DNA from: Mobula birostris | Lineage: Eukaryota | Assembly: GCF_030028105.1 (NCBI RefSeq) | Contig: NC_092391.1 | Coordinates: forward strand, 41,947,223-42,011,222 | Direction of reading: 5' to 3' | Length of the DNA stretch: 64,000 nt | In this document: piece by piece, positions 1-64,000 of the stretch | How the letters are laid out: each line of letters begins with the position of its first letter | How positions within the stretch are numbered: the first letter of the stretch is position 1 | Notes under the pieces: generated by a model | Databases searched by the model: none | Told to the model about the DNA's origin: nothing | Seen by the model: the letters and a program-made list of their open reading frames with translations, nothing else | Made by a program: the position numbers and the translations under genes

Positions 1-760
1 TTATCCAAATTTTTGATATAGACTGTAAACTGCTGGAGCCCCAGCACTGGACCCAGTGATACCCTACTAGCACAGTCACAATGATATGTCTCCATGTTTC
101 AACTCTGCTCTCTGTCCATTAACCAATGTTCAGACCACTATGGTGTGTACCCCCAATGATATGCTCTCTTTTTAAAATAACTTTGTGGCATATTTTCAAC
201 AACTTTTTGAATGTTCAGATACAAAACATCCATTGTTTGGCCCTTATCTTGTTAGTCCTAACCTTAAAAAAATGGATTTGTCAAATATGATTTCCCTATC
301 ATAAATCCTTGTTGAATATGGCCAATCCTATTATTCGATGTTTAAGTATGAAAATAGATCCCAGCATTTCCCTACCACTGGTTTATACTTCCCTGTTTCC
401 TTTTATATTTAATGGGGATATCTTCCAAACTTTTCGAGAACCATTCTAGAATCTCTGTAATTTTAGAAGGTGACAACAGTACTTCAACAGGCTCTAGTGA
501 AATATTTAAAAATATGATGCAGGTCATTGGGTCCCAGGGATTAATCCCTTTCAGTTCCATTGATTATAATTGCTTACTAATACTAAGGTCTTTGATCTCC
601 TTATTCACCATCGGCCTGTAGTTCTTTGCTTCTTTTTAGGATTGTCTTTTTCCATAAATGCAGGTACAAAATAGTCATTTCTTTCCCATTTCCTTAGTGC
701 CCAATAAAATATAATTGTCTCTTGCCTTGGTCTGTAAGGGATCTTTTCCTTTTTAACCTG
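1..760 (-). mobile_element. Highly degraded CR1 RT remnant
   Basis: Patchy similarity to the minus-strand CR1 at 48100-48970. Confidence 0.55.
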
Positions 761-1439
761 TCTTACAGGTTATATTTCATCAGGATGAATCACTTTCAGA
801 CTAAGACTACATTGGTTACCACCAATGATCCTCATGAAATGTGCCTGTAATTGCAGGGATTCCTATGGACTGTACCACACTTGGCTTCAGATCCCCATTA
901 TTCTAGTATAAAAGAAATTTTCTGATTACATTCTTGAATTTCCACCATTCACCCGAACCATCTCCACCCCATTACCTCTGGAAGGAGCCTTTCATAATTG
1001 GCACACATCTGTATTTTCCAACTCAGCTGACTAAACTTTGGCCCTCCATTCATTTTAACTTCTGTAACTATCAAACCCCTTAACTAAAACCCTTGATTCA
1101 ATTTTTCACTCCCTCACTATTAAAACCAAAATTGTCTTTCATCCAGACACTCCAGTTCCACAGCAATCAACTTTTCCAGGGCATGCAACCTTGATGACAA
1201 CAGCTGCCTTTTGCCCAAATGTAACTGCCCACCATTGATGCCTTCAAATGGCAAAGCCTTAATTTCCTCACTAATGCTACTTTACAACTTATTCCTTTGA
1301 ATAACATTTTGAGCGTGGCTTAATACGCCCTTTTCATTACACTCCATCAAGGCGTTTCTGTTTGGTTGAAAACCTCAAATAAACGGAAGGTGATGAATCC
1401 CCTTGTTTCTTTAAAACTCTTCCCGTGTCACTTCGTGGC

Positions 1440-1600
1440 TCTTATTATCCGTGAAATTAGGCAACGAGGCAAGGCGGGAGTCCAGCATGTGACCCGGAGA
1501 CAGCCAATCGCGTGGTTTGTTAGCGGGGTCGGAGGTGAAAGGATCGGATGCTGCGCTGGAGTGAGTGGCTGAGGTGAGTGCATGGTGAGGGGGTAGGTGC
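1440..1600 (+). promoter_or_regulatory. CpG-rich candidate promoter / non-coding first exon of POLE3
   Basis: Only CpG-rich non-repeat island upstream of POLE3. E2F-like GGCGGGA 1473-1479, E-box CATGTGAC 1486-1493, CCAAT 1504-1508, GTGAGT donors at 1561 and 1574. The POLE3 ATG exon begins with an acceptor, so an upstream exon is required. Confidence 0.5.
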
Positions 1601-4600
1601 CGTGTTTTCATTGTGGAGAAGCGTGTGTGGTACCACAGCTTTACAGTCGGGTTGGTGCCTGCAGAGAGTATTGGTCGTGTGGGACCGTTCCAGAATTGCT
1701 TGTTGCCCGTTCCCCGCTATCGGTGAAGAGGGTGGATGAGCGGTTCTTTCATGGGCCCGGTCAAGCCACAGTCACTGAGACAGAAAAGGGCCCAAACCGC
1801 TGGTATCCCCTGTCAGGGCAACTAGACCGGGGGTACACTCACAGACTCGGGGCTAGCTGCTTAAAACTGAGATGGAGTGTAGTGAATGAATCGGGAAGTC
1901 TCTGCGCCGCAGGGCTCTGGGAGCTCGGTCACATTGAGTTGATTCAATACATGCAAAAGATTTCTGTAAAGTGAGGGGATCGAGGGAGTCACAAGAAACT
2001 GCTGGAATCGGGTGTAGCACAGAAAGCGTGGAGGATCTCGGCGGGTCAGGCAGCATCTTTGAATGGAAATGGACAGTCGACGTTGCGGGTCGCGACCCTC
2101 TATCTTTTAGTCCAAAATACCATTTGCCTTAAATAACGCAGAAAATGCTGGAAACACTCATTCAGATAGCATTTGTGAAAAGGGAGCTGAAGTTAATATT
2201 TTTAGCTAATGTCTGTCTTCCAGATCACCTGCTTCACATTGGCCTTTTGTTTACAAGGACATCTAAATCCCATTGAACGTTATTACACAGCTCGTCATTT
2301 AAAAAAAAACAATCTTTGTGTTTTGACATTTCCCTAATGACAACCCCTAGATGTAACATCTACAAATGAAGAAATGAGTTTTGTTCCTGTCAGTTAGATT
2401 GTCCATATCGATCATGAATAACTGGGACACAAACACCATTTCCCTGCAATACCCAACTAGTCATTACAATCCAATAAAGTTTGCTTCTACATTTTGCTTT
2501 CTGTGATGACCATCTCTCAGGAGTATATTGTGTCCAATTCCAGGTGCTCTAATATTGTTGATCAGCCTCCCATGTAGGACCTTAAAAAAAGGAATATGCA
2601 ACATCTAATAATTTCCAATTAATCTATTTTAGAAGTCATATCCTTTAAGGACCTCAGTAGATAAATTTTCTATTCATAAATTCATGCTGTATGTTCAGTT
2701 CCATAATTCTTTATCAATAGTTTCTGTTATTACATTCTTTGTTTATGGATTCCAGTTTGTTCTCTGCTACCAACATTAGGCTTAGGAGTCTTTAGTTCCT
2801 TTGTTTTTCCTCTCCCAGTCTTAATTGGTGAAATCACAAAGTAGCTGCATCCCACAAGAAGAATTCCAGAATCTTTGGATTTTGGATAATAGGGAAAAGT
2901 ACAGCTGTCAGAAGAATAATTTTACCTTTCTCCACATTGTATTCCATCTGTCTTACTGCTACTCTTTCATTCTTACTATCTATCTTCTTGAAACTCTTTG
3001 CATCCTTATCACCACTCACATTCCTGCTTTGTTTTGTGTCATCAACAAACTTGTTTGAAGAACTTTGCAGTACTTTGAGGCTGTGAAAAACTTGACATCA
3101 GGATACAGCTTTATAGGTTTCTTCATGAGCTGCATAATATAAAATCCAAGAGTTAATGAGGTCTTGATATGAAATAATTTTCCCTGCATGCAGTTCAATC
3201 TCCATTTATTAGTAGAATATTTAAACTTCAAATAGATTACAGTACAGATGGATGCTGTTGGATATAAGTAAATAGAACTATGAAGAAAACAATAAAAGTT
3301 GGACCTTTACCTCTTGGTAGTTGAAGAAAATAAATGTAAGGACAACTATTAACATATTTTGATAAAAAATTATCAGCACAAGTAGTTGAAAAAGCATGGG
3401 GTTACCTTACAGAGTTCCTGGCTAAGGCAAAAACTAAATCAGCAATGAAGATCAGCTTGAATAGTGAATAATGAGAACAAAGTGTTTAAATGTTGGTGCA
3501 TCTCTTTGTGTAAATGCAAAAATGAAGTGGCTGCATCAACTGGCCTTTTTTCTAGTTTCTTTTTGATTCCTCTTAATGTTTTTAATATATCCTATATAAT
3601 TTTGGGTTAGTCATATATTTTTGAAGCGCATAGGTATGTCCTACAAACAAACATGGAATAAATCACTGATTAGAAATATGAAATGAGAGATAAATATTGG
3701 CCAGTGATCTTGTAAACATCCCCTACCTGCTCCACTGATCTTTCTTAAATACAGCTTTGAGATCTAACAGGCAAAGGGAGTATTTGTTTTAAAGTCTAAG
3801 AGAAAGCCTTTCTGGTAATGCCATACTTCTGTTTTACAGTAAAGCTGCTGACCTACCCAAACACTTGGTTCAGTAGATTAATAGGGTGCCTACTGACTGA
3901 TGATGTAGGTTTGCTTTGGATTTTCAGAGGTAGACACCAAATTAACTGAAACAAGGCAGCAAAAGTATGTTTTCCATTACATCTAACATTAAAAAAAAGT
4001 GAATAACAGAATCTCATGGTTTTACATCAAAACAATTTCTTAAATTCCTAAACAAGGAAATCTATAGATGCTGGAAATCCAAGCCATTTCTAACCCTAAC
4101 TCATGGGTTAACTCATTCCTAATCCATCGAGATTTAGATTGGCTGAAGCTAGGCATTCAGCATGTTTTCACATCTTGTCCACCTTATTCATGCATATAAT
4201 TACTGGCGCTGCAAACTTAATTTGCTTTCAGCAACAGACCTACCTTCGGATCCAGACTGTCTGCATCACATTAATTCTCATGCAAAGTACTTCTGTCCCA
4301 AATACATCACATTTGGTGGTTTTCCCACTATGGATTCATCTCTGTGGAACATGCACTATTTATATGTGTGGGAGCTGAACCTTAGCTTATCAGTTAAATT
4401 AGGAGAAGACACCAAAATGTAAATGTGCTGAAACTCAAAAAGCTACACATAATGAAACCTGAAATATGTATGCAAATATTAGCAGGACAGGTAGCATCTG
4501 TGGAGAATGAAAAATACATTTCAGATCAATGACTCTTCTTTAGAACTGGATAAAATGAGTAAAAATCATCTTCCTCAAAATCTCTGTGGATAAATATGTG

Positions 4601-5094
4601 CCTTGAAGAACATACTGGATCTCTCTCTGGCTATCCATCCCATAGGATGATGCTGGTACCTTTCAGTCAGTTAGTGGGGTTTAGGATACCCCACTCCTCA
4701 GAAAGGAACAGCATGTGCGTAAATGGATTTAGGTGAGTAGGGGGTTGCACAGGTCCAGACCCACCCTCTCGACAACCCCTCCCGGATCCAGTGGCATGGT
4801 GGGGTCCAAGACGGCTGGGGGAAGTTCTGTTGCAGTGAATGGCCAGGCCAAGCTTCGATGCAAGGGAGGCCCTTTCCACGCTTCACTGCACGTGTTTGCT
4901 AGATGGCCGTTGACCCTACGAGAGGGTTCATTCGCCCTTTGACAGGTCTTGTTTTTCATCCTGCAGGGTGTCTAACCACCCTCCTCAGCAGGCAAGCCTG
5001 GTGGGGGAGCCGGTTTAGTCGCTGACCACCCGACTATGCGACAGGTAGTACTGGGTTACATGGTACCAATAGCACTCAGACAAGTGACCTGACT

Positions 5095-7353
5095 GGATAC
5101 TGGATATACCCAAAGCAAAAGCCATGGATGAACCAGGAGATTCATAATCTGCTGGGGGTTAGATCTGTGCTGTTCAAAATTGTTGATCCAGAACTATAAA
5201 GAAGTTCAGATCCGACCTGTGGAGGCCTATCTTAAGAGCAAAAAAACAATGCTGATTGCAGCTAGAGACAAATCAGATGCATGGCAGCTTTAGTGCAGTT
5301 TGCAGGCCATGACTTCCTACAAAGCAAAGCCTAACATTGTGAATGGCAGTGATGCTTTAGGCCCAAATGAGTTCAACACCTTTTATGCATGCTTTGAAAG
5401 GAAGAATGAGACTACGTCTTTGTGAATCCCTGTGGTCTCTGTCTTGGAGGCCGACATCAGAACATCTTTCAAGAGAGTGAACCCTCGCAAGGTGTCAGGC
5501 CCTGATGGTGTACCTGCTAGAGCTCTGAAAACCCGCGCCAACCAACTGGTGGGAGTGTTCAAGGACATCTTCAATCCCCCTCTGCTGCAATGGGAGGTTC
5601 CCAGCTGCTTTGAAAGGGTGAGATAGATCAGCTTGTTGAGCGGTGCCACGGCAATAACCTTGCATTCAACGTCATTAAGACCAAGGAATTGATTGTGGAC
5701 TTAAGGGAGGGTAAGTTGAGGAAATACATACCAGTCCTCATCAAAGGAGCAGAAGTGAAGAGTGAGCAGTTTCAAGTTCCTAGGTGTCAGCATTTCTGAG
5801 AGATTATCGTGGGCTGAACATATTTGATGCAGTTACAAAGAAGGCATGACAGTGGCAATATTTCATTAGAGTTTGGGAGAATTAGTATGTCACCAAAGAC
5901 ACTTGCAAATTTCTACAGATGTACCGTGGAGCATATTCTAACTGGTTGCATCACCACCTGGGATGGAGGGGTCACTGCACAGGATCGGAAGGGCTGCAGG
6001 AAGTTGCAAACTCAGCCAGCTCCGTCATGGGTACAGTACTAGTCACCCCAGCGTCCAGGATACCTTCAAAAGGTGATGCCTCAAAAAGGTGTCATCCGCC
6101 ATTAAGGAACCCCGTCACCCAGAATGTGTCCTCTTCTTGTTACTATCATTGAGGAGGAGGTACAGGAGCCTGAAGACACACACTCAACATTTCAGGAACA
6201 GTGAATCTATGCCTTCAGATTTCTAAATGGACGATGAATCTATGAACACCAGTATTTTTTTGTCAAAGTAAAACAAAGTTCAAAGTAAATTTATTATCGA
6301 AGTATATATATGTCACCATATATGAGCTTGAGATTCATTTTCTTGCAGTCACACTCAATAAATTCATAATAGAATCAATGAAAGATCTGCACCAACTTGG
6401 GCTTTCAGCCATTGTGTAAAAGACAACAAACTATCCAAATACAAAAAGAAAGAAAGAATAATAAATAAAGAATAAATATCGAGAACATGAGATGAATAGT
6501 CCTTGAAAGTGAGTCGACAGGTTGTGGGAACATTTCTGTGAGGGGGCAAGTGAAGTTGAGTGAAGTTACCCCTTTTGGTTCAAGAGGCTGATGATTGAGG
6601 GGTAATAATTGTTCTTGAACCTGGTGGTGTGAGTCCAAAGACTCGTGTACCACCTTCCCGATAGCAGCAGAGAGAAGAGAGCATGACCTGGGTGCTTGGC
6701 ATCCCTGATGTCGGATGCTGCTTTCCTGCGACAGTGTGGGCTTTACCATGATGGACTGGGCTGTATCCACAATTATTTGTAGGATTTTATGTCCAAGGGC
6801 ATTGGTGTTTCCACACCAAGCTGTGATTCAGCCAATCAATATACTTTCCACTACCCTTCTATAGAAGTTTGTCAGAGTTTTAGATGTCATGCCGAATCTT
6901 CACAAACTCTCAAGGAATTAGAGGTGCTGCCGTGCTTTTCTCGTAATCTCCTTTGAGTGCTGGGTCCAGGATACGTTCTCCAAAGTGATAACACTGAGGA
7001 ATTTAAAGTTGCTGACCCTCTCCACCTCTGATCCTCTGATGAGGACTGGGTCTTGGACCTCGGGTTTCCTGCTAAAGTTAATAATCAGCTTCTTAGTCTT
7101 GCTGACATTGAGTAAGAGGTTGTTATGGCACCACTCAGCCAGATTTTCAATCTCCCTTTGTGCTGATTCATCACAATCTGTGACTTGGCCTATGACAGTG
7201 GTGCCCTCTCTTTTTGCGTTACTTATTTAATTTATTTTTTAGTATATACCCATTATAATATATAGTTTTTATTACTATGTATTGTAATGTACTACTGCCA
7301 TACAACAAGTTTCACACCATATGCCAGTGATATTAAACTTGATTCTGATTCTG
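5095..7353 (+). mobile_element. Rex1/Babar LINE (internally deleted), interrupted at ~6270-7200 by an antisense copy
   Basis: PRKVSGPDGVPARALKTRANQLVGVFKDIFN and LANFYRCTVEHILTGCIT; (GATTCT)n tail at about 7340-7353. Confidence 0.8.
6275..7200 (-). mobile_element. Rex1/Babar LINE 3' fragment
   Basis: AAAGTTCAAAGT tail at the left end; closely similar to 41620-42355 and 51060-52600. Confidence 0.8.
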
Positions 7354-7799
7354 AGTGAAGTGTGTTTTCAGCTCCTCCCTGCACTGATTGAGTGGTGTGA
7401 TGTGATATCTGCCTTTCTCTCTCCACAAGCACAGCTTGACCTGTGATTTCCAAAGCTTCCTGTTTTTCTTTTTAAAGACATTGTCCTTAGTGGAAAGCCA
7501 TTGTCTAAAAGGCTAAAAAATGTATCACCAATCAATAATGCCTCAATACTGACACTATTTATCCAAAATAATAGGTCTTGGTCAGTGGTTGTACATATGG
7601 AGTTTTGAGAGGAATGCTTCAATTATTGGATATCACATCCTTAAAAAACTGAATTGCTTTCTTTAAGATCCAAAATACTGCTATACCCGAGTTGGGCAGG
7701 GCTTGTGAAGAGAAAAGGAAAGTTACTCATAGAACCTCAAAGCATGGAAGCCGGCTCTTCTGAGTACCATGTTCACGTTAACCACCAAGTACCCATATA

Positions 7800-9332
7800 C
7801 AGGGCCTTGTAAAAGTATTCAACCCCTATCCTTTGTTCACATTAATGTGTATTACAACTAGGGATTTTGATCTACTTAGCTGAGAAATTTTATTTGTGAA
7901 TTATGTGCTCCTTTTTTTTTCCACAGTAGAGCCCAAAAACGGGGGGAAATTGTAAAGCATGAAAAACTAAAAATTCAAAACCTGAAATGTCAGCAGTTCA
8001 AAAGAATATTCATCCCCCTTGTTCAATACTTAGTTAGTTGTACCACCTCTTGAAGCTATTACAGCCAGTAGTCTTTTTTGGATAAATATTCATTAGCTTT
8101 GCACAACATAACGGAGCAAGATTTGCCATTTCCTCCTTGCAAATTGTTTAAGCTGTGCCAGGTTAGTTGGGGAGAGGTGGTAGTCATCAATCTTGAGGTC
8201 TTGACAAAGATGCTCGATTGGTTTAAGGACTCTTGACTGGGCCATTCAAAGACATCAATTTTCTTCATTTGAAGCCATTTCATGTTTACTCTGGCAGTGT
8301 GCTTTGGGCCATTGTCCTGCTGAAAGATGATCTTCCTCCCTAGTTTAAGCTTTCTGACCGAGGCTAGCATGTTTTTATCCAGAACCTCTCTGTATTTAGC
8401 AGCATTCATCTTCCCATCAATCCTGACCAGATTTCCAGTCCCTGCTGTTGAAAAGCATCCCCACAGCATGATGCTACCTTCACCATACTTTACAGTAGGG
8501 AATGGGTTTAACTAGTATTGAGGTCAAGAAGTTCCACTTTAGTCTAATCTGACCACAAGACCTTCTTCCACATCTTTACATTATCTTGCATATGACGAGG
8601 GAAGGATATTCTATCTTTAGCCAGGGCTTCTTTGCCACTCTTCCATAAATAGCCTTTTTGTGCGAGGCCTTAGAGATTGTGGAGCCGTGAACTTCATCTC
8701 CGGTTATAGCCGCTGACTTCTGCAGCTCACTCTGACTGGTGGCGTCACAATAGTCTCTCTTAGGAGTGCCCACAACTAGGTTAAGAGGAGTGGCCTAACC
8801 TAGGCAGTGTGGCTGCGGTTTCATATTTTTTTCCCACTTTTTCATAAATGGACTGCACTGAGCCCTGAGGTAGGCTCAGTGCCTTTGAGATGGTCTTGTA
8901 CCCTTCCCCAGATTTGTGCATCTCTATTATCATTTCCCTGACTTGTCTCAAGTGCTCTTTTGTCTCCATTTTGTTGGAAAATCTACCATACTGTTGGAAC
9001 TCAGAGAGAGGGGGTATTTATTCTTATGAATTAATTGAAAACAGGTGATCCTCCAGTTTTCTACATTAAAAGATTGGGTGAGTGGGTAAGGTAATACAAT
9101 AGCTTATAGCACCTAAGGAAAGTTAGCATAGTAATAACAAAGGAGGTGAATATTTTTTCAGCTTTACAATTTTTGTATTTTTAGTACATTGTTGATAGGT
9201 TTTGGAATTTTTATTTTGATTTGACGTGATGCACAGCGTTTTGTAGATTAGCTCAAAAAATCCTAAGTTTAGAAAATGAGACAGGGAATTGTGAGAATAG
9301 TTGTGGGGGCTGAATACTTTTTCAAGACACTA
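7800..9332 (-). mobile_element. Tc1/mariner DNA transposon, full length but frameshifted
   Basis: TA-flanked TIRs CAGGGCCTTGTAAAAGTATTCAACCCC / GGGGCTGAATACTTTTTCAAGACACTA. Transposase pieces from ATG 8969 (G.GYKTISKAL, MLWGCFS, FQQDNGPKH, WPSQ). Confidence 0.92.
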
Positions 9333-9639
9333 TATACCAGCTTTTCTCAACCTTTTTGCCCTGTTGGAACCCTTGAAATAATTTTCAGGTCTCGGGGAAT
9401 CCCTGCATATAAATGATTGATTATAGCTAAAAGTCATGGTACGCTAGAGTGATCAGTACATTGTATATATAATAGTTCAAAAATAATTGTCAATACTCTT
9501 GAATAGAGAATGAATTTGTAGCCAACCTTTCTTGAAAAAGAGAACAGATAGTTAAGCTTGGCTTACCTTTTTTGAAATTACTCTCTCTTTTATAAATTTT
9601 AAAAACTCATAAGGCAAGCATAATAAATTACTCAATTCT

Positions 9640-10040
9640 GGGTTGTTGGCGACCGAGATTGAGGTCGAATCGTTTTGACAGAGATGGCGCTCAATGCTCG
9701 GTGTCGGAGAGCTGATCAGAGCTCGAAGTTTTCGGATGACTCAGAGTCGGACTGTGGTTAGGTGTGGCAGGGAGAGTTTTTCTTCCTTCTCCCGTCTGCG
9801 TGAGTTGTGGAACATTTGAGAGACTTTGAACTTTTTACTGTGCTCATGGACTTCTTCATCAAGTTATGGTATTGTTGCACTGTTGTAACTATATGTTATA
9901 ATTATGTGGTTTTGTTAGTTTTTTTCAGTCTTTGTCTGTCCTGTGTTTTGTGATATCACACTGGAAGAAATATTGTATCATTTCTTAATGCATGCATTAC
10001 TAAATGACAACAAAAGAGGACTGCGTGTCTTCATAATCTA
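9640..10040 (+). repeat. Unclassified non-autonomous repeat with Rex1/Babar-like 3' end, inside the hAT
   Basis: Interrupts the hAT coding remnant; 3' half resembles the LINE tails seen elsewhere in the window. Confidence 0.45.
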
Positions 10041-10524
10041 ATTTGAGATAAGAACACATGGATTTAACCTTCAACTGAAATGAGGTGATTTCTAGCCTTG
10101 CTCTTGATGCTTGTTAAACAAGAAAAAGCTTGCTCACACGTGTAAGAAGTTGAAAACTGCAGCAAAATGTTCATTGCTTTCCTATGAATGGCAGGATACT
10201 CTTCTTTCACGGAAATTCAGAACTTGTCCAGAGGCAGGTCAGTAAATCTCATTTTGAGTGCATGATCAGAGTGCAGCTCACAAAGTTCTTCCTCTTCTCT
10301 CAAAGTAAAGTTCTCAGGCTGAGTAGAAGACTCAGAGAAAGGGTTCCTCACCCAGTCATACACTTGTGTTAAAATGGAGGGTAAATACTGTTCAGTTTTG
10401 TTCTGCAGTTCTTCCAGGTGGTTTTCAATAAGACTCGAGGCTTTCTGATATCCTTCTTCACTCTCAAGCCCAAGCAGCAGTAGAAACCTTTCAAGATGTC
10501 CTTTTACAACATGATTTTTCTAAA

Positions 10525-11247
10525 TGTTATGTACCAGCAGCAATAGATATGAAATTGAGTCGGATTTTTATAAATAAACAATGAAATTTATTAATCTCTA
10601 CTCAAAAACATAGAAAAGTAAACAAACAACTAATTTATACAGAAGTTAACAGTGTTGTGCATCTATAGTTATCAAACAATTGAACTTAGAGACAATTCTT
10701 AACAGATCTTACTCAAGCGCAGTCTTAAAGTGGTAGTTCAAAGAGTCCAAGTGATTTATGAAATAAATGAGAGGAGAGACTTCCCGAACCTGCGATGAAG
10801 AAAAGCGGAAACTGCTGACGCATATCCCAGCCAAGAAATGCCTTGTCCGAAGAAAACACAAAGAATAAGATTTGTCACAGTAATTGACCTTTCGCAGGAG
10901 GTGGTCAACACACAACGCCCAAGACCATGCAGGGGTTAACCAAAAGTGTGTGCCACAACGCCTGTATGGACCATACCAAATGTCAGTCACATTCAAGGCA
11001 CACAGAACGCTGTTGATTTCTTGGGTTTATACGAAGCTGGTAAATTTCACTCTCGCTCTGTCTTTCCTCGATTATGTAACCACTGACTGTGACGCCCCAA
11101 CAAAACAACTACGCAACAAATTGCAGTTTCGCCTTTTATACCAGTTGGAACATGCCATCACGTGACATCACATCACCCCTCTATCATGAGACAATTACAT
11201 CATGCCCATCAGGAGATAATTACATTATGCTCACAGGACAGGTAACA
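10525..11247 (-). mobile_element. Solo LTR (Gypsy-like), 723 bp, inside the hAT
   Basis: TGTTA...TAACA termini and 4-bp TSD (T/C)AAA. Minus-strand TATAAAA at about 11134-11140 and AATAAA at about 10587-10592. The hAT reading frame resumes across it. Confidence 0.78.
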
Positions 11248-11894
11248 CAAAGATTCAGTTTCCTTTTAAATCCAGGAATCTTGGCGCTTGAAGTCAAAAC
11301 ATTTTCTCCAGGGCTTTGAAGAGACTTGTTCAACTGGTTCATGTGATGAAGAGTATCTGTTAAGTAGGCTAGTTTTTGTAGCCATTTGTCATCTTCAAAG
11401 CACTTAGCAAAATCTGGCCTACTATTTTCTCAAAAGTAATCCTGCAATTCACCTTTCAGCTCAAACACCCTGTTGGAACTCTTCCTCTGTTAAACTACTG
11501 GATTTCTGTCTGCAGCAGGAGATTAGTGTGCTCTTTGTCCAGGTTTTCACACAGTTTTTAAACATTCTCAAGTGAACTGGTCTTAAAACTACTACATATG
11601 TTACATCCTGAAATTTTTTACTGACTGTGACTTTATTTTCAAAAGCTTTAATCTGTTTGTTTTGAAATTCCAATAGTCATTTAAGATAATCAGCACTTTT
11701 ACATGTCTTATGGCTGTGATTTGTAGTTAGGTGTCCTGTCAGTTTTGCTGGAGCCATTGCTACATTTGTAAGTTGTTTGCCACAGACTAGGCACAATGGA
11801 ATAAGACAACTTGGATCACCAGCCCATGTAAAACATATGGATAAGTAGCTTTCATTTTAAAGATATAGTACCATCTGATTACTTTAGTCCCACT

Positions 11895-13080
11895 CACTGC
11901 TTTTGTCTCCAGGACCCAGAAGGCTGGTGAACTTCTGGGGCAACAGGAGGTGTTGGGTCTCTGTTGTGGTCCTGAGTCTTCCAACCACGGAGGATGGTCA
12001 GTCATTGGTGTATGTGCGCACCCAGCCTGGCGGCTCTCTGCCTCAGGATCACCCCCCTCCCCCATCCCCCAAGATTGAAGGCACCAGCAATGTACTTTCT
12101 CTGGCACAAGGCTCCCAGCAGACAGCATCAGCTACACCGCTTTGAGGAAACTGCCTCGCTTTTACTGAGAGCTGTTGAGGGTTTGGGTTTGTGCTTTGTG
12201 CTCTACCTGCAAGGGGGACTGGTCCCCATCCTATCACAGTGGGTGTCAAGAGGGCTTGGGCAAGTGGAGGGGATCTAGCTGCACCACCACCACCTGATGG
12301 GCCAGAAGTTCTCCCAAGACCCAGGCCTCGAGACACCATGCAGGAGAGGGTCCCACACAATGTGAGCCATCTTGCGGCAATGCCCACCATGCCCTTCTGT
12401 GACATTCCAAAATGTTCCATGTACAGGCTGCTCCTGCACACCTTTCACTTCCTTGCCTTTGTCTGCCAACCAGACTCGCCTTTGCGATCTGTTTTGCCTT
12501 CTGATGGGGAGCTTTTCCCTGTACATTAGGGACCTGGGGTGGAAGATGTTGCGTAGAGCAGTACCATGCAACAAGTTTTTAAGCAGGTTCACGGACGTCC
12601 TGTCCATTCGGTGGCCGGGCGGAGTCAGTTTACCATTCTTATAGGGAGTGTGGGATGTTGCAGCCCCTGTTTGCGTAACTGAAGGGGCTGCTGCTCAGGT
12701 TCTGTTCGGACATCAGCCCAGTGCTCCTCATATATGGGCACCCAGTATGGAAGGGGGTGGGTTGCAAGGAGGACCGACTGATGGGTTTGCTCCTGGGCCT
12801 GGCCAAGAAAGCCATTCTAAGTCTAGGCAGCAGAAAGTCTAGGGCTCTGCCAGGGCCGACTGCCTGCCCCTCTTCTGAGTATACATTCATGCTGGCTGTC
12901 CTTGGAGAGGGAGCATGTGGTCATAATGGGTACAGTGGGGGATTTCTGGGGGCGGTGGGGCCCCCCCGGGGAATTGACTTTTATAAACAGTAGTAATCAT
13001 ATTTTAATCTGAATTTGTTCACTGTCTTGTAAGTACTTAATGTTTGTACGTTGTGTATTTGTTGTGTAAAAAAACTTTTA
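11895..13080 (+). mobile_element. Tx1-type L1 3' fragment inside the hAT
   Basis: GC-rich remnants EDGQSLVYVRTQ and DLGWKMLRRAVPCNKFL, then AT-rich 3'UTR and short A tail. Confidence 0.6.
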
Positions 13081-14077
13081 TGTATCTGCTCATACACTAG
13101 TACGGTGAATGACTCAGAAGATTGTAATTCCTCATGAATTGTCTGTAGGCCTAGGCCTAGAATCCTCCTCTTCAAAAATCGCCACACTGGACCGTCTTTA
13201 GAATGAAAATTTCTCTCCAATTTTCTATTTCACCGGTAGAGTTTGTTCACTCCCATAAGTCAGTCGGCAGCGCGCAAGGGGAAGTTGGGGGAGGTAATTC
13301 GGGAGGGAGAGGCTAACGTTACAGCCCTCACCAGTTATCAATGGCCTCCCCTATCTCACATTAAGAACTGAGAATGAACTTAAGCAAACAAACACGGTCC
13401 TACTGCACACTGCCATACTGGGCAGAGAGACCACTAACAAATTGTTAACGGGTCCACTCACTGCCCATCACTGCAAGTGCTAGCATCACGCATTGCACAA
13501 AGTTCAAAAAACGATGTTTATTTTTAAATCATGATCTCTCGTGGAGCCCTAGGGTTCCATGAAACCCTGGTTGAGAAACCCCGCAGCATACTAACTGTAT
13601 TTTCTGCACACAACTCATAGGCTCCATGCCATGGTATATCAAGTGTTACCTAAACACCTAGATGTTGTGGAACTACCTGCCTGCTGCACTCCAACTTTGC
13701 ATTGGTATAACAAAAAGTTAAGAGGTAGGGAAAAGGAGCAGAAAAGGTACAAATGAAAGAGAAGATCTAATGAGGCAGAAGGTGGGAGACATTACTTGTC
13801 AAAAGGGATGATGTCAGGCAACAGGAGATGGAAATAGGATGTAAAGAAATTTTTTTAAATGTCTAGGGGAGGTGCAAATGGAAATACTAGTGTCAAAATT
13901 ACTTACCTTATTTCAGATTTCCAGCCACTGAAATTTTTTGCCTACAATTAACAATGAGCTCAGTGGGTCTGAATTGAAATTGTTGAACCAGTAAATACAT
14001 AAGTGAATGGGGAGATGCTATTCCTCAAGCTTGCATTTAAATACATTATTTCTGTATTTGTGGTATAGGGAAGAGAC

Positions 14078-14143
14078 ATGGCCGAGAGACCAGAAGACCT
14101 GAATCTGCCAAATGCTGTCATTACCAGGATTATAAAAGAGGCG
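14078..14143 (+). CDS. POLE3: POLE3 coding exon 1 (acceptor AG at 14067-14068, 9-nt 5'UTR part)
   Basis: [22 protein letters not shown], then GTGAGC donor. Confidence 0.97.
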
Positions 14144-17100
14144 GTGAGCAGTAATACTTTGTCACTGTTCAGAGAAAGATCTGTAATGCTTTAACTTGGT
14201 AAAGCCAATGAACATTATTTCCTTATAATTGAACTATTACTGCTGTTCTAATGCAGCAAACATCTAATAGATGTACAACACAAAATAATCTGCAGATGCT
14301 GGGGTCAAAGCAACACTCACAACACGCTGGAGGAGCTCAGCAGGTCAGGCAGCATCCGTGGAAACGATCAGTCAACGTTTCGGGCCGGAACCCTTCGTCA
14401 GGACTGTAGAGGGAAGGGGCAGAGGCCCTATAAAGAAGGTGGGGGGAGGGTGGGAAGGAGAAGGCTGGTAGGCTCCAGGTGAAAAACCAGCAAGGGGAAA
14501 GATAAAGGGGTGGGGGAAGGGAGGCAGGGAGGTGATAGGCAGGAAAGGTGAAGAAAGAATAGGGGAAAACACAATGGGTAGTAGAAGGAGGCGGAACCAA
14601 GAGGGAGGAGGTAGGCAGCTGGGGGAGGGGGCAGAGTGACATAGGGATAGGAGAAGAGAGGGAGAGGGAATTACCAGAAGTTGGAGAATTCTATGTTCAT
14701 ACCAAGGGGCTGGAGACTACCTCGACGGTATATGAGGTGTTACTCCTCCAACCTGAGTTTGGCCTCATCATGGCAGTAGAGGAGGCCATGTATGGACATA
14801 TCTGAATGGGAGTGGGAAGCAGAGCTGAAGTGGGTGGCTACTGGGATATCCTGTCTGTTGTGGTGGACGGAGCGGAGGTGCTCGACGAAGCGGTCCCCCA
14901 ATCTGCGTCAGGTTTCACCGACGTAGCAGAGGCCGCACCGGATGCAATAAATGACCCCAACAGACTCACAAGTGAAGTGTTGCCTCACCTGGAAGGACTG
15001 TTTGGGGCCCTGAATGGTGGCAAGAAAGGAGGTGTAGGGACAGGTGTAGCACTTACGCTTACAGGGTAAGTGCCAGGTGGGAGATCCATGGGGAGGGATG
15101 TGTGGACCAGGGAGTCGCACAGAGACCAATCCCTGCGGAAGGCGGAGAGGGGTGGAGAGGGAAAGACGTGCTTAGTGGTGGGGTCCTGTTGAAGGTGGTG
15201 GAAGTTGCAGAGGATAATGTACTGGATCCGGAGGCCAGTGGAGTGGTAGGTGAGGACAAGGGGAACTCTGTCCCTGTTGTGGTGGCGGGAGGATGGGGTG
15301 AGAGCCGATGTGCGGGAAATGGAGGAGGTGCGGGTGAGGGCGTCATTGATGACTGCAGAAGAGAAACCACGATCCTTAAAGAAAGAGGACATTTGAGATG
15401 TCCTGGAACAGAAAACCTCATCCTTGGAGTAGATGTACAAGTTATTTTTATACTATGTTGGTACATATTTTTAGTGTGTATTTGTTTAAAAACAAGTAAA
15501 ATACTTTTTTGTCATGATTCTTATGTTGTGAAAATGTTAAGCTGCAATTAGACAATGTGGTAATAAGAAATATTAAAACTTATTTGTGACATGAAAAAGA
15601 ACTAGTCACTTATGGAATGTTTATTGGCTTCATGATCAAACAGAAGTTTGACTATTTCTACAAACTGCAAAGCACGATGCAGTCTGATACATCAAAGAGC
15701 TTACTGCGAATTTTGCTGCCATTGCACTTAGTCTGAGGTGTATTTGGAACTGATGATCAGGGGTCAGCCATTCCTATTTTGTCATCATCCAGTCTGGCTC
15801 TTTAAATTTATTTTAAATTAATGCAGCAAAGCATCTATAGATATGAAAGTTTATTTTCGGTTGCAACGCAGTAAAGGTAGGATTTCAGTAAAGAAACAGC
15901 TTTAAAATATTTCATTGTGGAGGAAAGCCATGCAAATATTGCAATGTTACCAATTTTTAAAAATATACATCACTTTTTTTTATTCCACGGAAAAACGGCA
16001 TTGTCATTGTAAAACAAAAACATTATGGATATGGAAATAATGTTTAAATGTCAATAGAGAAATTGGAAGTAATGGACAAAGACTTCATGATTTCAAATGC
16101 ACCCAGCACCTAACTTGCCCTGGTGACTCCAGTTTGTAAATCTGTGAAGTACACAAGGAGTGGATATGAATATATTTGGTTCACTGCTTTCATATGTATC
16201 ATAAATTCAGATTTATGCTCTAATGGAAGTGATTGTCAGTGTTGTAATGTGAACGGGAGAAGTACTGCAGCTACTGGATACTGAAGTGTTTTATTCAACA
16301 AAATGAGACCCTCTCGGAGGAAGAAGCCTGTTTGACTCAATATTACATGACATTTTGCATGCTAAACATCAAAGAAAGCAGGAGAATTCTATAATTACAA
16401 TGTATCTGCAATATTTTGAATTACATATAGTTTTCACACCTCCTCCTTCGCACCCACACGTTCCAGGCACCCAAAATGAATGTTAATCAGCATTGTCTGG
16501 TTTTCAATTTACTGGTGTCCACAACTCCAGGAAACTATTGTCCAGTGCTACATTTTAAATTTAATCTACGATCCATGTTCAGGTCTAAAGGTTTGTTGCT
16601 GAAGTTAATATTTGCTATATACTGTAATTCCAGAATACGCCCTAGCAGTCAGGTCAGTAGGGCTCCAGAGTTTGTGTGTAAATATTTGAATTACACAATT
16701 TAAGAATTTATGGAAAGTGATTGAACCCATTTGGATTTTTATGTTTACTGACTTTCTGTATAATTAATATAGTTCCTTAGATATTTGTGTGATGTAGTAA
16801 GTGGGAAACATCCAGTTCCTTGAGTCTTGGACAAGATGAAAAAGAAAGTGAATGGCTCTAGTAACGGAAACAATACTTTGAGAATTGTTTGCAGTTAGCA
16901 GTGATCATAAGCAGAGCATTGTGCAGCCAGGTTGGATAATCACCGAGAGGAACCTTGTTATACTGTATTTCCATATGTTATTAAATAAGAGATTAGTTAA
17001 TGGAGCAGGATAATATGTAATTAGTGAAAACTTTGTGTGCCCCGTATTTAAAACAAAATTACATTCCTAGCAATCAAATAACAGCTGATGAAGATGGTTA

Positions 17101-20100
17101 TTACATACTGGTTATCTGGCTTTTTTGATGTCTTTCTAACTATGGTGTTGAATTGATTCTATTTCTCTCTGTTCTAGAAACATGTGATTGTATTAATCTC
17201 ATCAAAGTTGCTGGAGAACGCAGCAGGCCCGGCAGCGTCTATTGGAAGAGGTACAGTTGACGTTTCGGGCCGAGACCCTTCGTCAGGACTAACAAAGGGT
17301 CTCGGCCCGAAACGTCGACTGTACCTCTTCCAATAGATGCTGCCGGGCCTGCTGCGTTCACCAGCAACTTTGATGTGTGTTGCTTGAATTTCCAGCGTCT
17401 GCAGAATTCCTCATGATTGTATTAATCTGTTTTCTTCTCTTTAGCTCCCAGATGGAGTGAATGTATCAAAAGAAGCCCGCAGTGCAATATCCCGAGCAGC
17501 TAGTGTTTTTGTTCTCTATGCAACTTCCTGGTAAGAAACACCACTTAGCAGCAAAGCCTATTGCCTTGAAGCTCTGTAACTCTACTATGTAATTTCCTTC
17601 AGTTCAAGAATTACTAAAATGACAGTCTTAATCTGTTGTGTTCTGAATTTTGTGCTCACGGAAATGAAAGAAGCTTTTGCACCTTCATTAATCCCTTGGT
17701 TCTGGAGAGCTTTCGAGGCTTCATTAAATCTTGGTAAACTTCCCGAATCTTTCAATAGAGCGTCAATCTCTTTAATATTAAAGAAGGATAAACATCCTGC
17801 TCAATGTGCATCTTATAGACCAATATCTTTACTAAATGTTGACTCTAAAATTTTTTCTAAGTTATTAGCGAACAGATTAGAAAAAGTACTTCCTTTTATT
17901 ATTTCGGAAGACCAAACGGGTTTTATTAAAGGTCGTTACTCTTTTTATAACATTTGCACACTGTTAAATATTGTTTATACCCCCTCACAAAATGTTCCTG
18001 AGTGTGTTATCTCTTTAGATGCTGAGAAAGCTTTTGGTAGAGTAGAATGGCCTTATTTATTTAAGATGCTTGAAATGTTTAATTTTACACAGTGACAAAA
18101 TTGGCAAACTGTTGGCTAATCAACTGAAGTCTAATTATGCTAAATCTCAAATTAATCAGATTTATAACCAAAATGACCGACTGATACTTGACCATGTGGG
18201 GATTAATCAAACTTTCTGTGATTTTTATTCTTCCTTATATCAATCAGAGTCTCCTCGAGATTCTAAATATATGAATGATTTTTTAGATAATCTAGACTTC
18301 CCTGAGATTTCACAGGATATGTCTTCTATGTTAGATACTCCCATTACCACGGATGAGATTAAGAATGTTATTTTCTCTATGAATTTGGGGAAAGGTCCTG
18401 GCCCTGATGGGTTTACCGTAGAATTTTATAAATGTTTCGCACCTTCATTAATCCCTTGGCTCTGTAGGGTTTTTGAGGCTTCATTAAAACTTGGTAAACT
18501 TCCTGAATCTTTCAATAGAGCGTCAATCTCTCTAATATTAAAGAAGGATAAAGATCTTGCTCAATGTGCATCTTATAGACCAATATCTTTATTAAATGTT
18601 GATTCTAAAGTTTTTTCTAAGTTATTAGCAAATAGATTAGAAAAAGTACTTCCTTTTATTATTTCGGAAGACCAAAGGGGTTTTATTAAAGGTCGTTACT
18701 CTTTTTATAACATTCGCACACTGTTAAATATTGTTTATACCCCTCACAAAATGTTCCTGAGTGTGTTATCTCTTTAGATGCTGAGAAAGCTTTTGATAGA
18801 GTAGAATGGCCTTATTTATTTAAGATGCTTGAAATGTTTAATTTTAGCTCGAAATTTATATCCTGGATTAAATTGTTATATCATTCTCCCGTGGCCTCGG
18901 TCCGTACTAGCTCTCTAAGCTCACCTTTTTTCCCTCTTTTTTGAGGTACTCGACAAGGTTGTCCTCTTAGTCCTTTATTATTTGATATTGCATTATAACC
19001 TCTTGCAATTGCCATTCGAGAATCTCCAAATATTACTGGGATAACTCGGGGCTTAAAGTCCCATAAAATATCACTCTATGCTGATGACTTACTTTTATAT
19101 ATTTCTAATCCTCAAAAATCCATCCCTGCTGTTTTAGAGTTATTAGCACAATTTAGTCTCTTTTCAGGTTATAAATTAAATCTTAGTAAGAGTGAACTTT
19201 TCCCGATTAATAAACAACTTCCCTTATATCATAACTTTCTGTTTAAATTGATTAATAATTATTTTTCATATCTTGGGATTAAAATTACTTGTAAACACAA
19301 AGATTTATTTAAGATTAACTTTTTACCCTGAATTGACCATATTATTCAACTTTCATCTAAATGGTTTCCTTTATATTTAACTTTGATTGGTCGTATTAAT
19401 GCAGTTAAGATGTTTTTTCTGCCAAAATTTCTATATATATTTCAGGCATTACCGATTTTTGTTCCAAAATCTTTTTTTGATAAAGTTGACTCAAAAATTT
19501 CTTCATTTATTTGGCAAAATAAAAACCTGAGACTGGGTAAAATACATTTACAGAAAACTAAGAGAGATGGAGGTTTAGCATTACCTAACTTTAGATTCTA
19601 TTATTGGGCAATCAATATTCGACATATGAAATTTTGGTTACTTGACCAGGATATACTATCCATTCCTAAATGGGTAGCATTGGAATTACAATCTGTTCAG
19701 GGCTATGCACTTGGCTCTATTTTAGGTTCCTCTCTTCCTTTTGATTTGAAACGCCTTAAACAGGTGTCTAACCCGATAGTTAAATATACCTTACGTATTT
19801 GGTTTCCAATTCAGAAAATTTTTTGATCTTAACCAATTTGGGCTAGCGATTCCTATTTTAGGTAACATATTTTTTCCTCCCTCTTTTACGGATTGTGCTT
19901 TTCAAATTTGGAAGACTAAGGGTATTTCACGGTTTTTGGATTTATTTTTAGATGGTTCCCTTATGTCTTTTGAACAATTATCTAATAAATATAATTTATC
20001 AAGAATACATTTTTTTAGATATCTACAAGTTAGAAATTTCCTAAGTACTATACTTTCTTCCTTTCCAATGCTTTCTCCTACATACATTTTAGATACTATA

Positions 20101-23100
20101 ATTAACCTTAATCCATGTCAGAAAGGTGCATCGGCTATTATTTATAATATTATTACGAAACTTAGGAAATCCATTTGATAAGATTAGGTCAAATTGGGAA
20201 CAAGAATTAGGATCTATTATTTCCGTGGATGACTGGGGGCAGATTTTACAATTAGTCAATACTTCCTCTATCTGTGTTAAACATTACCTAATTCAATTTA
20301 AAGTTGTTCATAGAGCACATATGTCCAAAGATAAATTAGCTTGCTTTTATTCTCATATTAATCCTTTTTGTGATAGATGTCTGGGGCAGATAGCTTCTTT
20401 AACTCATATGTTTTGGTCTTGTCCTACACTGGAAACTTTTTGGAGAGACATTTTTAATATTATCTCCAAGGTATTGAATATAGATATCTCTCCTCACCCT
20501 ATTACTGCTATCTTTGGACTACCAAAAATCTCCAGTAATCTTTCTCCTTCAGCCCGTAGAATGATTGCATTTCTTACTTTAATGGCGAAAAGATGTATCT
20601 TACAACATTGGAAAGAGCTTAATGCTCCAACTACCTTTTTTTGGTTTTCTCAGACGATATTATGCTTGAATTTGGAGAAAATTAGAAGCAATCTTTATGA
20701 CTCATTTAAATTTGAACAGACCTGGAGATCTTTTATTCAATATTTTCATTTAATGTAATATATACCCTTGGTTTTTTTTACTGTTTTTAATGGAGGTCGG
20801 GATTGAGGACGTGATTTTAAGTTTTTTAACTCTGTTTGGTTTCAAGTTAGCCCATTGCTTTGCTTTGCTTTTAGTTAGTTGCACGGTGGGTTTTTTTGGG
20901 GGGGGGGGGTTTCCCTTTTCTTTATTGATATATATAAAAATTAGTATACTATTATGTTACCTTGGTATGTTATGTTTAAATTACATTGTATTTTTTTTGT
21001 ATTAATATCTCCTGTAATTTTATTATATTCTAACAGTGTATTAGTGCCTATATGGCTTACCTTTTTGTATACTTATTCAATAAAAAGATTTAAAAAGAAA
21101 GAAAGAAATGTTTAATTTTAGCTCGAAATTTATATCCTGGATCAAACTGTTATATCATTCTCCCGTGGCCTCGGTCCGTACTAGCTCTCTAAGCTCACCT
21201 TTTTTCCCTCTTTTTCGAGGTACTCGACAAGGTTGTCCTCTTAGTCCTTTATTATTTGATATTGCATTATAACCTCTTGCAATTGCCATTCGAGAATCTC
21301 CAAATATTACTGGGATAACTCGGGGCTTAAAGTCCCATAAAATATCACTCTATGCTGATGACTTACTTTTATATATTTCTAATCCTCAAAAATCCATCCC
21401 TGCTGTTTTAGAGTTATTAGCACAATTTAGTCTCTTTTCAGGTTATAAATTAAATCTTAGTAAGAGTGAACTTTTCCCGATTAATAAACAACTTCCCTTA
21501 TATCATAACTTTCCGTTTAAATTGATTAATAATTATTTTTCATATCTTGGGATTAAAATTACTTGTAAACACAAAGATTTATTTAAGATTAACTTTTTAC
21601 CCTGAATTGACCATATTATTCAACTTTCATCTAAATGGTTTCCTTTATATTTAACTTTGATTGGTCGTATTAATGCAGTTAAGATGTTTTTTCTGCCAAA
21701 ATTTCTATATATATTTCAGGCATTACCAATTTTTGTTCCAAAATCTTTTTTTGATAAAGTTGACTCAAAAATTTCTTCATTTATTTGGCAAAATAAAAAC
21801 CTGAGACCGGGTAAAATACATTTACAGAAAGCTAAGAGAGATGGAGGTTTAGCATTACCTAACTTTAGATTCTATTATTGGGCAATCAATATTCAACATA
21901 TGAAATTTTGGTTACTTGACCAGGATATACTATCCATTCCTAAATGGGTAGTATTGGAATTACAATCTGTTCAGGGCTATACACTTGGCTCTATTTTAGG
22001 TTCCTCTCTTCCTTTTGATTTGAAACGCCTTAAACAGGTATCTAACCCGATAGTTAAATATACCTTACATATTTGGTTCCAATTTAGAAAATTTTTCGAT
22101 CTTAACCAATTTGGGCTAGCGATTCCTATGTTAGGTAATATATTTTTTCCTCCCTCTTTTACGGATCGTGCCTTTCAAATTTGGAAGACTAAGGGTATTT
22201 CACGGTTTTTGGATTTATTTTTAGATGGTTCCCTTATGTCTTTTGAACAATTATCTAATAAATATAATTTATCAAGAATACATTTTTTTAGATATCTACA
22301 AGTTAGAAATTTCCTAAGTACTATACTTTTTTCTTTTCCAATGCTTCCTCCTACATACATTTTAGATACTATAATTAACCTTAATCCATGTCAGAAAGGT
22401 GCATCGGCTATGATTTATAATATTATTATGAAACTTAGGAAAACTCCATTTGATAAGATTAGGGTAGATTGGGAACAGGAATTGGGGTCTATCATTTCCG
22501 TGGATGACTGGGGGCAGATTTTACAATTAGTCAATACTTCCTCTATCTGTGCTAAACATTCCCTAATTCAATTTAAAGTTGTTCATAGAGCACATATGTC
22601 CAAAGATAAATTAGCTTGCTTTTATTCTCATATTAATCCTTTTTGTGATAGATGTCCGGGGCAGATAGCTTCTTTAACTCATATGTTTTGGTCTTGTCCT
22701 ACTCTGGAAACTTTTTGGAGAGACATTTTTAATATTATCTCCAAGGTATTGAATATAGATATCTCTCCTCACCCTATTACTGCTATCTTTGGACTACCTA
22801 AAATTTCCAGTAATCTTTCTCCTTCAGCCCGTAGAATGATTGCATTTCTTACTTTAATGGCGAAAAGATGTATCTTACAACATTGGAAAGAGCTTAACGC
22901 TCCAACCACCTTTTTTTGGTTTTCTCAGACGATACTATGCTTGAATTTGGAGAAAATTAGAAGCGATCTTTATGATTCCTCACTTAAATTTGAACAGACC
23001 TGGAGATCTTTTATTCAATATTTTCATTTAATGTAATTTTTTTCCTTCTCTTTTTTGATCCATATTTATATACCCTTGTTTTTTTTTTTAACTGTTTTTA

Positions 23101-26100
23101 ATGGAGGTCGTGTTTGAGGACGTGATTTTAAGTTCTTTAACTCTACCTGTTTCCAAGTTAGCCCATTGCTTCGCTTTGCTTTTAGTTTAGTTGCACGGTG
23201 GGTTTTTTTGGGGTTTTTTTTCCGTTTCTCTATTGATATATATATATAAATTAGTATACTATTATGTTACCTTAGTATGTTATGTTTAAATTACATTGTT
23301 TGTATCACTTTTTTTCTGTATTAGTATTTCCTGTAATTTTATTATATTCTAACAGTGTATTAGTGCCTATATGGCTTACCCTTTTGTATACTTATTCAAT
23401 AAAAAGATTTAAAAAGAAAGGAAATGAAAGAAGCCAAGAAAGGGAATTTGCATTATTATGCTTTTCGTGATCTCAAGGCATCCAAACCACTATCAACGTC
23501 AAAAACTCACGGTTGAGAAAGATTACAGTATTAAACCTCTTTGACTTGAGTCTTCCTGTTTAGTCTTGCTCAGTGAGTAATTTTGTCATGGTAGAGCTGG
23601 ACTTTCTAGAAATTATATAGAGATTACTTGGACATTTCACATAAAATCCAACAATTAGACAGATTTCATGCCTTTCTTTGAAATTAATTCTAAACAAGGT
23701 TTTAATTCTAGAGAGCCTGCTGTGCAATCTTCTTATCCAATCCTCTATAGTTTCTTTGGTGTAAATGCATTTTATTTCATTGATTTCTATTCATTTCACT
23801 TGGGCATAATCATCTGTACATGACCAATTTACTAGTACTTTGTTTTACTCGCTTATCTCTTAAAACTCTAACCATTGACTGGCTTGTGTTTTTGAACTGG
23901 TGCTGCCAGACATTCAGACGCATAATCAAAACAGAAAGTGATGGAACTGTTCAACAGGCCTAACAACATTTGTGAGGAGAGAAACAGAATCTGTGTTTCA
24001 GTTCAGTGACCTTTCATGAAGCCATTATTTACTTGGAGGATTAAAGTACAAGCATCTATTGTACAATTTTTTTTAAAGTTAAATTTCTTCAATCCTTACT
24101 AAAGAATCTTCTTGCAAAGTTGAGAGCTGTCTCCATATTAGTGTGTTGCTGTAGGGCGTATTAAAATAATGCATGTCTTCACAGTGCAAATAATTTTGCA
24201 ATGAAGAGCAAGAGGAAAACACTGAGTGCCTCTGATGTGCTTGCAGCGATGGAAGAGATGGAGTTTGATCGCTTCATTACTCCACTGAAAGATGCATTGG
24301 AAGGTGAGAAGTTGTGACATACTGATCAGACTATTTAACTTATTAAGTTGCATTAGTTTTTGATACAAAGCCAAAGACAAGATCATTCTATATGTGTAAG
24401 TCTAAATACAGATTTGTCACATCTTAAACATTGACTGGCATGTGTTTTTGAACTGGTTCTGCCAGACATTCAGACGCATAATCAAAACAGAAAGTGATGG
24501 AACTGTTCAACAGGCCTAACAACATTTGTGAGAATAGTTGAGAATAGTGAGAATTTTTCCTGACACGAAAAAAATGGTTGAAGTGAATTGGGAGTTTACA
24601 TTGTTTAGTCATTTAGAAATGCTAAATCTAGTACCCCTACAATCATGTTTGTTTGCCTCTCAATCCAAGTTTGAACACTTCTTTATTTGATAGCCCACAT
24701 TTTCACTAGTTTTGTGTACTTGATGGGTAGCACAGTAGCATAGCAGTTAGTGCAATTCTTTACAGCTCCAGCAACCACTGATTGGGGTTTGATTTCCACC
24801 CCTGTCTATAAGGAGCTTGTATGTTCTCCCACAACCACATAGATTCCCCTCTGGGTGCTCTGGTTTCGTCCCATTTTCCAAAAACATATGGTTAGGATTA
24901 GTGAGTTGTGGGTGTGATAAATGTTGGCGCCAAAAGTATAGCAGCAATCCTCGGACTGCTGTTTGTTGACATAGGAGGTGCATTTCACTCTGCTTTGATA
25001 TGTATATAACGAATAGAGTTAATCTTTTTTTTAATGATTAGAGTGTAACAATGTGTTATTTCAGGTACTCAGATCAAAATGGGGTGCCATGGTAGCACCC
25101 AATGGTTAGTGGTTAGGGCAACACTATTACAGCTCAGGGCATTCAGAGCTTGGAGTTCAATTCTGGCGTCCTCTGTAAGGAATCACATGGGATTCCTCCA
25201 GGTGCTCTGGTTCTATCCCACAGTCCAAAAACATATCAGTTTGTAGGTTGGTTAGTAATTTGAGTAGACTGTTGGGCCAGAAAGGTTCGTTCTGCTAATT
25301 GCTTGTCATTTCAGAAACTCAATTGTGATGTGGGGAGGAAATCTCGTCACTGATTGGTTGCATGGTGAACTTTGTGCATTATGGTCTGGAATTTAGCCTG
25401 CATTGGCTTATAAATAGGATCAAGATCTACATGTTTGTTTGCAGAAAACCACACTTCTGGGAATTCTCTTGCATGTTGCCTTGGAGATTGAGAAGGGCAG
25501 AAATTCGACTGGACATCTCATGATGTCTCCTCGTATGGTGACGAAATATTTACATGTTAATTGCCAAGATCAGAGAACAACTCAACCCAACCAGGTTTTC
25601 ACACCTATAAAACAAAATGTCTGGATATAGAGTTTATCTAACCTGCTGCTTGTGTGGATTTATAAAACAATGTCTAAACACTAATGGCCTTGGAAGATGT
25701 GGAAGCAAAATGGGAAAATTAGAGCAGTGCCTACAGATTAAACCTCATAATCTTGAGCCTAAGCCCATGCTCAAATATGCATCTTGCATCATTGTGATTT
25801 TTTTTTTGAGCCAACACCAGATATAGTTTTCCAAGGCATTAAAACATACAGCTGTGAGAATAAATTTTGGAAGGAAGACTATTTCCAGTAAGTTGTTAGA
25901 AAAGTCATTAAGTATAAGTGATAGAAATCAAATGCCTTTTGTTGTTACATGGAATGTTTTTAAGAGTTTCCCAAATGTCCTTTTCCTGCTGTATATGACT
26001 GCATTTTCTTTAAACATGTTTTCTTTGTCTTATCGACTCTTACAATTACTGAAAACATTCTGGATAATTTCTGTTGCTCCACGTCAGCTTTGTAGTTAAC

Positions 26101-26681
26101 TTGCATTTTATGTAATTCTTCTGTCCTGTTTCTAATTCATTTTTTTATACTTGTACTATACACAATTAATTGCTTTCCTTCTTCACTGAGGCTTGAGTGA
26201 TCCAATTTTTGTGAATTGCTGATACCTGGCCAAAGTTTTCTGATGAAGGGCACAAGAGACTGCAGATGTTGGAATCAAGAGCAACAAACAATCTAATGGA
26301 GGAACTCAGCAGGCTGAGCATCATTTGTGAAGGGTTGGGAGAGAATTTGCATCAGGACGTGGTTTCAACCCACAACATTGAGTTCTTCCCACATGCACGG
26401 GGGCTGTCTGAACACTTAGATCCTCCAACAGATTTTGTTTCCAAAGGTTGCTGGTAATTGAAATCTAAAGTGATCCTTTTCCTCTCCCCACAGCTTACAA
26501 GCGAGAGCAGAGAGGAAAGAAAGAAGCTTCAGAACAGAAGAAGAAGGACAAGAAGCCTGAGAATGAGGAACATGACAAGAGTAAAGAAGATGAGAATGAG
26601 GAAGATACAGAAGAGTTAAAAATGGTGGAAGATGATGAGCAAAAAGAAGTTGAAAATGAGGAAGAGGATGTTGAAAACTGA
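14078..26681 (+). CDS. POLE3: DNA polymerase epsilon subunit 3 (CHRAC17), spliced CDS join(14078..14143,17445..17530,24185..24303,26494..26681), 152 aa
   Basis: Hand-spliced translation [111 protein letters not shown]...EEEDVEN*. Histone-fold protein with acidic tail. All introns GT-AG, phases consistent (66+86+119+188=459 nt). Confidence 0.97.
14279..15429 (-). mobile_element. 5'-truncated Penelope-like element (RT C-terminus + GIY-YIG endonuclease remnant + 3' end with hammerhead)
   Basis: Frameshifted ORF pieces [11 protein letters not shown] and [34 protein letters not shown] (GIY-YIG). 11-bp TSD TAGATGTACAA at 14268-14278 and 15430-15440. Confidence 0.88.
14369..14406 (-). ncRNA. Minimal type I hammerhead ribozyme motif in PLE 3' end
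   Basis: CAGUC CUGACGA A GGG UUCCGG CCC GAAA C GUU GACUG: stem I CAGUC/GACUG, conserved core, stem II GGG/CCC, palindromic ACGU stem III. Confidence 0.75.
16248..16450 (-). mobile_element. Probable LTR remnant with adjacent polypurine tract
   Basis: TGTGAA...TTCACA termini (16248-16438), minus-strand GAAGGAGGAGG directly abutting, minus-strand AATAAA inside. Confidence 0.45.
17200..17413 (+). mobile_element. PLE-derived hairpin mini-element (81-bp inverted arms + 3' tail)
   Basis: Arms 17200-17280 and 17295-17375 (3 mismatches). 15-bp TSD TGATTGTATTAATCT at 17185-17199 and 17414-17428. Confidence 0.9.
17255..17290 (-). ncRNA. Minimal hammerhead ribozyme motif
   Basis: AGUC CUGACGA A GGGUCUCGGCCC GAAA C GUC AACU (one stem I mismatch). 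Confidence 0.65.
17445..17530 (+). CDS. POLE3: POLE3 coding exon 2
   Basis: ttttcttctctttag|[28 protein letters not shown]|gtaaga. Confidence 0.97.
17675..23419 (+). mobile_element. Outer L1 LINE (5'-truncated ORF2, 17675-18087 + 21121-23419) interrupted by a second L1
   Basis: 15-bp TSD GGAAATGAAAGAAGC at 17660-17674 and 23420-23434. RT motifs [28 protein letters not shown]; C-terminal CxxC..HMFWSC; AATAAA and A/GAAA tail. Confidence 0.92.
18088..21104 (+). mobile_element. Inner L1 LINE (5'-truncated, same family)
   Basis: 16-bp TSD GAAATGTTTAATTTTA at 18072-18087 and 21105-21120. ORF2 from linker ([11 protein letters not shown]) to C-terminus, 3'UTR, AATAAA and (GAAA)n tail. Confidence 0.92.
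23873..24532 (+). repeat. 104-bp direct repeat (23873-23976 / 24429-24532) flanking POLE3 coding exon 3
   Basis: Copies differ at only 2 positions; 556 bp start-to-start. Confidence 0.9.
24185..24303 (+). CDS. POLE3: POLE3 coding exon 3
   Basis: ttcacag|[39 protein letters not shown]|gtgaga. Confidence 0.97.
24724..25290 (+). mobile_element. Two tandem degenerate V-SINEs (~24724-25030, ~25081-25290)
   Basis: tRNA-like heads and V-domain remnants. Confidence 0.65.
26494..26681 (+). CDS. POLE3: POLE3 last coding exon (acidic tail, TGA 26679-26681)
   Basis: cctctccccacag|[21 protein letters not shown]...EEEDVEN*. Confidence 0.96.
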
Positions 26682-26963
26682 GGGACTTGCTAATGACTAC
26701 ATGTGACTGAAATAGGAATGACATATTTGGGAATTAGCAGTGATCAAAAGCATTATTGCGATGCATTCCTACAGCTCTGTTTAAGGGCTTTATATATTTG
26801 GTTGGTACCACTAAGGAAGAGTTAGTGGGTCAACTTTCTCTGATTTTGTACAGTTGGATGAAATTGAAATCTTTTCTATTTAGTTAATCATTTGAGTTTT
26901 TTTTTAAAACAATGTTTGAACAATGCATTCTGAAGTATACCTTTTTTTGCACTCTTAATTGTT

Positions 26964-26969
26964 AATAAA
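26964..26969 (+). terminator. Probable POLE3 polyadenylation signal AATAAA
   Basis: First canonical AATAAA about 280 nt after the stop codon, following a U-rich 3'UTR. Confidence 0.65.
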
Positions 26970-27260
26970 ATAGTAATAGGAACCTGGAATTGACTATACT
27001 AATTTACAAGGTGGCACCTATATACAGTAATTATTGGTTTATATATGGTGGGTCAATTGTCATTGTAATGTTTGTGTGTATAATTACATGGGAGCTATTG
27101 GAAGATTATTTGTGGTTGCTGATTATTAGCCAAGTTACATTAATTGGTCAACAAATCCCAGCCTGCTTCTGCAACTGTTCACTATACAATTGGTGGTAAA
27201 GGCTGATATTGTGCAGTACATAGACCACAAGATATCCTGCACCCTGTGCCAGAAAGCACT

Positions 27261-28048
27261 CACACAAAATGCTGGAGGAACTCAGCAAGCCAGACAGCAT
27301 CTATGGAAAAGAGTAAATAGTCGACATTTTGGGCCATGACTCTTCATCAAGAGTGGAAAAGAAGGGGAGAAATTAGTAATAAGGTGGGGGGGACGGGAGG
27401 AAGAAGTGCAAGGTGGCAGTTGATAGGTGAAACCAGAAGAAGGGGAGGGGTGAAGTAACGAGCTGGGAAGTTGATTGATGAATGAGATAAAGGGCTGGAG
27501 AAGAGAATCTGATAAAAGACAGAAGACCGTGGAAGAAAGGGAAGGGGGAGAAGCACCAGAGGGAGGTGATGGGCAGGCAAGGAGATGGAGGTGAGCAAGG
27601 GAAACAGGAATGGGGAATGAAGAGAGGGGTGCAATTACTGGAAGTTTCTTTTCAACAAGAATTCAGTGAAACCCTCTCACTGCTCCCCGCCCCCACCAGT
27701 GACATCTGCTGCCCACTGGCTTCTACCTTCCAGTAAATGCACCCCCCCCCATTCCTGTTTCTCAGGAGCTCATTCCCACCCCCACCCCCCACCTTTCTTC
27801 CATGGTCTTCTGACCTATCAGAGTCCCCTTTATCTCTTTCACCAAACAACTTCCCAGCCCTTTGCTTCACCCATCACTTGCCACCTTGTACTCCTTCCTT
27901 CTCCACTTCCCTTCCAGTTCTGATGAAGGGTCTTGTCTGAAACCTTGACTGTTTAAATAATTCTATCCATGGATGCTGCCTGACCTGCTGAGTTCCTCCA
28001 GCATTTCGTGCACGTTGCTTTGGATTTCCAGCCTAACATTTTCTAATA
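27261..28048. mobile_element. Older PLE insertion made of two inverted ~390-bp 3' ends
   Basis: Purine-rich PLE 3' end (-) followed by a pyrimidine-rich copy (+) with degenerate CTGATGAAGGG..GAAA at about 27919-27945. Possible TSD CCAGAAAG(C/A)ACT at 27249-27260 and 28049-28060. Confidence 0.7.
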
Positions 28049-28746
28049 CCAGAAAGAACTGCAAGGTTCCTCGAGGGCATTCCAGCAGTGGCAGCTTTGA
28101 GGTTCAATGATGTAGTGGATGATACTCCAAGTAGCAGAACAACTTACATTGTGAATTGGATCATCTGCCAAGTGCATTGCAGCTACTAAACAAGGGATAA
28201 TGTAAAAGGCCACAGAATCAATAGTGCAAACCCTGCCATAATTTTTTTTAAAAAATGACTGCTGCCTTGAGTACTGTGTACAGACATTCAGAGTGGAATC
28301 CATCATAGCTATAACTCATCTGAGTGAATAGCATTATCGGTTGATACTGGGAAGCCTGGAATCTTGAAGTTGTGCACTCATTTAGCCCAGGGTTGTCTTG
28401 CAAAGGAGAATGAAACATATTTTAGAGTCTAAAACTCTGATACAACAGTACATCAACTGATATATTGTAGATATTTGGGTGACATTATGGCACAAATTGT
28501 AGAGGTGCTACCTCACAGCTGCAGAGGCTCCAGTTCAGTTTGGCCTGCAGAGCTGCCATGTGGATTTTGCAGTTTTTGCCTGTGACTATGTATTTTCTCT
28601 AGGTACTCTAGTTTCCACCTACATTACAAAGCTATTCAGTTGGCCAAAGCTGTAATTGGTCACTGTAAATCGTACCTAGTTTGGGTAGGGAGTTGATAGG
28701 AATGTGAGGAACAAAGGGTTACAAGAAAAAGTAGTGGGTAATAAGA

Positions 28747-28947
28747 GCAACACATGCTAAATACTGGAGGAACTCAGCAGGCCAGGCAACATCTATGGAA
28801 AAGAGTACAGTAGACATTTTGGGCTGAAACCCTTCAGCAGAACATCGACTGTACTCATTTCCATAGATGCTGCCTGGCCTGCTGAGTTCCTCCAGCATTT
28901 TGTGTGTGTTGCTATGATTTCCAGCATCTGCAGATTTTCTCATTTAT
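28747..28947 (+). mobile_element. PLE-derived hairpin mini-element
   Basis: Inverted arms plus tail. 15-bp TSD TAGTGGG(T/G)AATAAGA at 28732-28746 and 28948-28962. Confidence 0.85.
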
Positions 28948-29038
28948 TAGTGGGGAATAAGATTACTTTGTGTGCTGATTCGATGAGCTGAAAAAGGCAA
29001 AAAGGATAAAATCTCTGACCTAAACAGACAATGCAAGA

Positions 29039-29156
29039 CTCACAACACGCTGGAGGAACTCAGCAGGTCGGGCAGCATCCGTGGAAATGATCGGTCAATG
29101 TTTTGGGCCGGAACCTTTCACTTTGACCCCAGCATCTGCAGAGTATTTTGTGTGTG
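29039..29156 (+). mobile_element. PLE-derived mini-element (inverted arm + tail only)
   Basis: 14-bp perfect TSD CAGACAATGCAAGA at 29025-29038 and 29157-29170; same subfamily as the 14279 element. Confidence 0.85.
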
Positions 29157-29999
29157 CAGACAATGCAAGAATCTGACATTATCTTAACATCCACTTCTGG
29201 CCCTTTCTATTGACAAAGCTGTGCAGCCTCCCAACCACCACTGCCACTCCGTATCAGTAAATCTGAGTGCCTCCTGTAGACTTGCAACTATTCTTCAATC
29301 TTTGCTACCTGAAGCCAGACCACACTCTCCCATTCTAGTGTTCAGCTCAGTTTCCCATTGTCAAATCCTATGTACAGTGGATTCCCCAGTTAAGGACTGG
29401 AAAATACTTGGACACAGCTTGCATGGGGTAATCTAGAGCACTAATTGTAGGTGATTTACAGTTGAGACATGCTCAGGAACTTCAACTGAGACGCTTAACA
29501 CTACTGGGAATCAATAGCAATCAAGCACACTAATGGTACTTGGCTTTTGAAGAGGCCCAAAATCCACGATTTGCACACAGCGGTCCTTGGTGAACAAATC
29601 TTCAGCAGGCAGCCGTGTGTGAGTGAAGAGGTAGTGAGATGACACTATGGTTGCAAACTTGAGAAAATCTGTGTGGCATGATAGTTGGGGTCTTTTGAAT
29701 ATCTCAACACTAGCCGACACTTAATTTGTAATTATTAAGTGAAGCTGATGCATGGCAGCTGAGCCAAGTGAATGCACAGGCACCTTGTGAGAGATCTGGA
29801 GCCTTTCAGTGTTCCAGATGACCAGATCTAGAGTCCTTCATCTGCAGCAGTCTGAGCATTATGTTTCAGTCACAGTGGCGCATCTTTTGAGATAAGCATC
29901 TGCATATAACCACCATGTATAGATGAAAGCTACAATAGTCGTCTTCCAAGCTGACCTCAATCACTGACAATTTTCCCTTTTTATACATTGTTCACATCT

Positions 30000-32130
30000 C
30001 AGAGTGCAGCACCACAACATGGCAGTAATGCTAGGTGATTAATGGTGTAGTTGCATGTGATCTGCAGATGCTCTGTTTCAAGATAAAGGACATCAATGAA
30101 TAGCTAAGGAAGTCAGAAAAGCCAAAGGACATGGTCCACCTTAGTGCCAATGACATAGGGTAAGAGAAGGAAGCATAGCCTAGCAAGCTAGGAAAGGTCA
30201 AAAAGCAAAACCTCAAAGGTTGTAACCTTAGGATTATTTCCAGTGCACATGCTACTAACAACAAAACAGCAGATATTTGAAGCACTGGATTTTTTTTTTT
30301 TTTGCAGCATTTGAGACCTGTGAAAAATGAACAGGTTGATCTCAGAAGGGATGGGACCTACTTTCTCACAGGAGTTTGCAACTGGAGAGGATTTAAACTA
30401 AAAAAGTAGCAAGTGAAATAAATAGAAGCAAGTCAAATAGCAAAAGGGATTAAAGTACAGAACAATTCTAAAATGAACAAGATATAGAATCTGAATGCTG
30501 GCAAAATGGCAAATAAATTAATGGCACATGAAAAAACATCCATGACAACAGACTGAGCAAGGCTGTGAGCTAAATTTCAGGTTACTCAACATGAGAAGTA
30601 GAGAAGGAAAAGGAGTGGTTTAGAAAAAGGGAGATCTGTACAGTGGTGAGGAATAATCTTGCTGCGACAGATGATTAAGATTCATTTGGCCTGAGCAAGG
30701 CAAGAAAATTAGTTAAGGGCAGAAAATATTGAATAGAATTACTCATAGGCTAACAAATAGTTGTAATGTTGGGCACACAGCAAAAATCAAGAAATTTAGA
30801 TGTGTAACACTAATTATGAGACAACCTACATTTAGATTTTTTTTAACCAGCCGAAAATTGTGGAATTTATGGAATGTATGATACACAATTCTAGATCAAA
30901 TTGTTGAGGGATCTATTAGGTAAAAGGATACTTTGGATCCTTATTTTACATAGCAACCTGTGTTTAATTCTGCCATTGTAAGGAGTTTGTATGTCTCCAT
31001 GACCACGTGGATTTCCTCTGGTTTCCTCCCACATTCCAAAGACATACAGGTTAGTAGGTTCTGGTCACATGGGTGAAATTGGACAGACAAGCTAACTGGG
31101 CCAGATGTTGTGCTGTATTTCTAAATAAAAAATAATCTGATTGTCAAAGGGCAAGGGACCATGGCTGTATAATACAATGAACTTGAAAATATTTTTCAAA
31201 GCATAACCAAGGTCTTAAATCTAAACAAAATAGTGAAGATGCAAGTGGAAACTTAAGTGGTTGATTGAGAGAATACATTTAAAAGCATGACAGTGGACAA
31301 AATGCATAACAGTTGAATGCTTAAATTGCAAAAAAAAAAATTCCTTGAAGACAAAACCAAAAAGCCATTTATCCACAGCTGAGCAGAGGTTTATGAAGTT
31401 GCCAGAAATAAGCCTGAGGATGAGGAAGTTTTAAGAATTCAAGGGGCCATGAAATTAAGAAAAGGAAAACAGAGTGCTAGTGCAGACTATTGATAAATAG
31501 GGAAAATAGAACCATAAATTTTATTTAGAATTAATTTGTATTAGCCTTCATGGAATACAAAGCCTGTTACACATATTAAAGAATCAAGAGTCATGCCAGT
31601 ATGAGGAATTGAAAGTAGCTCATTAATAATACTGGAGTAATTGGCAACTTGAAAGCTGTTGGATCCCAAAGAATGATGACCCACATTCCACAATTTGAAA
31701 AGATGTTCTGATTATCTTCCAAGGCAGCATCGGTTCTGTAAATGTTAACTCCTTCACTGTTAGCCTGAAATCTGTAATGAAGGCTGTAATTACAGAGCAC
31801 CTGGCAAAGAACAGTATTAAACAGCCTTCCATTGATTGTGTTTCTTGTATTTACTGTCAATGCCTGCAAGAAAATGAATCTCAGGATTGTATATGGTGAC
31901 ACATATTGTATGTACTTTGATAATAAATTTACATTGAACTTTCAACATGCATTTGTGAGAGCCAGTCATTTTTGATTAAAATGCTAGGATATCACTAGAA
32001 TAGATAAGGGATTTCCAGTTGATATGGTGCCTTTGGATTTGCAAGATTTTCAATGAGATTCAGGGACTGTTCAAGTAAAATTTCATTGAAATGCAAAATT
32101 CTTAATGGATAGAGTAGTGGGGGGACATTC
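30000..32130 (+). mobile_element. Highly degraded CR1 remnant with small nested repeats
   Basis: Patchy similarity to the CR1 ORF1/ORF2 nucleotide pattern. Confidence 0.45.
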
Positions 32131-32793
32131 TCACAGATGTAGATACAAACCATAAAGATACTGCACCAGCATCTCTACTTACAGGATTGAAGACTGACAG
32201 ATGTCTACAGACGGAAAGCATTCTGACTTGTTTCACTCCTGGTATGGTAATTCCAATGTACAAAAACACAAAAGGCTACAAAGTAGTAGACTTGGCTGGT
32301 TCCATCACAGGTGCAGCTTCCTCACCAAGGACATTCACAAGAGGCAATGCCTTAGAAATGTGGCATTTGTCACCCACTACCACACTGCCCTCCTCAATGC
32401 TGCTGTCAGGAGCTGGAAGACTTGCACCTCAGTGTTCAACAAAAGCTTCATTCCCACTGCCATCAGATTCTTAAACAGTCCTGAAAAGCTTTAACTTTAC
32501 TTCAGACTGTTTATTTCCTCCAACCTGCACTGGATCTGTTTATGTATTTTGCATTTGAGTGTGTTATTTATGTTTGTCCATGTGACATATGCTGCTGCAA
32601 AAAGCTTATTTCCATAGTATCTATACCCTGGGTATTTACATCTATGATAACAACAAACAGACGAGCTTAGAACTTGGTCAAAACAAGTTAAATTTCTACA
32701 TCCAGAGCTAACAACAAATGTAATAGTCTATATACTGGAATAGACACCAGAGGAATAAAGACAATTGAAATTAGAAACGTTATCTCAAAAGAT

Positions 32794-32799
32794 TTTATT
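32794..32799 (-). terminator. RPL12 polyadenylation signal AATAAA
   Basis: AATAAA about 38 nt after the stop codon; short 3'UTR typical of ribosomal protein genes. Confidence 0.85.
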
Positions 32800-32836
32800 T
32801 TACTTTGCTGGGATCCTGATACCTGGCAGTTTCTCT

Positions 32837-40785
<7,949 letters not shown>

Positions 40786-40877
40786 CGCGCTGGCTTCGAC
40801 CTACAGAGGCGCACGGTTTAGGTGTCGGATGAACCCGGGTTCGGGACGACCGAAAATTAGTTACACCGTCACCGACG

Positions 40878-41018
40878 CGAAAGTGAAGAGGAAAATGCAA
40901 TCTCGCGCATTCATTTTATACAGGGGCCAAACCTCGCGATGTTTTTGAATGGCCCCACCGAGGCGCCATATTTGGTGAGGCAGAGAAGGTCGCAGCCGCT
41001 AGCCAACTTGCCGGAAGT
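40878..41018 (-). promoter_or_regulatory. RPL12 promoter: TCT/5'TOP initiator, TATA box, YY1 and GABP/ETS sites
   Basis: Minus strand TTTTCCTCTTCACTTTC (about 40879-40895) and TATAAAA 40914-40920, about 25-30 nt upstream. CGCCATATT (YY1, overlapping CCATATTTGG) 40964-40975 and CCGGAAGT 41011-41018. This is the canonical ribosomal-protein promoter motif set. Confidence 0.85.
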
Positions 41019-41035
41019 TGTCACAAAATATCAGA

Positions 41036-41199
41036 TCAAAGTTGCTGGTGACTCGATTGTACTTAGGGTTCCCTTAGGGTCTTGGCCCGAAACGTCGACT
41101 GTATGTCGTCGTCCTAGAGATGTTACCTGGCCTGCTGCGTTCACCAGCAACTTTGATGTGTGTTGCTTGAATTTCCAGCATCTGCAGAATTCCTGTTGT
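41036..41199 (+). mobile_element. PLE-derived mini-element in RPL12 upstream promoter
   Basis: 15-bp perfect TSD TCACAAAATATCAGA at 41021-41035 and 41200-41214. 17-bp inverted arm ATCAAAGTTGCTGGTGA / TCACCAGCAACTTTGAT. Confidence 0.88.
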
Positions 41200-41619
41200 T
41201 CACAAAATATCAGAGCTCACTTCGCAATGATCTTGCTCGGTAGTGTAAAAGGGGCAAAGGGATAGAGGGTGGTGCGTATATGGGATGCCGGAATAAAGGG
41301 GTGAGGCAGGTACATTAACAACGTTTTAAGGACTGGGGGGGCGGGGAGCGGAAAGTGCTAGAGGAATTTAGCAGGTCAGGCTGTATCTATGGAGAAGAAT
41401 AAATATTGGATGTACCGGGGCGGGATCATTCATCAGGACAGGAAACGAGACACTTAGTGGACTGTCCGGACTATCATCTAGAGCCTCAACCAGAAAAGTT
41501 GGCTGTCCATTTCCCTCCATTGATGCTACTTGACCCGCTGAATCCTCCAATTCCCTTTTTTTTTGCCTGTTGCTCCAGACTGCAGTATCTGCATTCTCTT
41601 CCATCTTTCCTTACGTGGT

Positions 41620-42355
41620 GAAGTTCAAAGTAAATTTATTATCAAAGTACAATCGTGTCACCATATACAACCGGAGATTCATTTTCTTGCGGGCAAAGCA
41701 ACACAATAGAATCAATGAAAAACTACACACAAAGCTAATCAAACAACCAATATGCAAAAGATAAACTTCAAATACAAACAAAATAATAAAGAATATTGTG
41801 AACATGAGTTGTAGAGTCCTTGAAAGTGAGTTGATAGGTTGAGGGAGCAGACCAACGCCTGAGTAAGTGAAGTTTTCCCCTCTGGTTCAAGAGCCTGATG
41901 ACTGAGGGGTAATAACTGTTTCTAAACCTGGGGCTCCTCTACCACCTTCTTGATGGCAACATGGCCTGGATGATTGCAGCCTCTGATGATAGATGCTGCT
42001 TTCCTGTGTGTACATATGCTCATCTGAGGGGAGGGTTACCCGTGATGGACTGGGCCGTATCCACTACTTTTTCTAAGATTTTCTGGCCAAGGGTATTGGT
42101 GTTTCCATACCAGGCCGTGATGCAACCAGTCTGGATAGTCCCCACCGTGCATCAATAGAAGTTTGCCAAAGTTTTAGATAACATGCTGAATAAGTACAAA
42201 CTTCTAAGGAAGTAGAGAAGCTGTCGTGTCTTCTTTGTGATGGCACCTACATGCTGGTCCCAGGACTGATCCTCTGAAATTATAACACCAAGGAATTTAA
42301 AGTTACCACCTCTGATGCCCTGATGAGGTCTGGCTCATGGACCTCCAGTTTCCTG
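41620..42355 (-). mobile_element. Rex1/Babar LINE 3' fragment
   Basis: Homologous to 6275-7200. Confidence 0.75.
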
Positions 42356-44456
42356 TTTAGAAAGATTTAGAAGAATATGGGCAAATGAAACTAGCTTAGA
42401 TGGGCATTTTGGTTGGCATAAACTTCAGAAACGAAGGGTGACCAGAGCACTATGGCTGGAAGTATCTCAAAATAAAGCAACTGCAGATGTTTGCAATCTG
42501 AAATAAAGCAGAAAACGCTGGAAGTACCCGGCATCTCAGACCGTATGTGTAGAAAAACAAAGAGTTAAAGTATGAGGTGGAAAAATATCCTTCAACAGAA
42601 TCTTCCCTGTAATTTAAAACTAACCTGTTTTTCCCCCTTTTCCAGTTGCGATGAAAGATGTTTTACCTGAAACATTAACCCTGTTTCTGCCTGATCGGTT
42701 GAGTGTTTCCAGCATTTCCTATTTGTATGACCAGTGGAGTTTGATACAATTCAATCCCTTGCTCCTAGTTGTTCGAATTAAAGATGTGGATCTAAATGTT
42801 GGGGGTAGGAGGATGTATGATGAAGAAGATAGCAGATGATGCCAAAATTGGCTGCATGGTTGACCAGGAGGACAAAAGTCCTAGACTGTAGGAAAATTCG
42901 GATCATTTAGTCAGTCGGCAAAAGCATGGCAAATAAAATTTACTGTGGAGAATCGTGGGGTAATGCATTTGTGGAAATATCACAAGGCAAAGGAATATAC
43001 AATAGTGAGGGGGTATGGAGTGCTGTGAAGCAACTGATAGCTACGATATTTTAAAAGTAAAGGAAGGGTGATCAAAGCACATAGAGTATGTTTTATTTTA
43101 TTGCTAAATAGTTTTGCTCAACAGTTAAAAGGCACACAAGAGTGCTTTCCTTAATTAGCTGAAGCACAGTATGTAAAAGCAGGTGGGTTATCACGGCTTG
43201 GGTATGGCATGGAACAACTGGTTATTGTGTTAGGGTTGTACGTGGGCAGAAGGAATAGGGACCAGTGACCGTTTAGGTCAGTGAATCGGCAAGACCAGAG
43301 TTCAAGGCCTAGTGTTCAGGGTCCTGATACTGATGAGTCTACAGTTTGAGACCTAGTGTTTGGCAATCGGCTAGTCCTGTGATCAATTCCAAAGACCGAA
43401 GATCAATCAGAAGTCCGGAAGTTGAGGCCCGGTGGCTGGAACAAATCTCTGGAAGTCTGCTGGGGAAGTTCAATGTCCGCGAGTTCAAGTCCGCTGGAGG
43501 CTGAAGACATCCTGTCCTGAGTTTGGAGGACTGTGTATGTGCGTGGTCAGTGAGTGGGAGGGAGGGACTTGGTCATATGTGCCCGGTTGGTGGGTGGGAG
43601 GGGAGGAATGAGACTTGTTTTGCTGGTGTTGCTTTATCACTTGATACATTCTGCTTTAATTTGTACTCAGTGTTGTTCTGCTGAGCATTGCGGGCATACT
43701 GTATTATGTTGGCTCTGGAGTGTATGGCAAGCCTTCTTCCCCTGCCCCCCCCAGCACAACCTTAGGCATGTTGGTTGTGAATGCAAATAACATATTTCAC
43801 TGTAAGTTTCCCTGTACAGGTGATAAATAGGTCTGAATCTTGAATCTTAAAGTTGTGATTTCACTGGAATTCACGAGAGCGCGGAAGTGATTTGCAAGGA
43901 TACTGTCAGGACTGGAAGTTTATAGTTATGAATAAAGTATAACCAATGTCTATTTTGTTTGGAAGGGAGAGAGGGGACATATGTTGATGAAGAAGAGATT
44001 CCACAGATGTTGGAAATCCAGAGCGACAACACACACAAAATGCTGGAGCAACTCAGCAGGTCAGGCAGCATCTATGAAGACGGATAAACAGTTGACGTTT
44101 CCAGCCAAGAACGTTTATCAATACTTAATACCAGTGAAACCTTGTAACTTGGACCACACTAACAATATAACCTATAACTGAATTGTGACAACGGAGCTCT
44201 GAATCAGGTGCTTGCAGATAAGGACTAAGTTGGGTAGTTTTTTTTGACGTGATGGGACAGATGGCCTCCTGCCTAGTAAATTTTCTGTGATTCTATGCTC
44301 CTGTGATTTTCTGGTTGCAGTTGGCAGATAAAGATCGCGCTGTTTCGGATTGTTTTGTGTAACATAAGGGAAATGCCTTGAAATACTCAGCAGCTAATAC
44401 CGCAGCATCTGTGGAGGGTATTTCCAGTAATTGTTTTAGATTCCCAGTGCCTACAG

Positions 44457-44510
44457 CAGGGGTTCCTAACGTTTTTTATGCCATGGACCAATGCCATTAA
44501 AGCGAGGGGT
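44457..44510 (+). mobile_element. Truncated hAT-type MITE end abutting the LRSAM1 CpG island
   Basis: CAGGGGTTCCTAAC.. terminus resembles the Charlie TIR at 9338/13583. Confidence 0.45.
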
Positions 44511-44695
44511 GGTGGGCAGCAGAACAACGCGGTCCCACTGAGAGTTCGGGCGGTCCGCCGCACCTCCCTCTCCGCCCGCTGGAGGGCGAGGCCGCTCTTG
44601 TCCTCCGCTGGCTACTTGTCGGCGTTGGAGGAGCTGCGGGAGTCGGAAGGCGGAGCCGTGGTGCTGCAGTGGGAAGAGGCGCCCAGGGCCCCGAG
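44500..44695 (+). promoter_or_regulatory. CpG island / probable LRSAM1 promoter and 5'UTR
   Basis: Abrupt GC/CpG-rich tract with GGGCGG and CCGCCC boxes directly upstream of the ATG. Confidence 0.6.
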
Positions 44696-44767
44696 ATGAT
44701 GCTCTTCTCCCGGCGAAAGAAGCAGAATGAAGGGGCGCGGAAGCGCCTGGAATATCAGATGTGTCTG
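44696..44767 (+). CDS. LRSAM1: LRSAM1 coding exon 1
   Basis: ..ARKRLEYQMCL|gtgagc. Confidence 0.95.
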
Positions 44768-47700
44768 GTGAGCAACGCAGCGGGGCCCACCCCCGGTCTG
44801 TCTCCCCGCTGTTTCCGCATCACTTTACCCCCCCCCCCCATCCTTCCCTGGGAAGTTTGCTCCGGGGGGAGGAGGTGGCTGCGCTTCCCTACCCCCCCCC
44901 CCGTTTCCCTAACGCTTAATCCCCATTAAATGTCTCCGATCTCCTCCCTGACAACAACCTGTGAACTTTCTTCGTTTCTCGAGCGAGGGAACTCTTCCCT
45001 CAAAACAAGACCAGGCGCCGGCTGTAATGGGGAGTAACGGCATATACTGTATTAGGTTGGATTGCGATAGTGGCCGCGGCAGGACTTTTGACGGGCAAGC
45101 GGTTTCCTGTCCACTTTTCTGATCGGGCTGCAAATTTAAATTCATACGTGTCAACTAACCTCATCTGCCAGTCGCCTTCTGTGGTGCCGTGGTTGCAAAT
45201 TACTCTCAGTATGAGGGAGGTTTACACACCCCGACTGCAGGAGTAATACAGGGCAACCAGCGTTTACCAGTTCAGCCATGGGTTTCTTCATTCTTCAACA
45301 TTCAGCCTTTGACAGTGCTCAGGCTGTGTGCAGGATTTCTCACTGTTTGCCTGATTGGTAATAATTATATCATTGTCCATTATTGCAGCAACACTATACG
45401 GAATGTATAGATTAAAATAATTCTGGTTATTTACTTCCAACGGGGTCGAGTGCTGCTGAGATACATGCTAGGATGCACTGGGATGCATCATCGGTGATGT
45501 AACCTGGAGTGATGGGTGTTTTCGGGTTCACTCTCGCCCAGCCGACCCAGCCAGGGTTGATCAGGTCCTGGCTGGTGTCCAAGCAGCCTCTGTGATGGTT
45601 CTGATCTTTTCTTTACAGCCCCTCTCATCCCTGTAGTGCCAAGGAGGGAGTAGGTTCTGCCCACCCAGCAGCCAACAAGACCTCTATGCCCCACCTCACA
45701 CTGTGCCCTCCACCGCTGCCTCTGGCACTGCTCTTCCTGGTGAAGTGACTGAGGCATCGTAGTGCATTCCAGAAGCCCAACCCAGTCTGAGTTTTTAAAA
45801 AAGACACCTACCTCTGACGTCTCCTAAACTTTCCTCCACTCACCATGCTTCATCAACGTTTGAGGAACAATCTTCGTGTCATGTGCTAGCATTTGGTAGT
45901 TTGCAAGATGGGCAAAATTTGAATATGCTCAAGATATAACACATTTCTTCCCACTTCAACAGGCCCGAGAAGCCGGTGCAGATGACATCCTGGACATTTC
46001 AAAGTGTGAGCTGTCTGAGGTAAGCTGTCACCATAATCAGCCCTTGTGGTTGGAACTGCTGGTTCCATTAGACAACTAGGCACTGACCAGTGATTTGGGA
46101 TTGTGTTCAAGAGCCGAGAGGTAATGTTGCAGCTAGAAAGGACCCTGGTCAGACCCCACTTGGAATACTGTGCTCAGTTCTGGTTGCCTCACTACAGAAA
46201 GGATGTGGAAACTATGGAAAGAGTGCAGAGGAGATTTACAAGGATGTTGCCTGGACTGACGGAGGATGAGAGGTGACCTGATAGAGGTGTATAAGATGAT
46301 GAGAGGCATTGATCGTGTGGCTAGTCAGAGGCCTTTTCCCAGGGCTGAAATGGCTAGCACGAGAGGGCACAGTTTTAAGGTGCTTGGAAGCAGATACAGA
46401 GGGGATGTCAGGGGTAAGTTTTTTACACAGAGGGTGGTGAGTGCGTGGAATGGGCTGCCGGTGACGGTGGTGGAGGGGGAAACGATAGGGTCTTTTAAGA
46501 GACTCCTGGATAGCTACATGGAGCTTAGAAAAATAGAGGGCTGTGGGTAAGCCTAGGTAATTTCTAAAGTAAGTACATGTTCGGTATAGCATTGTTTGCC
46601 AAAGGGCCTGTATTGTGCTGGAGGCTTTCTATGTTTCTGTGACCCTCCACGTTGGTGGGGTTGCATTAATACACAGTCTACTCAATTCTCTAGGAAAAAC
46701 TTGCCTTTCAATGGTTTCATCCATTAGACTTATCACACATAGTGCTCCTGCAAAAAGTGGTTTGATTTATAAGCAGTTCACTTGATTATCAGGTTACTTG
46801 AAGATAAATTTTGTTGAGACAATTTTCCTGCGCTTTGTTGAGTAGTGACACGGAATCCTTTCCATTCACCTGGGAGAACAGAAAAGAACCTCAGCTTAAA
46901 ATCTTAATTGCTTGGAAAGAAACATAGAAACATAGAAAATAGGTTCAGGAGTATGCCATTCAGCCCTTCGAGCCTGCACCGCCATTCAGTATGATCATGG
47001 CTGATCATCCAACTCAGAACCCTGTACCAGCCTTCCCTCCATACCCCCTGATCCCTTTAGCCACAAGGGCCATATCTAACTTCCTCTTAAATATAGCCAA
47101 TGAACTGGCCTCAACTGTTTCCTGTGGCAGAGAATTCCACAGATTCACCACTCTCTGTGTGAAGCAACACACATCAAAGTTGCTGGTGAACGCAGCAGGC
47201 CAGGCAGCATCTCTAGGAAGAGGTACAGTGGACGTTTCAGGCCGAGACCCTTTGTCAGGAGTCCTGATGAAGGGTCTCGGCCTGAAATGTCGACTGTATC
47301 GCTTCCTAGAGATGCTGCCTGGCCTGCTGCGTTCACCAGCAACTTTGATGTGTGTTGCTTGAATTTCCAGCATCTGCAGAATTCCTGTTGTTTACTATCT
47401 GTGTGAAGAAGTTTTTCCTAATCTCGGTCCTAAAAGGCTTCCCCTTTATCCTTAAACTGTGACCCCTCGTTCTGGACTTCCCCAACATCGGGAACAATCT
47501 TCCTGCACCTAGCCTGTCCAATCTCTTTGCAGTTTTATACATTTCAATAAGATCCCCCTTCAACCTTCTAAATTCCAGAGGAGTATGAGCCTGGTCGATC
47601 CAGTCTTTCATCATATGAAAGCCCTGCCATCCCAGGAATCGATCTGGTGAACCTTCTTTGTACTCCCTCTATGGCAAGAATGTCTTTCCTCAGATTAGGG

Positions 47701-50700
47701 GACCAAAACTGCACACAATACTCCAGGTGTGGTCTCGCCAAGGCCTTGTACACCTGCAGTAGAACCTCCCTGCTCCTGTACTGGTATCCTCTTGCTATGA
47801 ATGCCAGCATACCATTTGCCTTTTTCACCGCCTGCTGTACCTGCATGCCCACTTTCAATGACTGGTGTACAATGACACCCAGGTCTTGTTGCACCTCCCC
47901 TTTTCGTAATCGGCCACCAGTCAGATAATAATCTGTTTTCCTGTTCTTGCCACCAAAGTGGATAACCTCACATTTATCCACATTAAATTGCATCTGCCAT
48001 GAATTTGCCCACTCACCTAACCTATCCAAGTCACCTTGCATCCTCTTAGCATCCTCCTCACAGCTAACACTGCCGCCCAGCTTCGTGTCAACCGCAAACT
48101 TGGAGATGCTGCATTTAATTCCCTCATCTAAGTCATTAATATATATTGTAAACAACTGGGGTCCCAGCATTGAGCCTTGCGGTACCCCACTAGTCACTGC
48201 CTGCCATTCTGAAAAGGTCCCATTTATTCCCACTCTTTGCTTCCTGTCTGCCAACCAATTCTCTATCCACATCAATACCATACCCCCAATACCGTGTGCT
48301 TTAAGTTTGCACAGTAATCATCTGTGTGGGACCTTGTCAAAAGCCTTTTGAAAATCCAAATATACCACATCCACTGGTTCTCCCCTATCCACTCTACTAG
48401 TTACCTCCTTAAAAAATTCTATGAGATTCATCAGACATGATTTTCCTTTCACAAATCCATGCCGACTTTGTCCGATGATTTTACGCTTTCTAAATGTGCT
48501 GTTATCACATCTTTGATAACTGACTCTAGCATTTTCCCCATCACTGATGTCAAGCTAACCGGTCTATAATTCCCCGGTTTCTCTCTCACTCCTTTTTTAA
48601 AAAGTGGGGTTACATTCCACCCTCCAATCCTCAGGAACTTATCCAGAATCTAAAGAGTTTTGAAAAATTATCACTAATTACCACTATTTCTTGGGCTGCT
48701 TCCTTAAGCACTCTGGGATGCAGACCATCTGGCCCTGGGGATTTATCTGCCTTTAATCCCTTCAATTTACCTAATACCACTTCCCTACTAACAGGTATTT
48801 CCCTCAGTTCCTCCATCTCACTAGACCCTTGGTCCCCTACTATTTCCGAAAGATTATCTATGTCCTCCTTAGTGAAGACAGAACCAAAGTAATTATTCAA
48901 TTGGTCTGCCATGTCCTTGTTGCCCATGATCAATTCACCTGTGTCTGACTGTAAGGGACCTACATTTGTCTTAACCAATCTTTTTCTTTTCACATATCTA
49001 TGAAAGCTTTTACAGTCAGTTTTTATGTTCCCTGCCAGCTTTCTCTCATAATCTTTTTTTCCCTTTCCTAATTAAGCCCTTTGTCCTCCTCTGCTGGACT
49101 CTGAATTTCTCCCAGTCCTCAGGTGTGCTGCTTTTTCTGGCTAATTTGTACATTTCTTCTTTGGAATTGATACTACCCCTGATTTCCCTTGTCAGCCACG
49201 GGTGCACTACCTTCCCTGGTTTATTCTTTTGCCAAACTGGGATAAACAATTGTTGTAGTTCATCCATGCAATCTTTAAATGCTTGCCATTGCATATCCAC
49301 CGAAAGATGGCATCTCCTGCCTCTTCTTGCAGCAACACCATACAATGAGTGTCAGCTTGAGTGGCAGAATGAGGGTTGACCCATAGCTCCCTGAATCAGA
49401 GGCAAGAAGTGGGGTCAGGATTACCACCATTGAGGCGGGACTGGCACTGAGGCCATCTTGAGTGAGTAGTCTCCTTCAAAACAGACTCTCAAGTGTAGGT
49501 CTGCTTGAAAGGAAGCTGAGATGTAGCAGTTGCAGCTGAACAGAGATTTGGCATGTATTGTAATGGATAAGATGAGATGATAAGCCAGATATAGAAATTA
49601 CAAGGTGTCTGTAGCAGCCGGGTAACTATACTCTAGATATAGAACTAACAAGGAATCTGTAGGACTCTTTCTCTTGAGCTCTTTTTCTGTCCCTCCTGCA
49701 GACCACTGCAAGTTTGGAGTAAAATATTGAAGATAAGGCAGAGTTTCATCACTGGGGTGGCCTGGTAGTACAGTGGTTAGCACGACGCTTTACAGTACAG
49801 GCGACCGGCGTTCAATTCCCACCGCCACCTGTAAGGAATCACAAATAGAAGAAAGCCTGCAAATGCTGGAAATCCGAGCAATACATGGAAGGGTTTTGGA
49901 CCGAAAAGTCGACTGTACTCTTTTCTGCAGGTGCTGCCTGGCCTGCTGAGTTCCTCCAGCATTTTGTGTGTGTTGCTGCCTGTAAGGTGTTTTTACATTT
50001 GCCCCGTGACCACGTGGGTCTCTTTCGGGTGCTTCAGTTTCCTCCCACAGTCCAAAGACCTACCGGTTGGTAGGTTAATTGTTCATTGTAAATTGTCCCA
50101 TGATTAGTCTGGGATTAAACTGGGGGAGGGCTGGGTGACACAGCTGGAAGGGCCGGAGGGGCCTATTCTGCACTGTATTTCAATAAACAAATGAAATGTA
50201 GATAAACGTAGTTTTCTTGCTCTAATCAGCTGCTGGGAGCTTCAGTTAAACGTAAATCTACAGTCAAAGCACAATCTTCAGCTGCCAGCACTGGTTGGCC
50301 AACAGCAGAATGAATTGCAGCTGATTTGCATGGTCTGATCAGTGCATAATATATTTTTAATGTTAATTGAATGGGATTCTGCAGTAATACCATTTGTTTT
50401 TCAATGTTGTGTTGCCAGATTCCAGCCAGTGTCTTTTCCATGTGCAGAGTCCTGCAGAAGAAGGTAAGACTTTCTGCATGCATTCGCTTTCTTGCACCCG
50501 ATGCCTGTGAATGCCCTGCTCTCAGCCCACACCGGTACCTGCTCTTCCCCCACTCTGGTACCTACTCTTCACGTCTCTTCCTGTATGCAAGGTCTCCTTC
50601 TCCTCTTTACTTCATGCTCCTATTTTTACATATTCTTCCTTACTTCTACTCCAGTGTCAAAAATTATATGCATATCTATATAACATATTGGCTATTGCCT

Positions 50701-53700
50701 TTGTCAAATGGCCCTATTTGTCAGTGACAATGAATGTCAAATGACTGGGCCATTTTTTGCCCAGTCACAGCAAATGTGTTGATGCCAATCTCCGTGGCTG
50801 CACAGCCATGCCCAATTGCTGCTCTTTATTTGTTTATTCTTCTTGCATTCTATTGTAACTTCAGCATAGTAAATCGTCCTCAGCTGGCGGAGTAATCTAA
50901 AGCCGTGATTTAAGATGTCAGCTCTGAACAAGCTGAATTGGCAACGGTATTGGGTGATGTTCTGAAGGCGGAAGTCAATGTGATGCATTAACCTTTTGGT
51001 GTCCATGTGCAATTCTGGTCATTGAATTTTAGGTGGTCATTGACAGTATTCTACCAGGTTTGTACCTTACTGACTATTGCCCAGTAGCACATATTACAGT
51101 GATGAAGTGTTTTGAGAGGTTGATGATAAAACACATCATTTCCTGCCTGAGAAACAACTTGGATCTGCTCCAGTTTGCCTTCCGGAGCAATAGATCCACA
51201 GCAGGTGCCATCTCATTGGCTCTTCAATCAACCCTGGAACATCTGGACAGCAAAGATGTGTACATCAGGATGTTCTTTATCGACTACAGCTCAGCGTTCA
51301 ATACCATCATCCCCTCAAAAGTAATCAATAAGCTCCAAGACCTTGGCCTCAATAGCTTCTTGTGCAATTGGGTCCTGGATTTCCTCACTTGCAGACCTCT
51401 GTCAGTTTGGATTGGCAACAACATCTCCTCCAAGGTCTCCATCAGGCACAGCTGCACCACGAGGCTGTGTATCTAACCCCGTGATCTACTCACTTTACAC
51501 CCACTACTGTGTGGCTAAGCACAGCTCCAACGCCATATTCAAGTTTGCTGATGACACCACTGTCATTCGCTAAATCAAAGGTGGTGACAAATCAGCATAT
51601 AGGAGGAAGATGGAAATCTGACTGAGTGGTGCCACAACACCAACATCTTACTCAGTGTCAGCAGGATCAAGGAGCTGATTATTGACTTTAGGAGGAGGAA
51701 ACCAGGGATCCATGAGCCAGTCCTCCTCAGAGGTGGAGAGGTTGGCAACTTTAGATTCCTAGTTGTTGTTATTTTGGAGGACCTGTTCTGGGCCCACCTC
51801 GTAAGTGCAATTACAAAGAAAGCGTGGCAGTGCCTCTACTTCCCTTAGGAGTTTGTGGAGGTTTGGCATGACATCTAAAACTTTGACAAACTTCTATAGA
51901 TGTGTGTTGGGGGGTATATTGACTGGCGGCATCACAGCCTGGTATGGATACACCAATGCCCTTGAATGGAGAATCCTACAAAATGTAGTGGATATGTCTC
52001 AGTCCATCACGGCTAGAGCCCTCCAAACTATTGAACACATCTGAATGAAACACTGTTGCAGGAAACCAGTATCCATCATCAGATACCCCCCACCATACAG
52101 GACATGCCTTGAGTGAAATGGATCAGTCAGGATGAAATGGCAGAGCAGACTTGACAGACTAAATTGCCTAATTCTGCTTCTATATCTCGTAGTCTTATGG
52201 TCGTCTTGCTGCTGCAATCAGGGAGAAGGTACAAGGGCCTCAGGACTCACACAACCATGTTCAGGAACAGGCTCTTGAACCAAAGGGGATAACTTCACTC
52301 CACTTCACTTGCCCCATCACTGAAATTTTCCCACAATCAATGGACTCACTTTCAAGGACTCTTCATCTCATGTTCTCAGTATTTATTGCTTATTTATTTA
52401 TTTATTATTACTATTTCTTCTTTTTGTATTTGCACAGTTTGTTGTCTTCTGCACTCTGGTCGAACGCCCTAATTGGAAGGTCTTTCATTGATTCTGTTAT
52501 GGTTATTATTCTATAGATTTATTAGGTAAGCCCACAAGAAACTGAATCTCAGGGTTGTACGTGGTGATATATATGCACTTTGATAATAAAAGTTAAACTT
52601 TTGCCATAATTACTGTCCGGGCTGTCGCAAATATTTGCAACAGGAACATACAAACTATGCTTGTCTGACTCCCATATTCAGTGAAGACCACTGGGAGTTG
52701 GTTGACGTTGTGGGCAGATTGTCATCTCCTTGAAACAAAGCTTGTTAGCTGCTGCCCTTTATCTACGTACCTCGTGGCAGGGGATCACTGCTGTGGTACA
52801 ACGATTAGAACAACACCAAGAGTTGCGACTGTAGAAGTACGGCAGATGGATTCAGCAGCAGGCTCTCTGAAAGCTTTAGACCAAATGGACTGAAGCTCAT
52901 CTTGGGGCCAAAGTGGCAAATAATCTGATTCAGCTCAGGCAGAATAACAGAGTAAATGGCTAGATATCTTTGCCAGGCTGCAGTCTAGGAAATAGGAAGG
53001 GGAAGGTGGGGCAAGGACTGATCCCCAGACATCAGCGGTAGTCACTGCTGCTGGTTTTTTGGCTTTATGTTGTCGATAGTGTCGATGGGACGGCACAGTC
53101 ATGTAGTGGTTAGCGTGACGCTATTGTAGCGCGGACTATAAGATCAGGATTCAAGTCCCCCCGCTGTCTGTAAAGAGTCTGTACATTCTCTTCGTGACCA
53201 AGTGGGTTTCCTCCAGGTGCTCAAGTTTCCTCCCAAATTCCAAAGACGTACAGTTTGGATTTGTGAGTTGTGGGCAAGCTGTGTTGTCACTAGAAACGTG
53301 GCGACACCTGACGGCTTCGCTGATTTTGATTTGATACAAAACAATGCATTTCACTTTTTGCTTCGATATACATGTGGCAAATAAAGCTCACCTTTAAGAT
53401 CTTTTTGATGGAAAAATACAGAACCAAAAGAGTGAAGTGTGACGCAGCTGATGTCAGAGGGGATTGGTTGTGTAATCAATCATGAAAAAGGTTGCAGGTT
53501 AACAGAGGAAACGTGGTACATTAGTTACTTAGTAATAGCTATTTAGGCATCATGCCAGGGGCTGAAATCTGGAGAGATTCAGACAAAGAGAACCAACACA
53601 GAGGGTTCCAAACTGTTCACAGAATTTGGAGAAGAAAAGGAGAAGGTCAATGGGGCCTATTTTGGGGAAGAAATGGGATTTATTTTGAGGAACAGGCTAA

Positions 53701-56700
53701 TGGTGGCAGATGTAAAGAAGCTGAAAACTGTACTGAAGCAATATGAACAGTTCACATCGGAACCTAGCGAGGAGAGTCAGGTAGGGAAGTCTAGTCACCT
53801 CAGCGAGCCAATGGGGTGGGGTGGCCTCCAGTCTCAAGATAAACTTGGAGAGGGTGAAAACCAGAGAAAGATGGAAGTTCAGAACCAGGTAAAGGGTGAA
53901 CTTGCAAGTTCAACCCAATGAGTCGGAAGAACAGAGTGAAGTGGCCAGAGTGTTTCAGTTTTAACGATGAATTAGTTGATCTTCTTGACCTCTTTTGGGG
54001 AGATGATGGAGTACCCTGGAGGATCAGTGCTGGAAAGGGTAGTTGGAAGCAGAGGAAAGGTGAGATTTGTCCTGTAGTTGTGATCAGTTTGACATATCAA
54101 TGCAGAGCTCAATGCTCCTTAATGAGCACTACCAGTGAGCCGTGAAAGTAGGGTTTTTTTTGTCATCCTAATTTAATGCAGCTCTTTGGACTTGACGAAG
54201 TGGAGAAAGGCATTTGTCAAGGGGAACATCCAGGTGAGGGAAAGTAATGGGTTTGTTGCTAAACTTGGCATCAGATGTGAAAGTAAAGGTGATCATTGCA
54301 AATATGAACCTGGCAGTTGTATGGCCAAAGGTGTGATTTAAAAAAAATGCAATTGTGGGTGAATTTACAGCTTATTTTCTCAGTGAGATAGACAAAAGGA
54401 AGAGGGGTTTCAGGAGAAGACCATAAGACCATAAGACAAAGGAGCAGAAGTAGACCATTCGGCCCATCGAGTCTGCTCTGCCATTTTTATCATGAGCTGA
54501 TCCATTTTCTCCTATTTAGTCCCACTCCCCTGCCTTCTCACCATAACCTTTGATGCCCTGGCTACTCAGATACCTATCAATCTCTGCCTTAAATACACCC
54601 AATGACTTGGCCTCCACTGCTGCCCGTGGCAACAAATTCCATAGACTCACCACCCTCTGACTAAAAAAATTTCTTCGCATTTCTGTTCTGAAAGGGCGCC
54701 CTTCAATCCTTAAGTTGTGCCCTCTCATACTAGACTCCCCCATCATGGGAAACAACTTTGCCACATCCACTCTGTCCATGCCTTTTAACATTCGAAATGT
54801 TTCTATGAGGTCTCCCCTCATTCTTCTAAACTCCAAGGAATACAGTCCAAGAGCGGACAAACGTTCCTCATATGTTAACCCTCTCATTCCCGGAATCATT
54901 CTAGTGAATCTTCTCTGTACCCTCTCCAACGTCAGCACATCCTTTCTTAAATAAGGAGACCAAAACTGCACACAGTACTCCAAGTGAGGTCTCACCAGCA
55001 CCTTATAGAGCCTCAACGTCACATCCTTGCTCCTATACTATATTCCTCTAGAAATGAATGCCAACATTGCATTCGCCTTCTTCACTACTGACTCAACCTG
55101 GAGGTTAACTTTAAGGGTATCCTGTATGAGGACTCCCAAGTCCCGTTGCATCTCAGAACTTTGAATTCTTTCCCCATTTAAATAATAGTCTGCCAATTTA
55201 TTTTTTCTGCCAAAGTGCATAACCATACACTTTCCAACATTGTACTTCATTTGCCATTTCTCTGCCCATTCTTCCAATCTATCCAAGTCTCTCTGCAGAC
55301 TCTCCATTTCCTCAGCACTACTGGCCCCTCCACCTATCTTTGTATCGTCAGCAAACTTAGCCACAAAGCCATCTATTCCATAATCCAAATCGTTGATGTA
55401 CAATGTAAAAAGAAGCGGCCCCAACACTGATCCCTGCGGAACACCACTGGTAACCGGCAGCCAACCAGAATAGGATCCCTTTATTCCCACTCTCTGTTTC
55501 CTGCCAATCAGCCAACGCTCTATCCATATATGTAACTTTCCCGTAATTCCATGGGCTCTTATCTTGTTAAGTAGCCTCATGTGTGGCACCTTGTCAAAGG
55601 CCTTCTGAAAATCCAAATATACAACATCCACTGCATCTCCCTTGTCTAGCCTACTGGAAATTTCCTCAAAAAATTGTAATAGGTTTGTCAGGCAGGATTT
55701 TCCTTTAAGGAATCCATGCTGAGTTCTGCCTATCTTGTCATATGCCTCCAGGTACTCTGTAACCTCATCCTTGACAATTGACTCCAACAACTTCCCAACC
55801 ACGGATGTCAAGCTAACAGGTCTATAATTTCCTTTTTGCTTCCTTGCCCCCTTCTTAAATAGCGGAGTGACATTTGCAATCTTCCAGTCCTCCGGAACCA
55901 TGCCAGAATCTATCGACTTTTGAAAGATCATCGCTAATGCCTCCGCAATCTCCACAGCTACTTCCTTCAGAACACTAGGGTGTATTCCATCTGGTCCGGG
56001 AGATTTATCTACCTTTAGCCTATTCAGCTTCCTGAGTACTTTCTCTGTCGTAATTGTGACTGCGCACACTTCTCTTCCCTGCCACCCTTGAGTGTCCGGT
56101 ATACTGCTCTCGTCCTCAGTGAAGACTGATGCAAAATACTTGTTCAGTTCCTCTGCCATCTCCTCATCTCCCATTACAATTTCTCCAGTATCATTTTCTA
56201 TCGGTCCTATATCTACTGTCACCTGTCTTTTACTCTTTATATACTTGAAAAAGCTTTAGTATCTTCTTCGATATTATTTGCTAGCTTCCTTTCATAGTTA
56301 ATCTTTTCTCTGTTAATGAACTTCTTGGTTTCCTTTTGTAAGGTTTTAAAAACTTCCCAATCCTCTCTCTTCCCACTAATTTTTGCTTCCTTGTATGCCC
56401 TCTCTTTTGCTTTAACTTTGGCTTTGACTTCTCTTGTCAACCACGGTTGCATCCTTTTTCCACTCGAAAATTTCTTCTTTTTTGGAATATACCTGTCTTG
56501 CACATTCCTCATTTCTTGTATAAACTCCAGCCACTGCTGCTCTGCTGTCTTTCCCGCCAGTGTCTCTTTCCAGTCAACTTTGGCCAGTTCCTCTCTCATG
56601 CCACTGTAATTTCCTTTACTCCACTGAAATACCGACACATCAGATTTCGGCTTCTCTTTTTCTAATTTCACAGTGAACTCAATCATGTTATGATCACTGC

Positions 56701-59700
56701 CTCCTAAGGGTTCCTTCACCTCCATCTCTCCAATCACCTCCGGTTCATTACACAATACCCAATCCAGTACAGCCGATCCCCTAGTAGGCTCAACAACAAG
56801 CTGTTCTAAAAAGCCATCTCGCAGACATTTTACAAATTCTCTCTCTTGAGATCCAGTGCTGACCTGATTTTCCCAATCTACTCGCATGTTAAAATCCCCC
56901 ACAATTATCATAACACTGCCCTTCTGACAAGCCTTTTCTATTTCCAGTTGTAATTTGTAGTCCACATTCCTGCAGCTGTTTGGGGGCCTATAAATAACTG
57001 CCATCAGGGTCCTTTTACCCCTGCTATTTCTTAGCTCAACCCATAAAGATTCTGTACCTTCCGATCCTATATCACCTCTTTCTAATGATTTAATATCATT
57101 TCTTACCAATAAAGCCACGCCTCCCCCTCTGCCTACCTTCCTATCCTTCCGATACACCGTGTATCCTTGGACGTTCAGCTCCCAGAGACACGTATCCTTT
57201 AGCCAAGAAAGAAGAAAGTTAGTATAAAATACGAAAACACTTTCGTAATTGACTTGATAGATGTTACGAGGCTGTGTAGGATGGCAAGGTAAAGGGGGTA
57301 ATGTTGAATATTAGGAGGAGAGTGTATGTGGAGGGAGAGATTAAGGAAGAGTTGAGGGGAGTGTAACCAACTTGAAGAAAAGATGGAGTTAAAATCAGCG
57401 AAGATGGAAATCTGCCTCTTGCAGAGGAGGAGGAAAGGAAACTTGGCACCCATGTTGCCGGACAGGCTAAGGATAGCAGATCTTCTTTCCTAAAGGACAT
57501 TGCAAAAATCCCGTATGGTTCATCAACCAGCCAGTGGTTTAAGGTCACCACGTCACAGCTTCCTTACAGCACAGCGGGACATCAGCTGTCCCTTCAACAA
57601 ACCTATCAATTCCATCCTGAAAACTCTAGTTCTGTTTCTATTACCTCCTATAGGAAGTGAGTGATGTAGGATAACTTTAAAATGTTCTACATTAATTTAT
57701 TAATTCATTGGATTTAAGTATCCTATTCATGAATGTAAAATTTGAGCTGTTTTCTGTAGGTCATCAGTCTGGGCTAATTATCCATTCAGTTGCCATTTCC
57801 CATTGGCATCACAATGAATTGTGCCTGGAAAAAAAGTGTATTGAAAGTAATGTGACTCAGAGGGGCAGCGTGAGGTGGAGAATTGCTCAGTTCTTGTACT
57901 TGTGGTCCCTATGATAAGTGGCCTTGCTGTGTGCTGCATTATTCAATGTTGTGTCTGTCAGCTCTTACTTGTGCATGTTATCCTCTCTACTGCTGATTTT
58001 AAGTTATTTTCATTAGTTACTGCTTAGCTTCTGTGCGTTCGAACCCATGACCTGTAACCCTGGCTTTTTCATGTATCAAGCTCAGCAAAGGCAGCAGTTT
58101 CAGCTCAGCATTTGCTCTCTGAGCCCGTGTACTAAGCGCAGTGAAACCACGTAATATCTCTCATTCAGCAATATGATTTCTGACCAGTTTTTTATCTTCT
58201 GTCCTGAAGCCTTTGTCGCCTTCTCAGGATTTGTTCCATGGATGGTATTTTCCCATCAGTACCTTGCCCGAGTGGCCAATATTCATGGTTTCGGTCCAAA
58301 ACGTCAACTGTACTTTTTTCCATAGATGCTGTCTGGTCTGCTGAGTTCCTCCAGCATTTTGTGTGTGTTGGCTAATATTCATATTTGTGAAGTAATACTG
58401 GAGTGTTAACCAGCTCTTTGGTTTAGGGATTACCACAAGCTAGGACAAGGTGGGACACAAGAAGTTCTATTCCTGGCAAGTTGTACAAATGACCACACAA
58501 ATTAAGAGAATAGGTCACTTGTCCCTTCGAGGTTGCTGTATGTAATAAGATCATGCTCAGTCTGATGTAATCTCAACATGAATAGAGGGGAGATTACTAG
58601 TATAAAGGAGTGGGGCAAGAGTTGGTGATAGGTTCATCCAGGTGAGGAAGTTTAATTAGCATATGGTATAAACCAGGGGGAGACAAGTATGAAAGTAAGT
58701 TGAATCCACGCCAGGGCTTGTTGATCTTGTTAGTCTGTCTCTTGAGAGTCCTAAATTTATCCAAGGTATACAAACACCCTACAACTTGTTTTTTTATAAG
58801 CACCTGCCTTTGTTAATATCTTATTTAACTGTACTGGGTTGATCCTCTACACTTCCGATCAGATGTAATACAGGAATTCTCTACCTCAGAGAGTTGTGGA
58901 GACTAGATGACTGGAGATAATTAAAGAGGAGGGGATATATTTTTTGAAAGATCAGAGGTTTGAAGGTGAAAAGTGACTGTCACAGAAGAGGCAGGTTTGC
59001 CCAAGAGCTGAGGAACTGGGCAGATCAACTGGGACCATGCTGAAGAATGGGATGTTGTGGACCACTCCTCCTGTTTTGTCATGTCCTTGTGTAAGCAGAA
59101 AGAGATGTCCAATTTTCATACTAATGCCTGAATTTCTATTTTGCAAAGACTGTAACTATTGGTACCTCTGGTGCTTTGAGTCATGATTATTAGGTTTAGA
59201 ACCTTCCAGTAGAGCTGGAGAACACTGCATGAGTTAATGTTTTCTGTAATACCTTTTTGATAACATTTAACCTCCTTGTCTGTCAGCAGAATAATTAGCA
59301 AGTTTTCTTTCACATGAAGGCGCAGCTTGTCTGAAAGCCTTGCTGCTCTGCTCTGTTTTTCAGGTTTTAATCATTCACTCCAATCACTTGGCAACGCTAC
59401 AGCCCAAGTCGTGTAACATTCAGGATTTGTCATTGCTGAAGGTAAATGCTGAAGGCCACAGCCATGTAAGGTTGCTCCTGGATTATGTTCATTCTAACAC
59501 CCTTGTGAAGGCTTTAGGCCTCGCAAAATGTGAGATGAGAGATCTTTGATTTTCTGTTTAGTTAACTATATTTCCCTTCTCTTAATCTTTTTTTTTGCCT
59601 CTTCACATACCAAGTGCATGCTTTGCTTCCCTCCCTTTCTCTTGTGACTGGGAGAATGTGTGGCTGCTAATATTGGCAATATGCATTTGTAGAACTGGTA

Positions 59701-61217
59701 CATTAAACATGTGCGTGCTATTCCCTCTACAATAATATGTTGTGGAATAGAGAGTCAGCATTTATTTTTCAATGGGATGGTGGAGGGGTGGGTTTGTTGT
59801 AAGGTTAGAGTTTAACGCCCATGACTGATTACCCTTGAGGTGGACTGTTGGATTAATGGTTTGGATAGTTACAATGCTGTTGGCAAAGAGTTCCATGATT
59901 TTAACGTGGCAATCCAGAAGGAATTGGAATATGTTTCAAAGTCAACATAGAGTGGGATTAGGAAGAGAACTTGCGGATAGTTTTGTTCCCATTTATCTGC
60001 TGCTCTTTTCCTTCTAGGTGGGAGAAGATGTGGGTTTGAAGCCTTGGCGAGTTGCTGCAGTGCACTTTGTAGATGGAACACGCTGCAGCCAGCAAGCCCA
60101 ATCACCAACAGCACAAAGGTACCAGGCAGGGAATCAGGGAAATATTGCTTAAGGAATAAGGGTGCAATATAGAGCATTCAGGGAGGTTGCCAGTCAAGCA
60201 ACCTGCCTTCTCCTTGTCCATGCTGAACTTCTTGAGTGCTGTTGGTGTTGTACTCATCCTGACAAGTGGAGTGTACTCTGTTACACTCTTTACTTGTGCC
60301 TTGCAGAATGTGTGAAGGGTTTTTGGAAGCAAGAGATTCATTCTGATTTTGATCACTGCACAGAAAGTACAAGAACTTTTCTTGAGTAGTGAAATTACAC
60401 TTTTTAATTTTTCTTCATGCTGCCAGACCATCATTTTTCAAGAAACGTGTATAATTAGTTACCCCAGTTGAGTTTCTGACTACCTTCCAAATTGCTTCCC
60501 CATTATCCCTGTCATGATATTGAGTTTGGGAGATTTGGTTATAGTGTGTTCTTTTTCTAAAAGGATGTTTATTGTTGGGCATTTGTGTAACATAGGTTGT
60601 CAGTTCCATTGACTGCAAAGACTATAAGTGATTGATTCTGTCTTTAACCTCTATTTTTCTTAATTTCACACCCGCCTTCTCTTGCCATCAAGAGAAGCTG
60701 CAGCAGAGACATGGGAACAGGGCATCTCTAATTTCCCTTCCCAAGCTACATGAAGTTCTGACATTGACATGTATTGCCATTCCTTCATTAACACTAGATT
60801 ACATTCCTGGAACTCTCAAACAAAATCTTTTGGACTTGCCGGGATCACCTGGCTTCAAAAGGCCAATAATCTTCTCATGGGCAATAAATTCCTCTCTAGA
60901 GACTCTTTCACTTCAAGAAAGTAACATGGTTTGTTACTTTCAGTTCAGAAACACTGCTTCCTTTACTTTGTGGCGCCTTAAAGGTTGTGGTTATTTTGCT
61001 AAATGCTATTGTTGGAGTGAATCAAATTGTGTGTGCTGGGGAACGAGGAGTTATTATTCATTGAACTATACCACACTATGTTATGTGTACAGTATTTGCT
61101 ATTGAGTTGAGGTATCTTTTGGGATTTTCTGCTCTTTCTTGTTCTCAGATTCTCGATCTCCATGACAACCGACTTGCCTCACTTCCGGAGGACATGGGTC
61201 AACTCTCATCCCTTCAG
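44696..61217 (+). CDS. LRSAM1: E3 ubiquitin ligase LRSAM1, 5' partial: join(44696..44767,45963..46019,50419..50463,59364..59441,61149..61217), continues beyond window
   Basis: [107 protein letters not shown]. Matches the LRSAM1 N-terminus and first LRRs; phase-0 GT-AG introns; head-to-head with RPL12 as in mammals. Confidence 0.96.
45963..46019 (+). CDS. LRSAM1: LRSAM1 coding exon 2
   Basis: caacag|[19 protein letters not shown]|gtaagc. Confidence 0.96.
46105..46640 (+). mobile_element. CR1 3' fragment
   Basis: RPHLEYC..FW and MRGDLIEVYKMM; TTCTATGTTTCT tail. Confidence 0.85.
47165..47393 (+). mobile_element. PLE-derived palindromic mini-element nested in a CR1
   Basis: 99-bp arms 47162-47260 and 47262-47360 with a 1-nt spacer. 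15-bp TSD ACT(C/A)TCTGTGTGAAG at 47150-47164 and 47394-47408. The CR1 sequence resumes in register after the TSD. Confidence 0.92.
47260..47295 (+). ncRNA. Minimal hammerhead ribozyme motif (sense to LRSAM1)
   Basis: AGUC CUGAUGA AGGGUCUCGGCCU GAAA U GUC GACU; predicted cut after 47291. Confidence 0.65.
49755..50190 (+). mobile_element. tRNA-derived V-SINE (HE1-like), interrupted by a PLE mini-element
   Basis: A box TAGTACAGTGG, B box GTTCAATTCC, V-domain GTGGG..GGGTGCT..GTTTCCTCCCACAGTCCAAAGAC, (AAAT) tail. Confidence 0.8.
49837..49978 (-). mobile_element. PLE-derived mini-element (tail + inverted arm) inserted in a V-SINE
   Basis: Flanked by CCTGTAAGG at 49828-49836 and 49979-49987; the SINE resumes afterwards. 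Confidence 0.75.
50419..50463 (+). CDS. LRSAM1: LRSAM1 coding exon 3
   Basis: gccag|[15 protein letters not shown]|gtaaga. Confidence 0.94.
51065..52601 (+). mobile_element. Rex1/Babar LINE, RT to 3' tail (degenerate)
   Basis: VMKCFERL, QFAFRSNRST, FIDYSSAFNTI and KFADDTT motifs; 3' tail ..GATAATAAAAGTTAAACTTT. Confidence 0.88.
53087..53400 (+). mobile_element. tRNA-derived V-SINE
   Basis: tRNA-like head plus GGGTTTCCTCCAGGTGCTC..TTTCCTCCCA V-domain. Confidence 0.75.
54417..57205 (-). mobile_element. Young CR1 LINE, 5'-truncated ORF2 (APE endonuclease part + RT), two frameshifts
   Basis: ORFs 56237-57157, 55038-56222 and 54516-55022 with GGGVALLV, YRPP, GDFN, SDHN, GVPQGSVLGP, FADDTK; octamer tail (CTTATGGT)n. 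Confidence 0.95.
58287..58368. mobile_element. PLE-derived mini-element (single arm)
   Basis: 14-bp TSD TGGC(C/T)AATATTCAT at 58273-58286 and 58369-58382. Confidence 0.8.
59364..59441 (+). CDS. LRSAM1: LRSAM1 coding exon 4 (LRR)
   Basis: tttttcag|[26 protein letters not shown]|gtaaat. Confidence 0.95.
61149..61217 (+). CDS. LRSAM1: LRSAM1 coding exon 5 (LRR)
   Basis: ttctcag|[23 protein letters not shown]|gtagaa. Confidence 0.95.
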
Positions 61218-61449
61218 GTAGAAATGAAGTTCTTTAAAGTTTTTTTCTAAGTATGAGACAACATTAAAGATATTGACAGACAAGATCTAGATTTTTTTTC
61301 AAAACTCGGGAAAAATAATCGCTAGAAAATTGCCTGCCTGTTACAACATGAATGCACTCCCATTACAAGTTGCCGGCCGAGGTTTGATCCAGTTCTGTTT
61401 CTACTCCTCTATCTGCTCCGTCAGTAATTGTTTCTGTGAAGTTCACCAT

Positions 61450-61890
61450 ATAGAATCAGAATCCAGTTTAATCTCACTGGCATATGTGAAATTTGCTGTA
61501 ATAAAGCAAAAAAAAATTACAGTAAGTGCATGTGTGCATATGTGTGTGTGTGTATGTATATGTGTGTGTATATATATATATATTACACATAAAATAGTTA
61601 AATAAGAGGTGCAAAAATAAAAAGGTAGTGAGAAAATGTTCATGGGTTCAATGCCCATTCAGAAATCGGATGGCAGAGGGGAAGAAGCTGTTCCTGAATT
61701 GTTGAGTGTGTGCCTTCAGGCTGCTGTACTCAGTCCTAATGGCAGCAATGGGAATATGACATGTCCTGGGTGATGGGGGTTCTTAATGATGGATGCTGCT
61801 TTTTTGAGGCATCACTTCTTGAAGATGTCCTAGATACTATGGAGGCTAGTGCCCATGATGGAGCTGATTAAGTTTACAACTCTCTGCGGC
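61450..61890 (-). mobile_element. Rex1/Babar 3' fragment containing (TG)n/(TA)n microsatellite
   Basis: AGAATCAGAATC tail; microsatellite at about 61530-61582. Confidence 0.65.
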
Positions 61891-62559
61891 TTCATCGTAC
61901 AGCATTGAAACAGGCACTTAGGTCCAACTCAGCCAAGGTGCCTTACATTTGACTGCATTGAGCCCACATCTTTGTAAACCTTTCCTGTCTTGAACCAGGC
62001 CAAATGTCTTTTTAATACTGCAGTTGTACCCAACCGTACCATTCCCTCTGGCAGCTCATTCCTTTTACACATCACCTTATGCGTGGAGAAAACAGCATCT
62101 CAAAGCCCCTTCAAATCTTATCCCCTTTCACATTAAGCCTATACCCTCTAGTACCCCAGGAGAAAATGATTGTGACTGTCCCCTCCTCGTAATTTTATAA
62201 TCCTCTAGAATAGCAAATCTCAGTTTTTGTGCAGAAACTGCGGGAGGAAGGTGGCTGGACAATAACATATCACTTAATTAGAAAAAGGGTAAGGTTCTGT
62301 TTGGATCCCAATTGGCATGGTGAAGTGCGCCAATAGCATCTTGTGTGGAAAAGCTCAGCAGGGGTGTTGTCTGTCTAAAACGGATATGGTCAAGTGTTGT
62401 GGTAGTAGCAGGCAACCTGTTGGAATGGATTTCCATTTTGAAGCTGCTATGGGTAGGAATGGTAGATTTTATAGGAAGGATCATCAAGAATTAGATATTT
62501 CAAAATGTTTCAGGAGAGAACTCCAGGATCTGGAGCCAGGATGGCTGAAGTTTCAGTTC

Positions 62560-63190
62560 AAAGCAACACACACAAAAGGCTGGAGGAACCCAGCAGGTCA
62601 GGCAGCATTTATGGAAATGAATAGATAGTCGAAGTTTTTGGGCCAAGACCTTCAGGGCTGAGAAGGAAGGGGGAGGATGCCAGAATAAAAAGGGAGGGGA
62701 AAGAGGCTAGCTGGAAGGTGATCAGTGAAGCTATGTTGGTGGGAAAGGTCACGGGCTGGAGAAGGAGAGATCTGATGGGAGAGGAGAGCGGACCATATGA
62801 GGAGGGGACCCAGGGGAAGTAATAGTCAGGTGAGAAGAGGTAAAGGTTGGAGTGAGGATTAGAGGAAGTGGGGGTGAATTTGTTACTGGAAAGAGAAATC
62901 AATATTCATGCCATCATGTTGGTGAGTATCCAGATGGAATCGAAGGTGTTGCTTCTCCACCCTGAGAGTGGCCACATCTTGGCCCAAGAGGAGGCTGTGG
63001 ACTGACACGTCAGAACAGGAATGGGAATTGGAATTAAAATGTTTGGCCACCGGGAAGTCCCGCTTGTGGCGGACGGAGCAGAGATGCCCCCAATTTACAA
63101 CGGGTCTCATCAATGTGGAGGAAGCCGCATCGGGAGCACCAGACACAACAGAAGCTCCAGCAGATTCACGGGTGAAGTGTTGCCTCACAA
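62560..63190 (-). mobile_element. PLE 3' fragment with GIY-YIG C-terminal remnant
   Basis: ORF 62883-63200 ..PVAKHFNSNSHS..EKQHLRFHL..GMNIDF, homologous to the 14279 element. Confidence 0.8.
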
Positions 63191-63476
63191 TAGACGACAC
63201 AATTACAGTTGCCTGTCCTTCTGAAAGCCCTTGCTGGATACCACTTACACAGTGCTCAAGCAGTGAATTATTTTGGAGTGCAGCAGCTAATAGATAAGCA
63301 GGCCCAGTAAGTAAGTGACATATGAATGATTTATTCTAGGCTTTTTCTGGCTGTATTGATTGAAGGTGAAATTTCAGCTAATATGGGATCTTTAGCAATG
63401 AGTGGGCTAATGTGATATCTCCAACAGTGCTGAACTCACTGAGTTCTGCAGTAATCAGTCAGCCTGAATTCAAGGA

Positions 63477-63587
63477 ACACTCACAACACGCTGGAGGAAC
63501 TCAGCAGGTCGGGCAGCATCCGTGGAAAAGATCGGTCGATGTTTCGGGCCAGAACCCTTCGTCAGGACTGTAGAGGGAAGGGGCAGA
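63477..63587 (-). mobile_element. PLE 3' end fragment with hammerhead motif (63533-63570)
   Basis: CAGUC CUGACGA A GGGUUCUGGCCC GAAA C AUC GACCG on the minus strand. Confidence 0.78.
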
Positions 63588-64000
63588 TAAATCCAAGGAG
63601 TTATTAACCTGTTACAGAATGCTACAATACGGTACATGAGGATATCATGTTGATGATCAATTCTGAGTTGGCTCTGTGAAAGGATTATGGAGTCTGATGT
63701 ATAATTTTATCCACTCCCACTTTGAAAGACATTACCAATCTGTTTTCAGTTTAATCAGGCAGACAGCACCACAGCACATTACAGATTGCAACAACTATCA
63801 TCAAAGAAAATGTTCCCCTCTTCTCACCTCTGCTTCTTTTACCAATTACCTTTAATCTGATTTTTGTAGCAAAGTAGAGCAACGTAAAGGAGATTACTGG
63901 AATAAAATAATTAATTCTTCCAGCACTTCGCATGTCATGTGTAATTGTTTTCCCCTTGATTGTAGAGATGCTGATTGTTTGCTTGGCCTTCTGTGCCCTG

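Follow-up and report, generated by a model that had tools for sequence, protein, structure and literature searches.

The motif at 14369-14406 on the minus strand of the window, which is the whole 64,000-nucleotide stretch of DNA that was analysed, is a complete minimal type I hammerhead with its core and all helices kept. It is very probably the minimal hammerhead ribozyme (min-HHR) in the 3' pseudo-LTR (pLTR) of Neptune/Nematis-type Penelope-like elements (PLEs) of a myliobatiform ray, whose dispersed copies would be mostly inert relics. The minus strand reads CAGUC / CUGACGA / A / GGGUUCCGGCCC / GAAA / CGUU / GACUG. The 5-bp stem I (14406-14402 with 14373-14369) is followed by C3 (14401), by a single extra base after A9 (A9.1, 14394) and by a 3-4-bp stem II (14393-14390 with 14385-14382) of the form GGG-UUCCGG-CCC, in which a fourth pair, U.G, is possible. 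The GAAA box (14381-14378) leads into helix III, A15.1-C15.2-G16.2-U16.1, an ACGU palindrome with a loop length of 0 (14378-14375), and U17 lies at 14374, after which the RNA is predicted to be cut (14374/14373). None of the 11 core bases is missing, nor is H17, and a 10-residue translation was read across the motif. The arrangement fits the published consensus CUGANGAH-helix II-GAAAN-palindrome-NUH (Fig S3 of PMC4209133). The initial annotation had proposed a hammerhead with a short self-complementary ACGU stem III at this position, and both points were borne out; it had expected the cut after GUC, whereas this copy carries GUU. An alternative register of helix III, with the cut after GUA, was rejected by inspection as it has no stem I partner.

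A minimal type I descriptor search, which the initial annotation had suggested, was run on the 64-kb window with a descriptor modelled on the published minimal hammerhead, and 200 block-wise dinucleotide shuffles of the window served as control. The strict form (Watson-Crick helix III, stem I of at least 2 bp) gave one match, the motif described above, against a shuffle mean of 0.035, and with a stem I of at least 5 bp none of the 200 shuffles matched. The relaxed form, with helices I and III loosened, returned five matches compared with a shuffle mean of 0.47 (maximum 3), and these were the five copies named in the initial annotation. The bare pattern CTGANGA-N1..30-GAAA was not clearly above chance (12 in the window against 7.6, with 6 of 100 shuffles equally high), and an Rfam scan of the window at E<=1 yielded three matches, none of them to a hammerhead family. 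A sub-threshold match of the 17.2-kb hairpin to a plant microRNA model was seen in the same scan; the microRNA-model matches arise from a microsatellite and inverted repeats and were discarded. A covariance model built from 22 arms of the repeat recovered only the training arms and two chance matches at E 0.75, and the predicted fold z-score of the motif was only -1.7. When metagenomes were scanned for the 3' half of the motif, 26 loci were returned, which were rejected as chance matches in microbial DNA; none of the 26 carried an upstream CUGANGA box and none matched the window over more than 21 nt.

The intact motif is carried by a 5'-truncated PLE of 1,151 nt at 14279-15429 (-), which has an 11-bp direct repeat on both sides (target-site duplication, 14268-14278 on the left and 15430-15440 on the right). 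The element consists of a broken C-terminal PLE frame at 14671-15425 (-), recognised from protein relatives, with the region following the reverse transcriptase (RT) core, a CX3CxxC linker finger and a GIY-YIG endonuclease; a pyrimidine-rich 3' untranslated part reaching stem I (14407-14670, -); the hammerhead; and a conserved pLTR end past it (14279-14368, -), where arm comparison placed an optional tail of ~33 nt at about 14279-14311. The motif lies ~265 nt downstream of the stop of the GIY-YIG frame, within one target-duplicated insertion, in agreement with the earlier placement of the hammerhead 3' of a GIY-YIG ORF. The frame has one frameshift and two in-frame stops, and its endonuclease part carries the R, H, E and N residues, with cysteines inside the core. 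The frame product (X at the breaks) was 70-82% identical to five Hypanus and Mobula proteins (the top five of 10 matches), which points to a myliobatiform ray as the most likely host. With the C-terminus of an 893-aa protein having RVT_1 and GIY-YIG matches it shared 43% identity (E 7e-35), and an upstream piece of the broken frame matched the same protein at E 1e-14. The residues C13, C17 and C20 of the CX3CxxC finger were invariant in 9 of 9 aligned proteins. The endonuclease fragment itself gave E 0.052 against Pfam GIY-YIG, under the cut-off, so that its identity comes from the homologues. The clade, in turn, was assigned by the linker finger, which marks Neptune and Nematis PLEs (PMC8557442), and not by a tree, since the window contains no RT core; it contains no full-length element either, the present copy being truncated before the RT core. 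Judged from its sequence, the element is a dead, 5'-truncated Neptune/Nematis-type PLE, and the earlier claim of a Penelope-type minimal hammerhead with a palindromic stem III is upheld by the frame homologues, the position and the architecture. An exon of 60S ribosomal protein L12 is also present in the window, on the minus strand.

The hammerhead repeat was the most numerous family of the window by copy count, with 16 segments against 8 for the next, which confirms that the repeat translated as PDEG.RPET is the commonest one. A profile search of the window gave 35 matches, of which 26 arms reached E<=0.01, with 19 training sequences among them. Head-to-head inverted pairs of pLTR ends were found at 17.2, 27.3-28.0, 28.8, 41.1 and 47.2 kb. 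The pair at 17200-17413 is joined at the 5' edge of the hammerhead and has a 15-bp target duplication; its tail-less minus arm holds a core-intact motif (17254-17291) and its tailed plus arm has two core changes. A pair of the same subfamily lies within a CR1-like LINE at 47165-47397 (11-bp target duplication), and its plus-arm motif (47259-47296) is core-intact with two helix changes. Both motifs are decayed or cut in the pair at 28747-28947 (15-bp target duplication with one mismatch). The longer pair at 27257-28048, with arms of about 400 nt by arm comparison, carries a core-intact motif at 27915-27951 (+) with helix III broken, and a decayed one in the minus arm. In the pair at 41036-41199 (15-bp target duplication) one arm is mostly gone and the plus arm starts at A9.1. 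Two units combine a body starting inside the core with an inverted tail-only arm, namely 29039-29156 (minus-strand body, 14-bp target duplication) and 49850-49978 (plus-strand body, identified by arm comparison). Solo arms include a short one starting in stem II at 58287-58373 (+) with a 9-bp target duplication, a tailed one starting inside the core at 40209-40339 (-) with a similar arm at 43998-44120 (-), and a short one at 63467-63590 (-) of the same subfamily as the intact copy (93% identical), whose motif at 63533-63570 keeps its core but is damaged in helix III and stem I. An older 5'-truncated PLE at 62558-63190 (-), 72% identical to the 14.7-15.0 kb stretch, has an endonuclease remnant and a decayed motif, and a related PLE family is represented at 42470-42722 by an inverted pair that is old and divergent and whose hammerhead has decayed, as revealed by profile search. 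Further old arms, some at E 0.002-0.05, lie at ~2017-2105, 4481-4549, 23931-24023, 26260-26437, 39845-39928, 41352-41549 and 44374-44461. Perfect target duplications of at least 11 bp (11-15 bp) were present at 5 of the 18 units tested, compared with 3 of 2994 random window pairs. The 3' ends of the arms fall at two sites about 33 nt apart, that is, with or without the tail, and where both arms of a head-to-head pair are whole, one is tailed (fully or partly) and the other is tail-less.

Intactness and covariation were scored on the alignment of 22 arms from the window. All 11 unpaired core bases, and H17 with them, were kept in five arms, while the core together with every helix was kept only at 14369-14406, the remaining 21 arms being damaged or cut. 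A9.1 was present in all 22 arms, G-C was the commonest 10.1-11.1 pair (10 of 22), and C15.2-G16.2 was found in 8 of 22; in the others this pair was changed, mostly in CpG-type fashion, and the changes across the arms generally were mostly CpG-type transitions. In the copy at 17255-17290 (-) stem I closes with a C.A mismatch. In that at 47260 (+) stem I is down to 4 bp, positions 10.1 and 11.1 form a G.U pair and 15.2 is U. At 63533 (-) the palindrome is lost through A16.2 and stem I contains a mismatch, and at 27914 (+) position 16.2 is C. The initial annotation had counted four intact cores and one degenerate; the 11 unpaired bases are indeed kept in these copies, including the one at 27914 called degenerate, but the helices are whole only at 14369-14406, and two of the four copies called intact (17.2 and 47.2 kb) sit in ~90-bp hairpins. 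Covariation, named there as a check, was 0.152 for the window arms against 0.143 in shuffles, with 165 of 500 shuffles equally high, and 72.5% of the cells counted were paired, a value reached by 172 of 500 shuffles. The covariation score was above all slid controls, for a structure derived from the same arms and with arms that are decayed individuals and not consensi. The description of a kept stem with a varying loop is therefore accurate as a description and no proof of selection, as the covariation does not exceed that of shuffles.

The 5' ends of the arms were found to be clustered. Among 21 arms examined, three old ones without a clear 5' boundary were left out; four of the other 18 are long, 12 start at -4 to +9 from C3, and the last two start at -22 and +22. 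The cut site (+28) is the start of none of the 18. The 12 clustered starts span 14 nt at the hammerhead 5' edge, often in head-to-head pairs, and tailed and tail-less arms begin in the same zone, which indicates that the end point is set by position and not by length. A post hoc test gave a corrected p of 6e-4 to 3e-10, varying with the range of the null, for boundaries picked by eye among three references and arms found with motif-containing seeds; the clustering is accordingly taken as a lead. It agrees with templates other than linear cleavage products. Several causes of the clustering were considered and found no support. Fold-back of the cDNA would rely on a hairpin of merely -1.8 to -4.4 kcal/mol, a block by the RNA hairpin would stop the enzyme near +32 and not at -4 to +9, and a single master palindrome is contradicted by junctions that differ among pairs of the same subfamily. 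Use of the 5' strand of stem I as a splice acceptor, as in the Drosophila virilis Penelope intron, was not supported either. The pyrimidine tract and CAG that it needs are present at stem I; two ray protein models matching the repeat translation begin ~46 nt past C3 and a third is uninformative, and a microhomology deletion accounts better for the only joint that the RNA run shows near this site. A tentative proposal, which we regard as possible and rather less than likely, is that reverse transcription in ray PLEs has its fixed end point at the 5' edge of the hammerhead, between stem I and the beginning of stem II, set either by a short pLTR RNA starting there or by a motif-bound protein stopping the enzyme. 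Two cDNAs from the two 3' sites would be joined head to head, mass-producing a hairpin element of ~200-230 bp in possibly ~10^5 copies, which would silence its own ribozyme and supply long intronic double-stranded RNA. If true, a fixed end point would give PLE hammerheads a second role besides cleavage.

The abundance of the repeat was also considered from sequencing runs. In DNA run X1, which contains the stretch, summed contig depth reached 2.3-2.6 million at the motif, whereas the unique flank had 11.4; the resulting ratio of ~2x10^5 serves as an order-of-magnitude hint and not as a copy number. Three of the variants in the 40 rows listed (of 82) for this run fall inside the motif, at H17 and two loop II bases, which are free positions. 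In the raw-read DNA runs X21 and X22, examined over 14200-14800, no reads fell on the motif and 23 and 6 low-identity reads, respectively, fell elsewhere. Family sequence also occurs in the contigs of a presumed RNA run, in which the unique flank of the intact copy has zero depth. A high genomic copy number is plausible, and to this extent (26 arms in 64 kb, depth ~2x10^5 that of the flank) the earlier suggestion of a very large ribozyme family holds. It fails where working ribozymes are meant, only one of 22 arms being fully intact; the large number is mostly one of decayed, solo or hairpin-locked retroelement ends.

Folding prediction indicated that a nested dimeric hammerhead can be drawn for the intact copy without a mispair at -19.3 kcal/mol, while two folded monomers (-25.8 kcal/mol) and the best dimer (-30.9 kcal/mol) are both predicted to be more stable. 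In a 310-nt context the predicted pairing probability of stems I and II was about 0.001, and the monomer was predicted as a rod sequestering the core. The 17.2- and 47.2-kb copies form predicted hairpins of -175 and -200 kcal/mol with a stem II probability of 0. Cervera and De la Pena (2014, PMC4209133) reported no cleavage for a single Schistosoma min-HHR and low cleavage for dimers, and presented a model in which two motifs exchange strands and their palindromes form a shared helix III. For Poseidon PAc of Anolis carolinensis, Frangieh et al. (2024, PMC11167929) reported cleavage of the motif only with protein, with partial rescue by C3G/G8C, no effect of hammerhead mutants on insertion in vitro and no RNA-seq reads ending at the hammerhead cut site. 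In Xenopus, eight of nine retrozyme dimers showed no cleavage and one was active, according to a preprint (Li, Clavereau, Pollet 2026, bioRxiv 10.64898/2026.07.22.740005). The unfavourable dimer and context folding is thus in accordance with the published weak, dimer- or protein-dependent cleavage, and from this modelling and analogy the motif of the master elements appears somewhat more probably than otherwise to be a weak, assisted ribozyme.

By analogy with these systems, an active, partly tandem element would give a transcript in which two motifs swap strands, with ACGU on ACGU as a shared 4-bp helix III and both stem I helices formed between the two motif copies, and cleavage after H17 would be slow and probably dependent on the element's own protein. 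Most insertions would be short cDNAs whose synthesis is primed at two neighbouring positions on RNA that the hammerhead has not cut to a linear end, and double priming on one RNA would yield the observed solo, inverted and tailed forms. The outcome would be a very large number of 80-130-nt ends, solo or inverted, that decay neutrally, so that nearly all genomic copies, the one at 14369-14406 included, are probably inert relics.

Other readings of the motif were weighed against this one. A hammerhead likeness arising by chance inside an ordinary repeat would fit with the lack of an Rfam hammerhead match at E<=1, the fold z-score of only -1.7 and the lack of significant covariation among the window arms, but its probability is negligible given a descriptor rate of 0.035 per shuffled window and no shuffle in 200 with a 5-bp stem I. 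The motif is, moreover, placed where the published PLE hammerheads are placed, and it has the 9.1 base, G10.1-C11.1 and the palindromic 15.2-16.2, which are features outside the published descriptor. It is also highly improbable that the repeat is a non-LTR retrozyme, that is, a set of tandem non-autonomous units making circular RNA. Retrozymes have been reported as derivatives of the PLE pLTR with a type I hammerhead, and in one chondrichthyan genome (bioRxiv 10.64898/2026.07.22.740005), and most arms of the window are without coding sequence. However, retrozymes are tandem units with a hammerhead in each and no head-to-tail motif array was present among the arms found in the window, where the copies are solo or inverted, have their own target duplications and in two cases are joined to endonuclease sequence.

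A very large family of working ribozymes cutting host transcripts was considered improbable, and any effective cutting of host RNA by the dispersed copies very unlikely. Such a family is favoured by the presence in 64 kb of one motif that is fully intact and five with an intact core, by the family sequence in the RNA-like contigs and by the formation of intermolecular dimers, possible in principle. Against it stand the damage or truncation of 21 of 22 arms, the solo copies without a partner in cis, the hairpin-locked 17.2- and 47.2-kb copies, the zero depth on the unique flank in the RNA-like run, and the published results on single min-HHRs and their dimers, on the protein-requiring anole motif without RNA-seq ends at its cut site, and on the inactive majority of Xenopus retrozyme dimers. 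A further view, to which we give a low but appreciable probability, is that the hammerhead-derived motif acts non-catalytically in retrotransposition, either to bind protein or direct folding, or to mark the boundary of the RNA template. The clustering of 12 of the 18 starts at -4 to +9 from C3, tailed or not, with none at the cut site, is in line with it, as are the rod fold sequestering the core, the indifference of anole PLE insertion in vitro to hammerhead mutants, and the proliferation of Naiad PLEs without a hammerhead (Craig et al. preprint). The catalytic bases are nevertheless kept in PLEs from cnidarians to reptiles, including a covariation of C3-G8 to U3-A8, and the anole motif does cleave and is partly rescued by C3G/G8C. 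A non-catalytic role is compatible with, and does not exclude, the favoured explanation of a weak, assisted min-HHR in a PLE leaving inert ends.

The kind of motif was already described in 2014 and is new here by host and subfamily only. A ray family of Neptune type is thereby added to the hammerhead class, and ribozyme counts in shark and ray genomes should be read with the warning that they are mostly counts of dead retroelement ends. The many target-duplicated copies form a natural record of the starts and stops of PLE reverse transcription, and if the 5'-end clustering holds genome-wide it would offer a direct handle on what the hammerhead does in PLE transposition. Small PLE-associated hammerhead variants with a reduced stem III, cleaving as dimers, were reportedly described by Lunse, Weinberg and Breaker, and the ray motif is alike in its short stem III and PLE association and is likewise predicted to need a dimer for cleavage. 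No report on PLE hammerheads of sharks or rays was found in the literature beyond the mention of one chondrichthyan in the 2026 preprint; Lunse et al. and the supplements of that preprint and of PMC4209133 may list such sequences.

The occurrence of hammerheads in metazoan genomes was called massive and widespread in the headline of Cervera and De la Pena (2014, PMC4209133), and the min-HHR of metazoan PLEs described there has the same type I topology as the ray motif, with CUGANGA, an extra base, a helix II starting with G10.1-C11.1, GAAA, a zero-loop palindrome and UH. It shares the short helix I with a pyrimidine-rich upstream part, and is likewise found in PLEs truncated at the 5' end, within their 3' repeat; most copies are single and some form opposite-strand pairs. 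Zero-loop C-G-U-C and C-G-U-U are the commonest forms of helix III in Fig S3 of that paper, and its Acropora (Neptune) and Ixodes rows show almost the same design as the ray motif. Helix II is shorter in the ray motif (3-4 bp against the usual 5-8), the opposite-strand pairs of the window often abut at the motif whereas the published ones are 100-700 bp apart, and the density in the window, if typical, is far higher than the 4,000-9,000 per genome given for coelacanth and Xenopus. Table S1 and the Fig S3 rows examined include no cartilaginous fish.

In the anole element PAc (PMC11167929) the hammerhead also lies in the pLTR and two 3' ends define a tail, as the ray arms likewise end at two sites. 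Both target strands are cut and extended there from two RT start sites, with uncut RNA as the dominant template. PAc differs in belonging to the Penelope/Poseidon clade without the linker finger and in having an ORF that begins inside the hammerhead, while the ray element has the finger. The clustering of junctions at the hammerhead 5' edge seen in the window is not described for Neptune/Nematis in the available text of PMC8557442 and PMC3846280, and the function of the hammerhead in endonuclease-bearing (EN+) PLEs is called 'still unclear' in the Craig et al. preprint. The EN+ PLEs of the Neptune/Nematis type (Craig et al. 2021, PMC8557442; Arkhipova et al. 2013, PMC3846280) have, as here, a C-terminal GIY-YIG domain, a CX2-5CxxC linker finger and the R/H/E/N residues. 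They also show head-to-head palindromic junctions and 8-15-bp target duplications together with an inverted 5'-truncated pLTR and an optional 30-40-bp tail, a tail confined to one of the arms being a known PLE trait, and the inverted pLTR, optional tail and target duplication were all present in the copies of the window.

The host genes and other repeats surrounding the Penelope-like retroelement (PLE) copies were mapped. The exons of 60S ribosomal protein L12 (RPL12) were located at 32926-33210 (-), and the CpG island at 40001-41000 is probably its promoter. A gene arranged head-to-head with RPL12 resembles LRSAM1; the search made for it returned no gene name. Its first coding exon is at 44696-44767 (+), and a CpG-rich stretch at 44501-45000 and a further site at about 50448 (+) were assigned to it. 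An intron of this neighbour gene would hold the PLE hairpin unit at 47.2 kb, in which two arms are inverted head-to-head. CR1-like LINEs were found at 46240-49070 (-) and 54516-57310 (-), and in the latter three long reading frames (357, 405 and 173 aa) are still open across endonuclease-like and RT regions. L1/Tx1-like LINE fragments at 17580-23420 (+) contain internal tandem duplications with spacings of about 760 nt and 2,274 nt (94-99% identity). A remnant at 8059-8780 (-) resembles a Tc1/mariner transposase, and the Pfam search gave no match for it. The second short dispersed repeat family (D13/D17; 24863-25260, 28611, 31021, 50011-50087 and 53199-53275) is probably a SINE.

The Rfam scan matched a plant microRNA precursor model to the PLE hairpin unit at 17241-17333 with 36 bits, below the threshold of 69; such units could be wrongly annotated as microRNA hairpins. 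Translated PLE pieces were also present in six ray gene models bearing host-gene names (P0002, P0003, P0011, P0012, P0013 and P0014), reflecting either real exonisation or an annotation artefact. The repeat is entered at the identical point in P0013 and P0014, about 46 nt after C3, the first hammerhead core position following the stem I 5' strand, which is consistent with a candidate cryptic splice acceptor.

The long arms of several PLE subfamilies revealed a pyrimidine tract and CAG 2 nt ahead of C3, at 4545-4570 (-), 14403-14430 (-), 27895-27918 (+), 42620-42646 (+) and 62655-62675 (-). Judged from its sequence, this element looks like a 3' splice site within stem I; no support for its use as such was found in the ray protein models or the RNA-run joint. 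A comparable splice acceptor, placed in the 5' strand of stem I, has been described in the Penelope intron of Drosophila virilis.

Follow-up and report, generated by a model that had tools for sequence, protein, structure and literature searches.

Insertions of Penelope-type retrotransposons (PLEs) leave a characteristic set of structures behind. The published descriptions, as far as accessible, report a tail of 30-40 nt at one end only, an inverted pLTR, and palindromic junctions, as well as unrelated sequence lying between solo pLTRs with TSDs (PMC8557442, PMC3846280). The origin of the tandem and inverted structures, and of the tail, is called undefined in the available part of one of these papers (PMC8557442). 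Biochemical data exist for PAc, the purified Poseidon protein of Anolis, which cuts and extends both target strands, with two RT starts that bracket the tail. PAc uses uncleaved RNA as its template, is predicted to form a dimer, and shows no strand bias in its start site in vitro (PMC11167929). In Schistosoma mansoni, pairs of minimal hammerhead ribozymes (HHRs) on opposite strands, 100-700 bp apart, have been ascribed to truncated PLEs (PMC4209133, in the text at hand).

Two other systems are also close in form. During L1 twin priming, both sides of a break prime on one RNA, and an inversion results (PMC2246262). Non-LTR retrozymes are characterized by head-to-tail repeats, canonical HHRs, and circRNA, according to the accessible sections of their descriptions (PMC7229834; bioRxiv 10.64898/2026.07.22.740005).

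Here, we describe a group of short insertions in a single window, the whole 64-kb stretch of DNA that was analyzed. These minis look like cut-and-paste mini-transposons; most likely, they are stubs of a Penelope-type retrotransposon that copies the end of its RNA from both sides of the cut.

Short insertions made of a PLE terminus

Seven insertions of 82-229 bp, all made of PLE 3'-terminal sequence and each bounded by a TSD, were found in the 64-kb window, which amounts to a density of approximately 1 TSD-bounded copy per 9 kb (7 minis, one window). An earlier note on this DNA had counted at least six independent insertions; its coordinates and sizes of 82-229 bp hold, and its probable extra copy at 49837 is now included. 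A profile scan of the whole window returned 38 matches at E-values up to 10, with 18 of the 38 scoring above 70 bits. Insertions are referred to below by their first position, and positions within arms are numbered from the first C of the HHR core.

The focal insertion (17200-17413, 214 bp) lies between a left TSD at 17185..17199 (+) and an identical right TSD at 17414..17428 (+), each 15 bp long, with 0 mismatches. It starts with an inverted, tail-less PLE arm of about 91 nt (17200..17290, - strand), which contains an antisense minimal hammerhead and has its inner end at -2 to -4 from the HHR core C. This is followed by a direct arm (17289..17375, +), identical to the inverted arm at 82 of 87 positions, and by a PLE tail of 38 nt (17376..17413, +). 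The HHR core of the direct arm carries two G>A changes, and the 5' strand of its helix I is mostly absent. As a hairpin, the insertion folds with a z-score of -24.8, and none of 200 shuffles folded as well.

Two long arms are present in only 3 of the 7 minis. Besides 17200, these are 47165 (47165..47393, +; 229 bp; subfamily A), a near-perfect hairpin with a 1-nt loop, a 36-nt tail, a nearly intact minimal HHR in its direct arm, and a 15-bp TSD with 1 mismatch, and 28747 (28747..28947, +; 201 bp; subfamily C), in which the inverted arm runs to about -3 and the direct arm starts from +23, with a 35-nt tail and a 15-bp TSD with 1 mismatch. Two others consist of a long inverted arm followed by essentially the tail only: 29039 (29039..29156, +; 118 bp; subfamily B) joins an 81-nt inverted arm to the tail without overlap, within a 14-bp TSD with 0 mismatches, and 49837 (49837..49974, -; 138 bp; subfamily C) joins an 87-nt inverted arm to the tail with an overlap of about 7 nt, within a 13-bp TSD with 2 mismatches and a 9-bp exact core. 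The mini at 41036 (41036..41199, +; 164 bp; subfamily A) contains a 16-nt inverted arm, 24 nt of filler, a direct arm from +8, and a 43-nt tail, within a 15-bp TSD with 0 mismatches. Finally, 58287 (58287..58368, PLE sense on the + strand; 82 bp) is a single tail-less arm within a 14-bp TSD with 1 mismatch. The uniform plan of inverted arm, direct arm, and tail first proposed for the family thus had to be given up, and its composition of PLE sequence only applies generally, with the filler of 41036 as the exception. That the inverted copy lacks the tail was borne out in all 6 two-armed minis, each of which has exactly one tail; in the four minis read directly, its length was 35-43 nt.

The arms also differ in their relative reach. 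The inverted arm reaches past the direct arm in 28747 (-3 versus +23), 29039 (+6..86 versus +92..124), and 49837 (+6..90 versus approximately +84..125), while it is nested within the direct arm in 47165 and 41036; 17200 is marginal, being off by 2-4 nt.

Several further copies accompany the minis. A larger hairpin of the same plan (27261..28046, +; 786 bp) has arms of approximately 390 bp that reach the ORF stop, and a possible TSD of 12-14 bp, which is uncertain at 17 of 3000 in the null described below. Its arms carry many indels and are 106 gap columns apart, a divergence that misfits a single RNA template, if the hairpin arose in a single event. Together with a coding copy of 1153 bp, the sizes form a continuous series (82-229 bp, 786 bp, 1153 bp). 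A solo tail-less terminal arm of subfamily B (63466..63587, -) and a solo arm with tail that ends at about +6 (40209..40333, -) have no significant TSD. Three older two-armed candidates with weak alignment only were excluded from all counts.

TSDs are 14-15 bp long in six minis, as noted earlier for all of them, and 13 bp, with the 2 mismatches, in 49837; their sequences differ between sites. To these, we compared 3000 random intervals of the same lengths, drawn outside PLE-matching regions and a large tandem duplication. The observed TSD score was reached in 0 of 3000 intervals for 17200, 28747, 29039, 41036, and 47165, in 1 of 3000 for 58287, and in 17 of 3000 for 49837. None of the 8 solo or older copies (2018, 40209, 43998, 63466, 62558, 26259, 41352, and 42479) had a significant TSD. 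Two insertions interrupt other repeats: 47165 sits in a CR1-like LINE, of which 2 paralogs in the window carry the target once, and 49837 sits in a SINE-like repeat, with 1 such paralog. For the other 5 sites, no paralog of the target was found within the window.

A probable Neptune-type source and a candidate hammerhead

The terminus of the minis is the 3' end of two coding PLE fragments in the window. The first (14277..15429, -; 1153 bp) is 5'-truncated and frameshifted, and comprises an RT thumb region, a CX3CX2C linker, GIY-YIG, a pyrimidine-rich 3' UTR, an HHR, and the tail, within an 11-bp TSD. The second (62558..63190, -) comprises the C-terminal part of GIY-YIG and ends in a tail-less terminus, with no significant TSD. 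Between the arm of 29039 and the terminus of the 14277 copy, identity is 91%.

A homolog search with an 87-aa piece (14911-15171) yielded 3 proteins among 48 candidates (P0001-P0003), with 76-85% identity over 60% of the query. All are from the rays Hypanus sabinus and Mobula hypostoma, consistent with the cartilaginous-fish setting that had been proposed. The copy at 14277 showed 60-82% tblastn identity to the ray GIY-YIG proteins, and PLE fragments of the window align to P0001-P0003 with E-values down to 1e-97. The matches of these proteins to the Pfam GIY-YIG family are weak (E of 5e-4 to 2e-3, short of the curated cutoff), and none of four PLE fragments of the window matched Pfam. A GIY-YIG motif with two internal cysteines was seen, in which the window copy has a small deletion, and the nuclease is preceded by a CX3CX2C zinc-finger linker, both in the homologs and in 14911-15171(-). 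No RT core lies within the 64-kb window; P0002 and P0003 have YxDD-like motifs upstream, by our own motif call, with no Pfam RT match.

We consider it virtually certain that the minis derive from a PLE. The terminus they share ends a fragment with thumb, zinc finger, and GIY-YIG, and their TSDs are long and varied in sequence, so that the PLE origin and retrotransposition put forward in the earlier note stand. The accessible text of one survey places a CX2-5CxxC linker between RT and EN in Neptune and Nematis, and reports its absence from Penelope/Poseidon (PMC8557442). The CX3CX2C linker thus points to Neptune or Nematis and excludes Penelope/Poseidon, and Neptune is preferred over Nematis because only Neptune and Poseidon are reported in the vertebrates surveyed, in the part of that work available (bioRxiv 10.64898/2026.07.22.740005). 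Judged by its linker, a Neptune-type source, with an RT core that would lie outside the window, is our preferred reading.

The arms contain the elements of a minimal type I HHR: helix I, the CUGAnGA core, an extra A, helix II, GAAA-C-G-U-H, and a palindromic helix III. Both helices I and II form in the MFE fold of 14355-14410, with a z-score of 0.07 that is not significant. In the HHR alignment, 73% of cells pair, versus 19-45% when it is slid; covariation was not above shuffles (102-287 of 500), and single-arm RNAs folded no better than shuffles (z-scores of -0.79 to 0.74). No hammerhead family was matched in an Rfam scan. The same scan gave 3 miRNA matches, all sub-threshold and one of them the focal hairpin, which we rejected as chance hairpins or repeats. 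ARAGORN detected 0 tRNA genes, and an exact-motif scan for stray copies in bacterial and archaeal genomes gave 0 matches. From its motifs, the terminus of the source pLTR is a candidate minimal HHR, which matches the description given for PLEs (PMC4209133). Its cleavage site is predicted at approximately +27, and the inner ends of most arms are found 17-31 nt upstream. Most arms thus extend past the predicted cut, which rules out HHR-cleaved RNA as their template.

Insertion mechanism and rival explanations

We regard as reasonably likely a mechanism in which a staggered cut provides two 3' ends that prime on the same RNA. The GIY-YIG nuclease would produce a staggered cut with 14-15-nt 3' overhangs, a geometry deduced from the TSDs. 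Both 3' ends would then prime reverse transcription, probably on one RNA, at the tail end and at a site 35-43 nt upstream, in a UG-rich tract; such two-site priming is extrapolated from the in vitro data on PAc of Anolis Poseidon (PMC11167929). As the anatomy of the minis suggests, the upstream primer would usually be extended as far as the hammerhead and stop at its 5' edge. The tail primer would stall where the other primer sits (29039, 49837), displace the first cDNA partly (28747) or wholly (17200, 47165), or overtake a short first cDNA (41036), and in 58287, the upstream-primed product alone would survive. Joining of the cDNA ends via 0-3 nt of microhomology or templated filler would give the order TSD, inverted tail-less arm, direct arm, tail, and TSD.

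The main rival is self-priming with a later central deletion: a tail-primed cDNA truncates, copies itself in reverse by fold-back or template switch, and the center of the palindrome is deleted afterwards in the asymmetric copies. The near-perfect palindromic junctions of 47165 and 17200, with loops of 1-2 nt, agree well with this scenario, which has been proposed for palindromic PLE junctions (PMC3846280, in the accessible text), and which also predicts the private variants common to both arms that were observed. It is nevertheless unlikely. The inverted arm lies outside the direct arm in 3 of the 6 two-armed copies, rather than nested within it, which argues against fold-back copying; in 29039 and 49837, the deletions would both have to end no further than about 8 nt from the tail boundary. 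Moreover, fold-back gives no reason for stopping 35-43 nt short of the end every time, and 58287 is a lone tail-less arm with a 14-bp TSD. In its fold-back sense, the suggestion of extreme 5' truncation by a template-switching RT therefore misfits half of the two-armed copies, and two-ended priming is the better fit. Individually, 47165 fits fold-back equally well, 41036 fits a template jump, and 17200 departs by 2-4 nt only.

Priming by two primers on one RNA is further suggested by the presence of exactly one tail in 6 of 6 two-armed copies. If the sites were chosen independently, this would have a probability of 1/64 by simple arithmetic; the count comes from 7 minis in one 64-kb window and may partly reflect ascertainment. 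The tail length of 35-43 nt is close to the published PLE tail of 30-40 nt and to the distance that separates the two RT start sites of PAc. In 29039, 5 of the 6 nt separating the two pieces agree with the final 6 nt of the target, directly ahead of where the tail piece begins; this match may be read as in L1 twin priming, which it resembles. Overall, microhomology at the priming sites is weak (11 nt in total at the 7 sites, with P = 0.02-0.18 depending on the base-match rate, and the value of 0 at 17200 read by eye). The indifference of PAc to the strand of its start site, and its different clade, count against the two-primer model here.

Whether the minis propagate by themselves is a separate matter. 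The existence of at least three sequence subfamilies was confirmed, with identities of 83-95% within A, 91-94% among B copies, and 79-92% among C copies, compared with 66-83% between subfamilies. All 7 inner ends differ, so that a check for recurrent junctions, as expected from a propagating master, came back negative among the copies in the window (0 of 7 identical), and the outer ends differ in 7 of 7 minis as well. The closest pair, 17200 and 47165, is 3 nt apart at the junction and 9 nt at the left end, with different tail ends. Across 87 aligned positions of this pair, 4 variants were common to both arms of one insertion and 0 were specific to a side. If the hairpin were copied as a unit, side-specific variants would be expected, unless the arms were homogenized by conversion; the opposite was seen. 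Head-to-tail HHR repeats were not found among the minis. Because the junctions are unique, the variants of the arms track the insertion, and head-to-tail HHR repeats are absent, the seven minis are in all likelihood dead-on-arrival by-products, formed anew at each insertion.

By the same evidence, a scenario in which the PLE enzyme copies a whole unit, either a self-propagating hairpin master or a circular RNA of the retrozyme type, is very improbable. The high density of 7 TSD-bounded minis in 64 kb, the 3-nt distance between the junctions of 17200 and 47165, the presence of a minimal HHR, and the derivation of retrozymes from pLTRs, described in the available part of one report (bioRxiv 10.64898/2026.07.22.740005), would all be compatible with it. 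Against it stand the unique junctions and outer ends, the sharing of variants by insertion rather than by side (although gene conversion between arms could mask side-specific ones), the three subfamilies, one of which is common to a coding copy, the lack of the head-to-tail HHR repeat that retrozymes need, and the arms that mostly run 17-31 nt beyond the predicted cleavage site. Of the two alternatives left by the earlier note, de novo formation is thus retained, and the retrozyme-like hairpin is not. Within this window, we find no support for a retrozyme-like family that propagates itself; what makes the copies valuable is the mechanism they may record.

Mobilization as MITEs by a DNA transposase can practically be dismissed: small size, long inverted arms, and a transposase fragment at 8059-8511 (presumably Tc1-like; no Pfam match) recall such elements, but the TSDs are 13-15 bp long and differ in sequence, with no fixed short TSD, the inverted repeat is non-terminal, with a 35-43-nt tail at one end, the ends differ from copy to copy, the sequence comes from the 3' terminus of a retroelement with GIY-YIG, and the focal element has no BLAST match near the transposase fragment. 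Short fixed TSDs with a matching transposase, which the earlier note had named as grounds for abandoning a PLE origin, were thus not what we found.

Returning to the two-primer mechanism, the place where the arms stop deserves attention. Of the 16 arms in TSD-bounded insertions, 9 have their ends at -4 to +10, no more than 14 nt from the hammerhead's 5' edge. This zone accounts for 117 of the 3033 bases copied (binomial P = 2e-9); for the minis alone, the count is 9 of 13 arms (P = 2e-8). As the zone was picked post hoc, the coordinates were entered by hand, and the arms of one insertion are not independent, these P values indicate strong clustering and nothing more. Solo arms without a TSD at 2018, 40209, and 43998 also stop in this zone. 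Copies that run further upstream have a pyrimidine tract with a CAG or CAC end just 5' of the hot spot, and in three copies, a TTAT motif is found approximately 28 nt before it. Set beside the consensus motifs for splice acceptors and branch points, and for TATA-like boxes and initiators, the tract and TTAT could be read either as a branch point and splice acceptor, or as a TATA-like box and initiator. By eye, no convincing spliced-exon sequence was found at the junctions. In Penelope of D. virilis, an intron extends up to the 5' end of helix I (PMC4209133) and is located 46 nt after the start site (PMC2377424), according to the accessible text of both papers.

The clustering of inner ends at one place makes random truncation doubtful, and suggests run-off at a defined RNA 5' end. 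Since PLE transcripts carry the pLTR at both ends and RT begins at an internal site, priming on the 5' copy would run off after approximately 100-130 nt, which would give elements of the size of the minis. It is therefore conceivable, and put forward tentatively, that the minis are complete run-off copies of an RNA starting at the 5' edge of the hammerhead, on which a dimeric PLE enzyme primes both strands about 40 nt apart, forming the hairpin de novo. The template could be the 5'-proximal pLTR of a PLE mRNA, primed internally, or a SINE-like, non-autonomous transcript of approximately 130 nt consisting of the pLTR only. Alternatively, the RT may stall at the hammerhead or at the C-rich tract, or the source loci may themselves be short and truncated.

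Comparison with known systems

Much of what is seen here is already known: inverted tail-less pLTRs, a one-sided tail, palindromic junctions, and HHR pairs on opposite strands. The habit of PLEs to make inverted, tail-less pLTR copies on insertion, given as established in the earlier note, is indeed in print. The inner-end hot spot appears to be new. Our literature search, to which Repbase, Dfam, most subscription papers, and supplements were external, found no description of ORF-free PLE hairpins of 100-230 bp with 14-15-bp TSDs. Within the same scope, twin priming was not found applied to PLEs, nor was an inner-end hot spot, and supplements (PAc Fig. S2, bioRxiv) may bear on this novelty. 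The Eulor/UCON hairpin repeats are a possible precedent. UCON13 is listed as Penelope, with nothing further on Eulor/UCON hairpins in the accessible part of the source (PMC5753468).

PLEs are a poorly understood class, and the mini copies may record how they insert. The minis are short enough for both priming sites, the junction, and the TSD to be covered in one read. At the density of the window, scanning a genome could tell two-ended priming apart from fold-back and map the 5' end of the RNA. If the run-off reading is true, the genomes of cartilaginous fishes preserve, as a very large fossil record, where PLE transcription starts, how the cut is staggered, and a two-primer cycle; if only ordinary truncation took place, the minis are an expected PLE by-product. 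In either case, automated annotation tools could label them as MITEs or miRNA-like hairpins.

Canonical EN+ PLEs (Penelope/Poseidon, Neptune, and Naiad) resemble the minis in the inverted, 5'-truncated copy at their 5' side and the one-sided tail of 30-40 nt, as well as in the palindromic junction, the TSD, and the HHR in the pLTR, as far as their accessible descriptions go (PMC8557442, PMC3846280, PMC2377424). The minis differ from these insertions by having no ORF between the repeats and a total length of 82-229 bp, and their TSDs are 13-15 bp long, compared with 8-10 bp reported in the available text for Adineta PLEs. Forms consisting of an inverted arm and tail only, and the inner-end hot spot, were seen in the minis and not found described in the accessible accounts of canonical PLEs.

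The HHRs of Schistosoma mansoni are likewise minimal type I, with an additional nucleotide ahead of helix II and a palindromic helix III; in the available text, their pairs are described without an analysis of TSDs or junctions (PMC4209133). In the full-hairpin minis, the HHRs abut at the junction or one of them is lost, whereas the Schistosoma pairs, as described there, are 100-700 bp apart. PAc belongs to the Poseidon clade, in contrast to the Neptune-type source here, and its two starts bracket the tail, as proposed for the minis; RT starts at an AC-rich RNA loop in PAc, while the sense RNA would be UG-rich at both starts in the minis (PMC11167929). The PAc paper explains the tail, with no treatment of inverted copies or TSDs; in its main text, the word "inverted" appears once, in reference to a blocking group, and "duplication" 0 times (PMC11167929).

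The form of L1 twin priming, as far as its accessible description goes, is shared by 29039 and 49837. Twin priming of L1 was reportedly described by Ostertag and Kazazian in 2001. L1 inversions are not known to duplicate sequence as a rule. In the minis, by comparison with the available account of L1, the second site has a fixed position, about 40 nt short of the end, and the first cDNA can continue through this site, so that sequence is duplicated. Metazoan non-LTR retrozymes, in the parts of their descriptions at hand, are like the minis in being small, non-coding, and related to pLTRs, with a type I HHR and, when present, long TSDs. The minis, however, consist of head-to-head or single arms with minimal HHRs, and contain no tandem units with complete HHRs. 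In their behavior, the minis resemble twin-primed PLE insertions, and they fall outside both the retrozymes and the MITEs.

Candidate recognition signals in the PLE terminus

In the 3' terminus of the Penelope-like element (PLE), the sequence following the minimal hammerhead pairs with the tail to form a stem of 7-8 bp, as seen at 47310-47375 (+) and in equivalents in all subfamilies of the mini insertions. This stem encloses the upstream start site, a putative second priming site 35-43 nt upstream of the tail end. It is retained in nearly all tail-bearing arms (n = 8), and no two-sided changes in it were found among the 8 arms compared. In addition, a CCAGC motif lies ahead of each start site, recurring at a spacing of 28-31 nt. 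Either the stem or the motif could be the binding signal of the PLE enzyme.

Genomic context of the focal insertion

The focal insertion, a 214-bp PLE-derived hairpin at 17200-17413, lies in an intron of a POLE3/CHRAC-like histone-fold gene, the next exon of which begins 31 nt past the insertion end. Similarity matches placed two exon regions of this gene on the + strand, at 17414-17528, which matches Drosophila CHRAC-14 (E 1.9e-5), and at 24186-24302, which matches NF-YB-type folds. The splice acceptor of the host exon was kept intact because the TSD of the insertion duplicates what is likely the branch-point region of the intron. The second exon is flanked on both sides by a 108-bp direct duplication (23869-23976 and 24425-24532), both copies of which faintly match the PLE terminus.

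Tandemly duplicated LINE fragments, presumably L1/Tx1-like, occupy 17675-23423 (+), with about 5 kb of self-matching and reverse transcriptase similarity at 18046-18777. CR1-like LINE copies were found at 47398-49071 and 54516-57310 (both -), the latter containing a 405-aa open stretch (55038-56255) that matches RVT_1 (E 4.5e-33). A probable Tc1-like transposase fragment at 8059-8511 (-) gave no match in a Pfam search. The opposite strand of an open frame at 32692-33138 may resemble an ALAD exon.

Two-armed copies and junctions

In the large hairpin at 27261-28046, which has a spacer of 80 nt, the ORF stop lies within about 10 nt of both arm ends, alongside a GTAA splice-donor-like motif. Many indels distinguish its arms, as if two templates or two events had been involved. 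Three older, diverged two-armed candidates (41352-41600, 42479-42730, and 26251-26440) share the one-tail plan of the minis; no significant TSD was found for any of the three.

At the 5' junction (15410-15440) of the long, truncated PLE copy at 14277-15429 (-), a few bases of element-like sequence are shared with its 11-bp TSD, which suggests that microhomology joining shortened the TSD. The mini insertion at 41036-41199 has a 24-nt junction filler (41052-41075) in which 8 nt are a second copy of sequence that overlaps the beginning of the direct arm; in this the filler resembles an insertion made by templated end-joining.
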